Made by a program: the position numbers and the translations under genes
Notes under the pieces: generated by a model
Seen by the model: only the letters and a program-made list of their open reading frames with translations
Databases searched by the model: none
Told to the model about the DNA's origin: nothing
Assembly: GCA_964610125.1 (NCBI GenBank)
Contig: CAZSUV010000001.1
Span: forward strand, 253,240-317,239
Reading direction: 5' to 3'
Length of the DNA stretch: 64,000 bases
Source of the DNA: an uncultured Candidatus Saccharibacteria bacterium
GTDB lineage: Bacteria; Patescibacteriota; Dojkabacteria; SC72
Shown here: positions 1 through 64,000 of the stretch, piece after piece
How positions within the stretch are numbered: position 1 is the stretch's first letter
Layout of the letters: the number at the start of each line of letters is the position of its first letter

Positions 1-556
1 TAAGATCACATTTGAGAGATGAAGATTCTACTATGCATTTAGCTTCTAATTCTCCTTGTTGAATATAGTAATCTAACAGTCTACTAGGATATGTCATAGC
101 ATATTCTAATACCTGACTACTATTTATCTCCTCCCAAAACATCGTCTCATTGACCTGTGGATATGATGTAGTAGCTATGGATATGTTTTTGTAAAATATT
201 CCAAGATCGAAGATATCCAAAAAGGATACCCCTAAATTGTATTGCTTAGATTCGGGCAACAGTTCTAAAGGAGTGATGCAAATCTGCCTAGCGAATATAT
301 TGTAATTGTTGAAAATGGTTGTTTTCTCTTTAAATTTTACATCAACAGGAAATGAAGATTTTACTTTGTAGCCCTCTGGAAATGGAAAATATCCTTCTAG
401 GCAAAACTCTTCGGTTGGTTTAATGTTTTTAGAATATTTAGATACACTTACTTGTCCTATGAGTAGTATCAGAAAAAGAGGACTAAGAAGAATAGCTATT
501 GAAAGTAGGATATATTGAAGGGTATATAGATTGTTATTCTTTGGGACAGATTTCAC
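1..556 (-). CDS. Membrane-anchored hypothetical protein. Partial: probable GTG start at 556, 3' end beyond the window start.
   Basis: Minus-strand frame stays open from the window edge to GTG at 554-556. N-terminal hydrophobic segment LQYILLSIAILLSPLFLILLIG. Not in the ORF track (edge ORF, non-ATG start). Confidence 0.3.
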   Translation of the reverse strand, partial: MKSVPKNNNLYTLQYILLSIAILLSPLFLILLIGQVSVSKYSKNIKPTEEFCLEGYFPFPEGYKVKSSFPVDVKFKEKTTIFNNYNIFARQICITPLELLPESKQYNLGVSFLDIFDLGIFYKNISIATTSYPQVNETMFWEEINSSQVLEYAMTYPSRLLDYYIQQGELEAKCIVESSSLKCDL

Positions 557-588
557 AATATATGTATTTTGAAAAGACAGATTAATGG

Positions 589-945
589 TTAAGTCTTGCT
601 TAGTACTTCCTTAACCCTAAATTCCGTTATCCTTCTTACAAGATCATATGGTATGGATTTAGCTATTACAAATTGGATTGCGCCTTTAGTAGTAACATAG
701 TTTTTTAATTCTTTTTGAAAAGCAGTTATTCCTGATGGAGTAGGATACAAACCAATATGATTTTTATATGCTGCAAAATGTATTAAGTTTTGCCCATTTA
801 ATACAAAGGTTGGCATCTGGTATTTTATAGCTTCAGTAGCTTGAGGTGCTGCTTCATGTATTATATCCCTAAACTTTTTTAAGATGTCTTGTACATTAGA
901 AGGACAATTAGAAATGTATTGATCTATGGTTGTGAATTTGTTCAT
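589..945 (-). CDS. DUF1801 (YdhG-like) domain protein
   Basis: 118 aa; N-terminal MNKFTTIDQYIS...ILKKFRDIIHEAAP is a DUF1801-like pattern. Confidence 0.45.
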   Translation of the reverse strand: MNKFTTIDQYISNCPSNVQDILKKFRDIIHEAAPQATEAIKYQMPTFVLNGQNLIHFAAYKNHIGLYPTPSGITAFQKELKNYVTTKGAIQFVIAKSIPYDLVRRITEFRVKEVLSKT

Positions 946-951
946 TAGGTT

Positions 952-1131
952 TTAGCCTAGTAAAGCTTTAAGTGCTTCATATACTAGGAATGCTGGCCAT
1001 ACAAGAGCTTTTAAAAAACCTAAGACACCAACCCAGAAGGTTGTGGCTGTAGATATGTAATATATTGCAGCACCTATGAATCCTAGGCCGTAGACTGCAT
1101 TTCCGGTGGTGTCTTTACATGGATTTTTCAT
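952..1131 (-). CDS. Small hydrophobic protein (59 aa)
   Basis: Hand translation: MKNPCKDTTGNAVYGLGFIGAAIYYISTATTFWVGVLGFLKALVWPAFLVYEALKALLG*. Below the track threshold; ATG to TAA, one to two TM helices. Confidence 0.3.
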   Translation of the reverse strand: MKNPCKDTTGNAVYGLGFIGAAIYYISTATTFWVGVLGFLKALVWPAFLVYEALKALLG

Positions 1132-1168
1132 AATGGATATTTATAAAGTTATATCTATATATTACCAC

Positions 1169-1684
1169 CTACCTCTTTGAAGAGGTATAGAGGCAAGGCC
1201 AAACGGTTGCATCTAGTATTACAGTATGGAATGTGAATAGGGAGAGACCAATAACGGAGGATACAAAGTGAATACCAGTATGCCCAGAGAATGCAACAAT
1301 ACCTAGAAGTACGAATGAACAGAAACCAACTATAATTAAAGAGATTCTTGTTAATATCCAATATATTTTTTTCTTGGTATTTATATATTTTGCCATTAAT
1401 GGAATCCAAAGGGCTGCAGATAATAATAATATGGCATATGTTAAATCGATAAAGAGTAAGCCAATATTTCCGCCTTGGAGTACAAATATATATGATGAAA
1501 ATATGAAGAAAGAAAGAGCACTAAGTAGCATTGAGCCGGTAAAGAATTTACGCCAATTCTTTGACACTCCTCCCCAGAGTAAGTCTACATTTCTGATCTT
1601 CTTTACGCCTAAGATATATGAGAGAACTACGAAGGTGCCGAGCAGGAGTATAACTATTAAAAAGAATATTTGATTTCCATTCAT
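1169..1684 (-). CDS. Integral membrane protein (multi-TM), unknown function
   Basis: 171 aa with 5-6 hydrophobic helices. The overlapping ORFs 1155..1409 and 1374..1673 are judged spurious. Confidence 0.5.
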   Translation of the reverse strand: MNGNQIFFLIVILLLGTFVVLSYILGVKKIRNVDLLWGGVSKNWRKFFTGSMLLSALSFFIFSSYIFVLQGGNIGLLFIDLTYAILLLSAALWIPLMAKYINTKKKIYWILTRISLIIVGFCSFVLLGIVAFSGHTGIHFVSSVIGLSLFTFHTVILDATVWPCLYTSSKR

Positions 1685-1712
1685 AATTTCTTAAATTATA
1701 TTTATTACCTAA

Positions 1713-3422
1713 TTATTCTACACATTCCATCTTGACTGTCTGACAACATTCCCCATTTTTGACATAGAATCCAGGGCCAGCAGCTCCGCCTGGACATTGG
1801 TCTTTCATAATTCCCATTTCGAAACAAGCTTCCATATCTTGGGCATGACAACTGTTATCGGCGGAACTAGAGGATGAACCCGAGCTACTTGAACCACTTG
1901 ATGAACTCCCACCGCTGTTAGATGGATTATATCTAGGTGTTTTAGTATTCTGTGAGTAATATGTCGTTTTTGTACATTTGTCTTTGCTTGAGCTATATAC
2001 ATATCCGTTTGGACAACACGAGTTTCCACCTATGTAGTACATACCTGTAGGACAAGTTATGGTAAGAGAATATGAAGATCGTCTTGCTTCTTCTCTTGCT
2101 TGCTCTTCTGCTTGTTCTTGTTTCTCTTGCGCAATTATTTCTTCTATCTGATTCTCAATATATTTCTTCCAAGTACTCTTGTAGTGCTTTACATATGCAG
2201 ATACCATATTGCTTGTAGATTTCCCATCTGTACCTGATATATTTAGTCCAATCTCTGATTTGTTAAGTGCAATTTGGCTAGATATGAAAACTGTATATAT
2301 GTTTGGTAGGTATCTAGAGAGAACATCGTCTTCAACATATCCTGCAGAAGAGATATGCTCTGTACCACTCAAAGTGCTTGGTTTCTGTGAGTCGGCAACT
2401 ATATATGTTTTGTTGCTCTCAAGCTTTCCTTTTTCATTTGTTCCTCTTACCCATACATCTCCTTCCCCTGCAATGAGTCTAAAAGCTCCTGTATCAAGGG
2501 ATCCTTTTCCTTCCTCATCTTTTGTTAAATCAAGAAATCTTTGCCCACCATCAAATGAGGTGTAGTATTCAGGGTGAAGTACCTGTTCTTCTGAAAGCTT
2601 TCCAGTTGTATCCCAGTGTTTTGATTCATTCCGTGCACTTGCAAATATTTCTGCTGGACCTGATGTTTTGAATATTCGGTCATTAACTTGTATAGAGAAG
2701 ATCTTCCCCTCTGGTTGTTTAATTATTCTAAAATATGCACCACCATCAAATAGCACTACTCTTGTTTCATTTTCAAATATATTTACCTGTATCTCCGGTA
2801 TCACGGCGTAGTATTTGTCAGACATTGATGTTACCGTTATGAGTGACCCGTCGGGGAGTTCAACATAGGAGTTAAGGCTCGAGTATATCTCTCCCGCCTC
2901 CTGTGCTGCAATATTTTCATATGGGGTATTAAATTGCACTTTACAGTGATTTCCAACTTCAACAGGTTCTTCACTAAGTGGTGTAGTTGTGTATTGAGAT
3001 GCTAGATCTTCTTCATCTGGTAATTCTACTATAATGACACCTCCCTCTGTTTTTGGTTCTATTTCATTTTCACCGCAATCAATATACACACTTGTAGTTC
3101 TTTCTTCAGATCGAAGAGGTGATTTTGTTGAATCCACAAATCCAAATTTAGTATATCCAGTTTCTCCATATATTTTGTATTTTGGTTCTTGGTCTCCAAA
3201 ATCTTGGGATGCAAAGTTTAGATCCATATATTCTTTTGAATCTTGAGCATATCCTTCTGGAGATACATAGTCATATTTCCTCTCATTAGAAGATGTTTTG
3301 TCCTTGTTAAGAAGGTATATGGTCAATGCTATGCCAAGGAGAATGATGACACCGAGAGGAATGCAAATATAAAGGATTTGCTTCTTAGATAGAGTTATCT
3401 TTGGAAAAATTAATTTCTTCAT
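1713..3422 (-). CDS. Signal-anchored extracellular protein with C-terminal Cys-rich repeats (paralog A)
   Basis: 569 aa. N-terminal MKKLIFPKITLSKKQIL plus a TM segment. Coiled/charged stretch EQAEEQAREEARR. Two CPTG..Y.G..CC-type Cys modules separated by an SSSSGSSSSGSSSSS linker. Homologous along its length to 4708..6234. Confidence 0.65.
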   Translation of the reverse strand: MKKLIFPKITLSKKQILYICIPLGVIILLGIALTIYLLNKDKTSSNERKYDYVSPEGYAQDSKEYMDLNFASQDFGDQEPKYKIYGETGYTKFGFVDSTKSPLRSEERTTSVYIDCGENEIEPKTEGGVIIVELPDEEDLASQYTTTPLSEEPVEVGNHCKVQFNTPYENIAAQEAGEIYSSLNSYVELPDGSLITVTSMSDKYYAVIPEIQVNIFENETRVVLFDGGAYFRIIKQPEGKIFSIQVNDRIFKTSGPAEIFASARNESKHWDTTGKLSEEQVLHPEYYTSFDGGQRFLDLTKDEEGKGSLDTGAFRLIAGEGDVWVRGTNEKGKLESNKTYIVADSQKPSTLSGTEHISSAGYVEDDVLSRYLPNIYTVFISSQIALNKSEIGLNISGTDGKSTSNMVSAYVKHYKSTWKKYIENQIEEIIAQEKQEQAEEQAREEARRSSYSLTITCPTGMYYIGGNSCCPNGYVYSSSKDKCTKTTYYSQNTKTPRYNPSNSGGSSSSGSSSSGSSSSSADNSCHAQDMEACFEMGIMKDQCPGGAAGPGFYVKNGECCQTVKMECVE

Positions 3423-3501
3423 CTTAATATGAATGAGATTATTTACTACTGTATCAATTGGAGAGAATTATGTCAAAGTGAAGTCGCAGAAGGGGGATAA
3501 T

Positions 3502-3678
3502 TTATTTATTGAAGCTTATTATTAATTTATTATATTGCCCCTTAGTTAGAAATATCCTATGAATATCCTTATCCCCTGTCTCCCCAGTAAGAGTTGCAGT
3601 ATTAGATATCCCCCAATTAACTATTTTCATATCAATGACATGAATGTCTATGAAGAAATATTCTCTATTGTTTTTCAT
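3502..3678 (-). CDS. Conserved small protein (58 aa), copy 1 of a local two-member family
   Basis: Hand translation: MKNNREYFFIDIHVIDMKIVNWGISNTATLTGETGDKDIHRIFLTKGQYNKLIISFNK*. About 85% nucleotide identity to 7371..7550 including flanks. Lies about 80 nt upstream of paralog A on the same strand. Confidence 0.4.
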   Translation of the reverse strand: MKNNREYFFIDIHVIDMKIVNWGISNTATLTGETGDKDIHRIFLTKGQYNKLIISFNK

Positions 3679-3743
3679 ACTTAATTATACCAAATATCTA
3701 CTTTTCTCACATTTCAAACAATATCATGATGATATAATTAGAT

Positions 3744-4619
3744 ATGGTAAAAAGAATAGATTCCAAATCTGCATTAAACAAACTCAACTCGAAATATCTT
3801 CCATATAATTGGGATTTAAATATCTTTAGAGGTTGTAGTCATCACTGTCAGTACTGCTATGCACAATATTCACACAGATATCTTGAGGACGGAGATTTCT
3901 TTGGCGAAATATATGTAAAAGACAATATACCAGAATTACTTGAGAAGAAATTAGCTTCAAAAAGATGGAAAGGGGAGATTATTAATTTAGGAGGTGTCAC
4001 AGACAGTTACCAGATACTTGAGAAAGATGAAAAAATAATGCCAGAGATTCTTAAAATATTAATCAAATACAAGAATCCAGTTACAATATCCACAAAGTCG
4101 AAATTAATTCTGAGAGATATTGAACTGTGGAATGAACTCTCAAAAGTTGCATCTGTAAGTTTGGCAGTTTCTCTTACAACCTTTGATTCAAATATATATC
4201 CTAAGACGGAGCCTGGTGCTTCAAAACCTGTTGAGAGATTGGAGGTATTGAAAGAGTTTAGAAAAACAAATGTTAACTTAGGTGTTTTAGCGATGCCTTT
4301 TTTACCTTTATTAACTGATACGGAGGAAAATATTGATGATTTGTTTAGTCATATATCATCAGTGCCAGTAGATTATGTTTTGTGTCAGATATTAAATCTG
4401 AGGGGTGTTACTAAGAGTCATTTTCTTGGCTTTATTGAGAGGGAGTTCCCAGAGTATTTAAAAAGATATTTAGAGTTGTATAAAAGTGGATTTGTTAGTC
4501 GGGAGTATAGAGAGATCTTCTATAATAGGGTAAGTAAGTATAAAGGAAAATATAATATACAGAACAATTATGAAATAAAGAATAGAGAGAGTGAGCAATT
4601 GACAATGGGAAATTTTTAA
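3744..4619 (+). CDS. Radical SAM protein, SplB/COG1533-like (DNA repair photolyase family)
   Basis: 291 aa; Cx3Cx2C cluster motif GCSHHCQYCYA characteristic of COG1533 radical SAM enzymes. Confidence 0.65.
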   Translation: MVKRIDSKSALNKLNSKYLPYNWDLNIFRGCSHHCQYCYAQYSHRYLEDGDFFGEIYVKDNIPELLEKKLASKRWKGEIINLGGVTDSYQILEKDEKIMPEILKILIKYKNPVTISTKSKLILRDIELWNELSKVASVSLAVSLTTFDSNIYPKTEPGASKPVERLEVLKEFRKTNVNLGVLAMPFLPLLTDTEENIDDLFSHISSVPVDYVLCQILNLRGVTKSHFLGFIEREFPEYLKRYLELYKSGFVSREYREIFYNRVSKYKGKYNIQNNYEIKNRESEQLTMGNF

Positions 4620-4707
4620 TACAAGACTTTTCTATCCTTGAAATCTGAATAATATGTGACATAATGAGTCTGGAACCCAGGATGTGCAAACTTGAGTATT
4701 CTTTGCC

Positions 4708-6234
4708 TTATTTTATTGGTTCAAGTGTTGGAGCATCTACATCAGGCATACAACATTTGTTTCCACTTAGTGTGTATTTCCCATTATTTGTTACTCCCTC
4801 TGCAGCCATCTTACAAGCCTGGTATGCCACTGTTCCAGAGCTAACACAATTGCTACCACTGCTTCCTGATGATGAAGATACCGAAGGAGTGGACGGGTTA
4901 TACGTAGGTGTTGTCTGCCCATTTGTATGTACATATGTATGACAATATCCATCAGTTCCTAGGTATGTACCTGTCTTACAACACTTTCCATCTCCAGCAT
5001 ATGATGTCCCTGTAGGACATACAGAGTATGTTGTACCTTTTGATACGGAAGCCTTGGCCTCTGCAGCTGCTTTTGCTCTTAATTCTTCTCCCTTCTCTAC
5101 CAACCCATCGTACCATTTTTGATAGTTTTCATATGCTTTAGCATATGCCATTGTATTTCCAATCACCATTTCTTGCCTTAGCTCTTTCTCTGTTGCAATT
5201 CTTTCATCCACGTATGCTTCTAGATTATTTGCAACAGTATGATAGTTGCCAAATCCATATGTTGCCTTTGTACTTTCTACTTGTGCAGTAAGGAAGTCGG
5301 CGATATTGTCCATGTAGCCCCAAGTAATTTTGTCACCATTGCCCATAAATTCAAAAGTCTCTGTTTTTGTTGTACTATCATTACTGTAGAAGGTATGTAC
5401 TTTCCCAGCATTAGCTTCATCCCAATACCACGCCCATGATCCATTTTCTGTCCAGTGACCATAATTTGCATAATCCTTATTCGTCATCATTATGATGAGA
5501 TCTTGGGTTCGCAATTTTACTTCTGCAGAACCTTCATAGAGCTCCACATGTCCCCATATTCCATTTCCACTAAAGCTACTCGATACTCCAGCAAAGAACT
5601 CTGTACCTGTTACATACATAACTCTGTCTACCATTTGTACACTAAATTTATTTCCCTCCTGTGGCGCTACTCTGTAGTAAGCATATGCATTTAGTTGGAC
5701 GATTCTTGTCTCTTTTTCATACATATTTACCTGTATAGAGGGGGAGTCTTTCGTGGAAATTGTGATTAATGAGCCATCCGGAAGTACTAAATACACATTG
5801 TAGAAATATGTCTCTTGTAGAGAATCTGGGCCATCATATTCTGCGAAGGTTAGTAAACAATGATTACTTACTTGTACGGGTTCTCTTCCTACATAATATT
5901 GTGTTTCTTTTGCCTCTGTGCCATCTGAATATGTACAGCTTTCTACCATTTCTACCTCTGGATCCTTACTTATTATATCTGCATATACCAGATATTTTTT
6001 TTCTGTATCTGCAGGCGTATATGCTTGGAGTGGTATTTCTAAAACTTGTTCAGAATCATCTGCGTATTCTTGTTTTGTTTGATTTTCTTTTGTGTTCTCT
6101 CCTAGATTTATCTTTCCCATACCCTTTAATATGAAGAACGCTGTAACAAGGAGAGCTATAACGGCTAGGGGAATGCAAATGAGAAGGATTTGCTTTTTAG
6201 ATAGAGTTATCTTTGGGAAAATTAATTTCTTCAT
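4708..6234 (-). CDS. Signal-anchored extracellular protein with C-terminal Cys-rich repeats (paralog B)
   Basis: 508 aa. N-terminus identical to paralog A (MKKLIFPKITLSKKQIL). Conserved islands LPDGSLIT, ETR.V, QPEG.KFS.Q..DR. C-terminal CPTGTSYAGDGKCC and ACKMAA...GNKCC modules. Confidence 0.65.
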   Translation of the reverse strand: MKKLIFPKITLSKKQILLICIPLAVIALLVTAFFILKGMGKINLGENTKENQTKQEYADDSEQVLEIPLQAYTPADTEKKYLVYADIISKDPEVEMVESCTYSDGTEAKETQYYVGREPVQVSNHCLLTFAEYDGPDSLQETYFYNVYLVLPDGSLITISTKDSPSIQVNMYEKETRIVQLNAYAYYRVAPQEGNKFSVQMVDRVMYVTGTEFFAGVSSSFSGNGIWGHVELYEGSAEVKLRTQDLIIMMTNKDYANYGHWTENGSWAWYWDEANAGKVHTFYSNDSTTKTETFEFMGNGDKITWGYMDNIADFLTAQVESTKATYGFGNYHTVANNLEAYVDERIATEKELRQEMVIGNTMAYAKAYENYQKWYDGLVEKGEELRAKAAAEAKASVSKGTTYSVCPTGTSYAGDGKCCKTGTYLGTDGYCHTYVHTNGQTTPTYNPSTPSVSSSSGSSGSNCVSSGTVAYQACKMAAEGVTNNGKYTLSGNKCCMPDVDAPTLEPIK

Positions 6235-6368
6235 CTTAATATGAATGAGATTATTTACTACTGTATCAATTGGAGAGAATTATGTCAAAGTGAAATCGGA
6301 AATATGTAGATGGAGTAATATATTTGTATCAATTTTGTATAGATATAATTTTACTGTAATATATAAAT

Positions 6369-7358
6369 ATGGATAAGCAAAATTTCGTTAAAGGAGTTGA
6401 ACGTTTAATTAATCCAATCGATGTGGGATCACTACACTTCATACAGTCATTTAATAAACTACTCCCTAAACCAATTCAAGAAAAACTGGTTAAATCTTCT
6501 GGTAAATCAGCACCATATATGGGATTTGTAGTAGAACCATATGCCACTTTTCTTTGCTATGAAATCTTAGATATGGAGTGGGCTCAAAAACTTCTTCCTG
6601 AGGGTTTTCAATTGATTAAAACCAAAGTGTTTGATGATGATGAACCTAAGTATACTTGTATATTTGGTTGTTTTACTTCACATACCAGTGCATTCTGGGG
6701 TTCTCGTGTTGAATTCTATATCATTGCTGAGGATACTAAGACTGGATTATTAAGCTGGATAATTGTGGACTATGATTCTAATACCATCAGCTATGACAAG
6801 CGTGATGGCTTGAGAGATCCTAATGCTACCAAGGCGGTTGTTACTACAGATTGTGAAGGTAAAATCTATGTTGATATTCCCAAGAATGATGGAAAGAGAA
6901 AGTTGATTTTTGAATGTGATTTCGAAAGTGGAAAATTTGCATCTTTAGATCAGAGATTATGGTTAGAGGGAAATCTTTCGATAGGGTATGGAAGTGAATT
7001 TGATAGGAAGGATGCGAGTATTTTTTCTTTGAAATTTAATCCTTGTGAAGTAAGGAGAGGTGTTAATATTCCATTGGGAAATGTCCGATTGGAAGAGAAT
7101 AGCTGGTACAAAGGATTGTTTAAGACTGAGCCATACAGAGTGTTGTCTTTCCCATATGCTCAGCATTTTGTATCAGATAGTCCTGGGAGTTCTAGTAGCT
7201 TGAAGAATGAAAAGGAATTAGTAGATGCTGTAGAGAGTATTGATTTTGGAAAGATAAAGGTATTTTCTACTAAATCTTTTAAAACAATGTTTATGGTTGG
7301 GAGTTTAGTTAGTCTATTGATTACAACAACCTTGGTTCTATTACTGATTCTTACTTAA
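6369..7358 (+). CDS. Hypothetical protein with C-terminal TM anchor (tail-anchored)
   Basis: 329 aa; no recognised motif; C-terminal MFMVGSLVSLLITTTLVLLLILT. Confidence 0.45.
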   Translation: MDKQNFVKGVERLINPIDVGSLHFIQSFNKLLPKPIQEKLVKSSGKSAPYMGFVVEPYATFLCYEILDMEWAQKLLPEGFQLIKTKVFDDDEPKYTCIFGCFTSHTSAFWGSRVEFYIIAEDTKTGLLSWIIVDYDSNTISYDKRDGLRDPNATKAVVTTDCEGKIYVDIPKNDGKRKLIFECDFESGKFASLDQRLWLEGNLSIGYGSEFDRKDASIFSLKFNPCEVRRGVNIPLGNVRLEENSWYKGLFKTEPYRVLSFPYAQHFVSDSPGSSSSLKNEKELVDAVESIDFGKIKVFSTKSFKTMFMVGSLVSLLITTTLVLLLILT

Positions 7359-7370
7359 TGTATGAATAGT

Positions 7371-7550
7371 TTATTTGTTAAAACGTGCTATTAGCTTATT
7401 ATATTGCCCCTTGGTTAGAAAAATTCTATATACATTCTTGTCTGATGTTTCTCCTGTAAGTGTAGCTGTATTTGATATACCCCAATTAACTATTTTCATA
7501 TTAATTACATGGATGTCTATGAAGAAATACTCTTTGTTATTGTTTTTCAT
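7371..7550 (-). CDS. Conserved small protein (59 aa), copy 2
   Basis: Hand translation: MKNNNKEYFFIDIHVINMKIVNWGISNTATLTGETSDKNVYRIFLTKGQYNKLIARFNK*. Start overlaps the stop of the upstream DUF2726 gene by 14 nt. Confidence 0.4.
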   Translation of the reverse strand: MKNNNKEYFFIDIHVINMKIVNWGISNTATLTGETSDKNVYRIFLTKGQYNKLIARFNK

Positions 7551-8052
7551 ATTGGATTATTTGTTCTATTTTATTCCTAAGATTATCTATTTGATTAATT
7601 TCTATTAATGGAATTCTAAGTAAAGGAATATTTGCTTCCTTTAATATCTCTTCAACTATTCTATCTCTTTCAATTCGATCATTCCTTGAATGAGAAGAGT
7701 CATCTAATTCTATGACTAGTAATGGTGATATATTTGTTTTGTCACATATTACATAATCTACGGATTTTCTATCTATATGGCTCAATGCACCTTTCCAGCT
7801 CTGTCCAACAATCTCATGTTCTAAAAGTGATGAAATATGGATTTGTGGAAAAATGTAATAACGATTATCCAAGATGGTTTGTAAAATATTGAGAAAATCA
7901 TGCTCGGGTTTGGTGAGTAAGTATTCCTTTTTTTTGTAAGCGTAATTCTTTGTTCCATTTGCTTTTCTATTCTTATTTATAAAGTAGGAAAGTATAGCGA
8001 GAATGGAGAATATGGGAATAAGGATGAGGAGATACAAAATAGCGTTATTCAT
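7537..8052 (-). CDS. TM-anchored DUF2726 (NERD/restriction-endonuclease-like) domain protein
   Basis: 171 aa. N-terminal TM helix. Core VDYVICDKTNISPLLVIELDDSSHSRNDRIERDRIVEEILKEANIPLLRI fits the DUF2726 pattern (D-x-V-I-c...I-E-L-D...H). Confidence 0.5.
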   Translation of the reverse strand: MNNAILYLLILIPIFSILAILSYFINKNRKANGTKNYAYKKKEYLLTKPEHDFLNILQTILDNRYYIFPQIHISSLLEHEIVGQSWKGALSHIDRKSVDYVICDKTNISPLLVIELDDSSHSRNDRIERDRIVEEILKEANIPLLRIPLIEINQIDNLRNKIEQIIQYEKQ

Positions 8053-8136
8053 ATACCAAAGTATATACGAGTGATTAGGATATAGACAAGAGGGGTATTA
8101 GAATACGGAGGATATGGCATGGTATCCGAATAGATA

Positions 8137-9258
8137 CTAATGCTTCATGCAATAATCTAATACTGGATCTTTTCCATTCATAATATCTTCTATCTTAGGT
8201 TCTATTAATATGTCCGGAAGTATATTATGCGAGTCATCATCTATCAATTTAAAATATTTTGATGAATATTGTATTTCAATCTTAGAATTAGGAAGAATTA
8301 ATTTTTTTATTTCTCCATAATGATTTACTCCTTGTCCTGTAGGCTGTCCTACTAAGATAGATTTTAACTTGTGCTTAATATCATATGTATTTAAAACTCC
8401 AGAAGAAAAGATTCTCCTATTAATTAAGCAATATATATGTGGGTTGCTAGCTCTTTTATAAGCTTTCAAAACAGATAATATGGGAGAGAAAAGAGAAGAA
8501 TCCCCTCCAGGGTTATTTCTTAGATCTAAGATTATCCTTTCAGGCTTATTCTTTAGGATAATTTTTATATCTTTTCTTAACTCCTTGATCGTGTATTCAG
8601 GATCCTCATGACATCGTGTGTACTTTAAGTACAGCGTAGTATCCTTCTCTTCTACGAAATAGTTATATTTCATATTTAAATACTTATTTCCTTCTATTCT
8701 ATAAATACTTGTTTGCTTTATAGGAGTATTTGAGTCAACCGCTTTAAGAGATATCGTTTTGTTATCTTCAAATGTGTACTTTATGTTATCTTCAGTATTT
8801 TGGGAAATGTATTCAATGATATATTCATCATTTAAAAATCTCGCTAATTCAGTTTTCTTATGCTCTTCATTATCAAAAACGATATATTTTTCCTCTTCTT
8901 TACAGAACTTTTTTATACTAATTCCATTAACTTTAATCAATTTCTTTCCTAAAGATTTCTCATAATCTTCTGGTATTATGAAAGGATAATAACCATCAGA
9001 TACCCATTCAAAATATATAGGGGCTCTTCGCCCATTTGTATATGTAGAAGTATGTGGGTCTTTGATTGCAGAGAGTATGGAGAGCAGGAGAAGATTAAAA
9101 TCTTCAGCTTTTAAGTCTTTGTCTTTTATCCTTTTAATTATAGATTCGCCAACGCTAAGAAACTTTTCTTTAGTTATCAAAGCGTATAGATTCTTATGTA
9201 GTAGAGGGAGATTTTGTACCAAATACTCTATATCTTCAATATATTTCTTCTTGTCCAT
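8137..9258 (-). CDS. S41-family peptidase (C-terminal processing peptidase-like)
   Basis: 373 aa; IILDLRNNPGGD motif typical of S41 peptidases; downstream Ser in RIFSSGV. Confidence 0.65.
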   Translation of the reverse strand: MDKKKYIEDIEYLVQNLPLLHKNLYALITKEKFLSVGESIIKRIKDKDLKAEDFNLLLLSILSAIKDPHTSTYTNGRRAPIYFEWVSDGYYPFIIPEDYEKSLGKKLIKVNGISIKKFCKEEEKYIVFDNEEHKKTELARFLNDEYIIEYISQNTEDNIKYTFEDNKTISLKAVDSNTPIKQTSIYRIEGNKYLNMKYNYFVEEKDTTLYLKYTRCHEDPEYTIKELRKDIKIILKNKPERIILDLRNNPGGDSSLFSPILSVLKAYKRASNPHIYCLINRRIFSSGVLNTYDIKHKLKSILVGQPTGQGVNHYGEIKKLILPNSKIEIQYSSKYFKLIDDDSHNILPDILIEPKIEDIMNGKDPVLDYCMKH

Positions 9259-9389
9259 AGGTAATTATATCATTAATACTAATTCGGGCGTTCCGTTCAC
9301 TATATAATCCGGAATAGAAATCCCGAACTGATTGGAATACAGGGAAAAACAATACTTTTGAAGTGTTCGGAATTATGTATTCCATAATA

Positions 9390-9464
9390 CGGAATGGAAG
9401 GGGCTCGAACCCTCAACCTTCTCAGTGACAGTGAGATGCTCTAACCAGTTGAGCTACCACTCCA
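9390..9464 (-). tRNA. tRNA-Asp (GTC)
   Basis: Cloverleaf folded by hand: acceptor GGAGTGG/CCATTCC, D-arm GCTC/GAGC, anticodon stem TCTCA/TGAGA with loop CTGTCAC, T-arm GAGGG-TTCGAGC-CCCTT, discriminator G. Confidence 0.8.
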
Positions 9465-9538
9465 TATTTCGTCAAAGAGTATATCAAACTATCATTTAAA
9501 TGACAATTCCCATATCCATGTGGTAATATATTACCCAT

Positions 9539-10459
9539 ATGGAAGAATGTCAAAAAATACTTTCTCTCTTTACTGCCGATATACTCCTGAAAATAGATAA
9601 GGATGGAAATATCTTGGGTATACTCCTAAATACCAAATACAATTTTGACATATCTGAATTAAAAACGGTATACCAAATCTTCTCCCCAGAAGAAAGAGTT
9701 CGAGTTAAAAGGGCAATAGCGATGGGTTTCAATAGTAGAAAGAAATTCATGGAAATCAATGAAAAGTTCGGAATAGATCAATATGTGGATGTCGATGTTG
9801 CAGAATACAAAAAAGGTATATATATGTTCATTAGATTTTTTGTATCAAACAGACAAAAAGAAGTAGAGTATGAAAGATATGTAGAAAACCTTCTAAACCT
9901 CTCAGAGAAAGATCCCCTTACTCAAGCATATAATAGACATGGACTTTTTGAAAAAGTTCGAAAACTCATATCTTTTAGTGACCCAGAGAAAAGAATAGGT
10001 ATTATATTTGTAGACTTGGATAACTTAAAGAAGATAAACGATGCTCATGGACACAAAGCTGGAGATAAAGCATTGTTAGCCATAACCAAAATTTTAGTAT
10101 CAACAGTGAGACAAAGAGATATTGTTGCAAGAATAGGAGGAGATGAATTTGCGGTAGTCGTTGAAGAAATGTCAGGAAGCCAAAGTACGGCGTATGGATT
10201 GTCCCAAAGGCTTGTAAAGGAATTTCAAAAACAAAAATCAAAAGACTCAGTAACTGCATCTCTCGGCGTACATGTATTTAAGATTGCAGATTTGTTAACA
10301 AATTCTAAGAATCCAGAAGAATTTGAAAAAGCATTTTCTAATGAAGTTGCGAAGGCAGATAATGCAACATATGAAGCCAAGCAAGCTGGTAAAAATCAAT
10401 CAAAAGTATCTAAAGAGTTCTCTGAATATTACAATGCAGAATCAATAGCATCTAAGTAA
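9539..10459 (+). CDS. Diguanylate cyclase (GGDEF domain) with ~140-aa N-terminal sensor-like region
   Basis: 306 aa; intact RIGGDEF active-site motif and RQRD (RxxD) I-site five residues upstream; AYNRHGL and FVDLDNLKKINDAHGH are GGDEF hallmarks. Confidence 0.8.
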   Translation: MEECQKILSLFTADILLKIDKDGNILGILLNTKYNFDISELKTVYQIFSPEERVRVKRAIAMGFNSRKKFMEINEKFGIDQYVDVDVAEYKKGIYMFIRFFVSNRQKEVEYERYVENLLNLSEKDPLTQAYNRHGLFEKVRKLISFSDPEKRIGIIFVDLDNLKKINDAHGHKAGDKALLAITKILVSTVRQRDIVARIGGDEFAVVVEEMSGSQSTAYGLSQRLVKEFQKQKSKDSVTASLGVHVFKIADLLTNSKNPEEFEKAFSNEVAKADNATYEAKQAGKNQSKVSKEFSEYYNAESIASK

Positions 10460-10749
10460 TCTTCCTTTGGTCTTAATCCTACTAAAGTATTCACTACCTC
10501 TCCATTTTTAATTACTAAAACTGTAGGGATACTCATAACCATATATTTTTCAGCCACTTCTCTTTCCTCATCAACATTCACTTTTCCAACCTTGGCTTTT
10601 CCCTCATATTCATTTGAAATTTCTTCAATAACTGGGCCTAAAGCCTGACAAGGGCCACACCATGGTGCCCAAAAATCAACCAAAGCAACACCCTCATATT
10701 TCAAAACCTCATTCTCGAAAGAATCGTCTGTAAAATGTATTAAACTCAT
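10429..10749 (-). CDS. trxA: Thioredoxin
   Basis: 106 aa; WAPWCGPC active site. Confidence 0.9.
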   Translation of the reverse strand: MSLIHFTDDSFENEVLKYEGVALVDFWAPWCGPCQALGPVIEEISNEYEGKAKVGKVNVDEEREVAEKYMVMSIPTVLVIKNGEVVNTLVGLRPKEDYLDAIDSAL

Positions 10750-10818
10750 TGTAGTAATATAATAACTTAAAAGTGTAGGAATAGTGTGTATTTCTGATAT
10801 TCCTAGTATAATTATACC

Positions 10819-11910
10819 ATGCTTCGAATAGACATAAATCAGAAAAAAGAAGAATCAATTGAAAAAGCCGTATCCATACTTAAAGATGGAGGTCTTTTAA
10901 TATTTCCTTGCGAAACCTGCTATGGTCTTGGATGTGATGCTACTAATCCCAAAGCTTTAGCAAAATTACTTGATTACAAAAAATTTAGGGGTTCAAAACC
11001 AATATCCATCGCGGTATCTGGAAGAGAGATGGCAGAGAAGTATGTGGAGATAAATGAAATGGCAGATAATCTTTACAAGAACTACCTACCTGGACCTATC
11101 ACAGTAATATCTATGAGTAAAGGTGAACTTGTTCCTCCTGTGGTATCAATTCAAGGTGCTGTGGGTGTTCGATATCCTGACTATGATTACCTATTGGAAG
11201 TGATCAAAGCCTTTGGCAAGCCAATAACCTCCACATCAGCAAATGTATCCTACAAATCCGCACCATACAATATTGATCAATTAATGAAGGATTTGCCCCA
11301 AAAAAGTAAAAATTTAGTAGATCTCATACTTGATGCTGGTACTCTTCCACAGAATCCCCCTTCAACGGTACTTGATACTACGATGAATCAACTTTCTGTC
11401 TTGAGACAAGGTAAGTTGGAATTTGAAAATGCTCTAATTAAAAACAAAAAGATTGAAGAAAAGAAAACAAAATTAACAGAAGAAACCATACGGTTAGGAA
11501 AAGAATTTGCAGACAAATATCTAAAAAATGATATTCCTATTGTTGTCGCACTTAGTGGGGAACTTGGAGCAGGAAAGACACAATTTACAAAAGGAATTGC
11601 TCAAAGCTTGAATATTACAGAGATAGTGAACTCTCCTACATATACAATTATTAATGAATATCCATATTTTAGAGATGGAAAGAAAAAGGTATTAGCCCAT
11701 ATGGATACATGGAGATTGGAGAATAATGAATTGGAGAAATCTGGGTTAATACAACATTTAGAACAAGGAAATATTGTAGTTATAGAGTGGGCTGACAAGT
11801 TCTACCAAGAAATAGCTGCGTTGTGTGATAACATGAATATACCTATGTACAAGGTAGTTATTAAATATATTTCATTGGAAGAAAGGAACATTGAAATATA
11901 TGAAGCATAA
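10819..11910 (+). CDS. t6A biosynthesis fusion protein: TsaC/YrdC (threonylcarbamoyl-AMP synthase) N-terminus + TsaE (YjeE P-loop) C-terminus
   Basis: 363 aa. N-terminal YrdC-like segment (GGLLIFPCETCYGLGCDATNP...PGPITVI). C-terminal TsaE Walker A LSGELGAGKTQFTKGIAQSL. Confidence 0.7.
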   Translation: MLRIDINQKKEESIEKAVSILKDGGLLIFPCETCYGLGCDATNPKALAKLLDYKKFRGSKPISIAVSGREMAEKYVEINEMADNLYKNYLPGPITVISMSKGELVPPVVSIQGAVGVRYPDYDYLLEVIKAFGKPITSTSANVSYKSAPYNIDQLMKDLPQKSKNLVDLILDAGTLPQNPPSTVLDTTMNQLSVLRQGKLEFENALIKNKKIEEKKTKLTEETIRLGKEFADKYLKNDIPIVVALSGELGAGKTQFTKGIAQSLNITEIVNSPTYTIINEYPYFRDGKKKVLAHMDTWRLENNELEKSGLIQHLEQGNIVVIEWADKFYQEIAALCDNMNIPMYKVVIKYISLEERNIEIYEA

Positions 11911-12976
11911 CGAACCAATAATAATTGCATTTGATACTAGTTGTGATGATACATCTGTAGCTATCCTTAAGGGCCGTAAGGTACTCTCTAGCGTAGTTTC
12001 GTCTCAAGTAGAAATACATGCACAATGGGGTGGTGTAGTTCCAGATATTGCCAGAAGAGAGCATGAGAAGAATATCCCTATGGTATATGAAGAAGCTTTG
12101 AAGAAAGCCAAGATGAAGATCGAAGATGTTGACTATGTGGCTGCTACATTTGGACCAGGACTAGCAATTGATTTAGAAGTAGGATTGGCCTTCGCAAAGG
12201 AATTGGCTATTAAATACAACAAACCATTTGTACCTGTAAATCATATGGAAGGGCATATGTTCTCTGGGTTATCTTTAAATACTAAGGGCAATGGTTTGGT
12301 CCCAGGCGAAATGAGTGAAGTTGAAAAACTTTTTCCTGCCTTAGCATTGTTAATTTCGGGTAAGCATACAGAATTAGTTCTTGTTGAAAAAATTGGGAGT
12401 TACAAAAAACTTGGAGAAACATTGGATGATGCAGTGGGTGAGGCTTTTGACAAGGTTGGTAGAATGCTTAATTTCGGATATCCTGGTGGTCCAGTGGTTT
12501 GTGAGTTTGCGAAGAAGGGTACTTCTGGAAATATTACATTTACAATACCTATGAAGAATAGTGGGGATATGAATTTTAGTTATTCTGGGCTTAAGACTGC
12601 GGCTTTGTACAAGACTAAGGAATTAAGAGAAGCTGATAAGCAAGATAAGGAATGGGTATATGATTTTTGTAGGGGTTTCTTAGATACCATTATTGATTCT
12701 CTGAATCTTAAGCTTAAAATGGCGGTAGAATCTAACCCCGGGGTTAAGACATTGTTTGTTGGTGGTGGGGTGTTTAATAGTGAAGAGATTGTTAGAAAGA
12801 TTGGGAATACTGCAAGATCATATGGGCTTAACTATATTTATTCGGATCAGGAGTATCGTGGGGATAATGCTGGGATGATAGGGGTTAGTGCATATTTTAA
12901 TATACTAAATGGTAAGTATATATCTGATGTAGATGAGATTAGGAAAGTGGATAGAGATCCTAGACTATCTCTTTAA
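11891..12976 (+). CDS. tsaD: tRNA N6-adenosine threonylcarbamoyltransferase TsaD
   Basis: 361 aa; IIAFDTSCDDTSVAIL N-terminus; VNHMEGHM metal-binding motif; overlaps the upstream gene by 20 nt. Confidence 0.85.
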   Translation: MKYMKHNEPIIIAFDTSCDDTSVAILKGRKVLSSVVSSQVEIHAQWGGVVPDIARREHEKNIPMVYEEALKKAKMKIEDVDYVAATFGPGLAIDLEVGLAFAKELAIKYNKPFVPVNHMEGHMFSGLSLNTKGNGLVPGEMSEVEKLFPALALLISGKHTELVLVEKIGSYKKLGETLDDAVGEAFDKVGRMLNFGYPGGPVVCEFAKKGTSGNITFTIPMKNSGDMNFSYSGLKTAALYKTKELREADKQDKEWVYDFCRGFLDTIIDSLNLKLKMAVESNPGVKTLFVGGGVFNSEEIVRKIGNTARSYGLNYIYSDQEYRGDNAGMIGVSAYFNILNGKYISDVDEIRKVDRDPRLSL

Positions 12977-13545
12977 TTAGTTGCTTTTAAGTCTTCTATT
13001 ATTTTTTCAAATGCAAGATTGCGATTTGCCGAGACATCATATGTCTTAATACCATATTCCTTAAACTTTTGATCAAAGTACTTATTATATTCAATGAAGT
13101 AATTTACATCTCCTCTTAATTCATCATCATTTATATAGTATGTCCAATCATCTTCAGTATCATTGTCCTTTATATTTTTAAAAAGTTCTTCGCTTGTAAT
13201 ATTGTTATACGTGAGTCCGATAATTTCATATTTCTCTTTATCTATATTGGGTAATATCCCCTCAAAATCAACATAAACTCCTTCAATAACATAGGGATTA
13301 TCATTATAAAAAACAGGTCCTTCGGATAACTCCTTTAAATATTTAGTTAGAAATGGTGCAAACCTAGTAGCGGCTTTTTTATCATTATAGTCATGTTTTA
13401 TTCCTAATTCTGGAAAAGCATCCTCTAAACCACAGATAATATTGTCCAAGTTTATAATACTGTAACCAAGTTCTTTATGAAGTAACTGCGATAGCGTAGT
13501 TTTTCCAGTTCTTGAAGCTCCAATTATTAAAATATTTTTCCTCAT
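12973..13545 (-). CDS. P-loop NTPase / predicted kinase (AAA-like)
   Basis: 190 aa; Walker A IIGASRTGKTT. Confidence 0.5.
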   Translation of the reverse strand: MRKNILIIGASRTGKTTLSQLLHKELGYSIINLDNIICGLEDAFPELGIKHDYNDKKAATRFAPFLTKYLKELSEGPVFYNDNPYVIEGVYVDFEGILPNIDKEKYEIIGLTYNNITSEELFKNIKDNDTEDDWTYYINDDELRGDVNYFIEYNKYFDQKFKEYGIKTYDVSANRNLAFEKIIEDLKATN

Positions 13546-13561
13546 TTATATTTCTTTAATA

Positions 13562-14815
13562 TTATCTCTTTAATATCTCTTCAATTTCTAACAATCTGTT
13601 GTATTTTGCCAATCTTTCTCCTCTATCAGGACCACCAAACTTACTCTGTTGTGCAGGAGTACCTACTACTAAATCAGCAATCATATCATCATTGGTTTCG
13701 CCACCTCTATGAGAAATGATAGCTGTCATACCATTATCTATAGTTAATCTAATAGCATCCAAAGTCTCAGTTACTGTTCCAATTTGATTCAACTTTATAA
13801 GTACGCTATTACATGGCTTCTCATCTATAGCCCTCTGTATTCTCAATACATTGGTAGTTAATAGATCATCTCCAACAATCTGATATTTACTTCCATACTT
13901 AGCGGTAAATGTATCCCATGTATTCCAATCCTCCTGATCAAAGATATCTTCTACAGAGAATATTGGATATTGTGCATACCATTCCTCTTGTAATGCCATC
14001 CATTCCTCGGAAGTTAATACTTTGTTCTCCCTATGTAGCATATACTTTCCATCTTTGTAGAATTCAGAAGCTGCAGCATCTATAGCTATCTCAAAATCTT
14101 CACCTGGTCTGTATCCTGCTTTTTGTATTCCTTCCATAATGATATCGAATGCTTCTTTGTTGCTCTGTATTTCTTTTGGAGCGTATGCACCTTCAAAACC
14201 TACACCAGTGGAATATTTCTTGGCTTCTAATACATCATGTATTGCATGGAATATTTGAGTTCCCGCTTTAAATGCATCTGAGAAGCTATTAAAGTTATCC
14301 ATCTTAGGAGCAACCATATATTCTTGTATATCTGTAGACCAATCTCCATGTTTGCCACCTTCTAAAACTAGAATCAATGGGCGAGGTAGTCTAAGTGAGA
14401 GTGGATTGTAATCTTTGTCTGAATAGATCATTCCAAAATATTCGTAGAGTTGTAATCCTAATGAATTTGCAGTTGCTCTACAGAATGCCATTGAGCATGA
14501 GAGGATTGTATTTCCCCCTAATTTGCTTTTTTGTGTTGTTCCATCTAAATCTATTAGGAAATCATCGAATTCTTTCTGACTTGTAAAATCTTTTTCTTTT
14601 AGGGCTTTTGCGATTACTGTATTTACATTTTCTACTGCTTTAGATACATGACCATCTTCATCTCTTAATTCTAATACCTCGTTATTTCCTGTAGATGCAC
14701 CGGATGGTACTTCTCCCTTTCCTTTATCTCCACTCCATAGTTCTATCTCTGTTGATATTGTTGGTATTCCTCTTGAGTCTAATATTTCTCTTGCGTGTAT
14801 GTTTTGGATTTTCAT
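13562..14815 (-). CDS. eno: Enolase (phosphopyruvate hydratase)
   Basis: 417 aa; MKIQNIHAREILDSRGIPT; SHRGGETNDDMIADL; whole-length enolase pattern. Confidence 0.95.
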   Translation of the reverse strand: MKIQNIHAREILDSRGIPTISTEIELWSGDKGKGEVPSGASTGNNEVLELRDEDGHVSKAVENVNTVIAKALKEKDFTSQKEFDDFLIDLDGTTQKSKLGGNTILSCSMAFCRATANSLGLQLYEYFGMIYSDKDYNPLSLRLPRPLILVLEGGKHGDWSTDIQEYMVAPKMDNFNSFSDAFKAGTQIFHAIHDVLEAKKYSTGVGFEGAYAPKEIQSNKEAFDIIMEGIQKAGYRPGEDFEIAIDAAASEFYKDGKYMLHRENKVLTSEEWMALQEEWYAQYPIFSVEDIFDQEDWNTWDTFTAKYGSKYQIVGDDLLTTNVLRIQRAIDEKPCNSVLIKLNQIGTVTETLDAIRLTIDNGMTAIISHRGGETNDDMIADLVVGTPAQQSKFGGPDRGERLAKYNRLLEIEEILKR

Positions 14816-14908
14816 ATGTGTATCTTTTCTATATTATTCTAATATTCTAGCAGAGGATTAGGGAATTGTCTTTAGCAATATTGTTTGGTAGAATCATGCA
14901 TATGCAAA

Positions 14909-14994
14909 GCCGAGGTGGTGAAATTGGCAGACACGCTACCTTGAGGTGGTAGTGGGAGTAAAATCCCTTGCAGGTTCAACTCCTGTCCCCGGCA
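14909..14994 (+). tRNA. tRNA-Leu (GAG), long variable arm
   Basis: Acceptor GCCGAGG/CCCCGGC (one A.C mismatch); anticodon stem CTACC/GGTAG with loop TTGAGGT; ~15-nt variable arm; T-arm GCAGG-TTCAACT-CCTGT. Confidence 0.75.
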
Positions 14995-15003
14995 TATTGT
15001 TAT

Positions 15004-15077
15004 GGACGACTAGCTCAGCTGGTTAGAGCATCTCGTTTACACCGAGAAGGTCATAGGTTCGATCCCTATGTCGTCTA
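15004..15077 (+). tRNA. tRNA-Val (TAC)
   Basis: Acceptor GGACGAC/GTCGTCT; anticodon stem TCTCG/CGAGA with loop TTTACAC; T-arm ATAGG-TTCGATC-CCTAT. Confidence 0.85.
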
Positions 15078-15114
15078 TTTTCTCCTCATTCATATCTCTG
15101 ATATACTGTTAGTT

Positions 15115-15675
15115 ATGACTAACTATTACAATGACCTAACCACAGATCCTAAGGAAGAATTACTATCCCATGTAGATGAAAATGATGTAGAGATGGAGGG
15201 TATTATGAGAGAAGAATGCCATAATGAGAGTATTAAACCATGGCATAGGAATTCTCATGTATATATTATCAATTCAAAAGGAGAGCTATATATTACTCGT
15301 AGATCACATACTAAGGATACTTCTCCTGATCTTTTGACTGTTACTACAGCAGGACATATACGATATCAAGAAGATCCTAAAGAATCAGCTCAAAGAGAGT
15401 TAATGGAAGAACTATGTTTAGAAGCACCTATACACTTTGTAAAGAAGTACAAAGTAGATTATGGTTTTGAAAGAGAATTCATATATGTATATTTTGGTAA
15501 AACAGATAATGTGCCTAAGATAGGGAATGAAGAAGTAGGTGAGATTATACCTATGCCTTTAGATAAGGTTGTCAGTGGTATCAAGGATGGGTCTTTAGTA
15601 CTTGCTCCTGGTGCTCAAGAGGTTATACAGATGCTAATACAAGAGAATCTATTAAGGTTGGAAATGTTTAACTAA
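15115..15675 (+). CDS. Nudix hydrolase of the isopentenyl-diphosphate isomerase (IDI type 1)-like family
   Basis: Track ORF 14968..15675 begins inside tRNA-Leu/Val; the first plausible ATG is 15115 (MTNYYND...). IDI-1-like DENDxxxxGxxxxEECH...HRxxS...N-KGELxxxRR...GH, plus Nudix box GHIRYQEDPKESAQRELMEELCL. Confidence 0.6.
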   Translation: MTNYYNDLTTDPKEELLSHVDENDVEMEGIMREECHNESIKPWHRNSHVYIINSKGELYITRRSHTKDTSPDLLTVTTAGHIRYQEDPKESAQRELMEELCLEAPIHFVKKYKVDYGFEREFIYVYFGKTDNVPKIGNEEVGEIIPMPLDKVVSGIKDGSLVLAPGAQEVIQMLIQENLLRLEMFN

Positions 15676-15710
15676 TATTTCTTAAGTGGTATATTTTATT
15701 ATATATAACT

Positions 15711-15938
15711 TTGGTATATATGATTATGAAATTTGAAACTGTAGCTATAGTTGTAATTGGTAGTATCTTAGTAGGAATACTAGGTGGTTTTGCTGCTAGA
15801 AGTATATGGATTGGTATTGGTTTACCTGTTGTTTTAATTGTTCTTGGTCTTATGTGGTTAGCTGTTAGACCTTCTGCTCCTGAAGTACCAAAGGAAGAAG
15901 AAAAGAAGGATGATACTACGCAAGTAAAGCAGGAATAG
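15711..15938 (+). CDS. Small membrane protein (75 aa), hypothetical
   Basis: Two TM helices then a charged tail PKEEEKKDD. The antisense ORF 15668..15952 is judged less likely. Confidence 0.3.
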   Translation: MVYMIMKFETVAIVVIGSILVGILGGFAARSIWIGIGLPVVLIVLGLMWLAVRPSAPEVPKEEEKKDDTTQVKQE

Positions 15939-15960
15939 GGTATAATTCTCAATGTTTAAT

Positions 15961-16033
15961 GGACGATTAGCTCAGCTGGTTAGAGCATCGCATTCACATT
16001 GCGAAGGTCATTGGTTCGATCCCAATATCGTCT
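15961..16033 (+). tRNA. tRNA-Val (CAC)
   Basis: Acceptor GGACGAT/ATCGTCT; anticodon stem TCGCA/TGCGA with loop TTCACAT; T-arm CATTGG-TTCGATC-CCAAT. Confidence 0.85.
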
Positions 16034-16036
16034 ATA

Positions 16037-16987
16037 TTATTCTTTGATTTCATCTTGAATCCATTGTTCCATATTTCCATATCCCGCCATAACTAAATCT
16101 TTTAATGAGTTACCTTTTTCAATTTGTTTCTTCCATAGGTATGCTCCTACATGGTATGCAGGTCCGTTGTTTTCTTTTAACATTTTACAAAATAACTTAT
16201 CATCTGATTCCTCAGGAATAGGTTTTCTTGTTCCCCACATATCACTAAACCATTGGATGAATGAGGGGCGAGATATAATCTCCTTATGTAATTGCTTTTT
16301 GATATTAATATCACTAGTATTGACCCATTCAGATATCGTTTTGACCCAGAATTTTGCATCTTCAAAAATTGGAGCATGATGACGAAAGTGCAGAGGTTCT
16401 ATGTATGTTGTTAACCCCTCTTCCCACATAAAACTGTAGATTTCTTCCTTGCGAGTTTCAGTTCTCTCAGGCATTTGTTTATCTAATTGCTTGAGGAACA
16501 TATGGGTTCCTTCATGAGCAGAAAAAGAAGTTATTTTTTCAAATGGAGTACCACTGGAAAATTGATTTTCTTGTAAAGCATCAATATTTATACCGCATCC
16601 TTGCCAGCAAAGGCTGGTAGCATCTCCTCGATGAGGGATATATAAAAACACAACAGGAAATGGTTTAATTTCTACTTCGGAATTTATTCTTTGAGTAAAC
16701 TCCAGCCCTTTTTTTACAGCAATTTTTGCTTCATCAAAATTAAATACACTTGATGCTGAATCCATCTCTCTTATTAAAGTATCTCTTCCTCTTCGTATTA
16801 TATCTTCATCAAAGTCATAATATCCATTAAAAGTTTTTAAAACGGTTGAGATTTCATCTGACAGAGGCGTCCCATTAGCAATGTAATCTCTAATCTGTGG
16901 AGTAAAATCATATATTCCTGGTTCCAGAGTTATATCTTTTAAAGGCTCTTCCTCTTGGTTTGTATTTGTAGTATCTGTATCAGGCAT
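16037..16987 (-). CDS. Hypothetical protein with HExxH (zincin-like) motif
   Basis: 316 aa; HEGTHMF is the only recognisable motif. Confidence 0.35.
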   Translation of the reverse strand: MPDTDTTNTNQEEEPLKDITLEPGIYDFTPQIRDYIANGTPLSDEISTVLKTFNGYYDFDEDIIRRGRDTLIREMDSASSVFNFDEAKIAVKKGLEFTQRINSEVEIKPFPVVFLYIPHRGDATSLCWQGCGINIDALQENQFSSGTPFEKITSFSAHEGTHMFLKQLDKQMPERTETRKEEIYSFMWEEGLTTYIEPLHFRHHAPIFEDAKFWVKTISEWVNTSDINIKKQLHKEIISRPSFIQWFSDMWGTRKPIPEESDDKLFCKMLKENNGPAYHVGAYLWKKQIEKGNSLKDLVMAGYGNMEQWIQDEIKE

Positions 16988-17365
16988 CTATATGTTCTGC
17001 TTAAATAGTAATACATATCCATCACTATCTTCCATAGTAAATTCTAATGTACCATAATCAGTTTTGTATAACTCTTTAATAATGATTATTCTATCTTTTA
17101 TTCCATCATATAAACTTTGTATATCTTCAACCTCAATATTCAAAACAAATGAACCCCCTAATCTCATATCCTTAAACTTAGAAACTTCTTTAGAAAATTC
17201 CTCTCTCTTAAAGAAAGAAATATGTATATCATCCTTAGCTATGGATACAAACGTAGGGTTATCTTCGGGGAATTCAAATTCTTTTTCAAAACCAAGAATA
17301 TCGGTATAGAAGGATACAGACTTTGATATATTATCTACCATTAACTCTAGAACAGCATTTTTCAT
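16988..17365 (-). CDS. Glyoxalase/bleomycin-resistance (VOC) family protein
   Basis: 125 aa; typical VOC N-terminus VDNISKSVSFYTDILGF. Confidence 0.65.
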   Translation of the reverse strand: MKNAVLELMVDNISKSVSFYTDILGFEKEFEFPEDNPTFVSIAKDDIHISFFKREEFSKEVSKFKDMRLGGSFVLNIEVEDIQSLYDGIKDRIIIIKELYKTDYGTLEFTMEDSDGYVLLFKQNI

Positions 17366-17486
17366 ATACTAATTATATACCAAACCACAGGTATTGTATC
17401 TTCCATATCCAAGATTTCTTGTCCTTCCAATATATTACCCATATTAATGGTATGATGAAGTACATTAAATTGTTATACCTACGATT

Positions 17487-17705
17487 ATGTTCGATAGCAT
17501 AAAACTAAAGTATGAGTGTCCATTCTGTCAAAAAGAATTAGAATATACCTTAAAAGAATTACAAAAAGGTAAAATTCTTAAATGTCCTCATTGTGGAAAA
17601 GAAATACAATTAGAAGAATCAGTATCTGGTTCTGTACAAAAGATGGAGAATGAGGTTAAAGATTCTTTAGAGAATATACCTAAGAAGGTAACTTTGAAGG
17701 AATAG
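17487..17705 (+). CDS. Small zinc-ribbon protein
   Basis: 72 aa; CPFC...CPHC pair. Confidence 0.4.
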   Translation: MFDSIKLKYECPFCQKELEYTLKELQKGKILKCPHCGKEIQLEESVSGSVQKMENEVKDSLENIPKKVTLKE

Positions 17706-17765
17706 CTTTCTCATTATTTTCTTATCTGATATAGATTGCCTTTATTATGGTAGAATGCATCTTCA

Positions 17766-18239
17766 ATGATCCACACATTAACAGAAAAAACAGAATTAAA
17801 AATCTTTCAAAAGGTAGTAGATATACATAGACTATGCATATCTCAATCCAATGCATCAACCTATTCTCCAGAGGTTATACAAGAATGGTTAGACGAAGTT
17901 AATGTAGAAGATACAATAGGTCAATTACAATATACCAAATGGATAGCACTAGAAAAGGATAATAATATTGTAGGATTTGCTCAATATTCCTTACCTGATG
18001 CTGAGTTATACCAAATACAAATAGATCCAAATATCCAGAGAAAGGGATATGGAAAAGAATTGTATGAATATATTGAAGAAGATTTTAAGAAGAACAATAT
18101 AAAGGAGATGGAGCTATATTCTGTACTTAATGCAATTGAGTTCTACAAGAGCTTAGGATTTAAGAAGAAGAAAAGGATATTTTTCCCATTGAAGAAAACC
18201 AAAACAGAATTAGAAGTTATGATTAAGAAACTAGGATAG
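17766..18239 (+). CDS. GNAT family N-acetyltransferase
   Basis: 157 aa; acetyl-CoA-binding-like QRKGYGKELY. Confidence 0.65.
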   Translation: MIHTLTEKTELKIFQKVVDIHRLCISQSNASTYSPEVIQEWLDEVNVEDTIGQLQYTKWIALEKDNNIVGFAQYSLPDAELYQIQIDPNIQRKGYGKELYEYIEEDFKKNNIKEMELYSVLNAIEFYKSLGFKKKKRIFFPLKKTKTELEVMIKKLG

Positions 18240-18785
18240 TATAACCATAGCTGCATTATATTTCTCTCTTACAATCTCTTGTGCTTCAGGAATCATCTTT
18301 TTAAAACTTCTTTCCAATTTATCCTTTACCATCACTTTTCCTTCCTCGAGTTCTTTCCCAAGATCAACATACACATAATAAATCATATCGGGAATACTTC
18401 TAAAATGAGCCATAGCATCTGCAGAAGCTACACATTCAGCTTCGATTGTCTCTCTTGGAATACTTTGACTTCCGCGATGAGCTATTATGCAATGTTTAAC
18501 TTTAGCAATCTTTTCTGGATCATAACCTAATTCAGTAAGATATTTTTCTGCATAGTTTGCACCATCGATATGATGAGTTTCGTTTGACCAATCTACTCGT
18601 GCAATATCATGCAGTAGTGCAGAAATTTCTACTATCTCCTCATCTGCATTTAATTTCTTTGCTAATTCTTTTGCATATTCAACAACATACTTAACATGAG
18701 TATCATACATATCCATACCCTGGGCATCTTCTCTTTCGGAATATCTTTTTAATACGTGAGCTTTGACTGTTTCTACAATATTCAT
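18231..18785 (-). CDS. HD-domain phosphohydrolase
   Basis: 184 aa; LLHDIARVD and downstream His residues typical of the HD superfamily. Confidence 0.65.
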   Translation of the reverse strand: MNIVETVKAHVLKRYSEREDAQGMDMYDTHVKYVVEYAKELAKKLNADEEIVEISALLHDIARVDWSNETHHIDGANYAEKYLTELGYDPEKIAKVKHCIIAHRGSQSIPRETIEAECVASADAMAHFRSIPDMIYYVYVDLGKELEEGKVMVKDKLERSFKKMIPEAQEIVREKYNAAMVILS

Positions 18786-18803
18786 ATTAATATTGTAAGC
18801 TAT

Positions 18804-19265
18804 TTATATGTTTTTTGCTATTTCATTTATAATCTTTTTCTTGGTAGTATTATCTCCCAATATACCATATGCTTGAGCTTCAGATTCTAATGAAAATCCC
18901 TGGATTGTTATATTGTTAATCGGTATGTCAACAATATCCTTTTTAACTTTCCAATATGTCCCATTAGAATATTCCGAACATACTTGTACTTTGGTATCAA
19001 AAATATCCATGAAGAATTCCTTCGCTTCTCCATTCGTTAAATCTATAATAGGGGAAGAGATATAATCGTTAAATATTTTTATGAAAGAATCCAAATCCTC
19101 TGAATGTATGAGAATTCCTATTTTTAAAGGATTTAAATCCAAACCTTGTAGATATAAATTGGTTTTACCAATAATAAACCATTCGATATCGAAGTTATTT
19201 AGTGAATTCGAAATGAAAGAAAGGGTTTTGTAGAAATCTTCTTTCAAAGTTATTTTCATATTCAA
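18804..19265 (-). CDS. Hypothetical protein
   Basis: 153 aa; no confident motif. Confidence 0.35.
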   Translation of the reverse strand: MNMKITLKEDFYKTLSFISNSLNNFDIEWFIIGKTNLYLQGLDLNPLKIGILIHSEDLDSFIKIFNDYISSPIIDLTNGEAKEFFMDIFDTKVQVCSEYSNGTYWKVKKDIVDIPINNITIQGFSLESEAQAYGILGDNTTKKKIINEIAKNI

Positions 19266-20018
19266 TTATATCTTAGTTATTTCAAATACCTCGGGTAATA
19301 ATCCCCCTTCGTTAACCCTAAGGACACTCTTAACATTCCAATCTTCTTTTTTAAACACTTCTCTTATCAATACCTTCTCCTGAGTAAGTAATACAATCTT
19401 ACCCTTCGTTCTTAATATCTTCTTAGCAAGTACCTCTAGGGCCTTGTATGACTCTTGGTTATCCTCATGACTACCAACCCTAATACCAAATGGAAGATTA
19501 CATATAATCTTATCTATATTCTGTTTACTAAGTTTGTTTTTCTTAATATCACATCCAAAGAGTTTATACCTATCTCCATGAATATCAGCTGCAAAAAAAT
19601 TATGCTTACTCTTCTCTATAGCATTCCCACTAATATCTGAACACATAACCCGTTTAACATTGAAATATTTTAGTGCAGTAATTGGTATTACTGATGCACC
19701 ACAGAAAGGATCATATACAATATCTGAATTTTTAAGTTCTGCAATCATACACATAATATATGCTAAAGAAGGATTAATACCCGCTGGTACATATTCAATT
19801 CTCCATTCTCTATCGGAGAGATTTAACTTTTGAGTTTCATTTTCTATATGGGTAGGAGAGTAGAGATTTCTAAATGTCTCAATAGTTGAAATCTCTGATT
19901 CAAAAACTATTTCTACCTCTGATTGAAGTTCTATTTTAGTATCAGGATATTTTGTAAGCAGTTCCTTTAGAGCATACTCTTGAGTACCTTCTAAGATTGT
20001 AAGCTTGTAAGTCATCAT
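19266..20018 (-). CDS. SAM-dependent methyltransferase (RNA m2G/N6-adenine methylase-like; THUMP/Trm11/RlmL-type)
   Basis: 250 aa; motif I VYDPFCGAS; motif IV NLPFG (NPPY-like). Confidence 0.6.
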   Translation of the reverse strand: MMTYKLTILEGTQEYALKELLTKYPDTKIELQSEVEIVFESEISTIETFRNLYSPTHIENETQKLNLSDREWRIEYVPAGINPSLAYIMCMIAELKNSDIVYDPFCGASVIPITALKYFNVKRVMCSDISGNAIEKSKHNFFAADIHGDRYKLFGCDIKKNKLSKQNIDKIICNLPFGIRVGSHEDNQESYKALEVLAKKILRTKGKIVLLTQEKVLIREVFKKEDWNVKSVLRVNEGGLLPEVFEITKI

Positions 20019-20024
20019 ATATGG

Positions 20025-20417
20025 TTATTTCTTCTCCTCCTTCTTTGCATCCTTCTGTACCATCTTCAATATCTTCTGAACGAGAAAGAATAGTACCAAT
20101 GCAGTAATGATGAAAGATATGAAGGTAGTTATGAAATTACCATAGTAGATAATTGCAGCGTTGGAAGCCTGAGCCTCTGCTAATGATGCAAACTTTCTAG
20201 AATCCAATACCCAATACAAATTTGAGAAGTCAATCCCAGATGTAAGGTAAGCAATTGGAGGAGTTAGGATATCTTTTACTAATGACGACACAACACTATT
20301 CAATGCTGCTCCCATCATAATACCAACAGCTGCACCTACAGTAGCCCCACTAAATGCAAAGGCTTTAAATTCCCCCGTTAGCTCTTTACTTTTTTGTAAT
20401 ATCTTCTTCTTCTCCAT
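20025..20417 (-). CDS. mscL: Large-conductance mechanosensitive channel MscL
   Basis: 130 aa; EFKAFAFSGATVGAAVGIMMGAALNSVVSSLVKDILTPPI matches the MscL TM1/loop signature. Confidence 0.8.
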   Translation of the reverse strand: MEKKKILQKSKELTGEFKAFAFSGATVGAAVGIMMGAALNSVVSSLVKDILTPPIAYLTSGIDFSNLYWVLDSRKFASLAEAQASNAAIIYYGNFITTFISFIITALVLFFLVQKILKMVQKDAKKEEKK

Positions 20418-21672
20418 GATTTTTGATTTTAAAAGTTAAAAATAAATACCCTAATGTTAATACAGTCAATGCTGAATATACAATAATTTGGTTATTTAGA
20501 ACTTGCATTAAATTATTGTTGTATGTAATGAATAGATACACCTGCAACACAGTCATAAAGATTAAAACAAAAATATATTTAAAACTATTTATGGATATAA
20601 AATAGTTTGCCAACATAAACACAATTGCATAACCAGTCATACACAAGCCAAATAATGCAATGTATGGAGCCACAGACAAGTATTGACTTCCTATTGTGGC
20701 ATTTATAACAAAATCTTTAAAAAGGTACAATCCCGCCGTTATAGCTAATCCTATTGCTGCAGTCCCAAGTACTGAGATAATTAAGGTTTTTCGTTTTGCT
20801 TGAATTGAAGTTTGATTGGATAATCTTGCAAACATAACCGCTGCAATTGTAATTGCTCCGAAATATACCAATTTCCCTAATAAAGAAACTGCAGAATATT
20901 CTGCCCTAAATTGGGTATTTACTAGAATTAAATCTAAGGTATATGGTGCACTCAGAAGAAGGAATGTCATTGTTATAATTAATAACTCCTTGTAGTTTAT
21001 CTTTACTTTCTTTTCTAATTTTTCTCCATTGAGTTTGATCATAGGAATTATGATTATTGTGGTAAGCAATGCAGGAATAGAATTTGAAAGCATTAAAAGA
21101 GGTAATGATCCACCCATTTTTATTGCCACAATCCCCATTATAAGCTTCAAAATTGCCTCTCCAAACATTAAAAAATTTACCATTACAATTCGTTCTGTTC
21201 CAAAAAGCATTCCCTTAGACACAGGGCTTACAAATGCTAAGAAGAGTACAATCGCAAGGTAAAGAAAAGCACTCTGTGGGACATTTGCAATTTGAGAAAT
21301 CTGAACTCTTGAGAAAAAGAAAATTGTTGATACAACTATACCCAAAGTAGAAAATATTATTAAAGATTGCCATTTAAACTTGTTTAAATCATATTTCCTA
21401 TTTTCTCCAATTCGCTTAGTTATCATTGCCTGAATAGAGGTCGCTGGGATTTGTAGCAGATACATAATAGCCATGGCTGCACTAAAGGTTCCAAATATCG
21501 AGCTATCAGTATATCTTGCAACTATGATATTAAATGCATAGTTCAATACCCCTATTACACCTCCAATTATGCCTGTAAAAAGTAAATTCTTGATAAATCC
21601 GAGTTGCTTTATCTGCTTCATCTTGGAAGTCTTAGTCAAAGTTAGATATAATAGAATACGATAAATTAACAA
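20386..21672 (-). CDS. Polysaccharide/oligosaccharide flippase-like multi-TM transporter (Wzx/MATE/MurJ superfamily)
   Basis: 428 aa, about 12 predicted TM helices. Confidence 0.55.
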   Translation of the reverse strand: MLIYRILLYLTLTKTSKMKQIKQLGFIKNLLFTGIIGGVIGVLNYAFNIIVARYTDSSIFGTFSAAMAIMYLLQIPATSIQAMITKRIGENRKYDLNKFKWQSLIIFSTLGIVVSTIFFFSRVQISQIANVPQSAFLYLAIVLFLAFVSPVSKGMLFGTERIVMVNFLMFGEAILKLIMGIVAIKMGGSLPLLMLSNSIPALLTTIIIIPMIKLNGEKLEKKVKINYKELLIITMTFLLLSAPYTLDLILVNTQFRAEYSAVSLLGKLVYFGAITIAAVMFARLSNQTSIQAKRKTLIISVLGTAAIGLAITAGLYLFKDFVINATIGSQYLSVAPYIALFGLCMTGYAIVFMLANYFISINSFKYIFVLIFMTVLQVYLFITYNNNLMQVLNNQIIVYSALTVLTLGYLFLTFKIKNHGEEEDITKK

Positions 21673-21685
21673 ATTCTTCCATATA

Positions 21686-22813
21686 ATGACAATCTACATA
21701 ATACTTGCACTAGTTGGAGGCATAATGCTTGGAGTTGGCATATTTTACTTCCTAAAAAGGGGAAATAATAATCAAGAGAGTTTAAATGAAACGCTTGAAC
21801 AGAAACTTACAGAACTCATCCCCATTGCATTGAATAAAGCAAGCGAAAACCTTGTAATGATGGCTAATGAAAAACTCTCTTCTGAGACAAAACAGAATAG
21901 GGTAGATTTAGAGAATAAACGTGAGGAAATTACCCGTTTAGTTAAAAATCTTGAGGACTATGTTAAAACTACAGAGAAAGATCGAATTGATTCCTTTTCT
22001 TCATTAAGAACTTCCTTAGATGAAAGTAAGAAAATTACAGAACAATTGTCAGTTAATACAGAAAGCCTTAAAAAGGTGCTTTCTAACAATCAATTAAGAG
22101 GACAGTTTGGAGAACAAGTCGCCGATGATCTTCTTAAGATGGCTGGTTTTGTACGAGGTGTTGATTATGAATTTAACAAAGAGCAAGCTGGTTCTGAAAC
22201 CAGGCCGGATTTCTGTGTATTTCTCCCTGATGGCACAAGAATCAATATTGATTCAAAGTTCCCATATGCCAATCTTCAGAAGATGACAGAGACTGATGAC
22301 AAAGAGATGAAGGAGAAGTTTAGAGTACAGTTTGAGCGAGACGTTAAGGACAAGATGAAGCAAGTTACAACTAGGGATTACATTAATCCTGAAGACAAGA
22401 CTGTAGACTTTGTTATACTTTTCATTCCAAATGAAATGATTTTCTCATATATCTATGAAAAGATGCCTGAGCTTTCTCAAGCAGCTATGGCTAGCAAGAT
22501 TGTGTTTGCTGGCCCATTTAGCTTCACTGCTATTTTGAGAATGGTTAAACAATCGTATGAAAACTTTAGAGTACAAAAAAATATTTACAATATCATTGGC
22601 CATGTAAGGGCTTTTGAAAAGGAATTTGTAAACTTCTCTGATTCTTTTTACAAAATTGGTGAGAAGATTGATGGATTACAAAAACAATATGATACAGTTA
22701 GTACCACTAGATTTAATCAATTAGTAAGAAGGGTAGACAAGGTTAAACAAGAAGGTGAAATAGTGGGTGAAGACGAAATTCCTCAATTAGAAATTAAGTC
22801 AGTTGAAGATTAG
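21686..22813 (+). CDS. rmuC: DNA recombination protein RmuC
   Basis: 375 aa; N-terminal TM, coiled-coil, RPDFCVFLPDGTRINIDSKFP motif. Confidence 0.75.
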   Translation: MTIYIILALVGGIMLGVGIFYFLKRGNNNQESLNETLEQKLTELIPIALNKASENLVMMANEKLSSETKQNRVDLENKREEITRLVKNLEDYVKTTEKDRIDSFSSLRTSLDESKKITEQLSVNTESLKKVLSNNQLRGQFGEQVADDLLKMAGFVRGVDYEFNKEQAGSETRPDFCVFLPDGTRINIDSKFPYANLQKMTETDDKEMKEKFRVQFERDVKDKMKQVTTRDYINPEDKTVDFVILFIPNEMIFSYIYEKMPELSQAAMASKIVFAGPFSFTAILRMVKQSYENFRVQKNIYNIIGHVRAFEKEFVNFSDSFYKIGEKIDGLQKQYDTVSTTRFNQLVRRVDKVKQEGEIVGEDEIPQLEIKSVED

Positions 22814-23864
22814 GGTTATATCCTTTATTTCTAATATATTTCATTGCATCAGTTTCTAACTCTTCACATGCTTTTATCCATGCAGTTTGTTTGTTATCTA
22901 TCTCTTTGTACCATTCTTTTCTTCTTTTAATCTCTTCTAATGCAGCCACACATACAATCTCGTCATCAGTTATGGCAAATCCAGCATTACTAATACCCAT
23001 ATCTGTTGGAGATTGATACTCACTTTGCATTAATTTTTTAACTACGCTAAATGCTTGAACATCCCTATTGTAGTTTACAGAAGGTTTACCATATGCTTGT
23101 TGATAATAGGTGTCTATGACATTCCTGTCTCCTATATCCACGGTAGCGGCCTCATACGCTAGATTAACAGGATGCTCTAGAGGAAGGTTCCATATGGGGA
23201 AGGTCTCGTATTTTGCATAATCTGATTTAAGTCCTAATACAGAATCTTTGTAAACCATACCCAGGCATGTTGAGAGTTTTCCACTATTTGAAGCTGAGCC
23301 AGTTACAATGACTAACTTGTTTTGTACAGGTATAGGGCTATCTTTGCCAAATCCTTCAGGACTTAATATCTTTTCAATATTGTCTGGATATCCTTCTATG
23401 TAATATCTAAATGAGATATTGGGATTCTTAGAATAGATATATTTTACTGCAGTCATGAATTCTTCTTTTTTGTCATCCTCAAACTTCACATTGTTAATAC
23501 ATATATATGGAGTAACTCCAAAAGTTGTTTGTAGGTCATTAACAATATTAATGGAGGAATCGATATAGTTTTCTTTGTGATTATTCAACTGTCTGTTGGA
23601 CAATATATCCGCATAGTTCATACAGAAAATAATATCGAAAGGAGTATTTAAAGATTTAAGGATATCTATCTTAATCTTTGAATCAAAACCAGGAAGTACT
23701 CTAGCAGCATGAGAATCATTAAAAAGTTTCCCACCAATTTCCAAATACAGATGTCCAGAAGAGACTTTATTTACTCTTTTCAAAATCTCTTCTGTTTGTA
23801 ATCGCTTGTAAAGCGCATTATCAAATCCTGTTTTTAAAAACACAGGGACATCATATGTATTCAT
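22794..23864 (-). CDS. Hypothetical protein, possibly DUF1846/UPF0371-like
   Basis: 356 aa; LYLEIGGKLFNDSHAARVLPGF resembles a UPF0371 N-terminal motif (recalled, not checked). Confidence 0.35.
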   Translation of the reverse strand: MNTYDVPVFLKTGFDNALYKRLQTEEILKRVNKVSSGHLYLEIGGKLFNDSHAARVLPGFDSKIKIDILKSLNTPFDIIFCMNYADILSNRQLNNHKENYIDSSINIVNDLQTTFGVTPYICINNVKFEDDKKEEFMTAVKYIYSKNPNISFRYYIEGYPDNIEKILSPEGFGKDSPIPVQNKLVIVTGSASNSGKLSTCLGMVYKDSVLGLKSDYAKYETFPIWNLPLEHPVNLAYEAATVDIGDRNVIDTYYQQAYGKPSVNYNRDVQAFSVVKKLMQSEYQSPTDMGISNAGFAITDDEIVCVAALEEIKRRKEWYKEIDNKQTAWIKACEELETDAMKYIRNKGYNPNLQLT

Positions 23865-23876
23865 TGTTTCAGACAG

Positions 23877-24491
23877 TTATTTTACAGCTGCGACAGGTTC
23901 CTTCTTTCCCCAAGCCAATATCCCCAAGAGAATATAGCTAGCTACAGGGATCAATGAAAGTAGGCCAAGCATCTTGTCGTATCCTCTCTTTTCACAGATC
24001 TTCATCAAAGCAATGATGCTTAATACACCGACTACTACTGCTCCAACGCCAGGGATCAAAAGTAAGAGTAAGAGAACAGGATTCTGCTCACCTAACTGGA
24101 ATAGTAAGACCATGTTTAATATTGGGATCCATGCAAACCATGCATTTTCATAGTCCAATCTCTTTGCAATTTTCATCAATGCCAATGAACAATATATGTA
24201 TGAACCAAGTCCAATTACAATTGAAAATACCAACATAACTCCTCCAAAAAGCATAGCTGCTAATCCTGCAAATACACCGGCTTCACCATCTGTATCGGAT
24301 AGATCATATGAGTAGCTTGAGTAACTGTCATCGTATGTATCGTAATCATATTCATCATCGTAATAGGTTGTATCATCAGGAGCAACCGTTGTGGTATCTG
24401 TCTCAGTCTGAGCAAATACGGGTGCTGCTACCATACCTAGAGGTAATAGCAACGCAATAGAAAGAATTAGGGAAGCAATTAGCTTTCGCAT
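23877..24491 (-). CDS. Secreted/membrane protein with acidic Tyr/Asp-rich region
   Basis: 204 aa; signal peptide, TYYDDEYDYDTYDDSYSSYSYDLSD, then 3-4 TM helices. Confidence 0.45.
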   Translation of the reverse strand: MRKLIASLILSIALLLPLGMVAAPVFAQTETDTTTVAPDDTTYYDDEYDYDTYDDSYSSYSYDLSDTDGEAGVFAGLAAMLFGGVMLVFSIVIGLGSYIYCSLALMKIAKRLDYENAWFAWIPILNMVLLFQLGEQNPVLLLLLLIPGVGAVVVGVLSIIALMKICEKRGYDKMLGLLSLIPVASYILLGILAWGKKEPVAAVK

Positions 24492-24586
24492 ATTAAATAG
24501 AAAAATAATTTATATATTCTATTCTGACATAATCATTTCATCGGGTCAAATTGTAAATACTATGCATTATGTGTTAATTTATATCT

Positions 24587-25174
24587 ATGGAAACTGCTCA
24601 ATTTCAGATAATCGAAGGTAAGGTACCTGTGCTACTTTCTGCTCCACATGCGCGTTCTCATCGTAGACCAACATTAATGGGTACGTATAAACTGGGAGAA
24701 CCATACACAGATGAGATAGTAAAAAGAGTAACTGCAGATTCGAGTAGCTTTGGAATATATCTTTCAAAAGAGTGTAGTTATGATCCTAATTACCACAAAG
24801 TTAGGAAAAATGAATACAAACAATTGGTTAAGGAATTGGTTACAAAGAACAAGCTTGAGAGATTTATAGATATTCATGGATTAAAAGACAATCAAGGCTA
24901 TGATATTGCTTTGTATTACCCTACTAAATTTCGTAAATCATTAGAATTAGCATATGAGATAGAAGAGGCTTTAAATCATGGATTATTAAATGGTATTAGC
25001 ATCAGGATATTCAGATTTTTGGATAATGGGCAGGAAACATTAGGAGAATATGTTGCGACAAAACTAAGAGTTCCTTCGGTACAGATAGAAATATCAAGGT
25101 ATATCCGCGATGATGAACAATTGAGGGAATCTTTCATCAAAAATTTATCTACACTTGTAGAGAAATATATATAG
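24587..25174 (+). CDS. N-formylglutamate amidohydrolase-family-like protein
   Basis: 195 aa; N-terminal VPVLLSAPHARSH resembles the FGase signature. Confidence 0.4.
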   Translation: METAQFQIIEGKVPVLLSAPHARSHRRPTLMGTYKLGEPYTDEIVKRVTADSSSFGIYLSKECSYDPNYHKVRKNEYKQLVKELVTKNKLERFIDIHGLKDNQGYDIALYYPTKFRKSLELAYEIEEALNHGLLNGISIRIFRFLDNGQETLGEYVATKLRVPSVQIEISRYIRDDEQLRESFIKNLSTLVEKYI

Positions 25175-25272
25175 AAATTATTATCGGTTCATTAAGTATT
25201 TACTTTAGGTCTTTGACTACTATTCTTTACTTTGTTATCCTAAATTATCACTAATTTTATAGTATCTCTATA

Positions 25273-26304
25273 ATGTCTAATACACCTACAGTTAAAGAAC
25301 CTGTTGTGAAAGAACCAACAGTTAGTAATGATAAAAAGAAGGCAATAGAAATGGCAGTCTCTCAAATTGAGAAGCAGTTTGGGAAGGGCTCAATCATGAG
25401 ACTTGGAAGCCAGGAGAGAGTAGAAATTGAAACTATTCCCACAGGTGCATTGTCACTTGATATTGCATTAGGTGGTGGTATTCCAAAGGGTAGAATCATT
25501 GAAATATATGGTCCTGAATCTTCAGGAAAAACTACTTTGGCTATCCATATTCTTACTGAAGCTCAAAGAAAAGGTGAAGCAGTAGCATTCATTGATGCAG
25601 AGCATGCTTTTGATCCAGTATATGCAAGAAATATCGGTTTGGATATTGATAATTTATATATTTCACAACCTGATTTTGGAGAACAAGCATTAGAGATATT
25701 AGAAACATTGGTTAGATCTGCAGCATTTGGAGTCATAGTTGTGGACTCAGTTGCAGCACTTACACCAAGAGCTGAAATTGAAGGAGATATGGGAGATAGC
25801 CATATGGGATTACAGGCAAGATTGATGTCTCAAGCATTGAGAAAAATCACTGCAATTAGTAGTAAAACTGGCACAACGATTATCTTCCTCAATCAATTAA
25901 GAATGAAGATTGGTATCATGTTTGGAAATCCAGAAACAACCACTGGTGGGAATGCTTTGAAATTCTATGCTTCCATTAGAATGGATATTAGACAGAAGGA
26001 GAAGATATTGAAGGATGGGCAGGTAATTGGACATTCTAGAACAGTTAAGGTTGTTAAGAACAAGGTGGCTCCTCCTTTCAAAGAAGCTTCTTTCAATATG
26101 ATATATCCAATGGGTATAGATAAAGAGAGTAGCATTATTGACGCAGCAATAGATCAAGGCGTCGTTGAAAAGGCTGGTGCTTGGCTTAAATATGGGACTG
26201 AGCAATTAGCCCAAGGAAAAGATGCTGCTGCAGAAGCTTTGAAAAAGGATATCAAACTTAGAGACAAGATTGTTAAAGAGGTTATCGCTAAAACCAAACT
26301 GTAA
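25273..26304 (+). CDS. recA: Recombinase RecA
   Basis: 343 aa; Walker [10 protein letters not shown]; canonical RecA throughout. Confidence 0.97.
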
Positions 26305-26306
26305 AT

Positions 26307-26960
26307 ATGATTGTAACTTTGTTAGAGTCACAGAAGAAGGATCCTTCCAGGGTTAACCTGTATATCAACGGAGAATTTAACTGTGGTATATCAGTTAATA
26401 CCATTGCTAAATACAGTCTGTATGTTGGGAAGGAAATAACACAAGAGACTTTGGATGAACTCTTTTTCTCTGAATTAGAATCTAGATTCTTTGATAGGGC
26501 AATGGGTTTTCTTGATAGAGCTCCTAAAACTGAACGGCAGGTTAGAATATATCTTAAGGATCTTTCATTCAAAAAAAGAGGTAGTTGGTTTGATAGCTTG
26601 AATACTGAAATGCTTTCAAAAATCATTGAAAAAGTAATTGAGAAACTAAATGAATACCAATATATTGATGATGAGAGATTTGCAGAGCTTTTTGTAACTA
26701 GTAGAATGAAGAACAAGCCAAGAGGAAAAGATGTTTTACTAATGGAGTTGATTTCAAAAGGGGTTGCGAAGGATACTGCGCAGAAAGTACTAACTCTTTT
26801 AGTGGAAGATGAAGCTTCGCTGCTAAAACAAACATATCAGAAGAAGTACAAAGAAGAAAAGATAACTATGAATGACAGGAAGAAGATAGATTTCCTACGA
26901 AGAAAAGGATTTAATTGGGATTTAATTGAGCAATTCATTAACAATGAGTCTGGAGACTAA
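26307..26960 (+). CDS. recX: Regulatory protein RecX
   Basis: 217 aa immediately after recA; repeated helical RecX-like modules (RAMGFLDRAPKTERQVRIYLK...). Confidence 0.6.
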   Translation: MIVTLLESQKKDPSRVNLYINGEFNCGISVNTIAKYSLYVGKEITQETLDELFFSELESRFFDRAMGFLDRAPKTERQVRIYLKDLSFKKRGSWFDSLNTEMLSKIIEKVIEKLNEYQYIDDERFAELFVTSRMKNKPRGKDVLLMELISKGVAKDTAQKVLTLLVEDEASLLKQTYQKKYKEEKITMNDRKKIDFLRRKGFNWDLIEQFINNESGD

Positions 26961-28644
26961 AAGTAATTGGAATATACCGAAAAAATTAAAGAACGATGAT
27001 CTAGTAAAATATCTACTTGAAAAAAGAGATATTAAAGATGTTGAGAATTTCCTAAGTCCTTCATTAGAAAATATCCCAAGCTACGAAAAACTTTTTAATG
27101 CAAAGAAGGCTGCGAAAAAAATTCTGAAATTTGTAAAAGCTGGGAAGAAAATTGCAATTCATGGTGACTATGATTCAGATGGAATATGCGCAACCAGTTT
27201 ACTTTGGAGTTTTCTTTACCGTGATTTGGCAAAACACTTGAATACTAAAGTAGATGTAGTTCCATACATTCCAAGTAGGATAGATCAGGGATATGGACTA
27301 ACTGAATCTTCACTCGATGATGTCATATCTCTTGGTGCAGATCTTTTAATATCTGTAGACTGTGGAGTAAGAGATAAAGTATTAATTAACAAATACATTG
27401 AAGAAAAGAGATTAGACTTTGTAATCACAGATCACCATCAACCTCCAGAAGATATTGCTTCAGATTTGAATTACATATTAGTACATCAAATGTATCCTGG
27501 AAAAGAATATCCAGACAGAGAAATATGTGGAACCACAGTAGCATTTCTACTTGTACAGGCCTTAAAAGCTGAAGCTGGTATGAGTATTGAGATTGATGAA
27601 AATACTAATGGCTTAGATCTTGTAGCACTTTCGACTGTCACAGATATGATGCCTTTAGTTGGAGTTAACCGCATATTTGTAACCTATGGCCTTAAGCAAT
27701 TACAGAAAGGGACTCGATTAGGTTTTAGAATGTTAGCCCTTAGAGCTGGTATCGAGCCCAAAGATATTGATACATATCATTTAGGGTATGTCATAGGACC
27801 AAGAATCAATGCAGCTGGGAGAATAGGGTCTCCATTAGAAGCGGTAAAACTCCTAGTAAGTACGGATGAAAAACAATGCCAAGAAATTGCCAATGATCTT
27901 AACGATGTGAATTTCTCAAGACAGAAAATGACTTCAGATATCTTGGAAAATGCCAAGATGAATATTGTAGAAACAGATAACCTCATATTTGTATTAGGAA
28001 ATGGTTGGCACGAAGGAATCATAGGGCTGGTAGCTGGAAAACTAGGTGAGGAGTTTTACAAACCTGTATTAGTAGCTACGAATAACGAAGGAGTGGTAAA
28101 AGGTTCTGCAAGAAGCATAAAAGGATTCAATATTACTAAAACATTAGAGAAGTATGGGATGTATCTTGAGAGATTTGGAGGCCATGAACTTGCTGCAGGT
28201 TTTACAGCTAAATTAGAAACCATAGAAGAATTTAGAACAGAGATTACTAACTATGCAAACGAAACTATAACCAAAGAAAATCTTACTCGGGATGTACAAA
28301 TTGATTTGAATCTAGATGCAGAAGATGTGTCGTATCAGTTGATAAACAACATGAAGGCATTGGAACCATATGGATATGGTAATCCTAAACCATTGATATA
28401 TCTAGAAGATTTAATAGTTGTAAAAAAATATATCATGGGTAAGGAAAAATCACATATGAAGCTCATGGTAAAGGGAACAGGTGTAGAACTTCTCAATATT
28501 GTCCTCTTCAACTGTTTTGAAGATACAGAGAAAATTAATGAAAATGATTCAATAGATGTAATAGGGTATCCAAGTGTGAATGTGTGGAATGGGAATGAGA
28601 CGATACAATTTCAAGTTAAGGAGTGGCGTAGGCACAGGGACTAG
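26944..28644 (+). CDS. recJ: Single-stranded-DNA-specific exonuclease RecJ
   Basis: DHH motifs HGDYDSDGICA and ITDHHQP; DHHA1 region. The track start at 26926 is TTG; the first ATG is 26944. Confidence 0.9.
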   Translation: MSLETKSNWNIPKKLKNDDLVKYLLEKRDIKDVENFLSPSLENIPSYEKLFNAKKAAKKILKFVKAGKKIAIHGDYDSDGICATSLLWSFLYRDLAKHLNTKVDVVPYIPSRIDQGYGLTESSLDDVISLGADLLISVDCGVRDKVLINKYIEEKRLDFVITDHHQPPEDIASDLNYILVHQMYPGKEYPDREICGTTVAFLLVQALKAEAGMSIEIDENTNGLDLVALSTVTDMMPLVGVNRIFVTYGLKQLQKGTRLGFRMLALRAGIEPKDIDTYHLGYVIGPRINAAGRIGSPLEAVKLLVSTDEKQCQEIANDLNDVNFSRQKMTSDILENAKMNIVETDNLIFVLGNGWHEGIIGLVAGKLGEEFYKPVLVATNNEGVVKGSARSIKGFNITKTLEKYGMYLERFGGHELAAGFTAKLETIEEFRTEITNYANETITKENLTRDVQIDLNLDAEDVSYQLINNMKALEPYGYGNPKPLIYLEDLIVVKKYIMGKEKSHMKLMVKGTGVELLNIVLFNCFEDTEKINENDSIDVIGYPSVNVWNGNETIQFQVKEWRRHRD

Positions 28645-28646
28645 TA

Positions 28647-29951
28647 TTACAACAATCCTTTCTTTTCAACTACTTCTGGTGCAGGCTGTACAATCTTGTT
28701 TTGTACATTATCATAGTCTATAGCTGGATAGTAGAAATCAAACTCTCCTTTTGTATCATTACTAAATATGACTTCACCAGAAATTACATATACAGGTTGT
28801 AAGTATTGTTGCTCTGTTGCAGATTCAAAATATGTTAGATTGACGTAAAGGATAGTAAATTTCTTAACAGATCTAGGAGTGTAATCTACAACTGTATCTC
28901 CTTTGGTATCATTCAAATATACAAGACTACCTTCCCCAGCTTGAATTTTCTCAATAGCAATATTAGGATTTATTAACTCGTATGTGCCACAAGCTGTTTC
29001 TTGAATCGGCCAATAGGTATAATCCATCTGATATATTGCAGAAAGATATTTCTCGTTTTTGTTTGCAGCTACACCAACATATACAGAAATATTACTCTTA
29101 CTAGTATTTAAGAAAGTAACTGCGGTATTGAATGTATATATATCAATTCTTTCATCATTGATAATTGTAGATTCTGTTGTAGGTTCACCAAGAGTCTTCT
29201 TGAAAGTATCAACCATAGTACTAGCGCCAACAATATTTGAGGGAATAGTAATCATGGATTTGTTTCGGTTGAAATCTACTCTAACTAACTCTGCTTCTGA
29301 AAGTGAGCTTGCTTCACTGTAGGAACCATCAGGATTAACGTTTATAAGCGTTGTAGTTGGTGTACCATTAGAATAGTCATTGGTAGAGAAACCAATACTT
29401 CGAAGGAAATTAACAGCTATTGATTTTGCCTCTTGCTCACTTGGAGTAGTTCCTGTTGCTGCAATCTTCTTAATATATGTAGGATTGGTCTTTAATGTGA
29501 AGTTCAAATTCTTTGAGAGTACAACCAATGTTCTATTGCCATCTGTCCATGAATAGCTTTCAGTACCATTTCTAACAATTTTTTCTGCGGTAAACCCAAA
29601 CTTAGTAGCCAATATCTTGGCATCTGCTTGAGAGCTCAATGATTGAATTGGATTTTCAAACTTGTATACATTTATGATATCTGGAAGTGCATCTATCTTC
29701 CCTGAGTCTGTCTGTAACTCAAAGTACATGTTGTTACCATTTGCTAGCTTCAATGAGGGGATACTAAGTTTGTTAGTTAGGAAAGCTTCTTTCTCCTCTG
29801 TACAAGCAAAATTCGCTGAGATATATTGTGGAAGAATATTCTTTTTAGATGATGACGTGAGGATTATGACTACGATACCAAAGATACCAAGCATTGCGAG
29901 AGCTATAACCCCAAATCTTTTTGTCCAGAATGCCGCTTCTGTTAATGTCAT
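28647..29951 (-). CDS. Membrane-anchored extracytoplasmic hypothetical protein
   Basis: 434 aa; N-terminal TM; no motif recognised. Confidence 0.45.
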   Translation of the reverse strand: MTLTEAAFWTKRFGVIALAMLGIFGIVVIILTSSSKKNILPQYISANFACTEEKEAFLTNKLSIPSLKLANGNNMYFELQTDSGKIDALPDIINVYKFENPIQSLSSQADAKILATKFGFTAEKIVRNGTESYSWTDGNRTLVVLSKNLNFTLKTNPTYIKKIAATGTTPSEQEAKSIAVNFLRSIGFSTNDYSNGTPTTTLINVNPDGSYSEASSLSEAELVRVDFNRNKSMITIPSNIVGASTMVDTFKKTLGEPTTESTIINDERIDIYTFNTAVTFLNTSKSNISVYVGVAANKNEKYLSAIYQMDYTYWPIQETACGTYELINPNIAIEKIQAGEGSLVYLNDTKGDTVVDYTPRSVKKFTILYVNLTYFESATEQQYLQPVYVISGEVIFSNDTKGEFDFYYPAIDYDNVQNKIVQPAPEVVEKKGLL

Positions 29952-30007
29952 GGTATAATCTTAGCACAGTTTAATATCGATCAACATTATATATTACATA
30001 CATAATA

Positions 30008-31630
30008 ATGAGAACACCAGAGGAAAATATACAGTTAGCAAATATCCTTTTTCCAGAGGTTAAAGAAACTCCTGAGGATGTAGAAAAGAAGTATCCCAAG
30101 CGAAATTTAAAGGAAGGAGAGATGGTGTTGAGATTTGCTCCAAGCCCAACCGGATTCTTACATATCGGAAGTGTATATATCAGTATGATAGACAGGATAT
30201 TGACTAATCAACATGGTGGTACATTCATACTTAGAATTGAAGATACAGATAAGACAAGAGAGGTAGAGGGTGGAATAAATATGATAGTTAAAGGACTTGA
30301 GGGATTTGGTATTAGCTTTGATGAAGGAATGATTAATGATAACGAATCTAAAGGGAAGTATGGTCCATATCTACAAAGTAAACGATTAGATATTTACAAG
30401 GTATATGCTAAGGATATGGTTGCTAAGGGGAATGCATATCCATGCTTCATAACCGAGGAAGAGCTGGGCGATATTAGAAAGAAACAAGAAGAAATGGGTG
30501 TTAGAACCGGTTACTACGGGAATTGGGCTAAATGGAGAAATGCCTCTTTAGAAGAGATACAGGAAAAATTAAACAGTGGAGAGAAATTTGCAATTAGATT
30601 GTATTCTACTGGAAACTTAGAAAACTCATTCAAAATACAAGACTTAATCAAAGGTAATGTTACTCTACGAGAAAATGATGTGGATACTGTTTTGTTAAAA
30701 TCAGATGGCTTTCCTACATATCATTTTGCGCATCCAATTGATGATCAACTTATGCAGGTTACTCATGCTACTCGTGGTGAGGAATGGTTTGCATCTCTTC
30801 CTTTGCATGTTGAGCTATTTAAAAAGCTTGGATTTGAATTACCTCAATATTGTCATTTCTCAACATTAATGAAGTTAGATAACGAGGGGAAGAGTAAACG
30901 AAAATTAAGTAAACGAAAAGATCCTGAAGCTGATGTGCAATACTACATTACTCATGGATATCCTAAGGAAGGTGTAAAAGAATATTTACTAAATGTTGCT
31001 AACTCTAATTACTATGATTGGAAGATTCAAAATCCTGAAAAACCTTCAACAGAATTTGTATTGAAATTAGAAAAATTTAATAAAGCCGGCGCACTATTTG
31101 ATATCGTTAAACTTAACGATATGTGTAAAGACTATATCGCTACCTTAAATGCACAGCAGGTATATGATATGTCATTGGAATGGGCAGAGGTATACAACAA
31201 AGAGATTGCTGAATTACTAAAGAATAACAAGGAATATTGTATTAATATTTTCAATATTGAAAGAGAAGGAAGTAAGATTAGAAAGGATTTAGTTAAATTT
31301 GAAGATATTATTACTCAATTAGATATTTTCTTTGATGAATTACTAGAAAAGGAAATGGTAGAAGATATTTCTGAGAAGGTTTCTAAAGAAAAACAAAATG
31401 AAATTCTTAAAGAATATATTGAGATATATGATATTAATGATAATCAAACAAAATGGTTTGAGAAGGTTAAGGGATTGGCAAGTAAATTGGGTTATGAGAA
31501 GGTTGGGGATGTAGCTATGGTTATTAGAGTAGCATTAACACATAGAACAAAGAGTCCAGATTTGTACCAAGTTATGAAGGTATTAGGTAAGGAAAAAGTA
31601 ATACAGAGATTGGAGAAATACATAGGGTAG
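30008..31630 (+). CDS. gltX: Glutamyl-tRNA synthetase (likely non-discriminating) with C-terminal extension
   Basis: 540 aa; HIGH motif in RFAPSPTGFLHIGS; KMSKS as KLSKRK. Confidence 0.9.
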   Translation: MRTPEENIQLANILFPEVKETPEDVEKKYPKRNLKEGEMVLRFAPSPTGFLHIGSVYISMIDRILTNQHGGTFILRIEDTDKTREVEGGINMIVKGLEGFGISFDEGMINDNESKGKYGPYLQSKRLDIYKVYAKDMVAKGNAYPCFITEEELGDIRKKQEEMGVRTGYYGNWAKWRNASLEEIQEKLNSGEKFAIRLYSTGNLENSFKIQDLIKGNVTLRENDVDTVLLKSDGFPTYHFAHPIDDQLMQVTHATRGEEWFASLPLHVELFKKLGFELPQYCHFSTLMKLDNEGKSKRKLSKRKDPEADVQYYITHGYPKEGVKEYLLNVANSNYYDWKIQNPEKPSTEFVLKLEKFNKAGALFDIVKLNDMCKDYIATLNAQQVYDMSLEWAEVYNKEIAELLKNNKEYCINIFNIEREGSKIRKDLVKFEDIITQLDIFFDELLEKEMVEDISEKVSKEKQNEILKEYIEIYDINDNQTKWFEKVKGLASKLGYEKVGDVAMVIRVALTHRTKSPDLYQVMKVLGKEKVIQRLEKYIG

Positions 31631-31652
31631 GTGATATAATCATGGCTGTTAT

Positions 31653-31723
31653 TGCCGGATCGTCTAATGGTAGGACGATTGCCTCTGGAGCAGTTAATCA
31701 TAGTTCGAATCTATGTCCGGCAA
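31653..31723 (+). tRNA. tRNA-Gln (CTG)
   Basis: Acceptor TGCCGGA/TCCGGCA with U1-A72 (bacterial tRNA-Gln trait); anticodon stem ATTGC/GCAGT with loop CTCTGGA; T-arm CATAG-TTCGAAT-CTATG; 22 nt downstream of gltX. Confidence 0.75.
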
Positions 31724-31725
31724 TT

Positions 31726-32307
31726 CTAACGCTCATCGTCTGCTTTTAGCTTATCCTCGGCGTATTTAATTGCACTATCATCCATTGAGAATGGCAAAGA
31801 ATCTTCTTCAACGAGAAGTTCATTCTTTTTCTTGTCATACGTTACTTTTATAGGGTCTTTTTTTGAAAATATTAATGGTACTGAAAAAAGCATTTTTTCT
31901 TCTGTTTCTGCCTCTGGAGGTATTAAATCTAAAGTTATATTCCTTTCAGGAATTGGTCGTTTATCGTCCTCGTAATAAGCTAAATCTACGAGTGTGGTTG
32001 TAGCTTTATGGTTGAAAATGAGTAATCTATGTATCAAGCCATCGTCTTCTTGTCTGAATGTGGCAATACATGGTAGATCAAATGAGCTTATCTGATTATC
32101 ATCATTAAAAAATTCCCCCTGCTCACTTAAACGCTGTTCTAATTTATATTTTGCTAAAGCCTGAACAAAGGCCTGTTCTTCCTCTTTCCATATAGGGACG
32201 TTTTCGTTCAGATACAATCCCAACTCATGTAACAGAGCATCTTTTGCAGTTGAACCAGAATTAGCAGCTTCATTGTTTTCTTTATCTTGGTTGTTAAAAT
32301 CGTCCAT
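31726..32307 (-). CDS. Acidic hypothetical protein
   Basis: 193 aa; no motif. Confidence 0.4.
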   Translation of the reverse strand: MDDFNNQDKENNEAANSGSTAKDALLHELGLYLNENVPIWKEEEQAFVQALAKYKLEQRLSEQGEFFNDDNQISSFDLPCIATFRQEDDGLIHRLLIFNHKATTTLVDLAYYEDDKRPIPERNITLDLIPPEAETEEKMLFSVPLIFSKKDPIKVTYDKKKNELLVEEDSLPFSMDDSAIKYAEDKLKADDER

Positions 32308-32318
32308 TGTAGTAGTAA

Positions 32319-34079
32319 TTATAACTTATCTAATAACGTTCTAATCTCTTCAATACCATTATTCCAGAACTCTTTTTTAGTAATATCTATTCCAATACCT
32401 TTAAACAATTCTTTAGGTGATTGTGTAGAACCAGATTCCATAAACCTCTTAACATATACTATATTCTTTTTATCATCCTTTACCATCTTTTGTAAAGCTT
32501 TAGATATTAACAATCCACTAGCATATGAATATACATAAAAGAACCTTCTAAAATGACTAACATATATCCATCCATTCCTCATACTTTCATCTTCTAATAC
32601 TGCATCACCAAGATATGACTTCATATGCTTACAGAACAGATCAGAGATATATTCTTTAGTTAGGAATCCTTTCTCTCTGAAATCATGATGTAATTCAGTT
32701 TCAAAATTGTAGAATGCCACCTGCCTAAATATAGAAGCAGTATCATCATGTATTTTTTTGTCTAAGATGGCCTGTATAACTTTTTCATCGGTTGTTTCTT
32801 TAAGTATTTCAGTTAATACAAAATCCTCAAAGAATGTACTAGCTATTTCTGCTAAAGATGTCGGATATCCGTCATTCAAGGCATCCTGTTTCTTTGCTAA
32901 CTCTGTATGTACCCCATGACCACTTTCATGAGCAATAGTTAAAACAGATTCTAATTGATTTTTGTGATTAAGAAGAATAAACGTAGGTAAATTCCTGTTA
33001 ATGGATGTACAAAATGCGCCCCCAGTTTTTCCCTTTGAAGGATATACATCATACTGCCCATTCTTCAAAAAAGTATTAACGATTTCTTCAAATTTAGAAT
33101 CAAGATTCTTGAATGTTTTTTTTACAAGCTCCATAGCTTCAGGAAATTCATATATCATTGATGCTCCCTGTAGAGGGACATTGCGTTCGTGGTATCCTAA
33201 TTGTTTTACACCCATTAATTCTGCTTTTCTCTTGTAATATGCTCTTGTGACATCAAAATTCTCAGTTACTGTTTTTACTAATGTATCTACTACCTCTGAC
33301 TCAATATCATCTGCTATATGTCTTGTTAAATCTGGCCTTGATATCTTTCTGTAATCATCTGAAATCTTTTTGTCTTCCAATACTGAATTAATCTCAAATT
33401 CAGCAATTTCTACATATTTACTATTTATTTTGTTTTGTTCTTTTGCAGCATAATCTCGAACTTTTTTGTTTTGAGAATCAAGATATTTGTTTACTTCATT
33501 GTAGGTGATTTCCTTCTTTTTAAGCTCTTCATCAAGCACGACCATTTTCTGCTTACTGAGTAATTCTGTAAGCATATTAACCCAGTTTGAATGGGAAGTT
33601 TTAGAAGTTAGATTAAAGACTTTTTCCTCTTTGTCAGAAAGGATATATTTTGATGACAAGAAGGATTGCTCAAGTAAGTGTCTGTATGGTTTTAATCCTT
33701 CGTAGTTCAAGAATTTCCCCTGTCTTGATTTAGGTATTTTTGAAATATTTAAATAGAAGAATTGTATTTCGTTTACTAGTTTTGTATATATATCTTCTAT
33801 TTGATTTAGTCTAGCCTTTATAACTGAATCTGTCTGGTCTAGCTCATTTCTAAGTATGAAGTAATATATGGGTTTGTCACATATTCCTGTGGTTGCACTT
33901 AATTTCTCGGATTCATCTAATGCTTTTCTTAATATTGCTGGATCTTTAGTATATTCCTTGTTAGTTTTCCATTTCTTTACAAAGGTATGTACGTTCTTAG
34001 TGGAGAGATCTATATCCTTTTGGATTTGAGGATCAGTTTCTGATTTATATAGTAGTTTTAGATTCCATTTTTCTATCAT
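32319..34079 (-). CDS. pepF: Oligoendopeptidase F (M3B family)
   Basis: 586 aa; HESGHGVH zinc motif; M3B architecture. Confidence 0.85.
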   Translation of the reverse strand: MIEKWNLKLLYKSETDPQIQKDIDLSTKNVHTFVKKWKTNKEYTKDPAILRKALDESEKLSATTGICDKPIYYFILRNELDQTDSVIKARLNQIEDIYTKLVNEIQFFYLNISKIPKSRQGKFLNYEGLKPYRHLLEQSFLSSKYILSDKEEKVFNLTSKTSHSNWVNMLTELLSKQKMVVLDEELKKKEITYNEVNKYLDSQNKKVRDYAAKEQNKINSKYVEIAEFEINSVLEDKKISDDYRKISRPDLTRHIADDIESEVVDTLVKTVTENFDVTRAYYKRKAELMGVKQLGYHERNVPLQGASMIYEFPEAMELVKKTFKNLDSKFEEIVNTFLKNGQYDVYPSKGKTGGAFCTSINRNLPTFILLNHKNQLESVLTIAHESGHGVHTELAKKQDALNDGYPTSLAEIASTFFEDFVLTEILKETTDEKVIQAILDKKIHDDTASIFRQVAFYNFETELHHDFREKGFLTKEYISDLFCKHMKSYLGDAVLEDESMRNGWIYVSHFRRFFYVYSYASGLLISKALQKMVKDDKKNIVYVKRFMESGSTQSPKELFKGIGIDITKKEFWNNGIEEIRTLLDKL

Positions 34080-34549
34080 TGCTTATTATACCTTAATGTA
34101 AAGACTATGGGAAAGTATTGACAGGATAAAGTTTTGTATAAGTGTGGCGAGGACGCTCACAAAAAGCTAGCACAGAAGGGTGTGAATGGTTAGAGTTAAA
34201 ATACATCTAAACGAGCGAATTTTGCTCTCTTATTTATATTTAGATTCCAATTCACACTCCTCTCAAGAACTTCTGTAGCCTTGCACAATCTCACATATCC
34301 TCTATACATCAATGTTTTTGTGATATAATTACCCACTTTCGCAGAGGAGAGGAAAATAAAACATAACTACGTTGGGTAACAAAGAAATGTCAGTACGAAA
34401 TTCGCTAACAACGTATTATGTTTAGATCTAAAATTGAAAGAATCTGTGAAAAACAAAGGACGGGGGTGCTCATATGAGAATTAGGATTTCATTTCCTAAC
34501 TTTTCTTTCAAATTCACAACACCCCTGTCCATCTTTTCATTTTCTCTCA

Positions 34550-34776
34550 TATATCTGATATAATCATCCTTAATACTTAGATCCAGTAATCACTGGGGAG
34601 TAGTAGAAAGAAAGTATTTCTAAAAAAGAATATGAGTAGAATCTACCGTATGTAAACGAAATATACACAAATGAGAAATAAATAGGGTGGTACCGCGTAC
34701 ACAATGTTCGCCCCTTTCTAAAGATTAGTATATATTAAATATGTATATACCAGTTTTTAGAGAGGGGCTTTTTGTT
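34550..34776 (+). promoter_or_regulatory. T-box riboswitch leader (antiterminator/terminator) upstream of ileS; 5' boundary approximate
   Basis: AAATAGGGTGGTACCGCG at 34681-34698 matches the T-box consensus AGGGUGGNACCGCG. Followed by terminator GCCCCTTTCTAAAG(34710-34723)...TTTTTAGAGAGGGGC(34754-34768) and TTTTTGTTT. Candidate specifier AUC(A) in GUAAUCACUGG near 34587. Confidence 0.6.
34710..34776 (+). terminator. Intrinsic terminator of the ileS T-box leader
   Basis: 14-bp stem with two G.U pairs, 30-nt loop, then a U-tract; the 5' arm is shared with the antiterminator partner of the T-box sequence. Confidence 0.55.
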
Positions 34777-34795
34777 TAAATTAACGATTAGAAAT

Positions 34796-37678
34796 ATGGA
34801 AGATATAAAGATAAAGAAAAATGAAATGATGCCTAATTTCCCTAAAACAGAGGGCGACATATTAACCTTTTGGAAAGAAAAAAATATCTTTCAAAAATCC
34901 ATAGATCAAAGAGACAAAACCAATCCATTTACCTTTTACGATGGACCAATAACCTCAAATAACAAACCACACTACGGACATGCACTAACAATGGTCATCA
35001 AAGATGTAGTTCCAAGGTATAAAACTATGAAAGGATATCATGTAGATAGAAGTCTAGGATGGGATTGTCAGGGAATACCTGTGGAATATGAAGTAGAGAA
35101 GACATTAGGTTTTGAACAAAAAGAAGATATTGAGAAATTTGGTATTGAAAAATTCAATCAGCTTTGTAGAGAATCTGTACAAAAGTATCAAGGAGAAATA
35201 TTTGCACTAACTGAAAGAATGGGAAGATGGGTAAACAAAGATGAAGAATATGCAACCATGGACCCGGCATATATAGAGAGTGTATGGTGGTCATTAAGTG
35301 AGCTTTACAAAAAAGGTCTCCTCTACCAAGGGTACAAAGTAGTTCCTTACTCAACTCGAGCAGGAACTACTCTTTCTAATTCAGAGGTAGCACTTGGTGG
35401 ATACAAAGCCATAGTAGACCCAGCTGTAACAGTCAGCCTAAAATTAAAAAACAGTGATACCTACCTCCTCATATGGACTACAACCCCATGGACTCTACCT
35501 GGAAACCTTTTGGTAGCAGTAGGAAATGATTTTGAATATGTAGAAGTTGAACACAAAGGACGAAAATATATCGTTGGAAAAGCATTGGGGGAGAAAATCT
35601 TTGGAGAAGATTACAAGGTATTGAGTGAAATGTTAGGTAAAGATTTAGTTGGGAAGGAATATGAGCCATTGTATCCATACTATGCCCAAAAGAGTAGCGA
35701 AGGTTGCTTCAGAGTAGTACATGCTGAGCATGTAACTCTCGAAGATGGTACAGGATTGGTACATCAAGCACCATATGGAGAAGAAGATTTCGCATTAATG
35801 ACAGGTATGGGAATTGAGATGTTTGACTACCTTGATGATCAAGGGAATATGAAAGATGAGATTACTCAATTTGCAGGAATGTTCTACAAGAAGGCAAACA
35901 AATATGTAATGCAAGATTTGGAAGAAAGAGGATTACTCTTTGCACATGAAGATCATGAACACCAAATGCCAATGTGTTGGAGAACAGAAACACCATTGAT
36001 ATACAAACCAATTAAGAGTTGGTATGTAAGAGTCTCAGAAATTAGAAAGCGAATGACAGAGGAGAATAACGAGATAAATTGGATACCAGAGCATATCAAG
36101 GATGGAAGATTTGGGAATTGGTTAGCAGATGCAAGAGATTGGGCTTTAAGTAGAAACAGATATTGGGGAACACCACTTCCTGCTTGGATTTGTGACAAGT
36201 GTGGAGCAACTGAAGTATTAGGATCGTTTGCAGAGATTAAGGAAAAATCAGGAGTAGAAATTACAGATCCACACAAACCATTTGTTGATGAAGTTAAATA
36301 TGCTTGTTCAAAATGTGATGGAGAAATGCACAGAGTGACTGATGTCATTGATGTATGGTATGACTCAGGATCAATGCCATTTGCTAGATTCCACTATCCA
36401 TTTGAAAACAAAGAAAAATTTGACCAAAAGTATCCTGCAGAGTTCATAGCTGAAGGAGTAGATCAAACCAGAGGTTGGTTCTATACATTACATGTATTAG
36501 GTACTGCACTCTTTGATCAAAAAGCTTTCAGAAATGTTGTTGTAAATGGTTTAGCTTTGGCTTCAGATGGATCAAAGATGTCGAAGAGTAAACGAAATTA
36601 TACCGATATTAATATAGTCATAGATCAGTTAGGAGCAGATTCAATGAGACTCTACTTCTTAAGTTCTCCAATTGTTCATGGGGAAGAAGTAATTTTCAAT
36701 GAGAAGTTCTTAAAGGAGATAATGACATCTGTAATGCTTCCATATTGGAATTCTGTTAAGTACCTTTTAAGCTACCAGAGTGAGTCAAAGCTTAAGAATA
36801 TCAGTGAACTAGATTTAAGTAATGTAATGGATAAATGGATTGTAGCGAGGCTTCACAAGACAATAGGGGATGTTACAACAAATATGGATGCATATGATTT
36901 ACAACCAGCTACAAAGAGTATCTTTGATTTAATTGATGATCTTTCTAAGTGGTATATCAGAAGATCAAGAGAAAGATTTGTAAATGGAGATGTTAATGCT
37001 TTAGATACACTGCGATATGTATTGGTAGAAATCTCCAAGCTATTAGCTCCATTTGCGCCATTCCTTGCTGAATCTGCATACCAGACATTGGTATCTGGTG
37101 AAAAAGAATCTGTACATCTTGAAGATTTTTCAGTTGTGGAGGGAAGCAAACTGGATGAAAAACTTCTAACAGATATGGATAATATTAGAAAGATATGTTC
37201 ATTAGGATTAAACATCAGAGATGAGAACAGGATAAAGGTACGACAACCATTAGCACAAGCATTAGTACCTGTTGAAGATTCAGAATTACAAGAAATTGTA
37301 AAAGGAGAACTAAATGTAAAAGAGGTTGTCTATTCTAAAGAAGCCAAAGAAGGAGAAGGATTAAAATCTCAAAATGATGGAACAGTATTTGTTACATTAG
37401 ATACAAATATATCGGATGAACTTAAAGCAGAAGGATTCTTAAATGAACTAACCAGAGGATTACAAGTAGCTAGAAAAGAAAGTGGATGCCAAGTAGGTCA
37501 GGATATTACCGTTAAATATCAGACTGAGAGTAAAGAAATTGAAGAACTAATATCTTCTCATCTTGAAGAACTTGAAAAGGTAGTATTAGCAAAATCATTC
37601 GAGAAAGTTAAAACTTTGGAGAATGGTATAAAGCTTAAACTAGCAGAAGTTGAAGTCTTTGTAGAGATAATAAAATAG
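34796..37678 (+). CDS. ileS: Isoleucyl-tRNA synthetase, type 2 (archaeal/eukaryotic-like)
   Basis: HIGH as PHYGHALT; GWDCQGIPVE; KMSKS as KMSKSKRN; CDKCG...CSKCDG zinc motif. Track start 34772 is TTG inside the terminator U-tract; the first ATG is 34796. Confidence 0.92.
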   Translation: MEDIKIKKNEMMPNFPKTEGDILTFWKEKNIFQKSIDQRDKTNPFTFYDGPITSNNKPHYGHALTMVIKDVVPRYKTMKGYHVDRSLGWDCQGIPVEYEVEKTLGFEQKEDIEKFGIEKFNQLCRESVQKYQGEIFALTERMGRWVNKDEEYATMDPAYIESVWWSLSELYKKGLLYQGYKVVPYSTRAGTTLSNSEVALGGYKAIVDPAVTVSLKLKNSDTYLLIWTTTPWTLPGNLLVAVGNDFEYVEVEHKGRKYIVGKALGEKIFGEDYKVLSEMLGKDLVGKEYEPLYPYYAQKSSEGCFRVVHAEHVTLEDGTGLVHQAPYGEEDFALMTGMGIEMFDYLDDQGNMKDEITQFAGMFYKKANKYVMQDLEERGLLFAHEDHEHQMPMCWRTETPLIYKPIKSWYVRVSEIRKRMTEENNEINWIPEHIKDGRFGNWLADARDWALSRNRYWGTPLPAWICDKCGATEVLGSFAEIKEKSGVEITDPHKPFVDEVKYACSKCDGEMHRVTDVIDVWYDSGSMPFARFHYPFENKEKFDQKYPAEFIAEGVDQTRGWFYTLHVLGTALFDQKAFRNVVVNGLALASDGSKMSKSKRNYTDINIVIDQLGADSMRLYFLSSPIVHGEEVIFNEKFLKEIMTSVMLPYWNSVKYLLSYQSESKLKNISELDLSNVMDKWIVARLHKTIGDVTTNMDAYDLQPATKSIFDLIDDLSKWYIRRSRERFVNGDVNALDTLRYVLVEISKLLAPFAPFLAESAYQTLVSGEKESVHLEDFSVVEGSKLDEKLLTDMDNIRKICSLGLNIRDENRIKVRQPLAQALVPVEDSELQEIVKGELNVKEVVYSKEAKEGEGLKSQNDGTVFVTLDTNISDELKAEGFLNELTRGLQVARKESGCQVGQDITVKYQTESKEIEELISSHLEELEKVVLAKSFEKVKTLENGIKLKLAEVEVFVEIIK

Positions 37679-37691
37679 GATTCTAATTGAA

Positions 37692-38216
37692 TTAGTATTC
37701 AGAAAGGGATACTTTAAGTCCTGTAATTTTTGCAAATTGTTCATTTGCTTGATCCATAGTCTTGTCTGAAGCAACAGCCAACTCCCCAACAATATTCTTA
37801 ACTGCTTCTTCAAGCTGTTTCTCAATACTGGTAGGAATTAATCTTCCTTCTTTCTCTCTTTGCTTTCGAATGAAGTTACAATACTGAATAATCTCCATAG
37901 TGGATTTTATATCAGATTTGCCCTCTAATTCCTTAAACATATTCAACATAATATTGAAATCTGTAACTTTAGGATTCTTAGAAGGAGATTTTTTCAGTAT
38001 CTTAATCTCTTCTGTGATTTGTTTAACAGACATAACCTCTCTAATACCCAAAGAATCAATATTATCAACAGGAGTAGAAATACTTAATGGATTTGTAATT
38101 AACTCAAACTCAAAATATTTTTTAATTTCCCCATTAAATTCAATATCTTTTTGACCCTTAACCTTACCGGCACCATGTGATGGATAGAAAACTTTTGATC
38201 CGACTTTAAGTTGCAT
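37692..38216 (-). CDS. CarD/CdnL-family RNA-polymerase-binding transcription factor
   Basis: 174 aa; N-terminal KVGSKVFYPSHGAGKV (CarD_TRCF RNAP-interacting domain pattern). Confidence 0.65.
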   Translation of the reverse strand: MQLKVGSKVFYPSHGAGKVKGQKDIEFNGEIKKYFEFELITNPLSISTPVDNIDSLGIREVMSVKQITEEIKILKKSPSKNPKVTDFNIMLNMFKELEGKSDIKSTMEIIQYCNFIRKQREKEGRLIPTSIEKQLEEAVKNIVGELAVASDKTMDQANEQFAKITGLKVSLSEY

Positions 38217-38279
38217 AATAGAGGAATGTTGTTATATTAACATGCCATTATACCACGAAAGTGCTATACTTTCCTTAAT

Positions 38280-39305
38280 ATGAATATAGTAGTTATAGGG
38301 GGGGGCACAGGCTCCACAGTAGTACTAGAAGGCCTAAAGAAATATAGAGAACTTCATCTTAGTGTAATCGTTGGTATGATGGACGATGGAGGAAGCAATG
38401 CAGTTGTAAGAGATGAGTTTGGAATGCTTCCTCTTAGTGATGTTAGAAAATCCATACTTGCACTGTCCGAAGATAATGAAAGCAACTATCTTAGAAAACT
38501 CCTTACATACAGATATTCAGGATGTGACAACTTAAGTGGTCATACACTAGGCAATCTCTTAATGGTAGCCATGTCAGATATTTTGGGTTCTGAGATAGAG
38601 GCAATTGATACCCTTTCCCAAATGTTTGGTGTAAGAGGAAGTGTAATACCAGTTACCTTAGATGATGTAAGACTTGTAGCAGAATATGATGATGGAACCA
38701 AAATTGTAGGAGAACACTATATTGATGAGCCAGAGAAGGATATTAATATTGTTAAATTCTATCTCAATGGAAAAGCTAAGGCATTTCCAAGGGCAATTCA
38801 GGCCATCAAAGAAGCAGACTATATTATTCTTGGTCCTGGAGATCTATATACCACTTTACTCCCAAACTTACTTGTTGAAGGTATGGGTAAAGCTATTAAA
38901 AAATCCCATGCGAAGACTGTTTACATCTCAAACCTAATGACGAAGATAGGGCAAACTAGACATAAAAGTGTGAAAGATATTGTAAATATAATTGAGGGAT
39001 ACATTGGAAGAAATCTAGACTATGTATTACTAAATAACGGAAGGATACCTCAAGAAGCATTTCAAAGATATATTGAAGATGGAGAGAACCTCATAAAAGA
39101 TGATATTGATGAAAGCAAAGGACATACTATTATCAGAAAAGATTTAGTTGCAAATGACGATATAAAGCAAGAAAAGGGAGATACTTTAAAACGAAGTTTT
39201 GTTAGACATGATTCGCGAAAGGTAGGGAAAGCCTTGTATCGTATATTCACGAAAAGTCCTCTAGGAAGATTTTTTAGAAATATTTTTGGCCAATATATTG
39301 ATTAA
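38280..39305 (+). CDS. YvcK/CofD-like (UPF0052, gluconeogenesis factor family) protein
   Basis: 341 aa; N-terminal IVVIGGGTGSTVVLEGLK. Confidence 0.75.
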   Translation: MNIVVIGGGTGSTVVLEGLKKYRELHLSVIVGMMDDGGSNAVVRDEFGMLPLSDVRKSILALSEDNESNYLRKLLTYRYSGCDNLSGHTLGNLLMVAMSDILGSEIEAIDTLSQMFGVRGSVIPVTLDDVRLVAEYDDGTKIVGEHYIDEPEKDINIVKFYLNGKAKAFPRAIQAIKEADYIILGPGDLYTTLLPNLLVEGMGKAIKKSHAKTVYISNLMTKIGQTRHKSVKDIVNIIEGYIGRNLDYVLLNNGRIPQEAFQRYIEDGENLIKDDIDESKGHTIIRKDLVANDDIKQEKGDTLKRSFVRHDSRKVGKALYRIFTKSPLGRFFRNIFGQYID

Positions 39306-39980
39306 GTCAGTACCATATTCATCGGCTTTGGTTTGAGTTTCAAAACCATTCTCATTTAGAAGCTTTATTATGTTCTTGGAATTGCCGTTATTAATAGGGT
39401 GATATTCAATAAGAATATTTTTTACATATTTTAATTTATTTGATTCAATAAGCTCTTTTAATACTTCTGTCTCTGCTCCCTCAATATCCATTTTTAATAT
39501 ATCAATCTCTTCGGTTATATATTTACTTAATCGTTCACATTTAACATTTATAGGTGTGGATTTTTGTGTTCCATTCCAAGCATCTTTACTAAAACTTCCT
39601 GTGGAGAAAGCATCATTCCCAGAATTATCTATGTAAAAAATTCTAATCTCATCCTTGCTTCCTACCGCAATATTATGCAATTCAACATTGGTTAAATGAT
39701 TGTATTCCATATTCTCTTGCAGTATTGGGAATATATTTGAATTAGGCTCAAATGCAACAATCTTTGAATCAGGGTATTTAATCTTGAAGTACAGAATGGA
39801 AAGGCCTATGTGTGCACCAAGATCAAATATAACGGGAACGTTGTTCATTTTTCCATTCTTTTGGACTAAATCAACATTGTATATCTCCTTATTGAATATC
39901 TCATCCTTAAGAATATTGAATTCTTCCTTGTTGGTATATCCAATTTCATATCCTTGTATTTTAGAAATCATTGCTTGCAT
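39261..39980 (-). CDS. FkbM-family SAM-dependent methyltransferase
   Basis: 239 aa; DLGAHIGLSILYF motif I region. Confidence 0.55.
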   Translation of the reverse strand: MQAMISKIQGYEIGYTNKEEFNILKDEIFNKEIYNVDLVQKNGKMNNVPVIFDLGAHIGLSILYFKIKYPDSKIVAFEPNSNIFPILQENMEYNHLTNVELHNIAVGSKDEIRIFYIDNSGNDAFSTGSFSKDAWNGTQKSTPINVKCERLSKYITEEIDILKMDIEGAETEVLKELIESNKLKYVKNILIEYHPINNGNSKNIIKLLNENGFETQTKADEYGTDLINILAKNISKKSS

Positions 39981-39991
39981 AGTGGAAGTTT

Positions 39992-40023
39992 AACAAAAAA
40001 GCCCTGGAGTTATCCAGGGCTTT
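39992..40023 (-). terminator. Intrinsic terminator for the 40030..40662 gene
   Basis: AAAGCCCTGG-ataac-CCAGGGCTTT hairpin with T6 on the minus strand. Confidence 0.5.
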
Positions 40024-40029
40024 GATCAA

Positions 40030-40662
40030 TTACATAGCCTCAATCTTATTCATTACTGATTGTACCTTCGCAGCCCAGTTATTAGCTGATGGAGGACAAT
40101 ATGAATATGAGATACTTTTTGGAGTAGTCATACCCTTTGCATAGTATTTGGAAATACCCTTAGATACTGTCCATATACCTTCCTCCCAACTTGAGAATCC
40201 AGATTTACCCCATCCCCATGCATTGTAAGGTTTAAATGTATGCTTACCACCTTCAGATTCAATTACAGATATAGCTGCAACAATGTTGTAGTCTATACCG
40301 TATGTATCTGCAGCAGCTACAAATTCTTTAGCATAATCAGCAAGAGGAGCAGCTCTTTGACTTAAATATGCTTTAATTTTTGCAACTCTAATATCGGCAA
40401 CTTCATTTATAGTGATTTCTGCACTGTCAACAGAGATATACTCTGTACTTACAGCAGATACCTGACCTTGGTCAGCTAAGACTAAGTTTACAGGCATCTT
40501 GTCACTTATAACGTTCGCTACTAGGCCGAAACCTAAAACACCGACAATTACGCCTAATGTCTTTCTACCTTTTATAAATAATACTTTCATAGCAGTTAAT
40601 TTCAAGTTAATACCTATTTCTAGGTAAGTTATATTATACCATAAAAGCCCTATAGTAATCAA
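40030..40662 (-). CDS. Membrane-anchored peptidoglycan hydrolase (glucosaminidase/FlgJ-like domain)
   Basis: 210 aa; IESEGGKHTFKPYNAWGWGK resembles the AlaLESgWGkS...NNlFGiK glucosaminidase motif. Confidence 0.5.
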   Translation of the reverse strand: MITIGLLWYNITYLEIGINLKLTAMKVLFIKGRKTLGVIVGVLGFGLVANVISDKMPVNLVLADQGQVSAVSTEYISVDSAEITINEVADIRVAKIKAYLSQRAAPLADYAKEFVAAADTYGIDYNIVAAISVIESEGGKHTFKPYNAWGWGKSGFSSWEEGIWTVSKGISKYYAKGMTTPKSISYSYCPPSANNWAAKVQSVMNKIEAM

Positions 40663-40663
40663 A

Positions 40664-42373
40664 ATGGCAATATCGCAATGGGTGGTATATCATTTATCTA
40701 TGAAATCCATGGTGATTAATGATATTAAATACAAAAGACCTCCAAAAGGGCGAATCTCTATGTACGCCGCTATCCTTGCTCTGTTTTTTGCTTTCTTGTT
40801 TTTGTATATTCAGAACTTCAATACAGTAAACATTTTAATTGGTTTTAAAATCTTTAAGGTCAGATATGATACATATACTGTAGCTTTTGAGGGAAATGTC
40901 CCTGAGGAATACAAGACACTTGCAAAGGATAATGTTAAGGATATGGTATTTAACAAGAAGGAGAGGTTTAAGTTTGTAGATAGTAAAGCAGATATAACTA
41001 TACAATCGGAAAAGACAGATACTAATGTAGAAGTATTAAGTGAGACTTTAATACCAGTAGGCCATCTGTATTCACTAAAAACTGCTACGGATGAAGAAAA
41101 TATTAAAAGCATGAATGTCTATGTCTTGAGTGATACATATATCAATTTCCTAAAGGATCAATACGGGATTAATGCACAAAAGATAGATAATGTAGATGCT
41201 TTGGTAGCGAAGATGAAAGAATCAGATAGTAATGTTGGATTAATAACATATGATAGTCTCAACTTTAGTATGAAGATATTGAAGGTTGGGGATAAATATT
41301 ACTTAGATGATCATGATGCTGGTATACATATTCGTTTCTATGCTACTTTGGCTAAGGGAGTGGATTCATTTGCCTTGGATATATTGAAAAACAATATCTC
41401 AACCGATAGCAAGGTACCAGATACGGCAAGTCTTTTGAAGTTGAATATGTCGGGTGTTGTCGCAATATCAAGAGATTTGGGTGCTAAGATGAATTCGCTT
41501 CAAAACTATGACTATCCTGCCGAAAAGTTAGGTCCTTTCCTTTCGGATGCGGATTTAACACATATCTCTAATGAGGTCTCATTTGTTGATGGATGTGTGG
41601 TTGCTGCGGGTATGAGATTTTGTGCTAGGGATCAATATATGGAAAGTATTACCGCAAGTGGAGTAGATATTGTTGAATTAACAGGAAATCATAACAATGA
41701 CTATGGTAGTGCGAATAATGGTAGATCTATTGAGATGTATAAGGCTTTGGGTATGAAATACTTTGGTGGAGGATTGAATAATGAGGATGCTTCTAAGATA
41801 TTGTATGAGGATGTAGATGGTACTAAATTGGCATTCATTGGTTACAATTGGTACGATACTACTTACAAAACGGGAGCTATAGCTTGGAATGATAAACCTG
41901 GAGCTAATGAATATTCTTTGGAGAAGATGACTGCTAATATTGCTGAAGCTAAGACTAGTGCAGATGTAGTTATTGTTGATTTCCAATTTCAGGAGTGCTA
42001 TTGCTATCCTGATGGTGATGTTGTTTATCCTATTTGTTACAAACCTCTTGGTAATCCAGATCAGAAGGGCGTATTTAGAAAGGCTATTGATTTAGGCGCT
42101 ACCATTGTTCTTGGTACTCAAGCGCATCAACCTCAAACTTATGAATTGTATGGTGATGGTGTTATATATTACGGTTTGGGTAATTTGTATTTTGATCAAT
42201 GGAATTGGATTGGTACTAGGCAGGCTATGATTCTTACTCATTATTTTGATGATGGAAAGTATATTAATACTAAACTTACACCGATATATATGGATAGGAG
42301 TATGCAACCTGATTTTGCTACTGATGCACAGGCGGATCAGTTATTGAAATCACTTAAAACGGCTAGGGATTAA
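40664..42373 (+). CDS. CapA/PgsA-family metallophosphatase-like protein (poly-gamma-glutamate/capsule family) with N-terminal extension
   Basis: 569 aa; GNHNNDYGSANNGRSIEMYKALGMKYFGGGLNNEDA matches the CapA core; N-terminal TM; start codon uncertain. Confidence 0.65.
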   Translation: MAISQWVVYHLSMKSMVINDIKYKRPPKGRISMYAAILALFFAFLFLYIQNFNTVNILIGFKIFKVRYDTYTVAFEGNVPEEYKTLAKDNVKDMVFNKKERFKFVDSKADITIQSEKTDTNVEVLSETLIPVGHLYSLKTATDEENIKSMNVYVLSDTYINFLKDQYGINAQKIDNVDALVAKMKESDSNVGLITYDSLNFSMKILKVGDKYYLDDHDAGIHIRFYATLAKGVDSFALDILKNNISTDSKVPDTASLLKLNMSGVVAISRDLGAKMNSLQNYDYPAEKLGPFLSDADLTHISNEVSFVDGCVVAAGMRFCARDQYMESITASGVDIVELTGNHNNDYGSANNGRSIEMYKALGMKYFGGGLNNEDASKILYEDVDGTKLAFIGYNWYDTTYKTGAIAWNDKPGANEYSLEKMTANIAEAKTSADVVIVDFQFQECYCYPDGDVVYPICYKPLGNPDQKGVFRKAIDLGATIVLGTQAHQPQTYELYGDGVIYYGLGNLYFDQWNWIGTRQAMILTHYFDDGKYINTKLTPIYMDRSMQPDFATDAQADQLLKSLKTARD

Positions 42374-42431
42374 ATTCTATGTTACTCATCGAGGACGAAA
42401 TTGGATTCTCGTCCCCGATGTCTTGCAAATG

Positions 42432-42746
42432 CTATCTCTGTAAAATTTCTAGGAGTGATTCCTCTGGGGTAATTGAAGCAATTCGGTTCTGCTTCAGTAG
42501 TTCTAAGAGAAAAGTTTTTAATTTCTGAGTTTTCTCTTTTTTATTATCCCCGTCAATTGGAATTAGTGGCTCATTTTCTTTTTTCACCAAAATATCGATG
42601 TTATTAGGAGCTTTATCAATTGCTGATAAAACCTCTGATAATGGGGTGAATTGTAGGAAATATTCTTTCCCAGGCACAACAGATACTTTGACAAAGAGCT
42701 TTTTTCTTTCCATGTGCTTTCTCTCCTCCAGAGTTGTAAATGACAA
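42432..42746 (-). CDS. Hypothetical protein
   Basis: 104 aa. Confidence 0.3.
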   Translation of the reverse strand: MSFTTLEERKHMERKKLFVKVSVVPGKEYFLQFTPLSEVLSAIDKAPNNIDILVKKENEPLIPIDGDNKKEKTQKLKTFLLELLKQNRIASITPEESLLEILQR

Positions 42747-42835
42747 GAAGCCTCATTATACAACCCATAGAAAAGGTATTCAACAAAAAAAGGCAGGATG
42801 TACCTGCCTTTCTGAAATCACCCTTGAGAAACCTT

Positions 42836-43282
42836 TTACTTTATCTCAATCTCCTTAGGTTTAACCTCATTAGCTTTTGGCATCTTTATGGATAGTACTC
42901 CATCCTTAAATTCAGCCTCAGCCTTATCCGGATCTACCTTTGTAGGAAGATTAAATGATTGCTCATATGAAGATTCCATACTTCTGTAGTAATACTTCTT
43001 ACTCTCATCATCCGATTTTTCTTCCTTCTTGGTTTGTCCAGAGATTGTTACACAATCAGCCATAATATTAATCTTTATATCCTCTTTTTTAATACCTGGC
43101 ATAGCCATTTTTACAAATACATCATCTTTCTCTTCCCATAGGTCTGCAGAAAGCGATGGAGTATTAAAGAATGTAGGAGTTTCCCATACAGAAGGAGTAA
43201 AGAAATCATCAAATACCGATCTAATGGGGAAGAATGAAGATCGAAGAGGTCTTTCATTGTTATCTCTTGTTATAATTTTCAT
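42836..43282 (-). CDS. Hsp20/alpha-crystallin small heat-shock protein
   Basis: 148 aa; alpha-crystallin domain pattern (VFVKMAMPGIKKEDIKI...). Confidence 0.85.
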   Translation of the reverse strand: MKIITRDNNERPLRSSFFPIRSVFDDFFTPSVWETPTFFNTPSLSADLWEEKDDVFVKMAMPGIKKEDIKINIMADCVTISGQTKKEEKSDDESKKYYYRSMESSYEQSFNLPTKVDPDKAEAEFKDGVLSIKMPKANEVKPKEIEIK

Positions 43283-43347
43283 ATGTTTTTAATATATTAA
43301 AAATTAATTAGCAAATGATAATCCTGAGTGCTAACACTGTCAAGAGT

Positions 43348-44112
43348 CTACTTAATCCTGTAATATTCAAATAGATATTGTCCTGCTATACCAGCATATT
43401 TACCAAAATACTCTGTATACCACTTAGATATATCTTCATTCTTTGCATATGGTACTTGGTATATATCCTTAGCTATGTTGTACATCCATCTATCAATTGG
43501 AACTGTATCTAGATATCCAAGAGAGTAGAGTAATATACAATCTGCAACCTTTGGACCAATGCCAGGCATAGAAATTAGTATCTTCCTAATATCTTCCTTC
43601 TTCTTTGGTAATTGTATATCAGAAAGCAATTTAGATGTCTCCTTAAGATATGGAGCCCTGTACCCAATACTAGCCTTTTTAAGGTCCTCTATGGGGGCTA
43701 AGGCTAATGATTTAGGGGTTGGGAAGGTATTGTGTATGGTACCTGGAATTGGTGTCCCATATATTTGAGAGAGTACTCGAATACTTTTTCTAATGGCTGG
43801 GATATTTTTGTTGGTAGCTAGTATATATGATGTGGTTGTTAGGAGGAAATCTTGTTTCAATACTGTTATATTCTTTATGTGTTTTATTGCTTCATCAATA
43901 TGTTTATCCTTATTTATTTCTTTTTTAATGTTTTCATAGTCTAGGTGATTACCTAGATATTCATCCATATCTACCTTTTCATTAATCTGGGTTATCTTTC
44001 CTTGATCAATGATGATTAGGCCATTATGGGTAAAACCGTAATATTTGTTATCAATATAATCCCAGTTAAAGGCTTGACCGCCTAAGAGGGTTGTTTGAAG
44101 GTTTAGGTTCAT
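43348..44112 (-). CDS. HhH-GPD DNA glycosylase (Ogg/AlkA-like N-glycosylase/DNA lyase)
   Basis: 254 aa; HhH plus GPD: ISMPGIGPKVADCILLYSLGYLDTVPIDRWM. Confidence 0.7.
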   Translation of the reverse strand: MNLNLQTTLLGGQAFNWDYIDNKYYGFTHNGLIIIDQGKITQINEKVDMDEYLGNHLDYENIKKEINKDKHIDEAIKHIKNITVLKQDFLLTTTSYILATNKNIPAIRKSIRVLSQIYGTPIPGTIHNTFPTPKSLALAPIEDLKKASIGYRAPYLKETSKLLSDIQLPKKKEDIRKILISMPGIGPKVADCILLYSLGYLDTVPIDRWMYNIAKDIYQVPYAKNEDISKWYTEYFGKYAGIAGQYLFEYYRIK

Positions 44113-44167
44113 GATTGATTATACCGTATTGCCAATATGGAGATATAACGATATATTATAAGTTGTT

Positions 44168-45352
44168 ATGTCAGAAATGGATGCCGAACTACAACAAAAT
44201 TCGAGTGATATAATCTATTCTTCATTTGATCAAGCTGCAATTGAAGAAAAATATTATTGTAAAATAGATATAGATAGGGCTGAACAGGTCCTTTCTGCAG
44301 CGCTTTTCGAATATACCGATAATGAGCTTGGTTTTTTTAAAGAAAAGAATCAGGCGGAAGAAGAATTTATAAATTTCCTTAAAGAACAAAGAGAAACAAA
44401 GCAATTCATAACAACGTTTATCTTTCTAACAAGCATGATAACCTTTGGATCAGATAGTCAGATATTCTATGATACTTTGGTAAGAAAGAAAGGACAGTAT
44501 AAAAACTACCGTTGGCTTTTTGTTCCTGAAGAGGTTTGCAAAAGTAAATTATCTAGAAAAAAACAAAAGTGGGAGAAAGTTAATGGAGGAACGACCCTTT
44601 TCCCCAAAATCTTTATCACAGACCAAATGTTCAATGAACCTGAGGCAAACGGCTTTTTCCCTCATGATGAGGATGCTCTAGATTTTAACAAAGAATGGGA
44701 AAGATATATTGAACCTCACGGTCGTCAGGGAGATGCAATGATAGGGTGGTATCATAATTGTTGTGTTTTACATAAAACCTACCACGACAACATTTTTGAA
44801 TATTTTAATGCACATAATAATGATGCAAAAAAAATTCATGAAGCTTTGATTTTTAAACCCGGAGGAAAAACATCGAATAAAGAATTTAAAAGATTTGATA
44901 AGAAATTAGCTTCGCTATTTCTTCAGTGGGTGGGTAGATATGAGTTATATCCTCTAAGTAATCTAGATGAATTTGGGTTACCTATTGATCTTCATTTGTG
45001 CAGAATTGCTATGCAAACAGGAATTATAAATCCACAAATTGATCTTCCAAGAAAGGTTCTTGCATATGAAGTATTTTGGCCAATTGTAAACTATTTATGT
45101 AAGAAGAATAGTGATAAAGGTTGGAGACCAGCTGCAGTATCCGAAGCTTTGTGGGTTATTGGGAGTAGAGGATGTACACCGGATCAGAATGCATTGGCTC
45201 CATATTATACTTGTCCATTAAAAACGAAATGTATAGGAGCTATAAAGAAATTACCTAACGATGATGCTTTCTACCCAAGCCTTGAGACAATTAGAAAAAA
45301 TAAAAAAATTAATGCGTGGGGAGATTACAAAGAACTTCCATCTGGGAGTTGA
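44168..45352 (+). CDS. Hypothetical protein with HhH-like segment and 4-Cys C-terminal cluster
   Basis: 394 aa; KPGGKTSNKEF...FGLPIDLHLCRIAMQTGI resembles the EndoIII HhH-to-Asp region; C-terminal Cys at YLC, RGC, TCP, KCI. Confidence 0.35.
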   Translation: MSEMDAELQQNSSDIIYSSFDQAAIEEKYYCKIDIDRAEQVLSAALFEYTDNELGFFKEKNQAEEEFINFLKEQRETKQFITTFIFLTSMITFGSDSQIFYDTLVRKKGQYKNYRWLFVPEEVCKSKLSRKKQKWEKVNGGTTLFPKIFITDQMFNEPEANGFFPHDEDALDFNKEWERYIEPHGRQGDAMIGWYHNCCVLHKTYHDNIFEYFNAHNNDAKKIHEALIFKPGGKTSNKEFKRFDKKLASLFLQWVGRYELYPLSNLDEFGLPIDLHLCRIAMQTGIINPQIDLPRKVLAYEVFWPIVNYLCKKNSDKGWRPAAVSEALWVIGSRGCTPDQNALAPYYTCPLKTKCIGAIKKLPNDDAFYPSLETIRKNKKINAWGDYKELPSGS

Positions 45353-45383
45353 TGTAAATAATTATTAGTTATAAGCTAGATGC

Positions 45384-46442
45384 ATGGATATGCCAACTGA
45401 TTTAGAAAAAGAAGTATATGTGCAACCAATGCCTAAGATCTCTTTGAGAGACTTTCTTGAGAGCGCTGATCCTGACATTATACGAAGAGAGACCTTTCTG
45501 GTATCAGTAGAGGATGTAGTTTTTGCAGATAATATACGTCCGTTCGATGGAGAATTCATAGGTGAGTTAGCTAAAAATATTCTTGAGCAAGGACAGCTTC
45601 AAGAATGTATTGGGGATATTATTACAGATGAAAATGGGAATTTAAAAGTTAGAATTATTGCAGGGCAACATAGGAGTATGGCAATAATAAAGATTAATGA
45701 AGACGGAATACCTCTCCCAATTCGTATTAGTGTTGCCAATTGTACACTTTCCCCCGAGAAAGTTATTGAAATCCAAATGTCAGAAAATTTACATAACAAG
45801 ATGACGGCAGCTCAGGATGCAACAATTATTGTTGGGTACTGGAAGCGATACAATGAAATAAAGGAAGAAGCCAAAGAAAGAAAAATGTCTATAACTGACT
45901 TAGCGAGGAAAGTGGGTAGGAGCGTAGATACTGTTAAGAATGCAATAAAGTATGTTGAAGGTTTGAACCCCATCGTACAAAAGATGGTCGATGCAAAACT
46001 TCTTCCATATGGGAATGCAATTCTTCTTACTGAATTAGAACAAGGGGAAGGATATTATGATCAACAGGTGGTTTTGGCTGAACGTTTTGTTCGTGGTCGT
46101 TGGAGTACCAATCAAGCGAAGAAATATATGCAAAAACTTAAAGCAGAGAAACAATTTGCAGGACCACTATTTGGTGAAGCATGGGAGGGAATTAAAGCTG
46201 TACAAAGAATAATTGCAATAAAAACGGAGGCGGATCGTAATGGAAGAAGGGCATCTGGATGGCTTGTTAGTATGATGAAATTAGCAGAAATACTTGCTAA
46301 AAATAATTCTAAAGTTGATGTCTCTGAGGGAATTCAAAATGCTGTTGCTGAGTATGGAATTGGCTATACAGAATTTAAGGAATTTATGCGACCATTTATG
46401 ACAGAACATGATTTTAACAAACTATTTGCAAAAATTAAGTAA
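45384..46442 (+). CDS. ParB/Srx-fold (DGQHR/DUF262-like) N-terminal domain protein with ParB-type HTH
   Basis: 352 aa; VRIIAGQHRSMAI (DGQHR-like); HTH region SITDLARKVGRSVDTVKNAIKYVEGLNPIVQKMVDAKLLPYGNAILL. Confidence 0.6.
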   Translation: MDMPTDLEKEVYVQPMPKISLRDFLESADPDIIRRETFLVSVEDVVFADNIRPFDGEFIGELAKNILEQGQLQECIGDIITDENGNLKVRIIAGQHRSMAIIKINEDGIPLPIRISVANCTLSPEKVIEIQMSENLHNKMTAAQDATIIVGYWKRYNEIKEEAKERKMSITDLARKVGRSVDTVKNAIKYVEGLNPIVQKMVDAKLLPYGNAILLTELEQGEGYYDQQVVLAERFVRGRWSTNQAKKYMQKLKAEKQFAGPLFGEAWEGIKAVQRIIAIKTEADRNGRRASGWLVSMMKLAEILAKNNSKVDVSEGIQNAVAEYGIGYTEFKEFMRPFMTEHDFNKLFAKIK

Positions 46443-46461
46443 ATAGAAGTAAAATTATATT

Positions 46462-46902
46462 ATGAAATCCCTAATCATATATGATTCCTTCTTTGGTAAT
46501 ACCAAATTACTTGCTGAAACCATAGGTAAAGAATTAGGTAATGATACCAAAGTAATACATGTCTCTGACTTTAAACAAGAAGATCTAAAAGGTATAACCC
46601 TATTAATTGTTGGTAGTCCAATCTTAGGCTGGAGACCTTCAGAAAAGACAACAGCCTTCTTAATGAGCTTTGGTAAAGATCAATTAAAAGGTATAAAGGT
46701 CGCAACATTTGATACAAGAGTTAAACTATTTTTCCATGGGGATGCGACTAAAAAAATGTCTGAAATGCTTTCAAATCTAGGAGCCGAAGTCATAGTTGAA
46801 CCAAACTGGTTCATAGTTACCGGTAAGGAAGGACCATTAGCGGACGGAGAACTTGAGAGAGCAAAGGAGTGGGCTAAGAAAATATATGAAATAGTTGATT
46901 AA
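46462..46902 (+). CDS. Flavodoxin-like protein
   Basis: 146 aa; MKSLIIYDSFFGNTKLLAETI. Confidence 0.75.
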   Translation: MKSLIIYDSFFGNTKLLAETIGKELGNDTKVIHVSDFKQEDLKGITLLIVGSPILGWRPSEKTTAFLMSFGKDQLKGIKVATFDTRVKLFFHGDATKKMSEMLSNLGAEVIVEPNWFIVTGKEGPLADGELERAKEWAKKIYEIVD

Positions 46903-46916
46903 CCTCTTTTTTCACC

Positions 46917-47199
46917 ACATCCTTTTAGTGGATATTCCTCACAAAGTGCTCTAGAGAATTCAGTGAAAAAATTACACATATGCTTATCATCCTCTGAATG
47001 TGGAATTTCAAGTACTACCCAGATATGATCCTCTCTAAGGGTTCTTGGCTCTATGCCATGTAGGGTAACGATATTGGGATCGGTTATTATGGAAATATCA
47101 TTGAATGCAGAATTTTCCTTTTCTATTAGCCCAGATAGAATTTCAAGGTACTCTGGTGATAGGGTACATGAAAGATATTTTGGATCTAAACTATTCGAA
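46917..47199 (-). pseudogene. Start-less ORF (~94 codons); possible frameshifted gene remnant
   Basis: Minus-strand frame is open from the TAG inside the end of the upstream gene to TAA at 46917-46919, with no ATG/GTG/TTG for about 75 codons. A short out-of-frame ATG-ORF (MYPITRVP*) overlaps its 5' end. Confidence 0.25.
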
Positions 47200-47442
47200 C
47201 TATTTATGTAGTAATCTTCCTAAGAATATGAGCACTACAGCTCCTATTACAGCTACAATTAAGCTGTATATATTAAAGCCTGTTACTCCGACTTGACCAA
47301 AGAAATTCATAATCCAACCACCTACTACGGCACCTATGATACCTAGGAGTATGTCTTCCAACATTCCATGGTTACTCTTCATTATTAATCCTGCGATCCA
47401 TCCTGCTACTGCTCCTAACACTATCCAAAGTAATATACTCAT
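47200..47442 (-). CDS. GlsB/YeaQ/YmgE-family stress membrane protein
   Basis: Track ORF 47200..47514; family-typical core starts at MSILLWIVLGAVAGWIAGLIMK...GIIGAVVGGWI. Confidence 0.7.
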   Translation of the reverse strand: MSILLWIVLGAVAGWIAGLIMKSNHGMLEDILLGIIGAVVGGWIMNFFGQVGVTGFNIYSLIVAVIGAVVLIFLGRLLHK

Positions 47443-47507
47443 TTCCTTATCCTTCCTTAAAATTATTTCCATTCCTAATACTCTAACAGTACAGGTAAGG
47501 AGAGAGG

Positions 47508-48119
47508 GTGTCAATGAAGGGAAAAGTTTGTATAATGGAATCTATGAAATCTATTGTAGCAATCATAGCCATTGTTATAGCGATAGCAGGATATATTCCA
47601 TACATTAGGGATTGCATAAAGGGCACGACTAAACCTCATGTCATTAGTTGGTTTACATGGGCGTTAGTGTCATTCATTGCATTTGGAATTCAATTATTAA
47701 ACAAAGGTGGTTCAGGATCATATATCAATCTCGTAATGGGAATTTTATGTACTATTGTTTTCTTCTTCGGACTAAAGAATGGCACTAAGAATATTACAAA
47801 GACAGATTGGATTGCTTTTGGTTTAGCAATTGTTGCTATTATCCTATGGTTAATTGTTAAGCAACCTTTGTTATCTATTATTCTTGTTGTATTTATTGAT
47901 TTTATGTCATTCCTTCCTACATTATTAAAGGGTTGGAAGAAACCTTGGTCTGAAACGATCGTTACATTTGGTGTAAGTGCTATAAAGAATGGACTATCCA
48001 TATATGCTTTGAGCACATATTCCGTAGTAAATATATTATTCCCGGCATACAGCTTCATAGCTTGTACATACTTTGTAATAGTGTTGATATTAAGAAGGAG
48101 AGTGATAAAGAAGGAGTAG
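47508..48119 (+). CDS. Integral membrane protein, hypothetical
   Basis: 203 aa, about 6 TM helices. Confidence 0.45.
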   Translation: MSMKGKVCIMESMKSIVAIIAIVIAIAGYIPYIRDCIKGTTKPHVISWFTWALVSFIAFGIQLLNKGGSGSYINLVMGILCTIVFFFGLKNGTKNITKTDWIAFGLAIVAIILWLIVKQPLLSIILVVFIDFMSFLPTLLKGWKKPWSETIVTFGVSAIKNGLSIYALSTYSVVNILFPAYSFIACTYFVIVLILRRRVIKKE

Positions 48120-48165
48120 AAAGTTTGATTTCCAAACAAATCCCATAGGCGTATAATAATATATT

Positions 48166-49032
48166 ATGAGCAATTGGGCAGATTACAAAGTAGGTATGTC
48201 TTCTGAAGAGCTTGAAACATCAGGAATAGCCTTTGAAAGAAAACCTTGGGATATTGAAGGAGAACAATTCATAGGAATGTTATTTTCTGATCTCGTCCCA
48301 ATCCTATTAAAAGAATCTAGATTTTCCTATAATCGCTTCACTCCTCCCGATTGGATAGGTTCATATCAAGGAGGAATAATAGAAGCAACATTGAAATATT
48401 ATGGAATTAATCCTCACGAAGAAACATCTGAAGAACGAAAGACAGGTGAAGGGAAGGAACAGCTATACTGGCCAGTTGCGGTATTACCTGATGGAAGTAT
48501 GCGTGTCCCAGTAGGTACAATTCAAGACCTCTTCGCGGGAGGAGAAGATTCAGCCGTAGCATTAACTTCACGAGTTGTGTTAAATAATTTAAGTAGACCT
48601 GGGGAATATGGTGGAATAGCTCATTTCCCAATGTTAGATATTGTACATAGCCCTACAGAAGAAAATATAAAGTATTTGATAACAGCGGTAAGAGAGAAAT
48701 GTGGGTTAGAAAATTTCTTTGTAATACAATCTTCAGATAATGGAATGATGATTATTGGGGCGGAGCTATTTGATGAAGAGAATTTCGTTGCTTTACTGAT
48801 GGATTCCTTATTAATAAATCATGTAGAAACCAAGGGTATAGATGGTTTCTGGGTAGATGATAGATGGAATGCCCGTAGTACACAAAATGGTGTGGTAGAA
48901 ACTGGTGATAGATTAAATAGATGGAGATTCAATGGTGTATTAAGAATGGTTGCTAGTCTGCCAAATAAACCATGCAGACCATTTGTAAAAGCGGCTTTTT
49001 TAAATGGAGTTGTTTACGGGGTGTCCTGTTAA
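48166..49032 (+). CDS. Hypothetical protein
   Basis: 288 aa; no motif. Confidence 0.4.
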   Translation: MSNWADYKVGMSSEELETSGIAFERKPWDIEGEQFIGMLFSDLVPILLKESRFSYNRFTPPDWIGSYQGGIIEATLKYYGINPHEETSEERKTGEGKEQLYWPVAVLPDGSMRVPVGTIQDLFAGGEDSAVALTSRVVLNNLSRPGEYGGIAHFPMLDIVHSPTEENIKYLITAVREKCGLENFFVIQSSDNGMMIIGAELFDEENFVALLMDSLLINHVETKGIDGFWVDDRWNARSTQNGVVETGDRLNRWRFNGVLRMVASLPNKPCRPFVKAAFLNGVVYGVSC

Positions 49033-49086
49033 TTACCTTCTTTCGAAGAAAAATATCGGGACACCCCTCACTCTAAAAATCAAATA

Positions 49087-50274
49087 CTATTCTGTACTAA
49101 GCTTGGGCTTAAAAGCACAAGCTATTAAGGATATTAATCCTAGTACAGCAAATGCTACAAATACTCCTTTGCTATCTACTAGCATTCCTACAAAAGGATT
49201 GAATATTGTAAGCATTAAACGCTTAATCATACTTACAAATGAAAGTACTGTTGCTCTTTGCTCATCCGCAATTTCTTCGTTAATCTCTTTAGACAAGAGG
49301 GTTGGAATTTGTAGTCCAAGTCCACCTGCAAAGATCAGTACGAATAGAATCCCAATGGTATTATGCAGTAACGCTCCCATCAGAAATCCTGTGGCTACGA
49401 GACTGGCTATTAGTATGAATACTAGCTTTGGATTGAGCTTTCTCATTAGGCGAGCAAGAACGAACATAGAGAATACCTCTCCTCCCAAAAGTATGATTCT
49501 ATATACCCCGAATAGACTTTCAGGTACGGAGAGAACTCTCAGCCCTTCTTGGTAAAGCCATATAACAAAGTAGCTTGTTGAACAAAGAAGACTGATATAT
49601 ATGGTTAGTTTTCTTAGATTGATACTACCCCTTAGTATCTTTAAACCTTCCTTTACTGTTTTTAGGTATTCTGGCTTCAAACCATTTCCTTTGGTATCTG
49701 TAGAGGGTATGAAGAATCCATATATTATTAATGCAATGACACTTGGTATGGCACCTAATCTAAATATCTCTTGTATTGTAAATCTGTTACTTACAAAGAT
49801 ATATATGAATGATGCGAGTACCATTCCAACGATATGCATTGTACTGCTAACTAGTGATATGGTTCTAAACCTTTTCTCTATACCGTATCTCTTGGATATA
49901 TCATATACCCAGGCCTCTCTAGCTCCAGATACAAATGCTAAGCCTAGCGCCAGAATGAACTCTGATATGAGGAATAGGTAGATATTTGGATAGAGGGAGT
50001 AGGTTATTGTTCCAATAAAATAGAGGATGTATCCGATGATTACAGAACGTTTTTTGCCATGTACATCTCCGAATACTCCTGTTGGAACCTCAAGTACAAA
50101 TACCCAGAATGTAAACCAACTTTGTATTGTTTGTGTTTGTGTCTGAGATAGGCCTCCCCAATCTCTAAAGAACACTAGTAGTATGGATCCGATTAATTCC
50201 ATTCCAAGGATTAGATCTGCTACCCAGAATAGGTATATTTCCTTGGGCCAACTAAAGATATTTTTTGTTCTCAT
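49087..50274 (-). CDS. MFS transporter
   Basis: 395 aa, 12 TM helices; GVFGDVHGKKRS loop 2-3 motif. Confidence 0.75.
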   Translation of the reverse strand: MRTKNIFSWPKEIYLFWVADLILGMELIGSILLVFFRDWGGLSQTQTQTIQSWFTFWVFVLEVPTGVFGDVHGKKRSVIIGYILYFIGTITYSLYPNIYLFLISEFILALGLAFVSGAREAWVYDISKRYGIEKRFRTISLVSSTMHIVGMVLASFIYIFVSNRFTIQEIFRLGAIPSVIALIIYGFFIPSTDTKGNGLKPEYLKTVKEGLKILRGSINLRKLTIYISLLCSTSYFVIWLYQEGLRVLSVPESLFGVYRIILLGGEVFSMFVLARLMRKLNPKLVFILIASLVATGFLMGALLHNTIGILFVLIFAGGLGLQIPTLLSKEINEEIADEQRATVLSFVSMIKRLMLTIFNPFVGMLVDSKGVFVAFAVLGLISLIACAFKPKLSTE

Positions 50275-50385
50275 TTTTCTCCTTTTGAAATATGAATGAA
50301 TATATTTGATTTTTAAGAGCTATTACCTCTCAATATTTAAATTTGAGGGTGTACAGCTTCCAAATACAATTAGCTTTTAAAGGGA

Positions 50386-50413
50386 AAATAAAAAACCTCC
50401 AGTATTTGGAGGC
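50386..50413 (-). terminator. Intrinsic terminator (minus strand)
   Basis: CCTCCA-gtatt-TGGAGG hairpin followed on the minus strand by TTTTTTATTTT. Confidence 0.4.
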
Positions 50414-50439
50414 TATTCACTGACAATTTTGATTAGGAA

Positions 50440-50550
50440 TTATGCAATAGAAAGGTCTCCAATATAGTGTGTTGCGTGTAGAACGTAACCACACATAGAT
50501 GGCTTGGTTGGAGTGAACTTTTCAATTTGTCTATCGTTTATGTTTTGCAT
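50440..50550 (-). CDS. Candidate small ORF (36 aa)
   Basis: MQNINDRQIEKFTPTKPSMCGYVLHATHYIGDLSIA*. Upstream TTGCAT-16nt-TATATAAT promoter-like sequence; terminator about 25 nt downstream. Confidence 0.2.
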   Translation of the reverse strand: MQNINDRQIEKFTPTKPSMCGYVLHATHYIGDLSIA

Positions 50551-50757
50551 AATGGGGAGATTATATACTCATTTAATATGGGAATGCAAGAAAACAATTA
50601 AACCTTTATTCCTCTTTTCTTTATTTCTTCTAAAATCTTTCCTTCTAACTTTCTACATTGACAGTTTCTAGCATGTTCTACATGCCATTGTACTCTTTGA
50701 TCTAAGGTAGGATTCTTAGGCATTCTATTAGCTAAATGCCATTCTTTATTTATCATA

Positions 50758-50985
50758 TTATTTGTATTTTAATAATCTAAATAATCCTTTCTCTGGTTTG
50801 TACACTGTATCTGGATATTTCTCTATTAACTTCCATACACATCCATTAATTGTTTTAGGATGGAAGGATGGATATGAGGTTTGAATCATGGTTAATAGTT
50901 CTGACCAATGTATTCCTTCTGGATTTTCTTCTAATATCTCAAATATTTTTGTATATATTTGTCCTGTGATTGTTGGTTCCTTCAT
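50758..50985 (-). CDS. Small winged-helix (Mrr_N-like) DNA-binding protein adjacent to the R-M genes
   Basis: Track ORF 50758..51291 overlaps the methyltransferase start. The first ATG giving a non-overlapping 75-aa product (MKEPTITGQIYTKIFEILEENPEGIHWSELL...KGLFRLLKYK) is at 50985. Confidence 0.45.
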   Translation of the reverse strand: MKEPTITGQIYTKIFEILEENPEGIHWSELLTMIQTSYPSFHPKTINGCVWKLIEKYPDTVYKPEKGLFRLLKYK

Positions 50986-51202
50986 ATATACAATTATAGA
51001 AGAAAGGAAAAATATGGCAATGGGAATAAAAAAACTCCCCTTACAGGGCATACTTAGGAACCTTGTTTTAAATGTTGAATTGAATTGGCGGGGTATAAAC
51101 AAGATGCTTAATTTTGCTGTATAACCTTTCAATATATTATACACAAGGTCTGATATTTGTGAAATTGGATGAAAAAACTTCTTAAATAGGATAGTATAAA
51201 GT

Positions 51203-52270
51203 ATGGTCAAAAACTTAGAGGTTATAAAATTCATTGATCTTTTTGCAGGGATTGGGGGGATTAGAATCGCTTTTGAAAATGTTGGAGCCAAATGTATTTA
51301 TTCTTCCGAGATAGAACCTAATTGTCGTCAAACATACTTTGAGAATTTTGGAGAAGAACCGCATGGTGACATTACGCAAATAGATCCAAAGAATATTCCA
51401 GATCATAACATTCTTTGTGGGGGATTTCCCTGTCAGCCTTTCTCTATTAGCGGAAAACAAAAAGGTTTCCTTGATACTAGGGGGACTTTGTTTTTTAATA
51501 TTATGGAAATAGTAAAAGCTAAAAAGCCAGAGATTGTATTTTTAGAAAATGTTAAGAACTTATCTAAACACGATAGTGGAAATACTTTGAAAGTTATAAT
51601 AAAAGCCCTTGATGATGAAGGATATTCTGTAAAGGTTAAGGTTTTAAACGCAAAAGATTATGGAGTTCCTCAAAATCGTGAAAGAACAATAATAGTAGCC
51701 TCCAGAATTGGAGAATTTGATTTCTCAAAAGTGGAACTAGCCCCAAGGAAACCTGTTATAAAAGATATACTTAGCCAAAGTGAGAAATTTGAATATCTTA
51801 AACCCGAAGAGTATACAATTCTGGATAAAAAATATTGGAAAACACAAATAAGTGGGCTGATTTTCTGTGGATATAGAAATAAAAAAATTAGAACAAATGG
51901 TGTTCGTCCAAATACCGAACATTTATCTAGAGTTCATAAACAACCTAATAGAATATACTATTATGAAGGTACGCACCCAACAATTCCATCACAAGAATTA
52001 TCAGGAAGGTTTTGGATCTATGATGGAAAGAGAGTAAGAAAACTCACTATCAATGAATGCTTCAGATTGATGGGATTCCCTGAAGAATTTAAGAAAATAA
52101 GCTCTACACCTCATTTATATAAACAAATTGGTAATTCTGTTGCGATACCAATGATACAAGCGGTATCATCACAAATAATGTTACAATACTTCCCATATTT
52201 ATATGAGAAAGAAAAAATAAATCTATTTAAAAATCCACAACTATGTATGATGAATATGCTAGAGAATTAG
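51203..52270 (+). CDS. DNA (cytosine-5)-methyltransferase
   Basis: 355 aa; motif I DLFAGIGG; motif IV GGFPCQPFS; motif VI ENVKNL. Confidence 0.92.
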   Translation: MVKNLEVIKFIDLFAGIGGIRIAFENVGAKCIYSSEIEPNCRQTYFENFGEEPHGDITQIDPKNIPDHNILCGGFPCQPFSISGKQKGFLDTRGTLFFNIMEIVKAKKPEIVFLENVKNLSKHDSGNTLKVIIKALDDEGYSVKVKVLNAKDYGVPQNRERTIIVASRIGEFDFSKVELAPRKPVIKDILSQSEKFEYLKPEEYTILDKKYWKTQISGLIFCGYRNKKIRTNGVRPNTEHLSRVHKQPNRIYYYEGTHPTIPSQELSGRFWIYDGKRVRKLTINECFRLMGFPEEFKKISSTPHLYKQIGNSVAIPMIQAVSSQIMLQYFPYLYEKEKINLFKNPQLCMMNMLEN

Positions 52271-53364
52271 GAAGAATTTATGAACAATCATTAAAGAAAG
52301 TAAAAGAAAATGGTTTTTCAGCGATTCCAAACGGAATCTTAGAGCCAACTATGAAAGGGAATATAGAAAAGCTAATAGATAGGGTTGATAATTTTAAAGC
52401 AGTTACAAGTGTTACTATAACAAGTACTCTTAAGAAAATTATTACTCCTGATCAAGATATAAGATTGCATAAAGTAGAATTTGAGAATGGTTATTCAGGG
52501 AGATCATTAGATACGGCTGTGGTTACACCATTTTTGAAGGATAATAATTTGAAATGTATGGCTGAAAGTGGTTGGTTGACTCGTTCATTGGAACAGACCC
52601 ATCCTTTTAGTTTAGATTTCCCTGGTGCTATAAGAGATCAAGAGATCAAGGATGCTTTTCTACAGATTATCAATGATATAGAAACAAAGGGAGCAAATGC
52701 TGAAGCTATTTTGGACTATCTATTGCAGCTTTTAATAATTAAAAGAGAATCGGAAAAAATTGAAATTAGAAAGATTGAAAATGCAGATATATACATATCT
52801 GAAATTATTGAAAAATTAACTAAACATTTCAAAGAAAGCAATTCTTCTGGGACAGCTAGATTGCCGGTATTGGCTGTTTATTCAATTTATGAATGCTTAA
52901 TGAATCAAATAGCTAGATTTCAAGGGAAGGTTCTTAAACCCTTGGAAAGTCATACCTCTGCCGACCTTCGTTCAAACAGTATTGGGGATATTCAGGTTGA
53001 CAATGGAGAGGGAACTCCATTTGAAGGAGTTGAGGTTAAGTATGGGAAGCCAATTACACACTCTATGTTGGAAGATGCATATGGCAAATTTGGATCCCTT
53101 CCTGTAAAAAGATATTACTTGCTGAGTACGGCAGAACCAGAAGAAGATGAGAAAAAACTTATAGAGGATATGATAAGGAAAATAAAGGAAGAACATGGTT
53201 GCCAGGTTATTGTTAATGGTTTACTGCCAACTATTAAGTATTATCTAAGACTTTTGGAGGAACCAACACCATTTTTAAATAAATATACTGAGAATGTACT
53301 AAATGATGAAGTGGTAAAGTTGGAACATAAGCAATTGTGGAAAACAATATTAGAGAACTCTTAA
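52243..53364 (+). CDS. Putative Type II restriction endonuclease (partner of the C5-methyltransferase)
   Basis: 373 aa; overlaps the methyltransferase stop by 28 nt; PD-(D/E)xK-like arrangement D..(11)..EGVEVK. Confidence 0.45.
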   Translation: MYDEYARELGRIYEQSLKKVKENGFSAIPNGILEPTMKGNIEKLIDRVDNFKAVTSVTITSTLKKIITPDQDIRLHKVEFENGYSGRSLDTAVVTPFLKDNNLKCMAESGWLTRSLEQTHPFSLDFPGAIRDQEIKDAFLQIINDIETKGANAEAILDYLLQLLIIKRESEKIEIRKIENADIYISEIIEKLTKHFKESNSSGTARLPVLAVYSIYECLMNQIARFQGKVLKPLESHTSADLRSNSIGDIQVDNGEGTPFEGVEVKYGKPITHSMLEDAYGKFGSLPVKRYYLLSTAEPEEDEKKLIEDMIRKIKEEHGCQVIVNGLLPTIKYYLRLLEEPTPFLNKYTENVLNDEVVKLEHKQLWKTILENS

Positions 53365-53427
53365 AGTATTTAAGAAATGTCGTCTTGACGCAAAAAAATG
53401 GGATATATTATTTAAAAATATAGATTC

Positions 53428-55272
53428 TTAATCGCAGGATATTTTTGTCCATGAAGTATTTAATGTGAATGAAATCAAATCCTTAATATTCTTTTTTGTT
53501 TCAGCTTCAAGATTATTAAAACTTAGTTTGGATGTTAAACATAAAAACTTGTAAGCCAATGCTTTTTTGTTATATTTTTTTAATATCACAAAAGAGGAGT
53601 TTGACATTTTGTTGTATTTAATAGAATCATCATCCTTCAAATCCTCACCCAGTACATATTTCTGAAAATCTTCTTTTGAAAAGATGTCCTCTATCCCAGA
53701 ATCAGAATTCTTTTTATAAGGAGGAATCGTATACATTGTCTTTGATTCTATTCCATAATCCTCTTCTAGTAATTTACGATAGTTAGTCTTTGAATTTGTA
53801 TCTAAAATAACTTTGAAATTAAGACCTTGAGAAATAACAAAAGGAACAATAGTTAACATTGAGCTATCACCCCGAGCAGGAAGAATATTTGTTATGTTAG
53901 TATTTTTTGTTAGTTTTGCCATCGCTCTAATGTAATATAAATCAGAAAGGCCTTCAGTAATAACGACCTTATCATTGATTTTAAGCTGATTTATATACTT
54001 TAAGCCTATCGCTTCCGCAAGTGGTTGTAGTGAGAGATATTCGCCTTTTTTCGTGATTTCGTTTCTAAAATCGTTATAAACAAGTAATTCGTTGTTGTGA
54101 TCTTTCGTCATTCTTCTAATATTTTCTAAAAGATCATAATCAATCATATATTCTGAATGAGTTGACATAATTACAGTGTTCTTGAGAGATAATTTCTTGA
54201 GATAGTTTAATAAATCAAATTGTGCTGTAGCGTGAAAGCCATTATTCGGTTCGTCAAAAAGTAATATTCCATTATTTATTTCATTCACCTTGGCATAAAG
54301 ATAATAGTGGAATAGAAACTTTGTGTTATCAGATAAATGAAAGAAAAAGGAAGACTTGTTTTGTGTTCTTGTTGTGATTTGCAACCCTTGGTTTCGTCTA
54401 ACGGTAATTTCTAAAAATTTAAACTCAGACTCATTTAGTAATTTCTTTAGTTTATCGTTAAATTCGTTTTCCAAAGTCTCATGTAGATCTTGGTCTGAAC
54501 TTCCTAAATATTTTTTAAGATTTTCAATGCCAAGAAATTCTATGAATGTTCTTATGAGTTCTGGTTGATTATCAAAATCATTGATATTCTCTAGGATAAT
54601 TTGGTTTGGTAAAGAGGCGGTGAAATCAAATTCCTTATCAAAAAAATCTATTTGAGGAAATTGCCTAAATAACAAATTCTCAATTGTCAACGCCGAAAAA
54701 TTTAAAGGGAATGTTCTATTTTCAATTCTAATGAACCTCTTGTCTTGTTGTATATAATTAAACAAATGGTTAATTATCTCAGTTAATGAACTTATTCTCT
54801 CTAAGTATTTGTCATTATTTCCAAATATGTAATCACCATTTTTCAGTTTGATAACAGGAATCTCTTGTCCAAAACCTTTAATAAATTCTTTATATATTGA
54901 CTCTAAAGATAAGAAAAATTCTTGTAAATTAGGATTAGAGTCTATAATGGCTTGGTCAATCCCTATGGGTAAAAATAATTCTTCTTTAATAAATCTTATC
55001 TGTGTTTTTACATCAATATCATTCTTTTTAATCTGGAATACTGCTTCTAATCTTGAATCTTCGCCAGTATCTTTGTAATTTTGAAATGATGGATTGTTCT
55101 CAGGGATTAAATCATATTCAAAATTGCGGATTGCCTTTAATAGGGAGGATTTTCCAGAACTATTTCTTCCAATTATATAATATAATTCTTCCTTATTTTT
55201 TGTTTCAAACTTAATTCCCCCAGAGTCTTTGAAACCAAAACAGTTGTAGATTCGGAATGACTTTAATCTCAT
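53428..55272 (-). CDS. OLD-family ATP-dependent endonuclease (ABC-type ATPase + C-terminal TOPRIM)
   Basis: 614 aa; Walker A GRNSSGKSS; Walker B/D-loop ILLFDEPNNGFHATAQ; TOPRIM VVITEGLSD. Confidence 0.75.
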   Translation of the reverse strand: MRLKSFRIYNCFGFKDSGGIKFETKNKEELYYIIGRNSSGKSSLLKAIRNFEYDLIPENNPSFQNYKDTGEDSRLEAVFQIKKNDIDVKTQIRFIKEELFLPIGIDQAIIDSNPNLQEFFLSLESIYKEFIKGFGQEIPVIKLKNGDYIFGNNDKYLERISSLTEIINHLFNYIQQDKRFIRIENRTFPLNFSALTIENLLFRQFPQIDFFDKEFDFTASLPNQIILENINDFDNQPELIRTFIEFLGIENLKKYLGSSDQDLHETLENEFNDKLKKLLNESEFKFLEITVRRNQGLQITTRTQNKSSFFFHLSDNTKFLFHYYLYAKVNEINNGILLFDEPNNGFHATAQFDLLNYLKKLSLKNTVIMSTHSEYMIDYDLLENIRRMTKDHNNELLVYNDFRNEITKKGEYLSLQPLAEAIGLKYINQLKINDKVVITEGLSDLYYIRAMAKLTKNTNITNILPARGDSSMLTIVPFVISQGLNFKVILDTNSKTNYRKLLEEDYGIESKTMYTIPPYKKNSDSGIEDIFSKEDFQKYVLGEDLKDDDSIKYNKMSNSSFVILKKYNKKALAYKFLCLTSKLSFNNLEAETKKNIKDLISFTLNTSWTKISCD

Positions 55273-55374
55273 ATTGTTGAATTGGAAATAATATATTATT
55301 TACCTTCCTATAGCATGATTATATCACTTGAACCTTTGCTTTATATACATTTGATTATATAATGCAATATGTTA

Positions 55375-55538
55375 CCTAAACCTATTTATTTAGGCATGGT
55401 GATGAAAATCAAATCCAGGTCAGTGCGTTAGGCGGTCTTCCGTCTTGCAATCACTGACCTGGTTACTAGGGGAAACTCTAGTAGGTGAAGTAGCAATACT
55501 CACCTGTGAGCGGGAGACCACTTGTCTCAAAGCTCACA
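55375..55538. other. Highly structured ~165-nt element: five consecutive hairpins (candidate ncRNA or 5'-UTR element)
   Basis: Hairpins: CCTAAA/TTTAGG; CCAGGTCAGTG...CACTGACCTGG (11 bp, inner GGCGG-tctt-CCGTC); TACTAG/CTAGTA; GGTGA/TCACC; TGTGAGC...GCTCACA (inner GAGAC/GTCTC). Confidence 0.3.
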
Positions 55539-55573
55539 AACAATTAAATATATAACTTGGTCAGAGGATATAT

Positions 55574-56617
55574 ATGAAAAAGAAAACGAGTGTGAAGAAA
55601 AGTCGCCTATTTCTAAGATATTTAGCTTCTCCGCTTTATTTAATGATCCCTTCTACCATAAGGATCATCATCCTCTTTCTAGGAATAGAAGCCTACGATC
55701 TAATCGCAAGAATAGATTTCAAGGTTATTGTAATCCTGATATTGCTTGGTGTTGTTTCAATTCCATTAACATTTTACATACTGTACGGAATTGGTGCGGG
55801 GTTATTTTATTTAGGGAAAAAGATAATGCAGTTTTCTCCAAATAAGATAGTATTTTGGATTGTATTTTCTCTTTGTGGAATTAGCTTCTTAGATATGTTT
55901 ATTAAAACTAATGCTAATTTAGATCCTGAAACTGCTGTAGTTCCACTAGTTGTAGATATAATAGTTACAATTCTAATTATGACTGTATATGGAATAGGTG
56001 GATATGTCCGAAGCAAAGAGGAGGAAGAGATGGCTATGCAAACAGCTTCAAAACTTGCAGATGAATCAGTGGATAGTGGACTTCCAATTGATATGGGACA
56101 AATTGCCATAGGAGAGGACAAGGAGATTCAAGAAACACTTGAAAACATTGAAAGATTAAAGGAAAGTTCACACTATCCTTTTGTACACCATATTCTTAGA
56201 GACTTAGCATTAAAAGACCCAGGTGTTTTTTCTAAAATGGTTGTTGAAGCACATAAATCTTCTAAAGATAATGCATTTATAGAGCTATGGGAAAGGGTAG
56301 GTGGGTCAGCAGATGAATTAGAAAAGGATTCTCTTGTACCAAGATTTTTACAGCTAAGAAATAAAGAAGTGTTGATTGCAATGAAGATGCCCAAAGTAAA
56401 GAATCAAAACGAAGCCTCATTTATAGGTGTGAACTTACAAACCAAAAGAACACTAAGTTTTTATACACTTGAGCTTACAAAGAAAAAGAAATATGCATTA
56501 TGTAAATGGGAATATCCTTCATTGTTTAGTGATGCTGAGCATTCTTATTTGAAAGACGGACTTGAATCAAATTTAGAATCTTTCCATTGGGCTATAGCGG
56601 ATCTAGAGAATAATTAG
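55574..56617 (+). CDS. Membrane protein (4 TM) with ~200-aa cytoplasmic domain, hypothetical
   Basis: 347 aa; ATG at 55574 preferred over the overlapping track ORF 55522. Confidence 0.5.
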   Translation: MKKKTSVKKSRLFLRYLASPLYLMIPSTIRIIILFLGIEAYDLIARIDFKVIVILILLGVVSIPLTFYILYGIGAGLFYLGKKIMQFSPNKIVFWIVFSLCGISFLDMFIKTNANLDPETAVVPLVVDIIVTILIMTVYGIGGYVRSKEEEEMAMQTASKLADESVDSGLPIDMGQIAIGEDKEIQETLENIERLKESSHYPFVHHILRDLALKDPGVFSKMVVEAHKSSKDNAFIELWERVGGSADELEKDSLVPRFLQLRNKEVLIAMKMPKVKNQNEASFIGVNLQTKRTLSFYTLELTKKKKYALCKWEYPSLFSDAEHSYLKDGLESNLESFHWAIADLENN

Positions 56618-56652
56618 AGTATAATAAGAAAAGTTCTCGGGAGAGAATATAT

Positions 56653-57342
56653 ATGTTTAAAACAGATAAACTATACTTAAAGAAGAACTGGGACATTCCT
56701 ATTGAATATCACCCCACTAATACCAAAAGAATGATTATTTGCATTCCTGGGGCAGATGGGAGCGTCAGGGGGTATAAGAATAAGTACCTGAACCTAGGCA
56801 ATTATATCCAAGAAAAGAACATAGCCTCTTTCGTTAGAGTTCCAAATGATAGACCTCAAGAATTCATTGATTCTGCTGAACACTTTATTCAATATTGCTT
56901 AGATCATTCTGAAGAAATATGTGGAGAAAAGGTCTGCCCTGAGATATGGTTAATGGGATTCTCTGCGGGTGGGGCATCTATTTTATTAACTGCATGGGAA
57001 TACCCATGGGTAACAAAAATATTAGCAATCAACCCATTCTTAGGAAATGATATATTTAGAGAATTAGAGACATATTTACCCTTGTATATGGGAAAAGTAT
57101 TTGTTGTCATAGGTGAAGACGACAAAATCTGTGATCCCAATTTTACAAAGAAATATATTGAAGATAATGCTATCAAAAAGAAAGAACCTCAGATACATAT
57201 ACTTCCTAATTGTGATCATCAACTAAAAGGGGAAACAAATTCTAGAATATTATCCCAATTACCTGAATATTATTTTCTTGATAAGTATAAAACTGAACCA
57301 TTCCCAGATGGGAACAAAGGTATAAATTTATTGGATTCATAA
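56653..57342 (+). CDS. Alpha/beta-hydrolase fold esterase/lipase-like protein
   Basis: 229 aa; nucleophile elbow GFSAGG; His near the C-terminus (CDHQ). Confidence 0.6.
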   Translation: MFKTDKLYLKKNWDIPIEYHPTNTKRMIICIPGADGSVRGYKNKYLNLGNYIQEKNIASFVRVPNDRPQEFIDSAEHFIQYCLDHSEEICGEKVCPEIWLMGFSAGGASILLTAWEYPWVTKILAINPFLGNDIFRELETYLPLYMGKVFVVIGEDDKICDPNFTKKYIEDNAIKKKEPQIHILPNCDHQLKGETNSRILSQLPEYYFLDKYKTEPFPDGNKGINLLDS

Positions 57343-57343
57343 A

Positions 57344-57742
57344 GTGAAGATCTACTTAGACATTGATGGTGTAATGGTAACTTCTCATCATAAACAAATG
57401 CCATATCTTAAAGAGTTCTTAGACTTGGTATTTACAATATCAAATGGAGAGGTATATTGGTTAACTACTCACTGCCATAATGGAGATAATACAAGAGCTT
57501 TAGACTATCTCCATCTTCAAGTAGACCCAGAGATATATGAAATGTTAAAAAAGCTAAAAGCTACTAAATGGGAAACTCTTAAAACAGAGGGTATTGATTT
57601 GAACGAAGAATTTCTTTGGTTTGATGATAATATATTTGAAGTTGAATACAAAGAATTAGAGAAGGTAGGAAAAGAACATTGTTTGATTAAGGTAAAGGAT
57701 AATTTAGAAGAATTAGTTGAGCTATTAAAGGAGGAAATATGA
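57344..57742 (+). CDS. Mini HAD-superfamily phosphatase (capless, PNKP/NT5C-like)
   Basis: 132 aa with a GTG start; motif I YLDIDGVMV; motif II WLTTH; motif IV WFDDN. Confidence 0.5.
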   Translation: MKIYLDIDGVMVTSHHKQMPYLKEFLDLVFTISNGEVYWLTTHCHNGDNTRALDYLHLQVDPEIYEMLKKLKATKWETLKTEGIDLNEEFLWFDDNIFEVEYKELEKVGKEHCLIKVKDNLEELVELLKEEI

Positions 57743-58269
57743 GAGGTGCAATCATTGGAGATATTGTAGGTTCTACAAGAGAATTTGTTGAAAGAGTAAC
57801 GACAAAGGAATTTGATCTATTTCCCTATGGAAGTACATTCACAGATGATACAGTATTAACAATCTCTGTATATGATGCTTTACATAACCATATCCCATAT
57901 GATGAGGCTTTCATGAAGTGGATAGAGAAGTATCCAAACCGTGGCTACGGAGGTATGTTCTTTCAATGGATTCTTAGTAAAGAAAAGAAGCCATATGGCA
58001 GTAAGGGAAACGGAGCTGCAATGAGGGTATCTGCAGTTGGTTGGCTATTTGATACAGAAAAAGATGTTCTAGATGAAGCTAAGAAATCAGCAGAAATAAC
58101 GCATGATACTGAAGAAGGGATATTCTCAGCTCAGGCAGTAGCTATAGCAATCTATATGGGAAGGAATAAAAGAAGTAAAAAGGAAATAAAGGAATATATA
58201 GAAAAGAATTTCAAATATGATTTAAGTAGGACTATGGATGAAGTAAGGAATGAATATGAGAATTACTAG
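57739..58269 (+). CDS. ADP-ribosylglycohydrolase (ARH/DraG)-family protein, N-terminal half only
   Basis: 176 aa; GAIIGDIVGS, TDDT and GNGAAMR are ARH motifs; the second metal-site half is absent. Confidence 0.5.
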   Translation: MRGAIIGDIVGSTREFVERVTTKEFDLFPYGSTFTDDTVLTISVYDALHNHIPYDEAFMKWIEKYPNRGYGGMFFQWILSKEKKPYGSKGNGAAMRVSAVGWLFDTEKDVLDEAKKSAEITHDTEEGIFSAQAVAIAIYMGRNKRSKKEIKEYIEKNFKYDLSRTMDEVRNEYENY

Positions 58270-58567
58270 GGAACAGTACCAAGAATTATCAGAAAAGTAT
58301 TCTAAAAAACAGAAAGAATTTGAAAGGAAACTGGCAAATCTACTAGATACAAATAAAGACTACTATGACACAGCTTGTGACATATTAGATTTAGCTTCAA
58401 GGGCATATGAACTGTATTTAGGTTCTGAACTTAATGAAAAAAGGGAGATTTTGAATTTACTATTTCAGAACCTGTATTTGAAAGATGAAAAGCTAGTCTA
58501 CAAGCTGAATAAACCGTTTGATAGTATACTCGTCTGCAATGATCGTCTTGAATGGCTCCCCGAGTAG
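58250..58567 (+). CDS. Small helical hypothetical protein
   Basis: 105 aa; overlaps the previous gene by 20 nt; its last 14 nt overlap tRNA-Asn. Confidence 0.35.
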   Translation: MNMRITREQYQELSEKYSKKQKEFERKLANLLDTNKDYYDTACDILDLASRAYELYLGSELNEKREILNLLFQNLYLKDEKLVYKLNKPFDSILVCNDRLEWLPE

Positions 58568-58629
58568 GATTCGAACCTACAACCGAACGGTTAACAGCCG
58601 TTTGCTCTACCATTGAGCTATCGAGGATT
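58554..58629 (-). tRNA. tRNA-Asn (GTT), CCA encoded
   Basis: Acceptor TCCTCGA/TCGGGGA; D-arm GCTC/GAGC; anticodon stem AACGG/CCGTT with loop CTGTTAA; T-arm GTAGG-TTCGAAT-CCTAC; discriminator G followed by CCA. Confidence 0.85.
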
Positions 58630-58674
58630 AACAACAACAGCTATTATATCCACTCAAACCCTATTCTGCAACAT

Positions 58675-59376
58675 CTATTTCTTTCTACTATTAGGATGTC
58701 TTGTACCTAATTGCATACGAATATATGCTCCAGAACCATGGGATGCACTACTAGGAACATCATAAGGGATTGGGGTAATAACAATAGCAGCACCATTAGA
58801 GAGTATTACTTTATTATCAACACTATTGCTATTTTCTGTTTGATTCTTAATTCTTGCTATTTCATTGTTAATATCATCTAAGAGCTGGAATACCTTAGTA
58901 TCTTTGTTTTTTGTAAGTCTTAAATCCCATATATTAAACCAATCCGACTTAGATTCTAATGTATACAAATATCCACCTATTGATGGGAATTGTGCTGATA
59001 TTCCATTATTCTCCGTAGGAAGGTTTCTTTGAGTTGCAAAAAATCTTGTTCTTGTGCTATCCAATGGTAAATCTTCATTACATTCATCCTTTTCTAAGTA
59101 CCAATTTACAGAATCAATTGTTACTTGATCAAAACATTTCCCATATTCTCGCATTAAAGCCTCTGTCCCTGACATATATTTATCTGTTACTGCATTCATC
59201 TGTTCCGTAATTTCTGGCCTTTGCCATATTGGTACGAATCTATGCTTAAATGGTTCTTCTACATAAGGTTCTTCGCTTGAAGGAACATTAATAATTGGTC
59301 CAGTGGAGGTTTCGGTTCTAGTAATAGATTCTTCTTGCTTAGTTGGCTCTTGAGGATCTAGTTGTGAGTCTGGCAT
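58675..59376 (-). CDS. Hypothetical protein
   Basis: 233 aa. Confidence 0.4.
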   Translation of the reverse strand: MPDSQLDPQEPTKQEESITRTETSTGPIINVPSSEEPYVEEPFKHRFVPIWQRPEITEQMNAVTDKYMSGTEALMREYGKCFDQVTIDSVNWYLEKDECNEDLPLDSTRTRFFATQRNLPTENNGISAQFPSIGGYLYTLESKSDWFNIWDLRLTKNKDTKVFQLLDDINNEIARIKNQTENSNSVDNKVILSNGAAIVITPIPYDVPSSASHGSGAYIRMQLGTRHPNSRKK

Positions 59377-59462
59377 AAATATATATAACCCTAAAATTAT
59401 ATTTGCTCTCTTTGTATTACCAATATATCATTAAATATATATAACTTGTAAGGGTAAAGAAT

Positions 59463-60065
59463 ATGGACAAAAAGATCATACAAGTATCATTTGTAGGAAT
59501 GGATCCTACTGAGGCATTAAAGAAATATGCTCTAGAGAAGATATTAAAGAAGGAAAACCTCTTAGAAGAAGCAACAAAAGTAGAGGTGGTATTAAAGGAA
59601 CAAACATACAGTAGAGGTATAGAAAATGATTTTAGAGTAAATATTGATGTATATCTTCCCAAAGCATTGGTAAGAGTAGAGGAAAATGGTCCTGAGATGT
59701 ATGCAAATATAGATAAAGCAACAGATGTATTGTTTAGAAGGTTGAAACGATACAACGATCAAAAAGCACACTGGGAAGGACAAGAATCATGGAGAGTACT
59801 AGAAGCCGAGGTAGCTCAACAATCACTCTCTAATGGGCCTGAGATCGATTTAGAAGACTATACCGACTATGTACCTAAGATAGCTAAGAGGAAGATAGCA
59901 GATGATATGTCTCCACTTGAAGAGGGAGAGGCTATAGAGCGGATGGAACTAATGGGATATGATCAATACCTATTTAGAAGTAAAAAGACAAACAAAATAT
60001 CAATGATATATAGAAGAAAGCATGGAGGATATGGTTTGGTGGAACCACCTGATGATCTAGTATAA
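59463..60065 (+). CDS. hpf: Ribosome hibernation promoting factor (long HPF/RaiA)
   Basis: 200 aa; N-terminal S30AE fold pattern plus C-terminal dimerisation extension. Confidence 0.8.
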   Translation: MDKKIIQVSFVGMDPTEALKKYALEKILKKENLLEEATKVEVVLKEQTYSRGIENDFRVNIDVYLPKALVRVEENGPEMYANIDKATDVLFRRLKRYNDQKAHWEGQESWRVLEAEVAQQSLSNGPEIDLEDYTDYVPKIAKRKIADDMSPLEEGEAIERMELMGYDQYLFRSKKTNKISMIYRRKHGGYGLVEPPDDLV

Positions 60066-60076
60066 TATGGATTAAC

Positions 60077-60108
60077 AAAAAAGGAGGCTTTAGGCCTCCT
60101 TTTCTTTT
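60077..60108 (+). terminator. Bidirectional intrinsic terminator between hpf and the convergent gene
   Basis: AAGGAGGC-ttta-GCCTCCTT hairpin flanked by A-run and T-run. Confidence 0.55.
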
Positions 60109-60123
60109 ACATATTCAATATAT

Positions 60124-60978
60124 TTATTTAGCTGTTAAGTTCTTAAATATATTTGCTGTAGTACTAAACAAGCCATACTTTGGTTTGCTTGTAGAGTTAT
60201 CCTGTACTTTGTAATCAGCTTTCTTTCCAGACAACCATGTAGCCTTATTATTGGATACCTGTTGCTGAACATAGAATGTTGTTGTTTGAGCTTTGTATGT
60301 GTCAAAGTCTAACTTTGCACCTGTTTCTAATGCAGCTGTTTCTGTTGGGAACATCTGAGCACTATATTGATTGAAGAAACTCTTCAGATCATCATCGGTA
60401 TATGTGATTGTAGGTGTAAGTAACTTTGTTGTTAAGATATCTAATTGAATTTCTTTCTTAAGCTCGACATCTGTTAAGTTGTTTGCCTTCAATGCTGCTT
60501 CATATTGTTCTTTTCCACCAAGACTTGTAATGATCTGATCTACTTGTGATTGAATCTCTTCATCAGATGCAGTTACCTTTGCTTTCTTAGCTTCCAATTT
60601 GATTATTTCATTTTCAATCAATTGTGTTGCTGCTGTTTGTCCATATGCCTGTTGTAGAAGCTTGTTCCACTCAGACTTAGAGATTCTTGTGCCATCAACA
60701 ATAGCTACACTGTAGTCATTGTTAAGGTATTGAACACCAAGATCAATTAATGCAAATGAACCAACGACTATCAATACAAGTCCGACAATCTTTAAAACTG
60801 TTTTTGAAGTTTTAGATTCCTTCATCTGAGCAAACATTTTTTTGAAATCTGGCATCTTTACCTTGATCTTAATATTTGAAAGATTTGGTTTCTTTACTAC
60901 AAATTTGACCTTTGCAGGTGCTATTGGGGCTTTTGTTTGAGGCTTTTTAGTAGAACTCTTTTTCTTATCTTTAGACAT
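60124..60978 (-). CDS. SurA-N-domain/PpiC-like periplasmic chaperone-like protein
   Basis: 284 aa; Lys-rich N-terminus, TM anchor, SurA_N-like helical region. Confidence 0.45.
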   Translation of the reverse strand: MSKDKKKSSTKKPQTKAPIAPAKVKFVVKKPNLSNIKIKVKMPDFKKMFAQMKESKTSKTVLKIVGLVLIVVGSFALIDLGVQYLNNDYSVAIVDGTRISKSEWNKLLQQAYGQTAATQLIENEIIKLEAKKAKVTASDEEIQSQVDQIITSLGGKEQYEAALKANNLTDVELKKEIQLDILTTKLLTPTITYTDDDLKSFFNQYSAQMFPTETAALETGAKLDFDTYKAQTTTFYVQQQVSNNKATWLSGKKADYKVQDNSTSKPKYGLFSTTANIFKNLTAK

Positions 60979-61049
60979 TGTAAGGACATATCTATGAATT
61001 TATTAATACCTAGTTTAGCAGAATATCCTGTAAGAGGAAAGGGGGAGAG

Positions 61050-62363
61050 TTATTGTAGGTGAAGGTATATTGAAACCATCCCATTGCTATGATGTACTTC
61101 GGCATATTTCCCACCACATACGGTTTCTGTTCCTGTAAATAGTTCGCCTGCCATAATAGGATATACGGTAGCTCCTTCATTTTTATATCCCCATGCATTT
61201 TGACTATATGAGACCATATCAATAGCGTTTCCTTGATGTTCTGTCTGTGTCATCAAAATGTAATTACCTGCTAGAGGAAGGCGTGTAGATCCTGAATACA
61301 GAAGTGGGGAATACCAGTTATCTGCAGACCAATATAAGAATGAATTACCACCTTTTCGAATATAACCATTAGAGAAAAGATTTATATCACTATAAAAATA
61401 TCCCCAACCTGAATATTTTTTACCACTATTTAAGCCAAAATGTAGATGGGAACCTTCTGAACAACCTGTGTTTCCCATTCTTCCAATCGCGTCTGAGGTC
61501 CCAACCCATCCTCTTTGTGCAATATTCCCAGGGTGATTATTGATCCATGTGATAATTGCTTTATCTAAATCCGACAATTTTTGCATATTTTGTTGGTATG
61601 CAGTAACTAACTGGGCCTCCTTTATTTTTGATTGTTCCAAAAGATTATTTTTTTCTATAACTTGAGAATTTAATGTGTTGTTTTGGTTATTCAAGTCCGT
61701 TTTTTCTGAAACAATAGCATCTTGTTTTGTTTGCAAGTCTGTTCTTTGAATGGAAAGCTCGTCCTCCTCTTTTTTTAATGCAGTTGCTTTTTGCGAATAG
61801 TCTTCTAACGAAGCAATATCTTGCGCCCTTGTAACCACTAAATATTTAGTTTTTCTTAAAATATTCGAAAAGCTTTTTGAGTCTAAAAATAGATCAAAGG
61901 GACTTAAGAAAGAATATTTATATGATTCTGTGATTCTTTGGTTCACAGTACTTTCTAGAACAGAGATTTCTTGTTTTAGAATAGAAATAGAATCGACTTT
62001 TTCTTGAATATCTTCTTCGAGAAGTTTTATTTCAACATTATGAGCGGCAATTTCAATTTCTAAGGATTTTATTAAATTCTCAGTCTGGGAAATTTGATTG
62101 TTAATATAAGAAATCTTTTCTTCTAGGGATAGCTGTTTGTATTGTTCATCATTTAACTGACTTTGAATTGTTCCTTGCTGTTTTTGTAATAAAGCAAGCT
62201 GGTCTCTTAAATAATTAACGCATGCCTGAGAGTTCGGATCCATCGAAGATGGGCATGAAGCTGCTGCGATAATTGGTTTATCCTTATACACCATCAACCC
62301 AATGAAAAAGGTAGCTAACAATATCGTAACCAAAGTTGTTGTTACTAACTTTTTAATATTCAT
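61050..62363 (-). CDS. Coiled-coil + M23 (LytM) peptidase, EnvC-like
   Basis: 437 aa; long coiled-coil; C-terminal M23 motifs GNTGCSEGSHLHFGL and SIYLHLQ; directly downstream of ftsX. Confidence 0.7.
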   Translation of the reverse strand: MNIKKLVTTTLVTILLATFFIGLMVYKDKPIIAAASCPSSMDPNSQACVNYLRDQLALLQKQQGTIQSQLNDEQYKQLSLEEKISYINNQISQTENLIKSLEIEIAAHNVEIKLLEEDIQEKVDSISILKQEISVLESTVNQRITESYKYSFLSPFDLFLDSKSFSNILRKTKYLVVTRAQDIASLEDYSQKATALKKEEDELSIQRTDLQTKQDAIVSEKTDLNNQNNTLNSQVIEKNNLLEQSKIKEAQLVTAYQQNMQKLSDLDKAIITWINNHPGNIAQRGWVGTSDAIGRMGNTGCSEGSHLHFGLNSGKKYSGWGYFYSDINLFSNGYIRKGGNSFLYWSADNWYSPLLYSGSTRLPLAGNYILMTQTEHQGNAIDMVSYSQNAWGYKNEGATVYPIMAGELFTGTETVCGGKYAEVHHSNGMVSIYLHLQ

Positions 62364-62365
62364 AT

Positions 62366-63292
62366 CTATTTCAAATATCTCTTCACAGCACTAAAACTAC
62401 TAACTACACCAAGAAGTGCACCAAACACTAGGTGAGAGACGTAGTATATAGGGAGGAAGATAATACTAGGAGTTCTTAAGAAATTTAAACCAAAATCAGA
62501 AAGCATCTGATTCAACCAAGTAGCAAAATCAGTACCTTGGGTATATGCAACAACAATATACCAAGGAATTATTATCAGGGATGCTGCCAAGAATCCACCA
62601 ACAAGACCGTAAAATGCTCCCTCTAAGATGAATGGAGTCTTTATGAAGGAGTTTGTAGAACCTACTAAGTTCATAATCTGAATCTCATCCTTATGTGCAT
62701 TGATATTAAAGCCAATGGTAATTCTAATGAGGAAGAATGAGATTATTAACAATCCGGATATCAAAACAATCGCACCAATATTTATAATTCTAGATAATGT
62801 CTTTAGATTATCAACTACATCCTTAAAATACATAATCTCGTCTATACTAGGGTTGGTATCCTTTTCTTTGTTTACATTAGTAATTACCTGAAGCAAGCCA
62901 TCAATATTGTATGCTCTAATCTCAAGGCTAGGGGGAAGTGAATCTGCTGTTACAGTGGATATTAAATCAGGATTATCAGCAAAGTCTAGCTTGTAAATTG
63001 ATAGGGCATCCTCTTGAGAGACATATTTAATATCCGATATGAGAGTAGGGTCGTAAAGCTTGTCTCTTAAGGTGAGGATATCTGCTTCTGAAGTGTCTTT
63101 TTGGAAGAAGATTATAACCTGGGATCTTTGTTCATAGTATTTAACTGCAACTCTACTTAATATTGCAGCACTTACAAAGAAAGAAGTTATAGCTAAAACA
63201 ATTGTGCTAACAAATATCGTAGCAAATGAAAGCCATCGGTTTCTTCTCACATTCTTTTTAGTTGTATCAAAGACTTTTGATGTTTTAGTCAT
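62366..63292 (-). CDS. ftsX: Cell-division ABC transporter permease FtsX
   Basis: 308 aa; 4 TM with large periplasmic loop; overlaps ftsE by 8 nt. Confidence 0.8.
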   Translation of the reverse strand: MTKTSKVFDTTKKNVRRNRWLSFATIFVSTIVLAITSFFVSAAILSRVAVKYYEQRSQVIIFFQKDTSEADILTLRDKLYDPTLISDIKYVSQEDALSIYKLDFADNPDLISTVTADSLPPSLEIRAYNIDGLLQVITNVNKEKDTNPSIDEIMYFKDVVDNLKTLSRIINIGAIVLISGLLIISFFLIRITIGFNINAHKDEIQIMNLVGSTNSFIKTPFILEGAFYGLVGGFLAASLIIIPWYIVVAYTQGTDFATWLNQMLSDFGLNFLRTPSIIFLPIYYVSHLVFGALLGVVSSFSAVKRYLK

Positions 63293-64000
63293 GTTTTTCT
63301 TTATTTAAATAATTTTTTACATATTTTTCTAAATCATCTTTTTGTTCATGTGAGAAATTTAAATTCCCCAAATCGGTATCTGTGAGATTCAAAACCATTT
63401 CCATATCAGCTATCTTAGCTTTCTCTAGAATTTCATTTATATCTTTACTTAAACCTTTAAATTTTTGATTTTTCTTTTCTTCGTCTTTCTTTTTGTCATC
63501 TTCTGTCTTCTTTGGAGTTTTGATTGTATCGTAGTCTCCATGGTTATCAGAGATTACCTTCCCTTTATCCATTCTTACGACTCTAGTTTTCATCTCATTA
63601 ACAATACCCCTGTCGTGGCTGATTATCATAACAGTAGTTCCACCTTTGTTTATCTTCTTTAATATATCTAACACTTGGAAAGCATTGTCGGGATCTAAGT
63701 TCCCAGTAGGTTCATCAGCTATGAATAGCTCTGGATTGTTGGCTAAAGCTCTAGCGATAGCGCCTCTTTGTTGTTCCCCGCCAGATAGCTGATGTGGGAA
63801 AAGATTTCTTCTATCCTGCAATCCAACTGTTTCAAGTAAATAATCGGTAGTTTCTTTAATCTCTTTATCTTCTTTTCCTAAGATATCTAAAGCAAAGTTA
63901 ATATTCTCCTCTAATGTTTTAGAGCTAAGTAATTTAATATCTTGGAATACTATTCCTAATCTTTGTCTGTATGTAGGTAATAGTTTGTTTGGAATGTTTG
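63285..64000 (-). CDS. ftsE: Cell-division ABC ATPase FtsE (5' partial; N-terminus beyond window end)
   Basis: ABC signature LSGGEQQR and Walker B FIADEPTGNLD; the frame stays open to the window end. Confidence 0.85.
   Translation of the reverse strand, partial: NIPNKLLPTYRQRLGIVFQDIKLLSSKTLEENINFALDILGKEDKEIKETTDYLLETVGLQDRRNLFPHQLSGGEQQRGAIARALANNPELFIADEPTGNLDPDNAFQVLDILKKINKGGTTVMIISHDRGIVNEMKTRVVRMDKGKVISDNHGDYDTIKTPKKTEDDKKKDEEKKNQKFKGLSKDINEILEKAKIADMEMVLNLTDTDLGNLNFSHEQKDDLEKYVKNYLNKEKHD

Follow-up and report, generated by a model that had tools for sequence, protein, structure and literature searches.

A restriction-modification pair and a stand-alone OLD-family gene as probable independent cargo of a decayed element at tRNA-Asn

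The block at positions 50758-55272 of the window, the whole 64,000-nucleotide stretch of DNA analysed, most probably holds two independent single-purpose defence modules, a restriction-modification (R-M) pair and an OLD-family gene, both carried as cargo by a decayed integrative element of ~7.5 kb (51035-58561); we put the probability of this reading at about 0.8. All four ORFs that an earlier sequence-only reading had placed in the block are present in the ORF list at the coordinates it gave. The features are as follows.

50598..50756, minus strand: small ORF, 52 aa, directly downstream of the winged-helix gene and outside the island
50758..50985, minus strand: stand-alone winged-helix protein, 75 aa, left of attL and outside the element
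51035..51040, plus strand: attL crossover core CTCCCC, from aligning both window junctions and L081 in a three-way comparison
51035..51124, plus strand: 3' tail of the serine recombinase gene, displaced; matches ~residues 495-507 of the L081 protein, beyond which it diverges up to a stop codon
51203..52270, plus strand: C5 cytosine DNA methyltransferase, 355 aa (PF00145, TIGR00675, MTase_II, M.HhaI)
52243..53364, plus strand: predicted Type IIP restriction endonuclease, PD-(D/E)xK fold, 373 aa, SacI/EcoT38I lineage; catalytic D249, E264, K266
53428..55272, minus strand: OLD-family protein, 614 aa, ABC ATPase plus Toprim; probable independent cargo gene
55354..55575, no strand: intergenic region from which the OLD gene and a 347-aa ORF diverge, conserved in the related element L082
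55574..58269, plus strand: other element genes, encoding a 347-aa product of unknown function, a 229-aa alpha/beta-hydrolase-like protein, a 132-aa HAD-like protein and a 176-aa ADP-ribosylglycohydrolase truncated at its C-terminus
58250..58567, plus strand: truncated large serine recombinase gene, ~residues 393-496 of 534, reading into the 3' end of tRNA-Asn
58553..58627, minus strand: tRNA-Asn (GTT), the integration target (ARAGORN); its last 9 nt, including CCA, come from the element
58556..58561, plus strand: attR crossover core CTCCCC, in the 3' strand of the tRNA-Asn acceptor stem

Element boundaries and the recombinase remnant

The sequence-only reading had proposed an island ending at tRNA-Asn and had reported no integrase or att repeat. 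It was right in spirit, as a decayed element lies there, but a recombinase remnant (58250-58567) and split junctions at 51035 and 58561 exist; the tRNA-Asn is present, placed by ARAGORN at 58553-58627(-) rather than at the earlier 58554..58629. The remnant matches the recombinase of a relative, L081, at 88% over 104 aa (E=2e-53; DNA 90% over 303 nt), and the displaced 3' tail matches the same protein at 85% over 13 aa by tblastn, with L081 2114-2142 corresponding to window 51035-51063 at 93% by blastn. At the switch point, contiguous L081 and the two window junctions have only CTCCCC in common, a core of just 6 bp that owes its significance entirely to the split match with L081. Additionally, a 34-aa ORF on a relative's contig lies at the same 79-nt spacing from the methylase as the window's 3' tail, and a relative's tRNA-Asn has no encoded CCA, in agreement with the reconstructed attB. 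In a relative, too, OLD follows tRNA-Asn directly.

A large serine recombinase would have inserted the element at the 3' end of tRNA-Asn. The L081 protein carries Resolvase, Recombinase and Zn_ribbon_recom domains, as in large-serine-recombinase elements and prophages, and the window junctions resemble those of serine-integrase elements in having a short common core without a long att direct repeat. Targeting of a tRNA 3' end (Asn here, Asp in L082, whose recombinase reads into tRNA-Asp) is a habit usual for tyrosine integrases, and, unlike in typical serine-recombinase elements, attP is located within the 3' coding end of the recombinase gene itself. The window recombinase also differs from those of known serine-recombinase elements in being truncated: it lacks its first ~392 codons, and the neighbouring ADP-ribosylglycohydrolase is truncated as well (ADP_ribosyl_GH, E=3e-19, covering only profile positions 4-209 of 287; phrog_6572, E=8e-35, covering 12-204 of 325), so the element is no longer mobile. 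Among the other element genes, the Hydrolase_4 and HAD_SAK_2 matches are weak. The intergenic region 55354-55575 is 74% identical to L082 13109-13320, which lies between a convergent cargo gene and backbone genes. The compositional deviation that the sequence-only reading had suggested checking is present and modest, with GC at 0.321 in the element versus 0.342 elsewhere; in sub-windows with the nuclease and OLD genes at their centre, z goes down to -2.4 for GC and up to +2.5 for tetranucleotides.

The methylase and nuclease genes

The product of 51203-52270 is a C5 methyltransferase of the Dcm type, complete in sequence and serving as the modification half of a Type II system, in keeping with the earlier call; it matches PF00145 (Pfam, E=1.3e-95), TIGR00675 (NCBIfam, E=1.1e-93) and PADLOC MTase_II (E=2.5e-111). 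Its closest solved relative is the GCGC C5 methyltransferase M.HhaI (E=1.5e-75 over the full length; 257 bits, against 140 for the next best solved match). It has the full set of catalytic motifs, and its target-recognition domain shares the Q..RIY element with M.HhaI, Gln237 and Arg240 aligning, whereas the remainder of that domain is divergent.

On sequence comparison, the 373-aa ORF belongs to the SacI/EcoT38I lineage and is a genuine Type II restriction enzyme of the PD-(D/E)xK class, and the earlier restriction-nuclease call is thereby sustained by SacI-family homology together with invariant catalytic residues. Specifically, the D...EVK motif noticed earlier is seen as D249...E261...E264-V-K266, each of these residues being invariant among 35 homologues from a family of more than 2,400 members. 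Against annotated SacI-family enzymes the protein gives a pairwise BLASTP E of 1e-15 over 359 aa (tblastn E 1e-9 to 2e-6), at an identity of about 23% to SacI-family proteins and 13-16% to EcoT38I, and no solved restriction enzyme other than EcoT38I is similar at E<1e-3. In Pfam the window nuclease has no family match; PF09566 RE_SacI misses it, and relatives score just at the threshold of that model. The window pair shares with EcoT38I (GRGCY^C) and SacI (GAGCT^C; PF09566 RE_SacI) a PD-(D/E)xK active site and an arrangement with the methylase gene first and the nuclease second on one strand. The partner of an Aeromonas SacI-family enzyme is annotated 'DNA adenine methylase', whereas the window partner is an HhaI-like m5C methylase.

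The two genes overlap by exactly the 28 nt reported earlier (52243-52270, stop codon included), and the same overlap is present on a relative's contig. The accompanying description of the pair as co-translated goes too far: the overlap points to co-transcription, possibly with translational coupling. This order, overlapping and co-oriented in the window, is conserved across phyla: a methylase lies directly upstream of the nuclease homologue on the same strand in 78 of the 80 loci sampled, the remaining two ending at a contig edge. The upstream enzyme is HhaI-like m5C in 64/80 loci (orthologues at 53-70% identity) and an SPPY N6_N4 methylase in 14/80, and on a Staphylococcus epidermidis plasmid methylase and nuclease are fused into one 706-aa ORF. 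The methylase would modify both strands of the recognition site with m5C, and unmethylated sites on incoming DNA would be cut by a SacI/EcoT38I-type nuclease acting as a homodimer.

Site avoidance and the proposed recognition sequence

The recognition site is probably GDGCHC, cut as GDGCH^C to leave 4-nt 3' overhangs, an assignment that is statistical and derives from hexamer avoidance in carrier loci relative to a matched control. Among 2,076 hexamers ranked for depletion in carrier loci, the six GDGCHC words stand at 1, 2, 5, 9, 15 and 18, while the four GNGCNC words outside GDGCHC show no comparable depletion (observed/expected 0.80-1.17). GDGCHC sites fall below expectation in 73/80 loci, and the depletion is present in the Bacteroidota-like and the Clostridia-like subset alike. 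Pooled observed/expected is 0.40 in carriers versus 0.77 in the matched control, which consists of 80 GlmS-anchored loci that are homologue-free within the stretch fetched and whose source genomes may carry the system elsewhere; for GAGCAC the control stands at 1.09 versus 0.41-0.57 in carriers. A small first control is also depleted (0.59), depletion is only weak in the genome of the window itself (23 observed sites versus 29.8 expected), and in the subset partnered by SPPY methylases GDGCHC stands at 0.79, a depletion no greater than background.

GDGCHC is a degenerate superset of the EcoT38I and SacI recognition sequences, and thus a broader specificity. It equals the sequence recognised by Bsp1286I/SduI (GDGCH^C), likened to the window pair by recognition site, and the cleavage position of these enzymes is carried over to the window nuclease by assumption. 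EcoT38I, SacI and Bsp1286I all leave 4-nt 3' overhangs, as proposed here, and m5C methylation blocks Bsp1286I (PMC3459991).

It is improbable that the pair is instead an HhaI-type system for GCGC or for a hexamer containing it (GGCGCC, RGCGCY), even though M.HhaI stands far ahead among solved matches and both Gln237 and Arg240 align. The retained Arg fits GCGC and GDGCHC equally and cannot discriminate between them, since a 5' G-C* context is common to both, and the partner nuclease resembles EcoT38I rather than any other solved enzyme and lacks a Pfam family. GCGC itself is not avoided in carrier loci (observed/expected 0.95), GCGCNC words are not depleted, and the depletion of GGCGCC in carriers (0.40), which would favour such a site, is background because the control is equally depleted (0.49).

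The OLD-family protein and the relation among the modules

The 614-aa protein appears to be a single-gene, class-1-like OLD nuclease. Like the class 1 proteins P2 Old, Thermus scotoductus (Ts) OLD, Vibrio cholerae OLD and E. coli YbjD, it joins an ABC-type ATPase with Walker A, Walker B and H-loop to a C-terminal Toprim domain, and it is encoded by one gene without a UvrD-like helicase downstream. The earlier OLD assignment stands in its ATPase/Toprim architecture and freedom from partners; the Toprim DxD motif, however, is incomplete in this family. Of the catalytic residues on which that assignment had been made to depend, E440, D444 (or E), D491, S525 and E528-D529 show little or no variation and correspond to E377, D381, D431, S478 and E480 of Ts OLD (PMC7049728), and the metal-B and first metal-A ligands are conserved, but the second Asp of DxD, unlike in class 1 OLD, is Asn in the window protein and varies across 36 homologues, so nuclease activity is not assured. 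Further differences are an invariant 'SGIED' motif and a similarity to Ts OLD limited to the ATPase, and the best PADLOC model is AbiLi, not Old.

With its metal-A site incomplete, the protein might not be an active nuclease and might act through the ATPase alone, or as a sensor or toxin; this is rather unlikely. The variable DxD residue and a Pfam Toprim score of 16.9 bits against a threshold of 23.2 point that way, as does a study of E. coli YbjD, in which anti-phage phenotypes are reported to need the ATPase and not the Toprim domain (PMC13261556), but the near-invariant Toprim residues argue for selection on the metal site. As a class-1-like nuclease, by comparison with characterised enzymes, its ABC ATPase head would control a Toprim nuclease by which DNA is nicked or degraded in the course of infection, and the protein would need neither a helicase partner, as in Gabija, nor AriB, as in PARIS.

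The 75-aa winged-helix ORF starts at an internal ATG, and the mechanical ORF runs to a TTG at 51291 (177 aa); this extension, which overlaps the methylase start, is probably not real. At E<=1e-3 the protein has 252 homologues, which either stand alone or form the N-terminal domain of a longer protein, and relatives match PF23159 WH_Rok, with DUF4145 or PDDEXK_4 as fusion partner. The winged-helix call made earlier is retained, resting only on weak WH_Rok matches in two relatives, one barely past the Pfam cut-off. The ATG of the 52-aa ORF lies 2 nt from the winged-helix stop codon, and its product has no match in Pfam, PADLOC, NCBIfam or PHROGs. Both genes sit outside the element, in a further variable stretch, and because the winged-helix gene lies beyond the element boundary, control of the methylase and nuclease by its product is unlikely. 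In the relative whose nuclease is 99% identical, the genes upstream of the methylase are arranged differently, and the winged-helix protein is no conserved partner of the R-M pair.

Adjacency in the window, together with fusion of the winged-helix domain to nucleases and DUF4145 elsewhere, could suggest that the four genes form one multi-gene system, with the winged-helix protein in the controlling role and OLD added as a second effector that is coupled to restriction. The closest OLD homologues also adjoin R-M genes: next to the 63%-identical one are genes for a Type I-like methylase/specificity protein and for a helicase-type restriction subunit, and the 54%-identical one overlaps an MmeI-like Type IIG gene at the latter's stop codon. 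Across the eight genomic contexts examined, OLD homologues adjoin R-M genes in three, with overlapping stop and start codons in one, so some functional OLD/R-M link is possible; no partner gene is common to these contexts, and the more distant homologues are solitary or beside unrelated genes.

A single four-gene system is nevertheless very improbable, and the single defence cluster of the sequence-only reading gives way on the same evidence. None of the 80 R-M loci has an OLD or winged-helix homologue near the pair. On the contig with the 99%-identical nuclease, the pair and both junction ORFs are retained among otherwise different neighbours, without OLD and winged-helix genes, a 152-aa gene and a SocA_Panacea gene occupying the slot of the window's OLD and its neighbours; in the 63%-identical relative, that slot holds an unrelated gene of 641 aa. 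Moreover, the winged-helix gene falls outside the att-delimited element, and OLD converges on the nuclease gene, so that the two are not one operon. On this reading, the R-M pair and the stand-alone OLD-family protein are separate anti-phage modules of known, ordinary kinds.

The methylase and nuclease genes

The ORF listing places four genes at the positions given by the sequence-only reading, and the overlap described there between methylase and nuclease is exactly 28 nt. Taken mechanically, the winged-helix ORF is longer, reaching a TTG at 51291 and so overlapping the start of the methylase gene; this TTG-extended form is probably meaningless.

Genes of the block (window positions)
50758-50985, minus strand: winged-helix ORF, 75 aa, starting at an internal ATG
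51203-52270, plus strand: methylase, 355 aa
52243-53364, plus strand: nuclease, 373 aa
53428-55272, minus strand: OLD protein, 614 aa

The methylase aligns with PF00145 over positions 1–322 of 324 (E=1.3e-95) and matches TIGR00675 (E=1.1e-93) and the PADLOC MTase_II profile (E=2.5e-111). Its translation carries the catalytic motifs FAGIGG, GFPCQ, ENV, QNRER and GNSV, which make the motif set complete. Among solved proteins M.HhaI is the closest relative (E=1.5e-75, 257 bits, the runner-up scoring 140 bits); the alignment is full-length and retains Q..RIY of the HhaI target-recognition domain, whereas this domain diverges outside that motif.

Scans of the 373-aa ORF against Pfam, NCBIfam, PADLOC and PHROGs are blank or insignificant, and PDB sequence searches, both single-sequence and profile, fail to identify its family. 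The family itself is large, with more than 2,400 matches at E≤1e-3 in bacteria and archaea, and its sequence conservation is very strong; the phage collection holds no homologue. Residues G248-D249, E261, E264 and K266 are invariant across 35 homologues and form a PD-(D/E)xK signature with the D...(D/E)xK triad in place. The RE_SacI profile PF09566 does not match the window nuclease even at E≤10, so that the Pfam gathering score is not reached, while two of its relatives score 20.1 bits (P0018) and 17.3 bits (P0005) against a cut-off of 19.3. Plasmid genes labelled 'restriction endonuclease, SacI family' are retrieved by tblastn with E-values between 1e-9 and 2e-6, and in pairwise BLASTP 359 of the 373 residues align with a SacI-family protein of Aeromonas caviae (E=1e-15). 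Additionally, an AlphaFold2 model built with 35 homologues as input (mean pLDDT 90.3) matches the EcoT38I–DNA complex in Foldseek over its full length (E=1e-10, TM 0.63/0.67), EcoT38I being the sole protein under E=1e-3 in that search and the only solved restriction endonuclease matched at E<1e-3. The lineage is assigned from structure and BLAST only: full-length homology to characterised members marks the 373-aa ORF as a predicted restriction endonuclease of the SacI/EcoT38I lineage. The earlier reading of this ORF as a restriction enzyme holds, since these matches, and none to a non-nuclease family, were obtained. The PluTI family (GGCGC^C), prompted by a GD dipeptide and a G-G-x-S-G-R-like motif, was rejected because its conserved residues, namely D211, H220, T222 and EGGRTSRG (PMC2875022), differ from those of the nuclease family.

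Linkage of the two genes was followed across 80 fetched genome loci that encode a member of the nuclease family, from Patescibacteria, Bacteroidota, Clostridia, Planctomycetota, Nitrospirota and DPANN archaea. In 78 of them a methylase gene precedes the nuclease immediately and in the same orientation, and the other two end at a contig boundary. The upstream gene is a full-length orthologue of the window methylase (53–70% identity) in 64/80 loci, and an SPPY-motif methylase (PF01555 N6_N4_Mtase) takes its position in 14/80. The methylase and nuclease constitute an ordinary Type IIP restriction-modification (RM) pair of the SacI/EcoT38I lineage, for which site-specific cleavage, blocked by the cognate methylation, is predicted; the stronger depletion of GDGCHC in carriers than in a matched control (below) is indirect evidence for it.

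On the S. epidermidis plasmid NZ_CP093209.1 (positions 1891–4011 of the fetched locus L096), the HhaI-like methylase and a nuclease 43% identical to that of the window are joined in one 706-aa ORF. Fusions of this kind probably account for the JGI label 'DNA (cytosine-5)-methyltransferase 1' on members of the nuclease family. The plasmid ORF is flanked by two IS257 copies and adjoined by blaZ, and its record is labelled only 'DNA cytosine methyltransferase'. On a Chitinophagales contig (L011, 6948–11456) the methylase/nuclease pair occurs in two tandem copies, with the second methylase copy matching residues 140–328 only.

Predicted recognition site

The specificity of the RM pair is predicted from hexamer avoidance and is probably GDGCHC; within the lineage, EcoT38I cuts GRGCY^C and SacI GAGCT^C. 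Hexamer counts were summed across the 80 carrier loci (L001–L080) and compared with an order-3 Markov expectation. The six words of GDGCHC, three of them non-palindromic, take depletion ranks 1, 2, 5, 9, 15 and 18 of 2,076 hexamers (observed/expected 0.27–0.57), as against 0.80–1.17 for the four GNGCNC words outside GDGCHC in the same carriers. Fewer GDGCHC sites than expected occur in 73/80 carrier loci, compared with 43/80 for the excluded GNGCNC words. The depletion is present in Bacteroidota-like and Clostridia-like loci separately, with single words at 0.06–0.41 in the latter.

A first control, comprising seven OLD-homologue loci with one SacI-family plasmid among them, proved ambiguous, and because GDGCHC is itself depleted in it (0.59) it was replaced by 80 glmS-anchored loci (L098–L177; 966 kb, mostly gut metagenomes). 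These contain no homologue of either enzyme within the stretches fetched, and their genomes may carry the system elsewhere.

Observed/expected ratios of GDGCHC words in carriers with an m5C partner and in the glmS control
GDGCHC, pooled: carriers 0.40; control 0.77
GAGCAC: carriers 0.48; control 1.09
GGGCAC: carriers 0.46; control 0.75
GAGCCC: carriers 0.30; control 0.68
Three palindromic GDGCHC words: carriers 0.20–0.47; control 0.56–0.62

Palindromes in general tend to be depleted, and the control's palindromic GDGCHC words fit this tendency. Carriers are 2–4 times more depleted than this background, specifically at GDGCHC, and the subset of carriers with an SPPY partner stands at background level (0.79). 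A GCGC specificity of the HhaI/HinP1I type, suggested by the similarity to M.HhaI, was rejected, as GCGC stands at 0.95 in carriers and is not avoided, and as EcoT38I alone among solved restriction endonucleases is matched at E<1e-3. GGCGCC was likewise rejected as the site, the control being equally depleted; together with the GGWCC hexamers (GGACCC, CGGACC, GGTCCA and others) it is strongly under-represented in both L001–L080 and L098–L177, and these words therefore represent background avoidance unrelated to this RM system.

The window's own genome has 23 GDGCHC sites against 29.8 expected, with none between 48017 and 60356. The 9 kb at 50000–59000 contain zero GCGC, GDGCHC or GGWCC sites; as this stretch is low in GC, the absence of GDGCHC is only weakly significant, with 1.8–4.1 sites expected in the element described below.

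GDGCHC is the site of Bsp1286I/SduI. Protection against Bsp1286I by m5C from multispecific phage methylases is documented (PMC3459991), and in a DPANN archaeon Dcm-like enzymes reportedly methylate GDG(m5C)HC (PMC11001535). The literature searches yielded no description of R.SduI or R.Bsp1286I at the sequence level.

The OLD protein

Against Pfam the OLD protein matches AAA_21 and AAA_15, with OLD-like_TOPRIM below threshold, and against PADLOC it matches AbiLi (1e-17) and Old (4e-16, residues 330–493), followed more weakly by AriA, GajA and PtuA. Across 36 homologues, Walker A GRNSSGKS (K41), Walker B D340-E341 and H372 are all invariant, as belongs to an N-terminal ABC/SMC-like ATPase. The C-terminal domain has the residues of a Toprim domain, with E440, D491, G526, E528 and D529 invariant, D444 present as Asp or Glu, and S525, one of the counterparts of Toprim ligands, also conserved. 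In Ts OLD, metal A is held by E377, D431 and D433 and metal B by D381, S478 and E480 (PMC7049728). Matched by motif order, not superposition, these ligands all have counterparts in the window protein (E440, D444, D491, S525 and E528) except D433, the second Asp of DxD, which is replaced by Asn493, two residues past D491 and variable in homologues. An OLD/TOPRIM nuclease had been proposed for this gene; the lack of Toprim catalytic residues named there as counting against it is seen only in part, at the second Asp of DxD.

PADLOC and Pfam scans of the neighbours reveal no UvrD-like helicase, retron or AriB partner beside the OLD gene, and no partner gene is common to eight homologue contexts, in agreement with the earlier remark that Gabija and PARIS partners are absent. 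Because no helicase or AriB-type partner recurs, the protein is regarded as single-gene and class-1-like, that is, a predicted ordinary solitary OLD nuclease.

The three closest members of the subfamily adjoin different kinds of RM system: Type IIP in the window, Type I-like in locus L087 and MmeI-like Type IIG in locus L089. In a relative, within the corresponding chromosomal neighbourhood, the L087 homologue comes immediately after tRNA-Asn and beside the Type I-like system. The 54%-identical homologue of L089 (3104–9534) shares 4 nt with the end of an MmeI-like Type IIG gene of 966 aa, overlapping its stop codon; further homologues are solitary or have VapBC, an HNH gene or an integrase as neighbours. 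Across the subfamily DxD is degenerate and SGIED invariant. Were the subfamily a restriction-associated effector and not an independent class 1 OLD, its targets could be the ends or nicks that restriction leaves in DNA, or it could protect against anti-restriction factors; we consider such an identity improbable, and the solitary, class-1-like nuclease remains the preferred prediction. In L089 a second AAA_21 protein (541 aa) follows the OLD homologue, and that element carries two resolvase genes.

The element at tRNA-Asn and its cargo

The methylase, nuclease and OLD genes lie on a tRNA-integrated genomic island, which has a recombinase gene at one side and att junctions, and whose integration restored the 3' end of the tRNA. 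The tRNA-Asn that the sequence-only reading had set at the region's end (58554..58629) is recovered with nearly the same limits, and its statement that no integrase or att is present is overturned by the features below.

Features of the element boundaries (window positions)
51035-51124: recombinase tail junction region, displaced from the remnant at 58250-58567
58250-58567: recombinase remnant, a 105-aa ORF of a truncated large serine recombinase
58553-58627, minus strand: tRNA-Asn (ARAGORN)

The remnant is 88% identical (E=2e-53) to residues 393–496 of a 534-aa large serine recombinase (632–2236) on contig L081, which also carries a 78%-identical methylase/nuclease pair. At the DNA level, L081 1817–2119 corresponds to window 58259–58561 (90%) and L081 2114–2142 to window 51035–51063 (93%), and in the three-way alignment of L081, attR and attL the segment CTCCCC is the only one common at the switch point, giving a textbook attP/attR/attL arrangement. 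The right CTCCCC copy lies within the tRNA-Asn acceptor stem, and the last 9 nt of the tRNA, CCA included, are supplied by the element; the reconstructed attB (...GGGGAG followed by TTTTTTTATTCCC) has no encoded CCA, and the same holds for tRNA-Asn in a relative. The direct-repeat search proposed earlier for the tRNA-Asn 3' end returns chance-level repeats only, and the junctions emerge through L081 homology instead; they were missed because the crossover core is short and lacks a long direct repeat, which fits a serine recombinase.

On contig L082, an intact 547-aa recombinase (17283–19002) reads into tRNA-Asp. The recombinases of the window (Asn) and L082 (Asp) target the 3' ends of tRNA genes, a habit usual for tyrosine integrases and not for serine integrases. 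In the window, L081 and L082 the crossover falls inside the recombinase's own 3' coding end, so that integration swaps its C-terminal tail.

The compositional deviation sought by the sequence-only reading is present and only modest: the element has a GC of 0.321 and the DNA outside it 0.342; around the nuclease and OLD genes, windows centred on them fall to z = -2.4 for GC and rise to +2.5 for tetranucleotide distance, with the OLD gene highest in AT (GC 0.289). Promoter and terminator scans do not rise above shuffled expectation. The recombinase lacks codons ~1–392 and an ADP-ribosylglycohydrolase is truncated (profile positions 4–209 of 287), and from these truncations the element is presumably immobile. 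The nearest relatives of several genes are in Patescibacteria-type metagenome bins. Besides the truncated ADP-ribosylglycohydrolase, the interval 55574–58269 contains genes for a protein of 347 aa (membrane segments predicted, no family match), an alpha/beta-hydrolase-like protein, and a small protein similar to the HAD domain found in 'Swiss Army Knife' RNA repair proteins.

On this decayed serine-recombinase element the RM pair and the OLD gene are side-by-side, interchangeable cargo. Homologues of the OLD, winged-helix or 52-aa protein (the last at 50598–50756) occur in none of the 80 RM loci. The JGI contig with a 99%-identical nuclease (P0001) shares with the window the methylase/nuclease overlap and the 34-aa junction ORF, 79 nt ahead of the methylase; a 103-aa ORF occupies the place of the recombinase remnant, and the distal flanks agree, with an MFS transporter on one side and genes for a ribosome hibernation factor and a SurA-like protein on the other. 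In place of OLD and its neighbours, three genes stand between its nuclease and the remnant position (one of 152 aa, a SocA_Panacea gene and one of 80 aa), and upstream of the junction different genes replace the winged-helix gene. On L082, whose nuclease is 63% identical, the post-nuclease slot (11125–13050, minus strand) holds an unrelated convergent 641-aa gene with no Pfam hit, which comparison ruled out as an OLD homologue. The single defence cluster proposed earlier is thus right in that its genes are present and adjacent, and wrong in its unity: the RM pair and OLD are separate modules, as the 80 RM loci lack OLD and the P0001 contig and L082 have other genes in its slot.

The slot convergent with the nuclease gene varies in content, from the 641-aa gene (L082) to the 152-aa and SocA_Panacea genes (P0001 contig) and OLD (window), and the intergenic stretch adjacent to it (55354–55575) is conserved with L082.

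The 75-aa winged-helix protein represents a genuine conserved domain (252 matches), either stand-alone or N-terminal in longer proteins; two relatives weakly match PF23159 WH_Rok, and others are fused to DUF4145 or a PDDEXK_4 nuclease. Its gene (50758–50985) lies outside the element (51035–58561) and is no regular companion of the methylase and nuclease genes. A role as C-protein controller of the RM pair was rejected on its Rok-like fold, which is not an Xre-type HTH, its absence from the 80 loci, the different arrangement in the P0001 contig and its place beyond the att boundary. On the minus strand, the 52-aa ORF (MINKEWHLANRMPKNPTLDQRVQWHVEHARNCQCRK...) starts 2 nt from the winged-helix stop codon and shows an H..H...C.C pattern with no match in any library; the arrangement suggests a two-gene operon.

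The original observation is sound and now largely explained, with nothing conceptually new in it. What was called a 'defence cluster' amounts to a slot for cargo on a decayed serine-recombinase element that targets tRNA genes, and relatives fill this slot with different genes. Hexamer avoidance in carriers can suggest specificity only if checked against a matched control, which here removed two false leads, GGCGCC and GGWCC. The nuclease family, whose more than 2,400 bacterial and archaeal members are mostly labelled hypothetical or mislabelled as cytosine methyltransferase, is now placed in the SacI/EcoT38I lineage with a testable site, GDGCHC.

Follow-up and report, generated by a model that had tools for sequence, protein, structure and literature searches.

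Identification of a LOOT RNA

The structured element in front of the gene at 55574 is a divergent new member of LOOT, a catalogued orphan RNA family, and we favour with moderate confidence the view that it is the 5' leader of the 55574 mRNA and acts as a riboswitch-like conformational switch. The window, by which we mean the whole 64-kb stretch of DNA analysed here, belongs to a cellular chromosome, as the genes for IleRS, GluRS and RecJ are present. Using Rfam 15, positions 55373-55504 on the plus strand were matched to RF03000 (LOOT RNA) at 59.0 bits, compared with a gathering score of 46.4. The match spans the full model (positions 1-121 of 121), with E = 2.7e-10 in a local search and 1.6e-8 for the whole window, and LOOT was the sole non-tRNA Rfam family detected within the 64 kb. 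Other Rfam families at the element, searched up to E <= 10, gave nothing beyond chance-level matches, and no ribozyme or riboswitch family was among them.

The element occupies an intergenic gap of 301 bp (55273-55573) between the end of a minus-strand gene at 55272 and the ATG at 55574, and no ORF of at least 50 aa covering it was found. A restriction-modification pair and an OLD-family ATPase gene are its neighbours, and a tRNA gene lies 3 kb downstream. An earlier note, made from the sequence, had described five consecutive inverted repeats in this gap, among them a perfect 11-bp stem with a nested GGCGG-UCUU-CCGUC and a 7-bp stem nesting GAGAC/GUCUC, and all five stems were located. Hairpins 1-4 are P1-P4 of LOOT; for hairpin 1, the CCTAAA/TTTAGG stem exists at 55375-94, but the conserved pairing is that of the LOOT P1 register instead. 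The density of structure is indeed unusual, since the plus strand of 55365-55575 folds with -81.8 kcal/mol versus -47.0 +/- 4.2 kcal/mol for dinucleotide shuffles (z = -8.3), none of the 200 shuffles being as stable; the minus strand of the same region reaches -66.3 kcal/mol (z = -5.6). While the note regarded the array as strand-ambiguous, we assigned it to the plus strand because the Rfam match is on this strand and because many G-U pairs would be A-C mismatches on the opposite one. The same two observations contradict a minus-strand ncRNA. Of the checks that the note had proposed, an Rfam scan and a search for covariation in relatives were both positive, the element, which the note had left unnamed, being LOOT (RF03000) and its base pairing being kept by compensatory changes. 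Overall, the earlier interpretation is partly supported.

The LOOT family originates from the comparative genomics of Weinberg et al. 2017 (PMC5737381), the main text of which names LOOT only in a reference. In the passages of later papers that concern it, LOOT is termed a 'metagenomic-based RNA' (Rfam 14, PMC7779021), appears among the families refined with R-scape (Rfam 15) and serves as an extreme case of 'cross-covariation' (the CaCoFold paper). Its Rfam type label is 'Gene; sRNA', and no function for LOOT was found in the literature searched, which included the main text of the original paper.

The copy in the window has the conserved P1 internal loop required of LOOT (CCTAAAC at 55375-81 and GCATGG at 55394-99, that is, CCUAAAC/GCAUGG in the RNA) and satisfies the family layout of four hairpins with a long P2, an 8-bp P3 capped by GAAA, a P4 with a GNRA-type loop and linkers of 0-2 nt. 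In contrast with typical members, it and its close relatives have a longer J1/2 junction, an elaborated P4, an unusually strong fifth hairpin and inner P2 hairpin, and no U-rich run. All of the relatives rescanned with Rfam (16/16) were LOOT, at 56-94 bits. The lowest scores belong to the window (59 bits) and to the loci L149 (57.9) and L024 (56.5), both close relatives of it, compared with 70-94 bits for typical members. The Rfam model ends at P4 (55504) and therefore omits the 3' tail, the pseudoknot, hairpin 5 and the P2-arm copy described below.

About 190 relatives were collected by patterns built from conserved LOOT positions. Contigs from one genome per species contained at least 120 LOOT loci, about 110 of them with a perfect or near-perfect P3, a second pattern gave 77 unique copies in metagenomes, and 7 true copies were found on IMG/VR contigs. 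Among the matches listed, 85 of the 120 genome loci are in assemblies labelled as Patescibacteria and 13 in assemblies labelled only 'bacterium', the remaining 22 carrying other labels, including one complete TM6 genome and some short metagenome-bin contigs. The closest relative among the matches listed is L149, from a Saccharibacteria assembly, with 90% identity over 207 nt. No match to the element was obtained by blastn against plasmid and phage collections.

Helices P1-P4 and a predicted tetraloop-receptor clamp

All helices are given on the plus strand. According to the Rfam alignment, P1 (55372-55402) consists of an outer stem (55372-76/55398-402) and an inner stem (55381-84/55391-94) around an internal loop of UAAA (55377-80) and CAU (55395-97), and in 48 relatives both stems show 91-93% pairing and compensatory changes. 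The following A-rich junction J1/2, UGAUGAAAAUCAAAU (55403-55414), is an insertion relative to the model; it is longer than in typical LOOT RNAs and is kept within the subfamily of the window. P2 (55415-55462) has the perfect 11-bp outer stem (55415-25/55452-62) and a 26-nt apical loop (55426-51), inside which the inner hairpin GGCGG-UCUU-CCGUC is located (55431-35/55440-44). Over 112 relatives, the P2 outer stem has a mean length of 9.5 bp, and the sequences of its arms are unrelated between members. P3 (55464-55483), the third hairpin of the array with the DNA sequence ACTAGGGG-GAAA-CTCTAGT, is an 8-bp stem with a GAAA tetraloop at 55472-75. All 8 of its pairs covary, with 97.9% pairing in the 48-member alignment, and the loop is GAAA in 74 of the 77 metagenomic LOOT RNAs, although it had been left free in the search pattern. 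P4 (55485-55504; GGTGA...TCACC in the DNA) pairs GGUGA with UCACC around an inner GUA-GCAA-UAC and closes the Rfam model. Six P4 pairs are changed on both sides within a 16-sequence subfamily, and its loop varies across the family (GCAA in 44, GAAA in 24, UUCG in 12 and GUAA in 6 members).

The covariation of P1, P3 and the pseudoknot was read from a MAFFT alignment of 48 members that was fitted to no structure, that of P4 and hairpin 5 from the 16-member subfamily, and the P2 outer stem by per-sequence parsing only. P2 and P4 were not seen by RNAalifold family-wide, and P2 was parsed in each sequence, because MAFFT misaligned the P2 arms and P4. Taken together, P1, P3 and the pseudoknot have 92.5% of cells paired, compared with 66% in shuffles and 36-48% in slid controls, and their covariation score is 0.756 versus 0.259.

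The invariant internal loop of P1 resembles a known tertiary motif. The canonical 11-nt receptor of GAAA tetraloops has the sequence CCUAAG/UAUGG (10.1101/2024.03.11.584472), and P1 of LOOT (CCUAAAC...GCAUGG) contains the same CC/GG pairs as well as the UAA and AU loop residues, with a GAAA loop present elsewhere in the RNA. The two differ at the closing pair, which is G-U in the receptor, whereas P1 has A-C followed by a C-G pair and is thus one isosteric change away. Based on this likeness, P3 probably inserts its GAAA loop into the receptor-like P1 loop, a contact that would clamp the fold.

Pairing between the P2 loop and the 3' tail

The 3' tail UGUGAGCGGGAGACC (55505-55519, plus strand) directly follows P4 and is complementary to GGUCUUCCGUCUUGCA in the P2 apical loop (55434-49), with a duplex energy of -26.2 kcal/mol. 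In this pseudoknot, the 5' strand GGUCUUCCGU C UUGCA (55434-55449) pairs with 55505-19, and the tail, which forms the 3' strand, is also the 5' strand of hairpin 5. When duplex energies were compared over 112 non-redundant LOOT members, the mean for the P2 loop and the tail of the same RNA was -25.1 kcal/mol versus -14.0 kcal/mol with the tails of other members, the own tail being better in 112/112. Over the roughly 190 relatives collected, this long-range helix covaries. In the 48-sequence MAFFT alignment, all ten core pairs of the pseudoknot change on both sides (10/10), with 91% of cells paired; within the subfamily, the pseudoknot is 95.4% paired and 2 pairs are changed on both sides. The helix can reach 14-19 bp (median 17), which takes up almost all of the P2 loop and leaves only 0-3 nt as linkers. 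In 51 of the 112 members, its 3' strand has a U-rich end (5 or more U within 9 nt), and much of this run is base-paired to the A-rich 5' portion of the P2 loop.

Considering the geometry of H-type pseudoknots, a closed P2 and the full pseudoknot in one molecule may be sterically strained, and the two are possibly incompatible because the linkers are only 0-3 nt. The pairings may then be alternative states, the pseudoknot may form partially, or the loop and the tail may pair between molecules; covariation would be equal for alternative folds and for dimers.

Hairpin 5 (55505-55538, plus strand) lies beyond the Rfam model and is formed by an outer stem (55505-11/55532-38), which is the 7-bp stem TGTGAGC/GCTCACA noticed earlier, and an inner stem (55514-18/55524-28). 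Both hairpin 5 and the inner P2 hairpin draw on nucleotides that the pseudoknot also requires. In the window, these local hairpins sum to -27.7 kcal/mol, compared with -26.2 kcal/mol for the pseudoknot duplex, whereas family-wide the local alternative is weaker than the pseudoknot (-16.2 versus -25.2 kcal/mol). The outer stem of hairpin 5 is 92.7% paired in the 16-member subfamily, with 2 compensatory pairs, and L215 and L258 carry the compensatory CUGCAAGC/GCUUGCAG. In L173, L253 and L264, GCUCACA is replaced by AUCUCCC, which pairs instead with a tail GGGAGA. A pair of the inner P2 hairpin is changed from C-G to U-A in two members, and the tail C is changed to U as well in L024 but is unchanged in L225. 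In the case of L024, one position of the P2 loop covaries with both of its partners.

Across the family, the 5' half of the tail pairs more stably with the segment downstream of it in the same RNA than with the corresponding segments of other members (-13.9 versus -10.9 kcal/mol; 85/112, p = 1e-8), whereas the local pairing of the tail measured as the fraction paired was not in excess of the shuffle control (0.61 versus 0.59). Hairpin 5 was also considered as an intrinsic terminator. This was rejected because no U-run is present after the stem, which is followed by AAACAAUUAAAU, and because a terminator scan of the plus strand over 55150-55750 found none, including between the RNA and the ATG.

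Position as a 5' leader and a P2-arm copy near the start codon

A -10 hexamer, TATAAT, was read from the plus strand at 55358-55363. As it ends 11 nt before CCUAAAC, transcription is inferred to start about 2-4 nt before P1. Among the matches listed (111 loci), -10-like hexamers (TANAAT/NACAAT, typically TACAAT) have their ends 4-16 nt upstream of CCUAAAC in 59 instances, compared with 5 at control offsets. The -35 of the window, TTGCTT (55336-41), matches at 3/6 positions, and a consensus promoter scan did not return this promoter because the -35 is weak. On the other side of the RNA, a Shine-Dalgarno sequence AGAGGA (55563-68) precedes the ATG (55574-76) on the plus strand.

When the downstream gene was taken as the longest open frame just downstream of LOOT, it was on the same strand in 96/103 of the loci among the matches listed (p = 4e-21), while the upstream gene was more often divergent (66/105 among the matches listed). 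P4 and the start codon are separated by a median of 58 nt (interquartile range 48-69) among the matches listed. The suggestion in the earlier note that the element is a 5'-UTR element of the 55574 gene is therefore favoured, considering the -10 box upstream, the absence of a terminator before the ATG and the preponderance of same-strand genes.

The first gene of the operon (55574-56617, plus strand) encodes 347 aa with about 5 membrane-spanning segments in the first 134 residues and has no family match; it is followed on the same strand by genes at 56653-57342, 57344-57742, 57739-58269 and 58250-58567, for the products of which no family matches were found either. L024 and L149 share operon genes 2 and 3 with the window, the first gene being different at these two LOOT loci. 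Leaders that are 84-96% identical to that of the window precede at least 6 unrelated first genes, the similarity stopping at the start codon. Among the matches listed, the 106 downstream proteins fall into 89 BLAST clusters, and an N-terminal membrane-like segment is three-fold enriched, being found in 61% of the downstream products compared with 21% of control ORFs. Pfam matches are scattered over DUF4352, Trypsin_2, S8/S26 peptidases, zinc ribbons, PG_binding and a few methylases, and neither the clusters nor the Pfam matches of the 106 products indicated a common ligand or pathway. We also considered whether the conserved AUG within GCAUGG opens a leader peptide, and rejected this because the open frame is so variable in length (2 to more than 99 codons).

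The P2 5' arm has an imperfect copy, UAACUUGGUCAG (55553-55564, plus strand), which overlaps the Shine-Dalgarno region. This mimic is complementary (83%) to the P2 3' arm and the adjoining junction (55454-65), with a duplex energy of -12.1 kcal/mol versus -6.7 kcal/mol for the sequences of other members, and is nearly invariant in the subfamily of the window. Exact downstream copies of at least 9 nt of the P2 5' arm were found in 15/106 genome LOOT RNAs among the matches listed (0.9% expected by chance) and in 15% of an independent metagenome set (chance 0.4%). The copies mostly end 1-5 nt before the ATG and often include the preceding AAAAC, and in one lineage they include the ATG. In members with an exact copy, pairing of the P2 3' arm to the copy gives a fold in which P3, P4 and hairpin 5 are enclosed and the start region is buried, and this fold is the predicted minimum or lies within 0.9-5.2 kcal/mol of it. 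In the window, where the copy is imperfect, the fold burying the ribosome-binding site is 13.8 kcal/mol less stable than P2. We also considered the U-rich run and the P2-arm copy as alternative platforms, and rejected this because inspection of the sequence table showed both together in L174, L180 and L214. The pseudoknot had no family-wide effect on the modelled accessibility of the ribosome-binding site (0.506 versus 0.488, p = 0.57), as judged from partition-function unpaired probabilities with the pseudoknot nucleotides blocked or free.

It seems unlikely that LOOT is a free-standing, trans-acting sRNA whose place before genes is incidental or due to read-through. While the Rfam type label, a promoter of its own and the lack of relation among the downstream genes would suit such an RNA, the same-strand bias and narrow start-codon distance argue against it, and the spacer after the pseudoknot, of about 35-40 nt, is too short for a separate promoter plus leader. 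The U-rich 3' end of the pseudoknot in 51 of the 112 members, together with the GC-rich long-range helix, looks terminator-like; however, the A-rich 5' portion of the P2 loop already pairs with much of the run, and the window has neither a U-run nor a terminator before the ATG. Furthermore, conservation in the subfamily extends to the start codon and includes the P2-arm copy.

Discussion

Because the tail has two possible pairings and the P2 3' arm has a second possible partner, we read the element as a conformational switch. Transcription would begin at LOOT's own promoter, the -10 of which lies just upstream of P1, and the leader would fold into P1-P4, with the GAAA loop of P3 clamping the fold through the receptor-like loop of P1. 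The tail (55505-19) would pair either with the P2 apical loop, giving a pseudoknot of 15-19 bp, or locally, giving hairpin 5, and in the latter case the P2 loop would close as the GGCGG/CCGUC hairpin. For the P2 3' arm, the second partner would be the arm copy that overlies the ribosome-binding region at 55553-64. One fold would expose the ribosome-binding site and the other would bury it or, in the many relatives whose pseudoknot has a U-rich end, may instead halt transcription there. Switching, the control of expression and the direction of this control are what we infer from the pairings that the sequences allow. Several results speak against the model in its simplest form: the modelled accessibility of the ribosome-binding site does not follow the pseudoknot, a clear P2-arm copy is seen in about 15% of members, the burying fold is 13.8 kcal/mol less stable in the window, and the downstream genes indicate no shared pathway.

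A constitutive structural element at the 5' end, for instance one that protects against nucleases or sets a fixed translation efficiency with no switching or sensed signal, appears slightly less probable again than the sRNA. P1 starting within a few nucleotides of the inferred transcription start would be in line with such a role, as would the occurrence of 84-96% identical leaders before six or more unrelated genes, which recalls a portable expression module, and a modelled ribosome-binding-site accessibility that is independent of the state of the pseudoknot. LOOT is, however, far more elaborate than known 5' stabilisers, having four helices, a pseudoknot and a GAAA loop with a receptor-like loop, and a static role leaves unexplained the conserved exclusive pairings, that is, the variants of hairpin 5 and the arm copies at start codons.

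That the 5' leader holds a self-cleaving RNA, or one with another catalytic activity, is very improbable. The compact fold with its pseudoknot, tetraloop-receptor-like contact and small number of invariant unpaired positions might recall a ribozyme, and small ribozymes likewise adjoin varied genes. Most of the invariant nucleotides are, however, explained by the receptor-like and GAAA loops; no candidate cleavage site is apparent and no Rfam ribozyme match was obtained at E <= 10. We give hardly any credence to DNA-level inverted repeats, such as the recombination or att-like site that the earlier note had offered or a repeat element at the border of the defence island, since, although the restriction-modification pair, the OLD-family ATPase gene and the tRNA gene 3 kb downstream are near and near-identical copies stand before different genes, the covariation is compensatory and of the RNA type and includes the pseudoknot, stem sequences differ wholly between members with pairing kept, G-U pairs occur on one strand only, the orientation to the downstream gene is fixed and the plasmid and phage collections gave no blastn match.

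The switch proposed here can be compared with two known systems. In ZTP (pfl motif) riboswitches, the 3' strand of a pseudoknot of about 5-7 bp is shared with the expression platform. Like them, LOOT RNAs lie in 5' leaders, a long-range 3' strand has two exclusive partners, the first in the sensor fold and the second in a hairpin further downstream, and a variable downstream part follows a conserved core. Unlike them, LOOT has a pseudoknot of 14-19 bp, a hairpin 5 without a U-run and downstream genes that indicate no metabolite. In the c-di-GMP-I (GEMM) riboswitch, a GNRA tetraloop and its receptor clamp two helices, and the RNA precedes very varied genes, many of them for envelope or secreted proteins. 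LOOT has no sequence or model match to it and a different helix layout, so the likeness is an analogy only. A wide range of genes with a bias to envelope and secreted products, as in c-di-GMP-I (GEMM), would be expected for a global signal rather than for a pathway metabolite.

A further-reaching proposal, which we regard as possible but speculative, is that LOOT is a riboswitch-like sensor confined to Patescibacteria (the Candidate Phyla Radiation) and some lineages near them, and that it responds to a global signal, be it a second messenger, an ion or a protein, by switching on or off a wide, rapidly changing repertoire of envelope and secreted proteins, with the pseudoknot, hairpin 5 and the arm copy as the expression platform. 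Alternatively, since there seems to be no steric room for the pseudoknot once P2 is closed, the loop and tail of separate molecules might pair, and LOOT might work as a dimer or multimer.

For the window alone, the finding is a modest one, namely a genuine feature that proves to be a divergent copy from an already catalogued family. At the level of the family, the analysis adds the bias to Patescibacteria, the leader position at genes that are enriched for membrane and secreted proteins, the pseudoknot with its competing hairpins, and the copy of the P2 arm. An orphan RNA from 2017 now comes with concrete questions, namely which fold is formed, what shifts the balance and whether downstream expression responds. 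Patescibacteria are tiny, uncultivated and host-dependent bacteria, a huge group whose gene regulation is almost unknown, and LOOT is placed mainly there.

Sequence features of the LOOT leader

A TACAAT-like hexamer was found at a fixed distance upstream of P1, the first hairpin of the LOOT RNA, and is conserved throughout the family, at about 110 loci among the matches listed. In the window, it occupies positions 55358-55363, and its conservation fits a dedicated promoter. Within the RNA itself, the internal loop of P1 (CCUAAAC/GCAUGG, 55375-55399) resembles the 11-nt GAAA tetraloop receptor, from which its sequence differs by one isosteric change, and the GAAA loop of P3 (55472-55475) is near-invariant across the LOOT family.

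Genes flanking the leader

Immediately upstream of the LOOT RNA, a small defence-type gene cluster (51203-55272) was observed. A gene for a C5 cytosine methylase occupies 51203-52270 and one for a SacI-like restriction enzyme 52243-53364, while the third gene, at 53428-55272, encodes a 614-aa OLD/AbiL/GajA-like AAA_15/AAA_21 ATPase and is transcribed divergently. At the downstream end of the operon, in the region 57739-58627, the 176-aa ADP-ribosylglycohydrolase ORF may be truncated or split, because it matched only positions 4-209 of the 287 in the profile. The ORF that comes next, at 58250-58567, overlaps with it, had no family match and extends into the tRNA gene at 58556-58627 on the minus strand. 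Further tRNA genes of the window are located at 9390 and 31653, and a cluster of three lies at 14909-16034; positions 14954-15075 share 89% identity with the beginning of L052, a contig carrying a LOOT RNA.

Distribution of LOOT RNAs

LOOT RNAs scoring 56-94 bits are present on seven IMG/VR contigs classed as viral (L003, L009, L010, L018, L024, L048 and L051), which may derive from Patescibacteria phages or from prophages, or may be fragments that were misclassified. Typical LOOT RNAs also occur on contigs of bins labelled as archaea, Firmicutes or Proteobacteria (L052, L064, L068, L116 and L144), and several loci among the matches listed, such as L158, carry the label 'Gammaproteobacteria'. 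Considering that many of the contigs with these non-Patescibacteria labels are short, it is possible that they represent mis-binned Patescibacteria DNA. On L158, part of a 16S rRNA gene and an array of tRNA genes were also observed.

Near-identical leaders before unrelated genes

When the window leader (55371-55576) was compared with those of L149, L024, L173, L197, L215, L219, L225, L231, L236, L239, L244, L253, L258, L264 and L279, leaders 84-96% identical to it were found to stand before at least six unrelated first genes, with the similarity ending at the start codon. Such near-identical leaders in front of unrelated genes could have been copied recently and make up a regulon, or they could reflect the turnover of genes behind a fixed leader.

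Follow-up and report, generated by a model that had tools for sequence, protein, structure and literature searches.

The window analysed here, a stretch of 64,000 nucleotides from a Dojkabacteria (CPR) bacterium, carries five closely spaced open reading frames next to a tRNA-Asn gene. The locus comprises the following features:

55373-55504, plus strand: LOOT RNA (Rfam RF03000), a covariance-model match
55574-56617, plus strand: ORF1, 347 aa
56653-57342, plus strand: ORF2, 229 aa
57344-57742, plus strand: ORF3, 132 aa
57739-58269, plus strand: ORF4, 176 aa
58250-58567, plus strand: ORF5, 105 aa
58259-58261, plus strand: deletion junction, ARH-derived on its left and recombinase-derived on its right
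58260-58567, plus strand: int', a recombinase 3' fragment, called as ORF5
58553-58627, minus strand: tRNA-Asn(GTT), detected by ARAGORN and Rfam (71.7 bits)

The tight packing of five plus-strand ORFs was reproduced at the coordinates given in the first-pass annotation, with a gap of 1 nt between ORF2 and ORF3, an overlap of 4 nt between ORF3 and ORF4 (57739-57742) and one of 20 nt between ORF4 and ORF5 (58250-58269). That annotation had described a five-gene operon ending at tRNA-Asn. The tRNA gene is present, but it is not co-transcribed with the block, as it lies on the minus strand and overlaps the last 15 nt of ORF5. The R-M/OLD block upstream of ORF1-5 was confirmed, and the locus had been correctly recognised as an accessory island adjoining a tRNA gene. 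The operon itself was not upheld: ORF4 and ORF5 are gene fragments fused through a deletion, and the cluster consists of mobile-element cargo and backbone rather than a chromosomal operon. PADLOC-DB 2.0 models yielded no family at E <= 0.1 for ORF1-5, matches being confined to the upstream OLD-family ATPase and C5-methyltransferase.

The assignment of ORF4 to the ADP-ribosylglycohydrolases (ARH) is supported by Pfam PF03747 (ARH/DraG; E 3.4e-19, 70 bits, cut-off 26.2) and by PHROG 6572 (E 8e-35). The Pfam match covers model positions 4-209 of 287, and the 176 aa of ORF4, against 248-319 aa in its closest ARH homologues, do not reach the complete all-helical fold of about 250-350 aa. Homology stops at '...DEVRNEYE', around codon 174, and the last two codons and the stop belong to an integrase fragment read out of frame. 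ORF4 keeps the N-terminal motifs GDxxGS, FTDDT and TH. The GGDxDT metal-binding motif, conserved in at least 90% of full-length homologues, is missing, and the lost segment aligns to ARH3 residues 247-318, which bear the GGDTDT metal-binding motif. For the binuclear metal site, the N-terminal TDDT ligands are present in ORF4 and the C-terminal GGDxDT ligands absent, and no C-terminal ARH piece was detected elsewhere in the window. Because the C-terminal third of the protein is lacking, including the GGDxDT ligands, the ARH encoded by ORF4 is almost certainly inactive and the ADP-ribose step almost certainly dead in the window.

ORF5, previously taken for a helical protein of the same pathway, is an integrase remnant. 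Judged by homology, it corresponds to the final ~101 codons of a large serine recombinase of 497 aa, with start codons borrowed from the ARH sequence. It shares 91% amino acid identity over 105 aa with residues 393-497 of an ORF in L091, and 95% over a block of 101 residues. The L091 recombinase is intact (497 aa; Pfam Resolvase, Recombinase and Zn_ribbon_recom within aa 4-336), and L091 represents the orthologous tRNA-Asn site in a close relative, whose downstream chromosomal genes match at 78-84% nucleotide identity. Homology of ORF5 extends further to the C-terminal ends of serine recombinases of 520-533 aa that overlap minus-strand tRNAs, with 35% identity to that of a 533-aa recombinase overlapping tRNA-Glu, and an exhaustive phmmer search returned 1349 matches, including full-length proteins of ~490-530 aa aligned at ~385-505. 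The N-terminal part of the recombinase, with its Resolvase, Recombinase and zinc ribbon domains, is absent from ORF5 and from the whole window, and no FtsK-like gene was found anywhere in the window. A recombinase 3' end overlapping a minus-strand tRNA also occurs in L091, L087, L013, L001, L002 and L096, and identity between element copies stops inside the acceptor stem, at 58560/58561. The tRNA-Asn gene is the integration target.

The overlap of ORF4 and ORF5 coincides with the junction between the two fragments. On the ARH side, the window matches L098 as far as 58261 and L087 as far as 58259; on the recombinase side, it matches L091 from 58259 onwards. The breakpoints from both sides thus meet at 58259-58261, with a 2-nt microhomology (GA) at 58260-58261. 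Over 2890 nt (55372-58261), L098 is 93.8% identical to the window at the nucleotide level, and it carries the LOOT RNA, ORF1, ORF2, the HAD gene and a full-length ARH gene, followed by a homologue 81% identical to a 375-aa gene of L091. Therefore, the window carries a deletion that fused the middle of the ARH gene to the integrase tail, estimated at ~3.3 kb from an ancestral structure pieced together from two relatives, L098, which breaks off within the 375-aa gene, and L091.

The source is a metagenome-assembled genome, and related elements sharing segments occur in the same environments, so that the junction could in principle be an assembly chimera masking intact genes in the real genome. 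This explanation is barely credible. The two parental sequences have just 2 nt in common at the junction, which is much too short a match for a k-mer assembler to switch between them, and the coding frames and stop codon fit a clean deletion. The identical junction is also found in two assemblies, the 454-kb NCBI contig and the separately assembled Logan contig L004, which may nevertheless have come from one set of reads.

Between the window and L098, dN/dS values of 0.02-0.13 indicate purifying selection, including at ARH codons 1-174. The deletion appears to be recent, since no decay is apparent in the ARH and recombinase codons that were retained; purifying-type differences in the ARH and int' fragments are, however, also compatible with continued function of the fragments. 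For int', selection might maintain an expressed fragment of ~100 aa, for instance as a decoy that, by binding incoming integrases of its own family, prevents another integration into the tRNA-Asn site or excision from it. The protein encoded by the int' block is 100% identical in three different left-flank contexts, only three in all (the window, L094/L003 and a JGI contig of P0244). The chromosome of L094 is 65-73% identical to the window in nucleotides, yet its int' block is 94% identical, and this pristine block is preceded by ~70 nt of recombinase sequence that has degenerated and acquired indels. All but one of the 17-18 nucleotide differences in the block are synonymous, the exception lying at the tRNA junction. 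Such differences can predate the truncation, having accrued in intact, selected recombinase genes, and ARH codons 1-174 show an equal synonymous pattern despite being truncated. Among the best 150 of the 1349 ORF5 homologues, 45 start at most 15 residues from the block start and 19 are full length, but the short database matches include contig-edge fragments and pseudogenes, such as L096. A fortuitous AGGA lies 8 nt before the ATG at 58256 in the window; the single-sequence structure model of ORF5 reaches a pLDDT of only 47. Overall, we regard selective retention of int' as unlikely, and we read the locus as a case of ordinary element decay with modestly new side observations.

In structural terms, the region at ~55356-58561 of the window is very probably an immobilised element remnant with a truncated ARH and an integrase tail. 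The sequence comparisons establish the homologies, the breakpoint, the truncations and the conserved gene neighbourhood. According to this reconstruction, an integrative element of ~6.5 kb would have entered the 3' end of tRNA-Asn by means of a large serine recombinase. Its ancestral order would have been the LOOT leader, ORF1, ORF2, ORF3 (HAD), an ARH of about 250-320 aa, the 375-aa protein and the 497-aa recombinase, the last 15 nt of which would overlap and rebuild the 3' end of the tRNA. A single illegitimate deletion of ~3.3 kb at the 2-nt microhomology would then have joined ARH codon ~174 to recombinase codon ~396, taking away the 375-aa gene, the metal-binding C-terminus of the ARH and every recombinase domain involved in catalysis or DNA binding. 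With these domains gone, the element would no longer be able to excise. The left boundary, 55356-55372, is set solely by the onset of homology (from 55372 with L098 and from 55356 with L091), and the left end of the element yielded no attL or direct repeat. The 375-aa protein has no family match, and, therefore, calling the element replicative would be unsupported. ORF4 and ORF5 should be annotated as pseudogene fragments, and only ORF1-3 can still work in the window.

The LOOT RNA, which was absent from the first-pass annotation, scores 59.0 bits in cmscan (gathering threshold 46.4), is matched over the full length of the model and sits 70 nt upstream of ORF1. A LOOT RNA likewise stands before the first gene of 13 related loci, at a constant distance of 59-77 nt. 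It marks the conserved 5' end of the element, where it probably serves as the leader of ORF1. This orphan RNA motif can thereby be tied to a host group and to a regular place in the genome, where it leads the membrane-protein genes of these elements. The ORF1 gene is intact, and its product, in agreement with its earlier description as a membrane protein, has an N-terminal membrane region with hydrophobic segments within aa ~17-146, followed by a C-terminal soluble domain. ORF1 gave no match in Pfam, NCBIfam, PHROG, PADLOC or PDB. It is 97% identical to its homologue in L098/L099 (dN/dS 0.06) and is a mosaic: aa 6-153 match the post-LOOT protein of L015, and aa 181-341 match proteins of L012/L013.

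The intact ORF2 putatively encodes an esterase-like serine hydrolase of the alpha/beta fold. The earlier alpha/beta hydrolase call is weakly supported: Pfam Hydrolase_4 reaches 26.1 bits and just misses its cut-off of 27, in a match that covers the C-terminal 48 residues only, and PDB cinnamoyl/chlorogenic esterases are matched at E 3e-5. The triad motifs GFSAGG, GEDDKICDP and NCDHQ occur in order and align to GHSQGG, GTNDQVVDP and NADHR of the chlorogenic acid esterase 8SKM. ORF2 is 98% identical to the L098 copy (dN/dS 0.02), and its homologues adjoin the HAD gene in 12 GTDB loci. ORF3, also intact, is a predicted minimal, capless phosphatase of the HAD superfamily. The HAD call is supported by a Rossmann-like HAD fold in the structure model, where the motif positions follow strands 1, 2 and 4, and by the presence of motifs I (DxDx(T/V)), II (S/T), III (K) and IV (DD). 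Among 39 homologues, D6, D8, K80, D94 and D95 show no variation, and T42 is retained in at least 90%. The Pfam family HAD_SAK_2 (PF18143) is matched below threshold (18.2 bits, cut-off 27.5; 21.3 bits for the ARH-HAD fusion of L021), and no sequence-level PDB match was obtained for ORF3.

The first-pass annotation had combined these domains into an ADP-ribose or nucleotide-derivative pathway acting against ADP-ribosylating toxins or defence-derived signalling nucleotides. Neither of the refuting conditions named there, a lack of co-occurrence or unsupported ARH and HAD domain calls, applied. The genes co-occur elsewhere, the order ORF1-ORF2-HAD-ARH being kept in L098 and L099 at 92-98% amino acid identity; L097 has ORF2-HAD-ARH and L006 has HAD-ORF2-ARH. 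The HAD and ARH genes overlap by 4 nt in the window, in L087-L090 and in L097-L099. In L021, ARH and HAD are fused in one complete protein of 391 aa, and L020, with a partial ARH near the contig start, possibly carries the same fusion; in L035, a HAD gene has an ARH-Macro fusion nearby. The overlapping pair and the complete fusion are both borne by tRNA-linked elements of Dojkabacteria. Tight coupling or fusion of ARG (ARH) to phosphatases, including HAD, has been described and predicted to reverse ADP-ribosylation (Iyer et al. 2022, Viruses 14:1977, section 3.8; PMC9503650), and the earlier statement that the set matches no named system was thus too strong. The systems of Iyer et al. come from Actinobacteria, Planctomycetes and Proteobacteria and involve chaperones, Nudix or WYL transcription factors and phosphatases that are mostly of the rhodanese type (PMC9503650), partners of which none was seen here. 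No Nudix- or WYL-HTH regulator or peptide-binding chaperone was found among ORF1-5 or the listed neighbours, which is weak evidence; such features occur in only ~42% of the described ARG systems (PMC9503650). No ART or sirtuin domain was found in Pfam scans of ORF1-5 and their neighbours or in the precomputed Pfam lists of L087-L090 and L097-L098; ORF1 and several element proteins lack an assignable fold.

In intact relatives, the ARH of a translationally coupled and sometimes fused HAD-ARH pair might strip ADP-ribose from a modified macromolecule, after which the HAD phosphatase would remove phosphate either from the ADP-ribose derivative set free in this way or from the end of a nucleic acid. 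In this scheme, the esterase gene and the membrane-protein gene led by LOOT would be accessory to the element, and the HAD-ARH module would shield the element or its host from ADP-ribosylating toxins or defences. Derived from family membership and gene context, this biochemical role falls somewhat short of an even chance. The pathway idea is thus partly supported for intact relatives and not for the window copy, with its ARH lacking the C-terminal third. That all five ORFs form a working operon of this kind here is very unlikely. The close packing on one strand, the recurrence of the ORF1-ORF2-HAD-ARH set in L098, L099, L097 and L006 (partial or reordered in the last two), the ARH-HAD fusions and the ADP-ribosylation-reversal system proposed by Iyer et al. 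2022 (PMC9503650) speak for it; against it stand the missing C-terminal third of the ORF4 fold with its GGDxDT metal ligands, the identity of ORF5 as a recombinase tail unrelated to the pathway, the nature of the ORF4/ORF5 overlap as a deletion scar and the lack of PADLOC matches for ORF1-5. The locus is better read as a decayed element, and the apparent novel five-gene ADP-ribose pathway as a deletion-scarred mobile-element remnant, so that the main value of the present analysis is corrective.

A bolder proposal links two ideas: that the LOOT-led cassette (membrane protein, esterase, HAD and short ARH) is a CPR counter-defence module carried by mobile elements in intact relatives and removing ADP-ribose from nucleic acids or proteins of the element or host and dephosphorylating the product, and that the integrase tail of ~100 aa is selected to hinder incoming sister integrases. 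Jointly, these are a little less likely still than the retention of the tail considered by itself. If true, the tail would represent integration-site immunity made from a broken integrase.

Across relatives, the element remnant belongs to a recognisable group. HAD homologues adjoin FtsK/SpoIIIE-like genes in 20 of 81 loci and lie next to tRNA-overlapping serine recombinases in 14 and ORF2 homologues in 12 of them, and HAD loci also carry R-M or GmrSD cargo. These data sketch a family of small tRNA-integrating elements of Dojkabacteria/CPR with a recognisable backbone and swappable defence cargo, at a time when CPR mobile elements are little described. A literature search retrieved nothing specific on such a LOOT-led element backbone of Dojkabacteria/CPR, and we know of no earlier description. 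To the predicted ARG-phosphatase systems for reversing ADP-ribosylation, the family adds a HAD-type case from CPR that is borne on an element and includes natural fusions of ARH with HAD and with Macro, and the intact genes of L098 and L021 are concrete candidates for biochemistry.

Compared with known systems, the locus resembles the ARG systems of Iyer et al. in the tight coupling or fusion of ARH to a phosphatase, the occasional Macro domain (L035) and the hallmarks of conflict systems, and it differs in its setting on a CPR mobile element, its 132-aa capless HAD, its esterase companion and, in the window, its truncated ARH. With the ARH3/DraG family (PF03747; PDB 2FOZ, 6G1P and 2WOC) it shares a family profile that matches ARH3 at E 6e-26; however, the full-length relatives of ORF4 are short (about 250 aa), and the window copy ends before the GGDTDT segment. 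Among capless HAD families, such as the HAD_SAK_2 'Swiss Army Knife' RNA-repair HAD and the SCP/FCP1-type CTD phosphatases, HAD_SAK_2 is matched at 18-21 bits, below the Pfam threshold of 27.5.

Elements of the SSV type in archaeal chromosomes leave int(N) and int(C) remnants beside tRNA genes. There, as here, a past integration is recorded by a short piece of an integrase gene that overlaps a tRNA, but the archaeal tyrosine integrase is split by integration itself, whereas the serine recombinase stays intact on integration (L091) and was here truncated later by deletion. A further likeness is with tRNA-targeting integrative elements and prophage-like islands that use large serine recombinases (Resolvase, Recombinase and Zn_ribbon_recom): the int remnant shares homology with these recombinases and, just as in the intact relatives L091, L087, L013, L001 and L002, covers the 3' end of a tRNA on the minus strand, and variable defence cargo lies alongside (R-M, OLD, GmrSD and Gabija-like). 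Unlike in such elements and islands, the recombinase here is cut down to its last ~101 codons, the element is fixed and no att repeat was found. The backbone itself is specific to Dojkabacteria/CPR and consists of the LOOT leader, the membrane protein, the esterase and the HAD, optionally with an FtsK-like protein, p235 and a small-terminase-like protein.

The five plus-strand open reading frames beside the tRNA-Asn gene lie exactly where the first-pass annotation placed them, and its two overlaps, of 4 nt and 20 nt, are likewise correct. It read them as a five-gene operon abutting the tRNA. The adjacency stands, but the tRNA is on the minus strand and covers the end of ORF5, and comparison with related loci argues that ORF4 and ORF5 are gene fragments and that the block is the deletion-scarred remnant of a Dojkabacteria element integrated at tRNA-Asn. 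Across the PADLOC, PHROGs and NCBIfam scans of ORF1-5, only the ADP-ribosylglycohydrolase (ARH) was recognised. Base composition is flat over the whole region, and a promoter and terminator scan returned nothing beyond shuffled expectation.

Features of the putative element remnant and its left flank (window coordinates)
51203-52270, C5 cytosine methyltransferase, defence cargo left of the element
52243-53364, 373-aa partner, in an identity cluster (at least 90%) with a protein having a precomputed Pfam RE_SacI_N match
53428-55272, minus strand, OLD-family ATPase-TOPRIM protein, nearest to LOOT
55373-55504, plus strand, LOOT RNA (Rfam RF03000), 59 bits (gathering score 46.4), 70 nt ahead of ORF1
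55574-56617, plus strand, ORF1, 347 aa
56653-57342, plus strand, ORF2, 229 aa
57344-57742, plus strand, ORF3 (HAD phosphatase), 132 aa
57739-58269, plus strand, ORF4 (ARH), 176 aa
58250-58567, plus strand, ORF5 (recombinase tail, int'), 105 aa
58553-58627, minus strand, tRNA-Asn(GTT), overlapping the final 15 nt of ORF5

ORF5 had been taken for a helical protein of the operon, and homology identifies it instead as the C-terminal tail of a large serine recombinase. The first hint came from PHROGs, where an integrase family was weakly matched in its C-terminal part, and a word-indexed homologue search returned one protein only; the route to its identity was tblastn against phages, a scan of metagenome loci and an exhaustive phmmer search. 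By tblastn, ORF5 shares 35% identity (E 6e-11) with the final ~100 residues of a 533-aa serine recombinase, the gene of which overlaps a minus-strand tRNA-Glu at its 3' end; a 522-aa recombinase whose gene overlaps tRNA-Leu is a further relative. The metagenome scan yielded L091, a close relative with the orthologous locus, where a 497-aa ORF with Resolvase, Recombinase and Zn_ribbon_recom domains ends in an overlap with tRNA-Asn. The final 101 residues of this ORF are 95% identical to the int' block, and identity is 91% across all 105 aa of ORF5. Beyond the tRNA, L091 and the window share HPF, a SurA-like protein, an M23 peptidase and FtsX (78-84% nucleotide identity). The phmmer search gave 1349 homologues, including proteins of ~490-530 aa matched at about positions 385-505. 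The N-terminal part of the recombinase is absent from the whole window as searched. AlphaFold prediction of ORF5 from its sequence alone gave no usable structure (pLDDT 47).

The ARH call for ORF4 was borne out by a strong Pfam match (E 3.4e-19), which is restricted to positions 4-209 of the 287 in the ADP-ribosylglycohydrolase model. The closest homologues, from Candidatus Dojkabacteria, are 72-79% identical and 248-258 aa long, and their alignment with ORF4 stops at '...DEVRNEYE'. The next ~75 residues, including a GGDxDT motif conserved across full-length homologues, are missing; in a PDB profile search this segment aligns to residues 247-318 of ARH3, which bear the GGDTDT metal-binding motif. 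In ARH3 and DraG, residues of this segment complete the binuclear metal centre. The ARH step has evidently been lost in the window.

The relative L098 shows what the locus probably lost. Window positions 55372-58261, spanning LOOT, ORF1 (97% amino acid identity), ORF2 (98%), the HAD (92%) and the ARH, align to it at 93.8% nucleotide identity with no large gaps. There the ARH continues to a length of 319 aa, and ~490 nt beyond it comes a counterpart (81% identity) of the 375-aa gene lying upstream of the L091 recombinase. Homology on the ARH side ends at 58259-58261 and on the recombinase side begins at 58259; the two parents have only GA in common at the joint, and 'ORF5' takes its start codons from ARH sequence in another reading frame. 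ORF4 is thus best described as a truncated ARH gene and the ORF4/ORF5 junction as a deletion scar. When L098 and L091 are stitched together, the deletion measures ~3.25 kb in an ancestral element of ~6.5 kb, and the deleted part comprises the remainder of the ARH, the spacer, the 375-aa gene and recombinase codons 1-395. That the junction was created by misassembly is unlikely, because an overlap of 2 nt is too short to mislead a k-mer assembler, and the same junction occurs on a separately assembled Logan contig (L004). Since the ARH stump is free of decay, the deletion would be recent relative to the divergence of the window and L098. The L098 ARH (8979-9938), the nearest full-length one, is extended at its C-terminus by ~65 aa with CxxC...CxxC spacing, which may form a zinc ribbon; the 249-258-aa homologues do not have this extension. 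A role for the 375-aa protein of L091 as replication initiator was considered and dropped for want of Pfam or PHROGs support.

As an ORF of its own beside tRNA-Asn, the 300-nt recombinase tail recurs with at least three distinct left-hand flanks: in the window (58260-58561), in L094 and L003 (498-800 and 550-851, respectively), and in the JGI contig of P0244. The L094 chromosome is only 65-73% identical to the window in nucleotides, and the tail block is 94% identical, with 100% amino acid identity; all but one of the 17-18 nucleotide differences are synonymous. Such constancy could reflect retention of the tail by selection, a reading that we consider improbable. We prefer that the copies diverged inside functional integrases and were truncated recently. 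Many of the best 150 ORF5 homologues begin no more than 15 residues from the block start. Over the 78 nt leading up to the tRNA crossover the tail copies do not differ, and the element-to-tRNA crossover can be read as lying just after TGGCTCC(CC), inside the acceptor stem. Upstream of the L094 block lies a degenerate, indel-ridden recombinase trace, the score of which was reached by 1 of 1000 shuffles. We had entertained an identical left breakpoint in the window and L094, as from a site-specific process; this was rejected, because the retained upstream homology places the L094 breakpoint further left. Recombinase tails next to tRNAs appear to be common. At a tRNA-His, L096 (2-1033) holds a decayed serine recombinase with its N-terminal part (aa ~56-232) and C-terminal block in different frames and the zinc-ribbon/coiled-coil region deleted.

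None of ORF1-3 is truncated, and all three probably still work. Comparison of the window with L098 gives dN/dS values of 0.06 for ORF1, 0.02 for ORF2, 0.13 for ORF3 and 0.02 for ARH codons 1-174. The N-terminal segments of ORF1 are hydrophobic, and no recognisable domain was found in it by Pfam, NCBIfam, PHROG, PADLOC or PDB sequence search. ORF2 falls just below the Pfam Hydrolase_4 cut-off, and its GFSAGG, Asp and His motifs align to the catalytic triad of cinnamoyl/chlorogenic acid esterases. PDB sequence searches that used ORF1, ORF5 and the HAD profile as queries returned nothing meaningful, and the HAD structural model had only weak HAD/FCP1-like matches in BFVD.

LOOT, an RNA of the Rfam class sRNA without a description in the text of the Weinberg 2017 paper, is followed at 59-77 nt by an ATG ORF of the same direction in 13/13 loci examined (window, L007, L008, L010-L013, L015, L024, L088, L091, L097 and L098), all of them Dojkabacteria-type tRNA-linked islands. 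The ORFs differ in sequence, and 11 of the 13 begin with membrane-spanning segments. This placement suggests a 5' leader, or a cis-acting regulatory element, for membrane-protein genes carried by these elements. Left of LOOT, content varies among close relatives: a JGI contig keeps the methyltransferase and SacI-like endonuclease of the window with a SocA/Panacea gene instead of OLD, and L098 has a Gabija-like GajA and UvrD pair in its place. No second copy of the tRNA-Asn 3' end (attL remnant) was found in the window. Nor could a left att site be placed from L003, the right flank of which, past the crossover, is absent from the window and is not LOOT RNA. Directly past the tRNA, a 233-aa ORF (58675-59376, minus strand) has no family match and is ~29% identical to its positional counterpart in L091, with 87.5% for the next gene, HPF (59463-60065); this gene at the edge of the island is either evolving fast or has been replaced.

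The HAD family comprises 242 confirmed loci in GTDB species genomes, mainly in CPR lineages (Dojkabacteria, Saccharibacteria, Paceibacteria and others) and in a few cases in Bacteroidota and Proteobacteria, against only 4 in IMG/VR, so it is not mainly viral. In 81 loci, proteins encoded up to 6 kb from the HAD gene were clustered, and the recurrent neighbours were an FtsK/SpoIIIE-like ATPase immediately upstream (20 loci), a large serine recombinase overlapping a tRNA (14), an ORF2-type hydrolase (12) and a small HTH protein (11); type IIG and type I R-M genes, GmrSD and C5-methyltransferases also recur. A common backbone order is ORF2, FtsK-like, p235, HAD, (ARH) and a small-terminase-like protein (L015, L100), and the window/L098 type is without the FtsK-p235 segment. 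Larger members (L087 7671-8105; L088 1842-3290; L100 5575-8254) carry the small-terminase-like protein (Pfam Terminase_2, 26.4 bits) and the FtsK/SpoIIIE-like ATPase, and one is in IMG/VR. These larger elements may be virus-like, satellite-like or conjugative (AICE-like).

HAD and ARH do occur together elsewhere: they overlap by 4 nt in L087-L090 and L097-L099 as in the window, and in L006 they flank the esterase. A complete ARH+HAD fusion of 391 aa is encoded in L021 (431-1606), and L020 (84-1070) holds a possible one, with a partial ARH near the contig start. L035 (1728-3329, minus strand) encodes a 533-aa ARH+Macro fusion 2 kb from a HAD homologue, and in L078 (10001-11209) a HAD is fused to an HD phosphohydrolase (402 aa). 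Such natural fusions constitute Rosetta-stone evidence and are good targets for biochemistry. In distant CPR lineages, the HAD gene lies beside an FtsK-like gene far more often than beside an ARH, and the HAD may therefore serve the element more generally. Our preferred reading, held tentatively, is that in intact relatives the ARH would remove ADP-ribose and the HAD would then dephosphorylate the product. The ADP-ribose pathway first suggested for this block is a reasonable idea for those relatives, although not for the window with its truncated ARH, and a published counterpart already exists.

Iyer et al. 2022 described ARG-centred systems in which the ARG has no partner transferase and is encoded beside, or fused with, a phosphatase of the rhodanese-type, calcineurin-like, HD or HAD kind; their predicted role is to remove ADP-ribose that an external enzyme has attached to macromolecules, and the phosphatase would act on what is released (PMC9503650). 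Their Nudix/WYL regulators and chaperones were not seen here. The first-pass annotation knew of no named system for the block, and a PADLOC scan indeed matched no defence model to ORF1-5, but the coupling and fusion of HAD and ARH match the ARG-phosphatase arrangement of these systems (PMC9503650).
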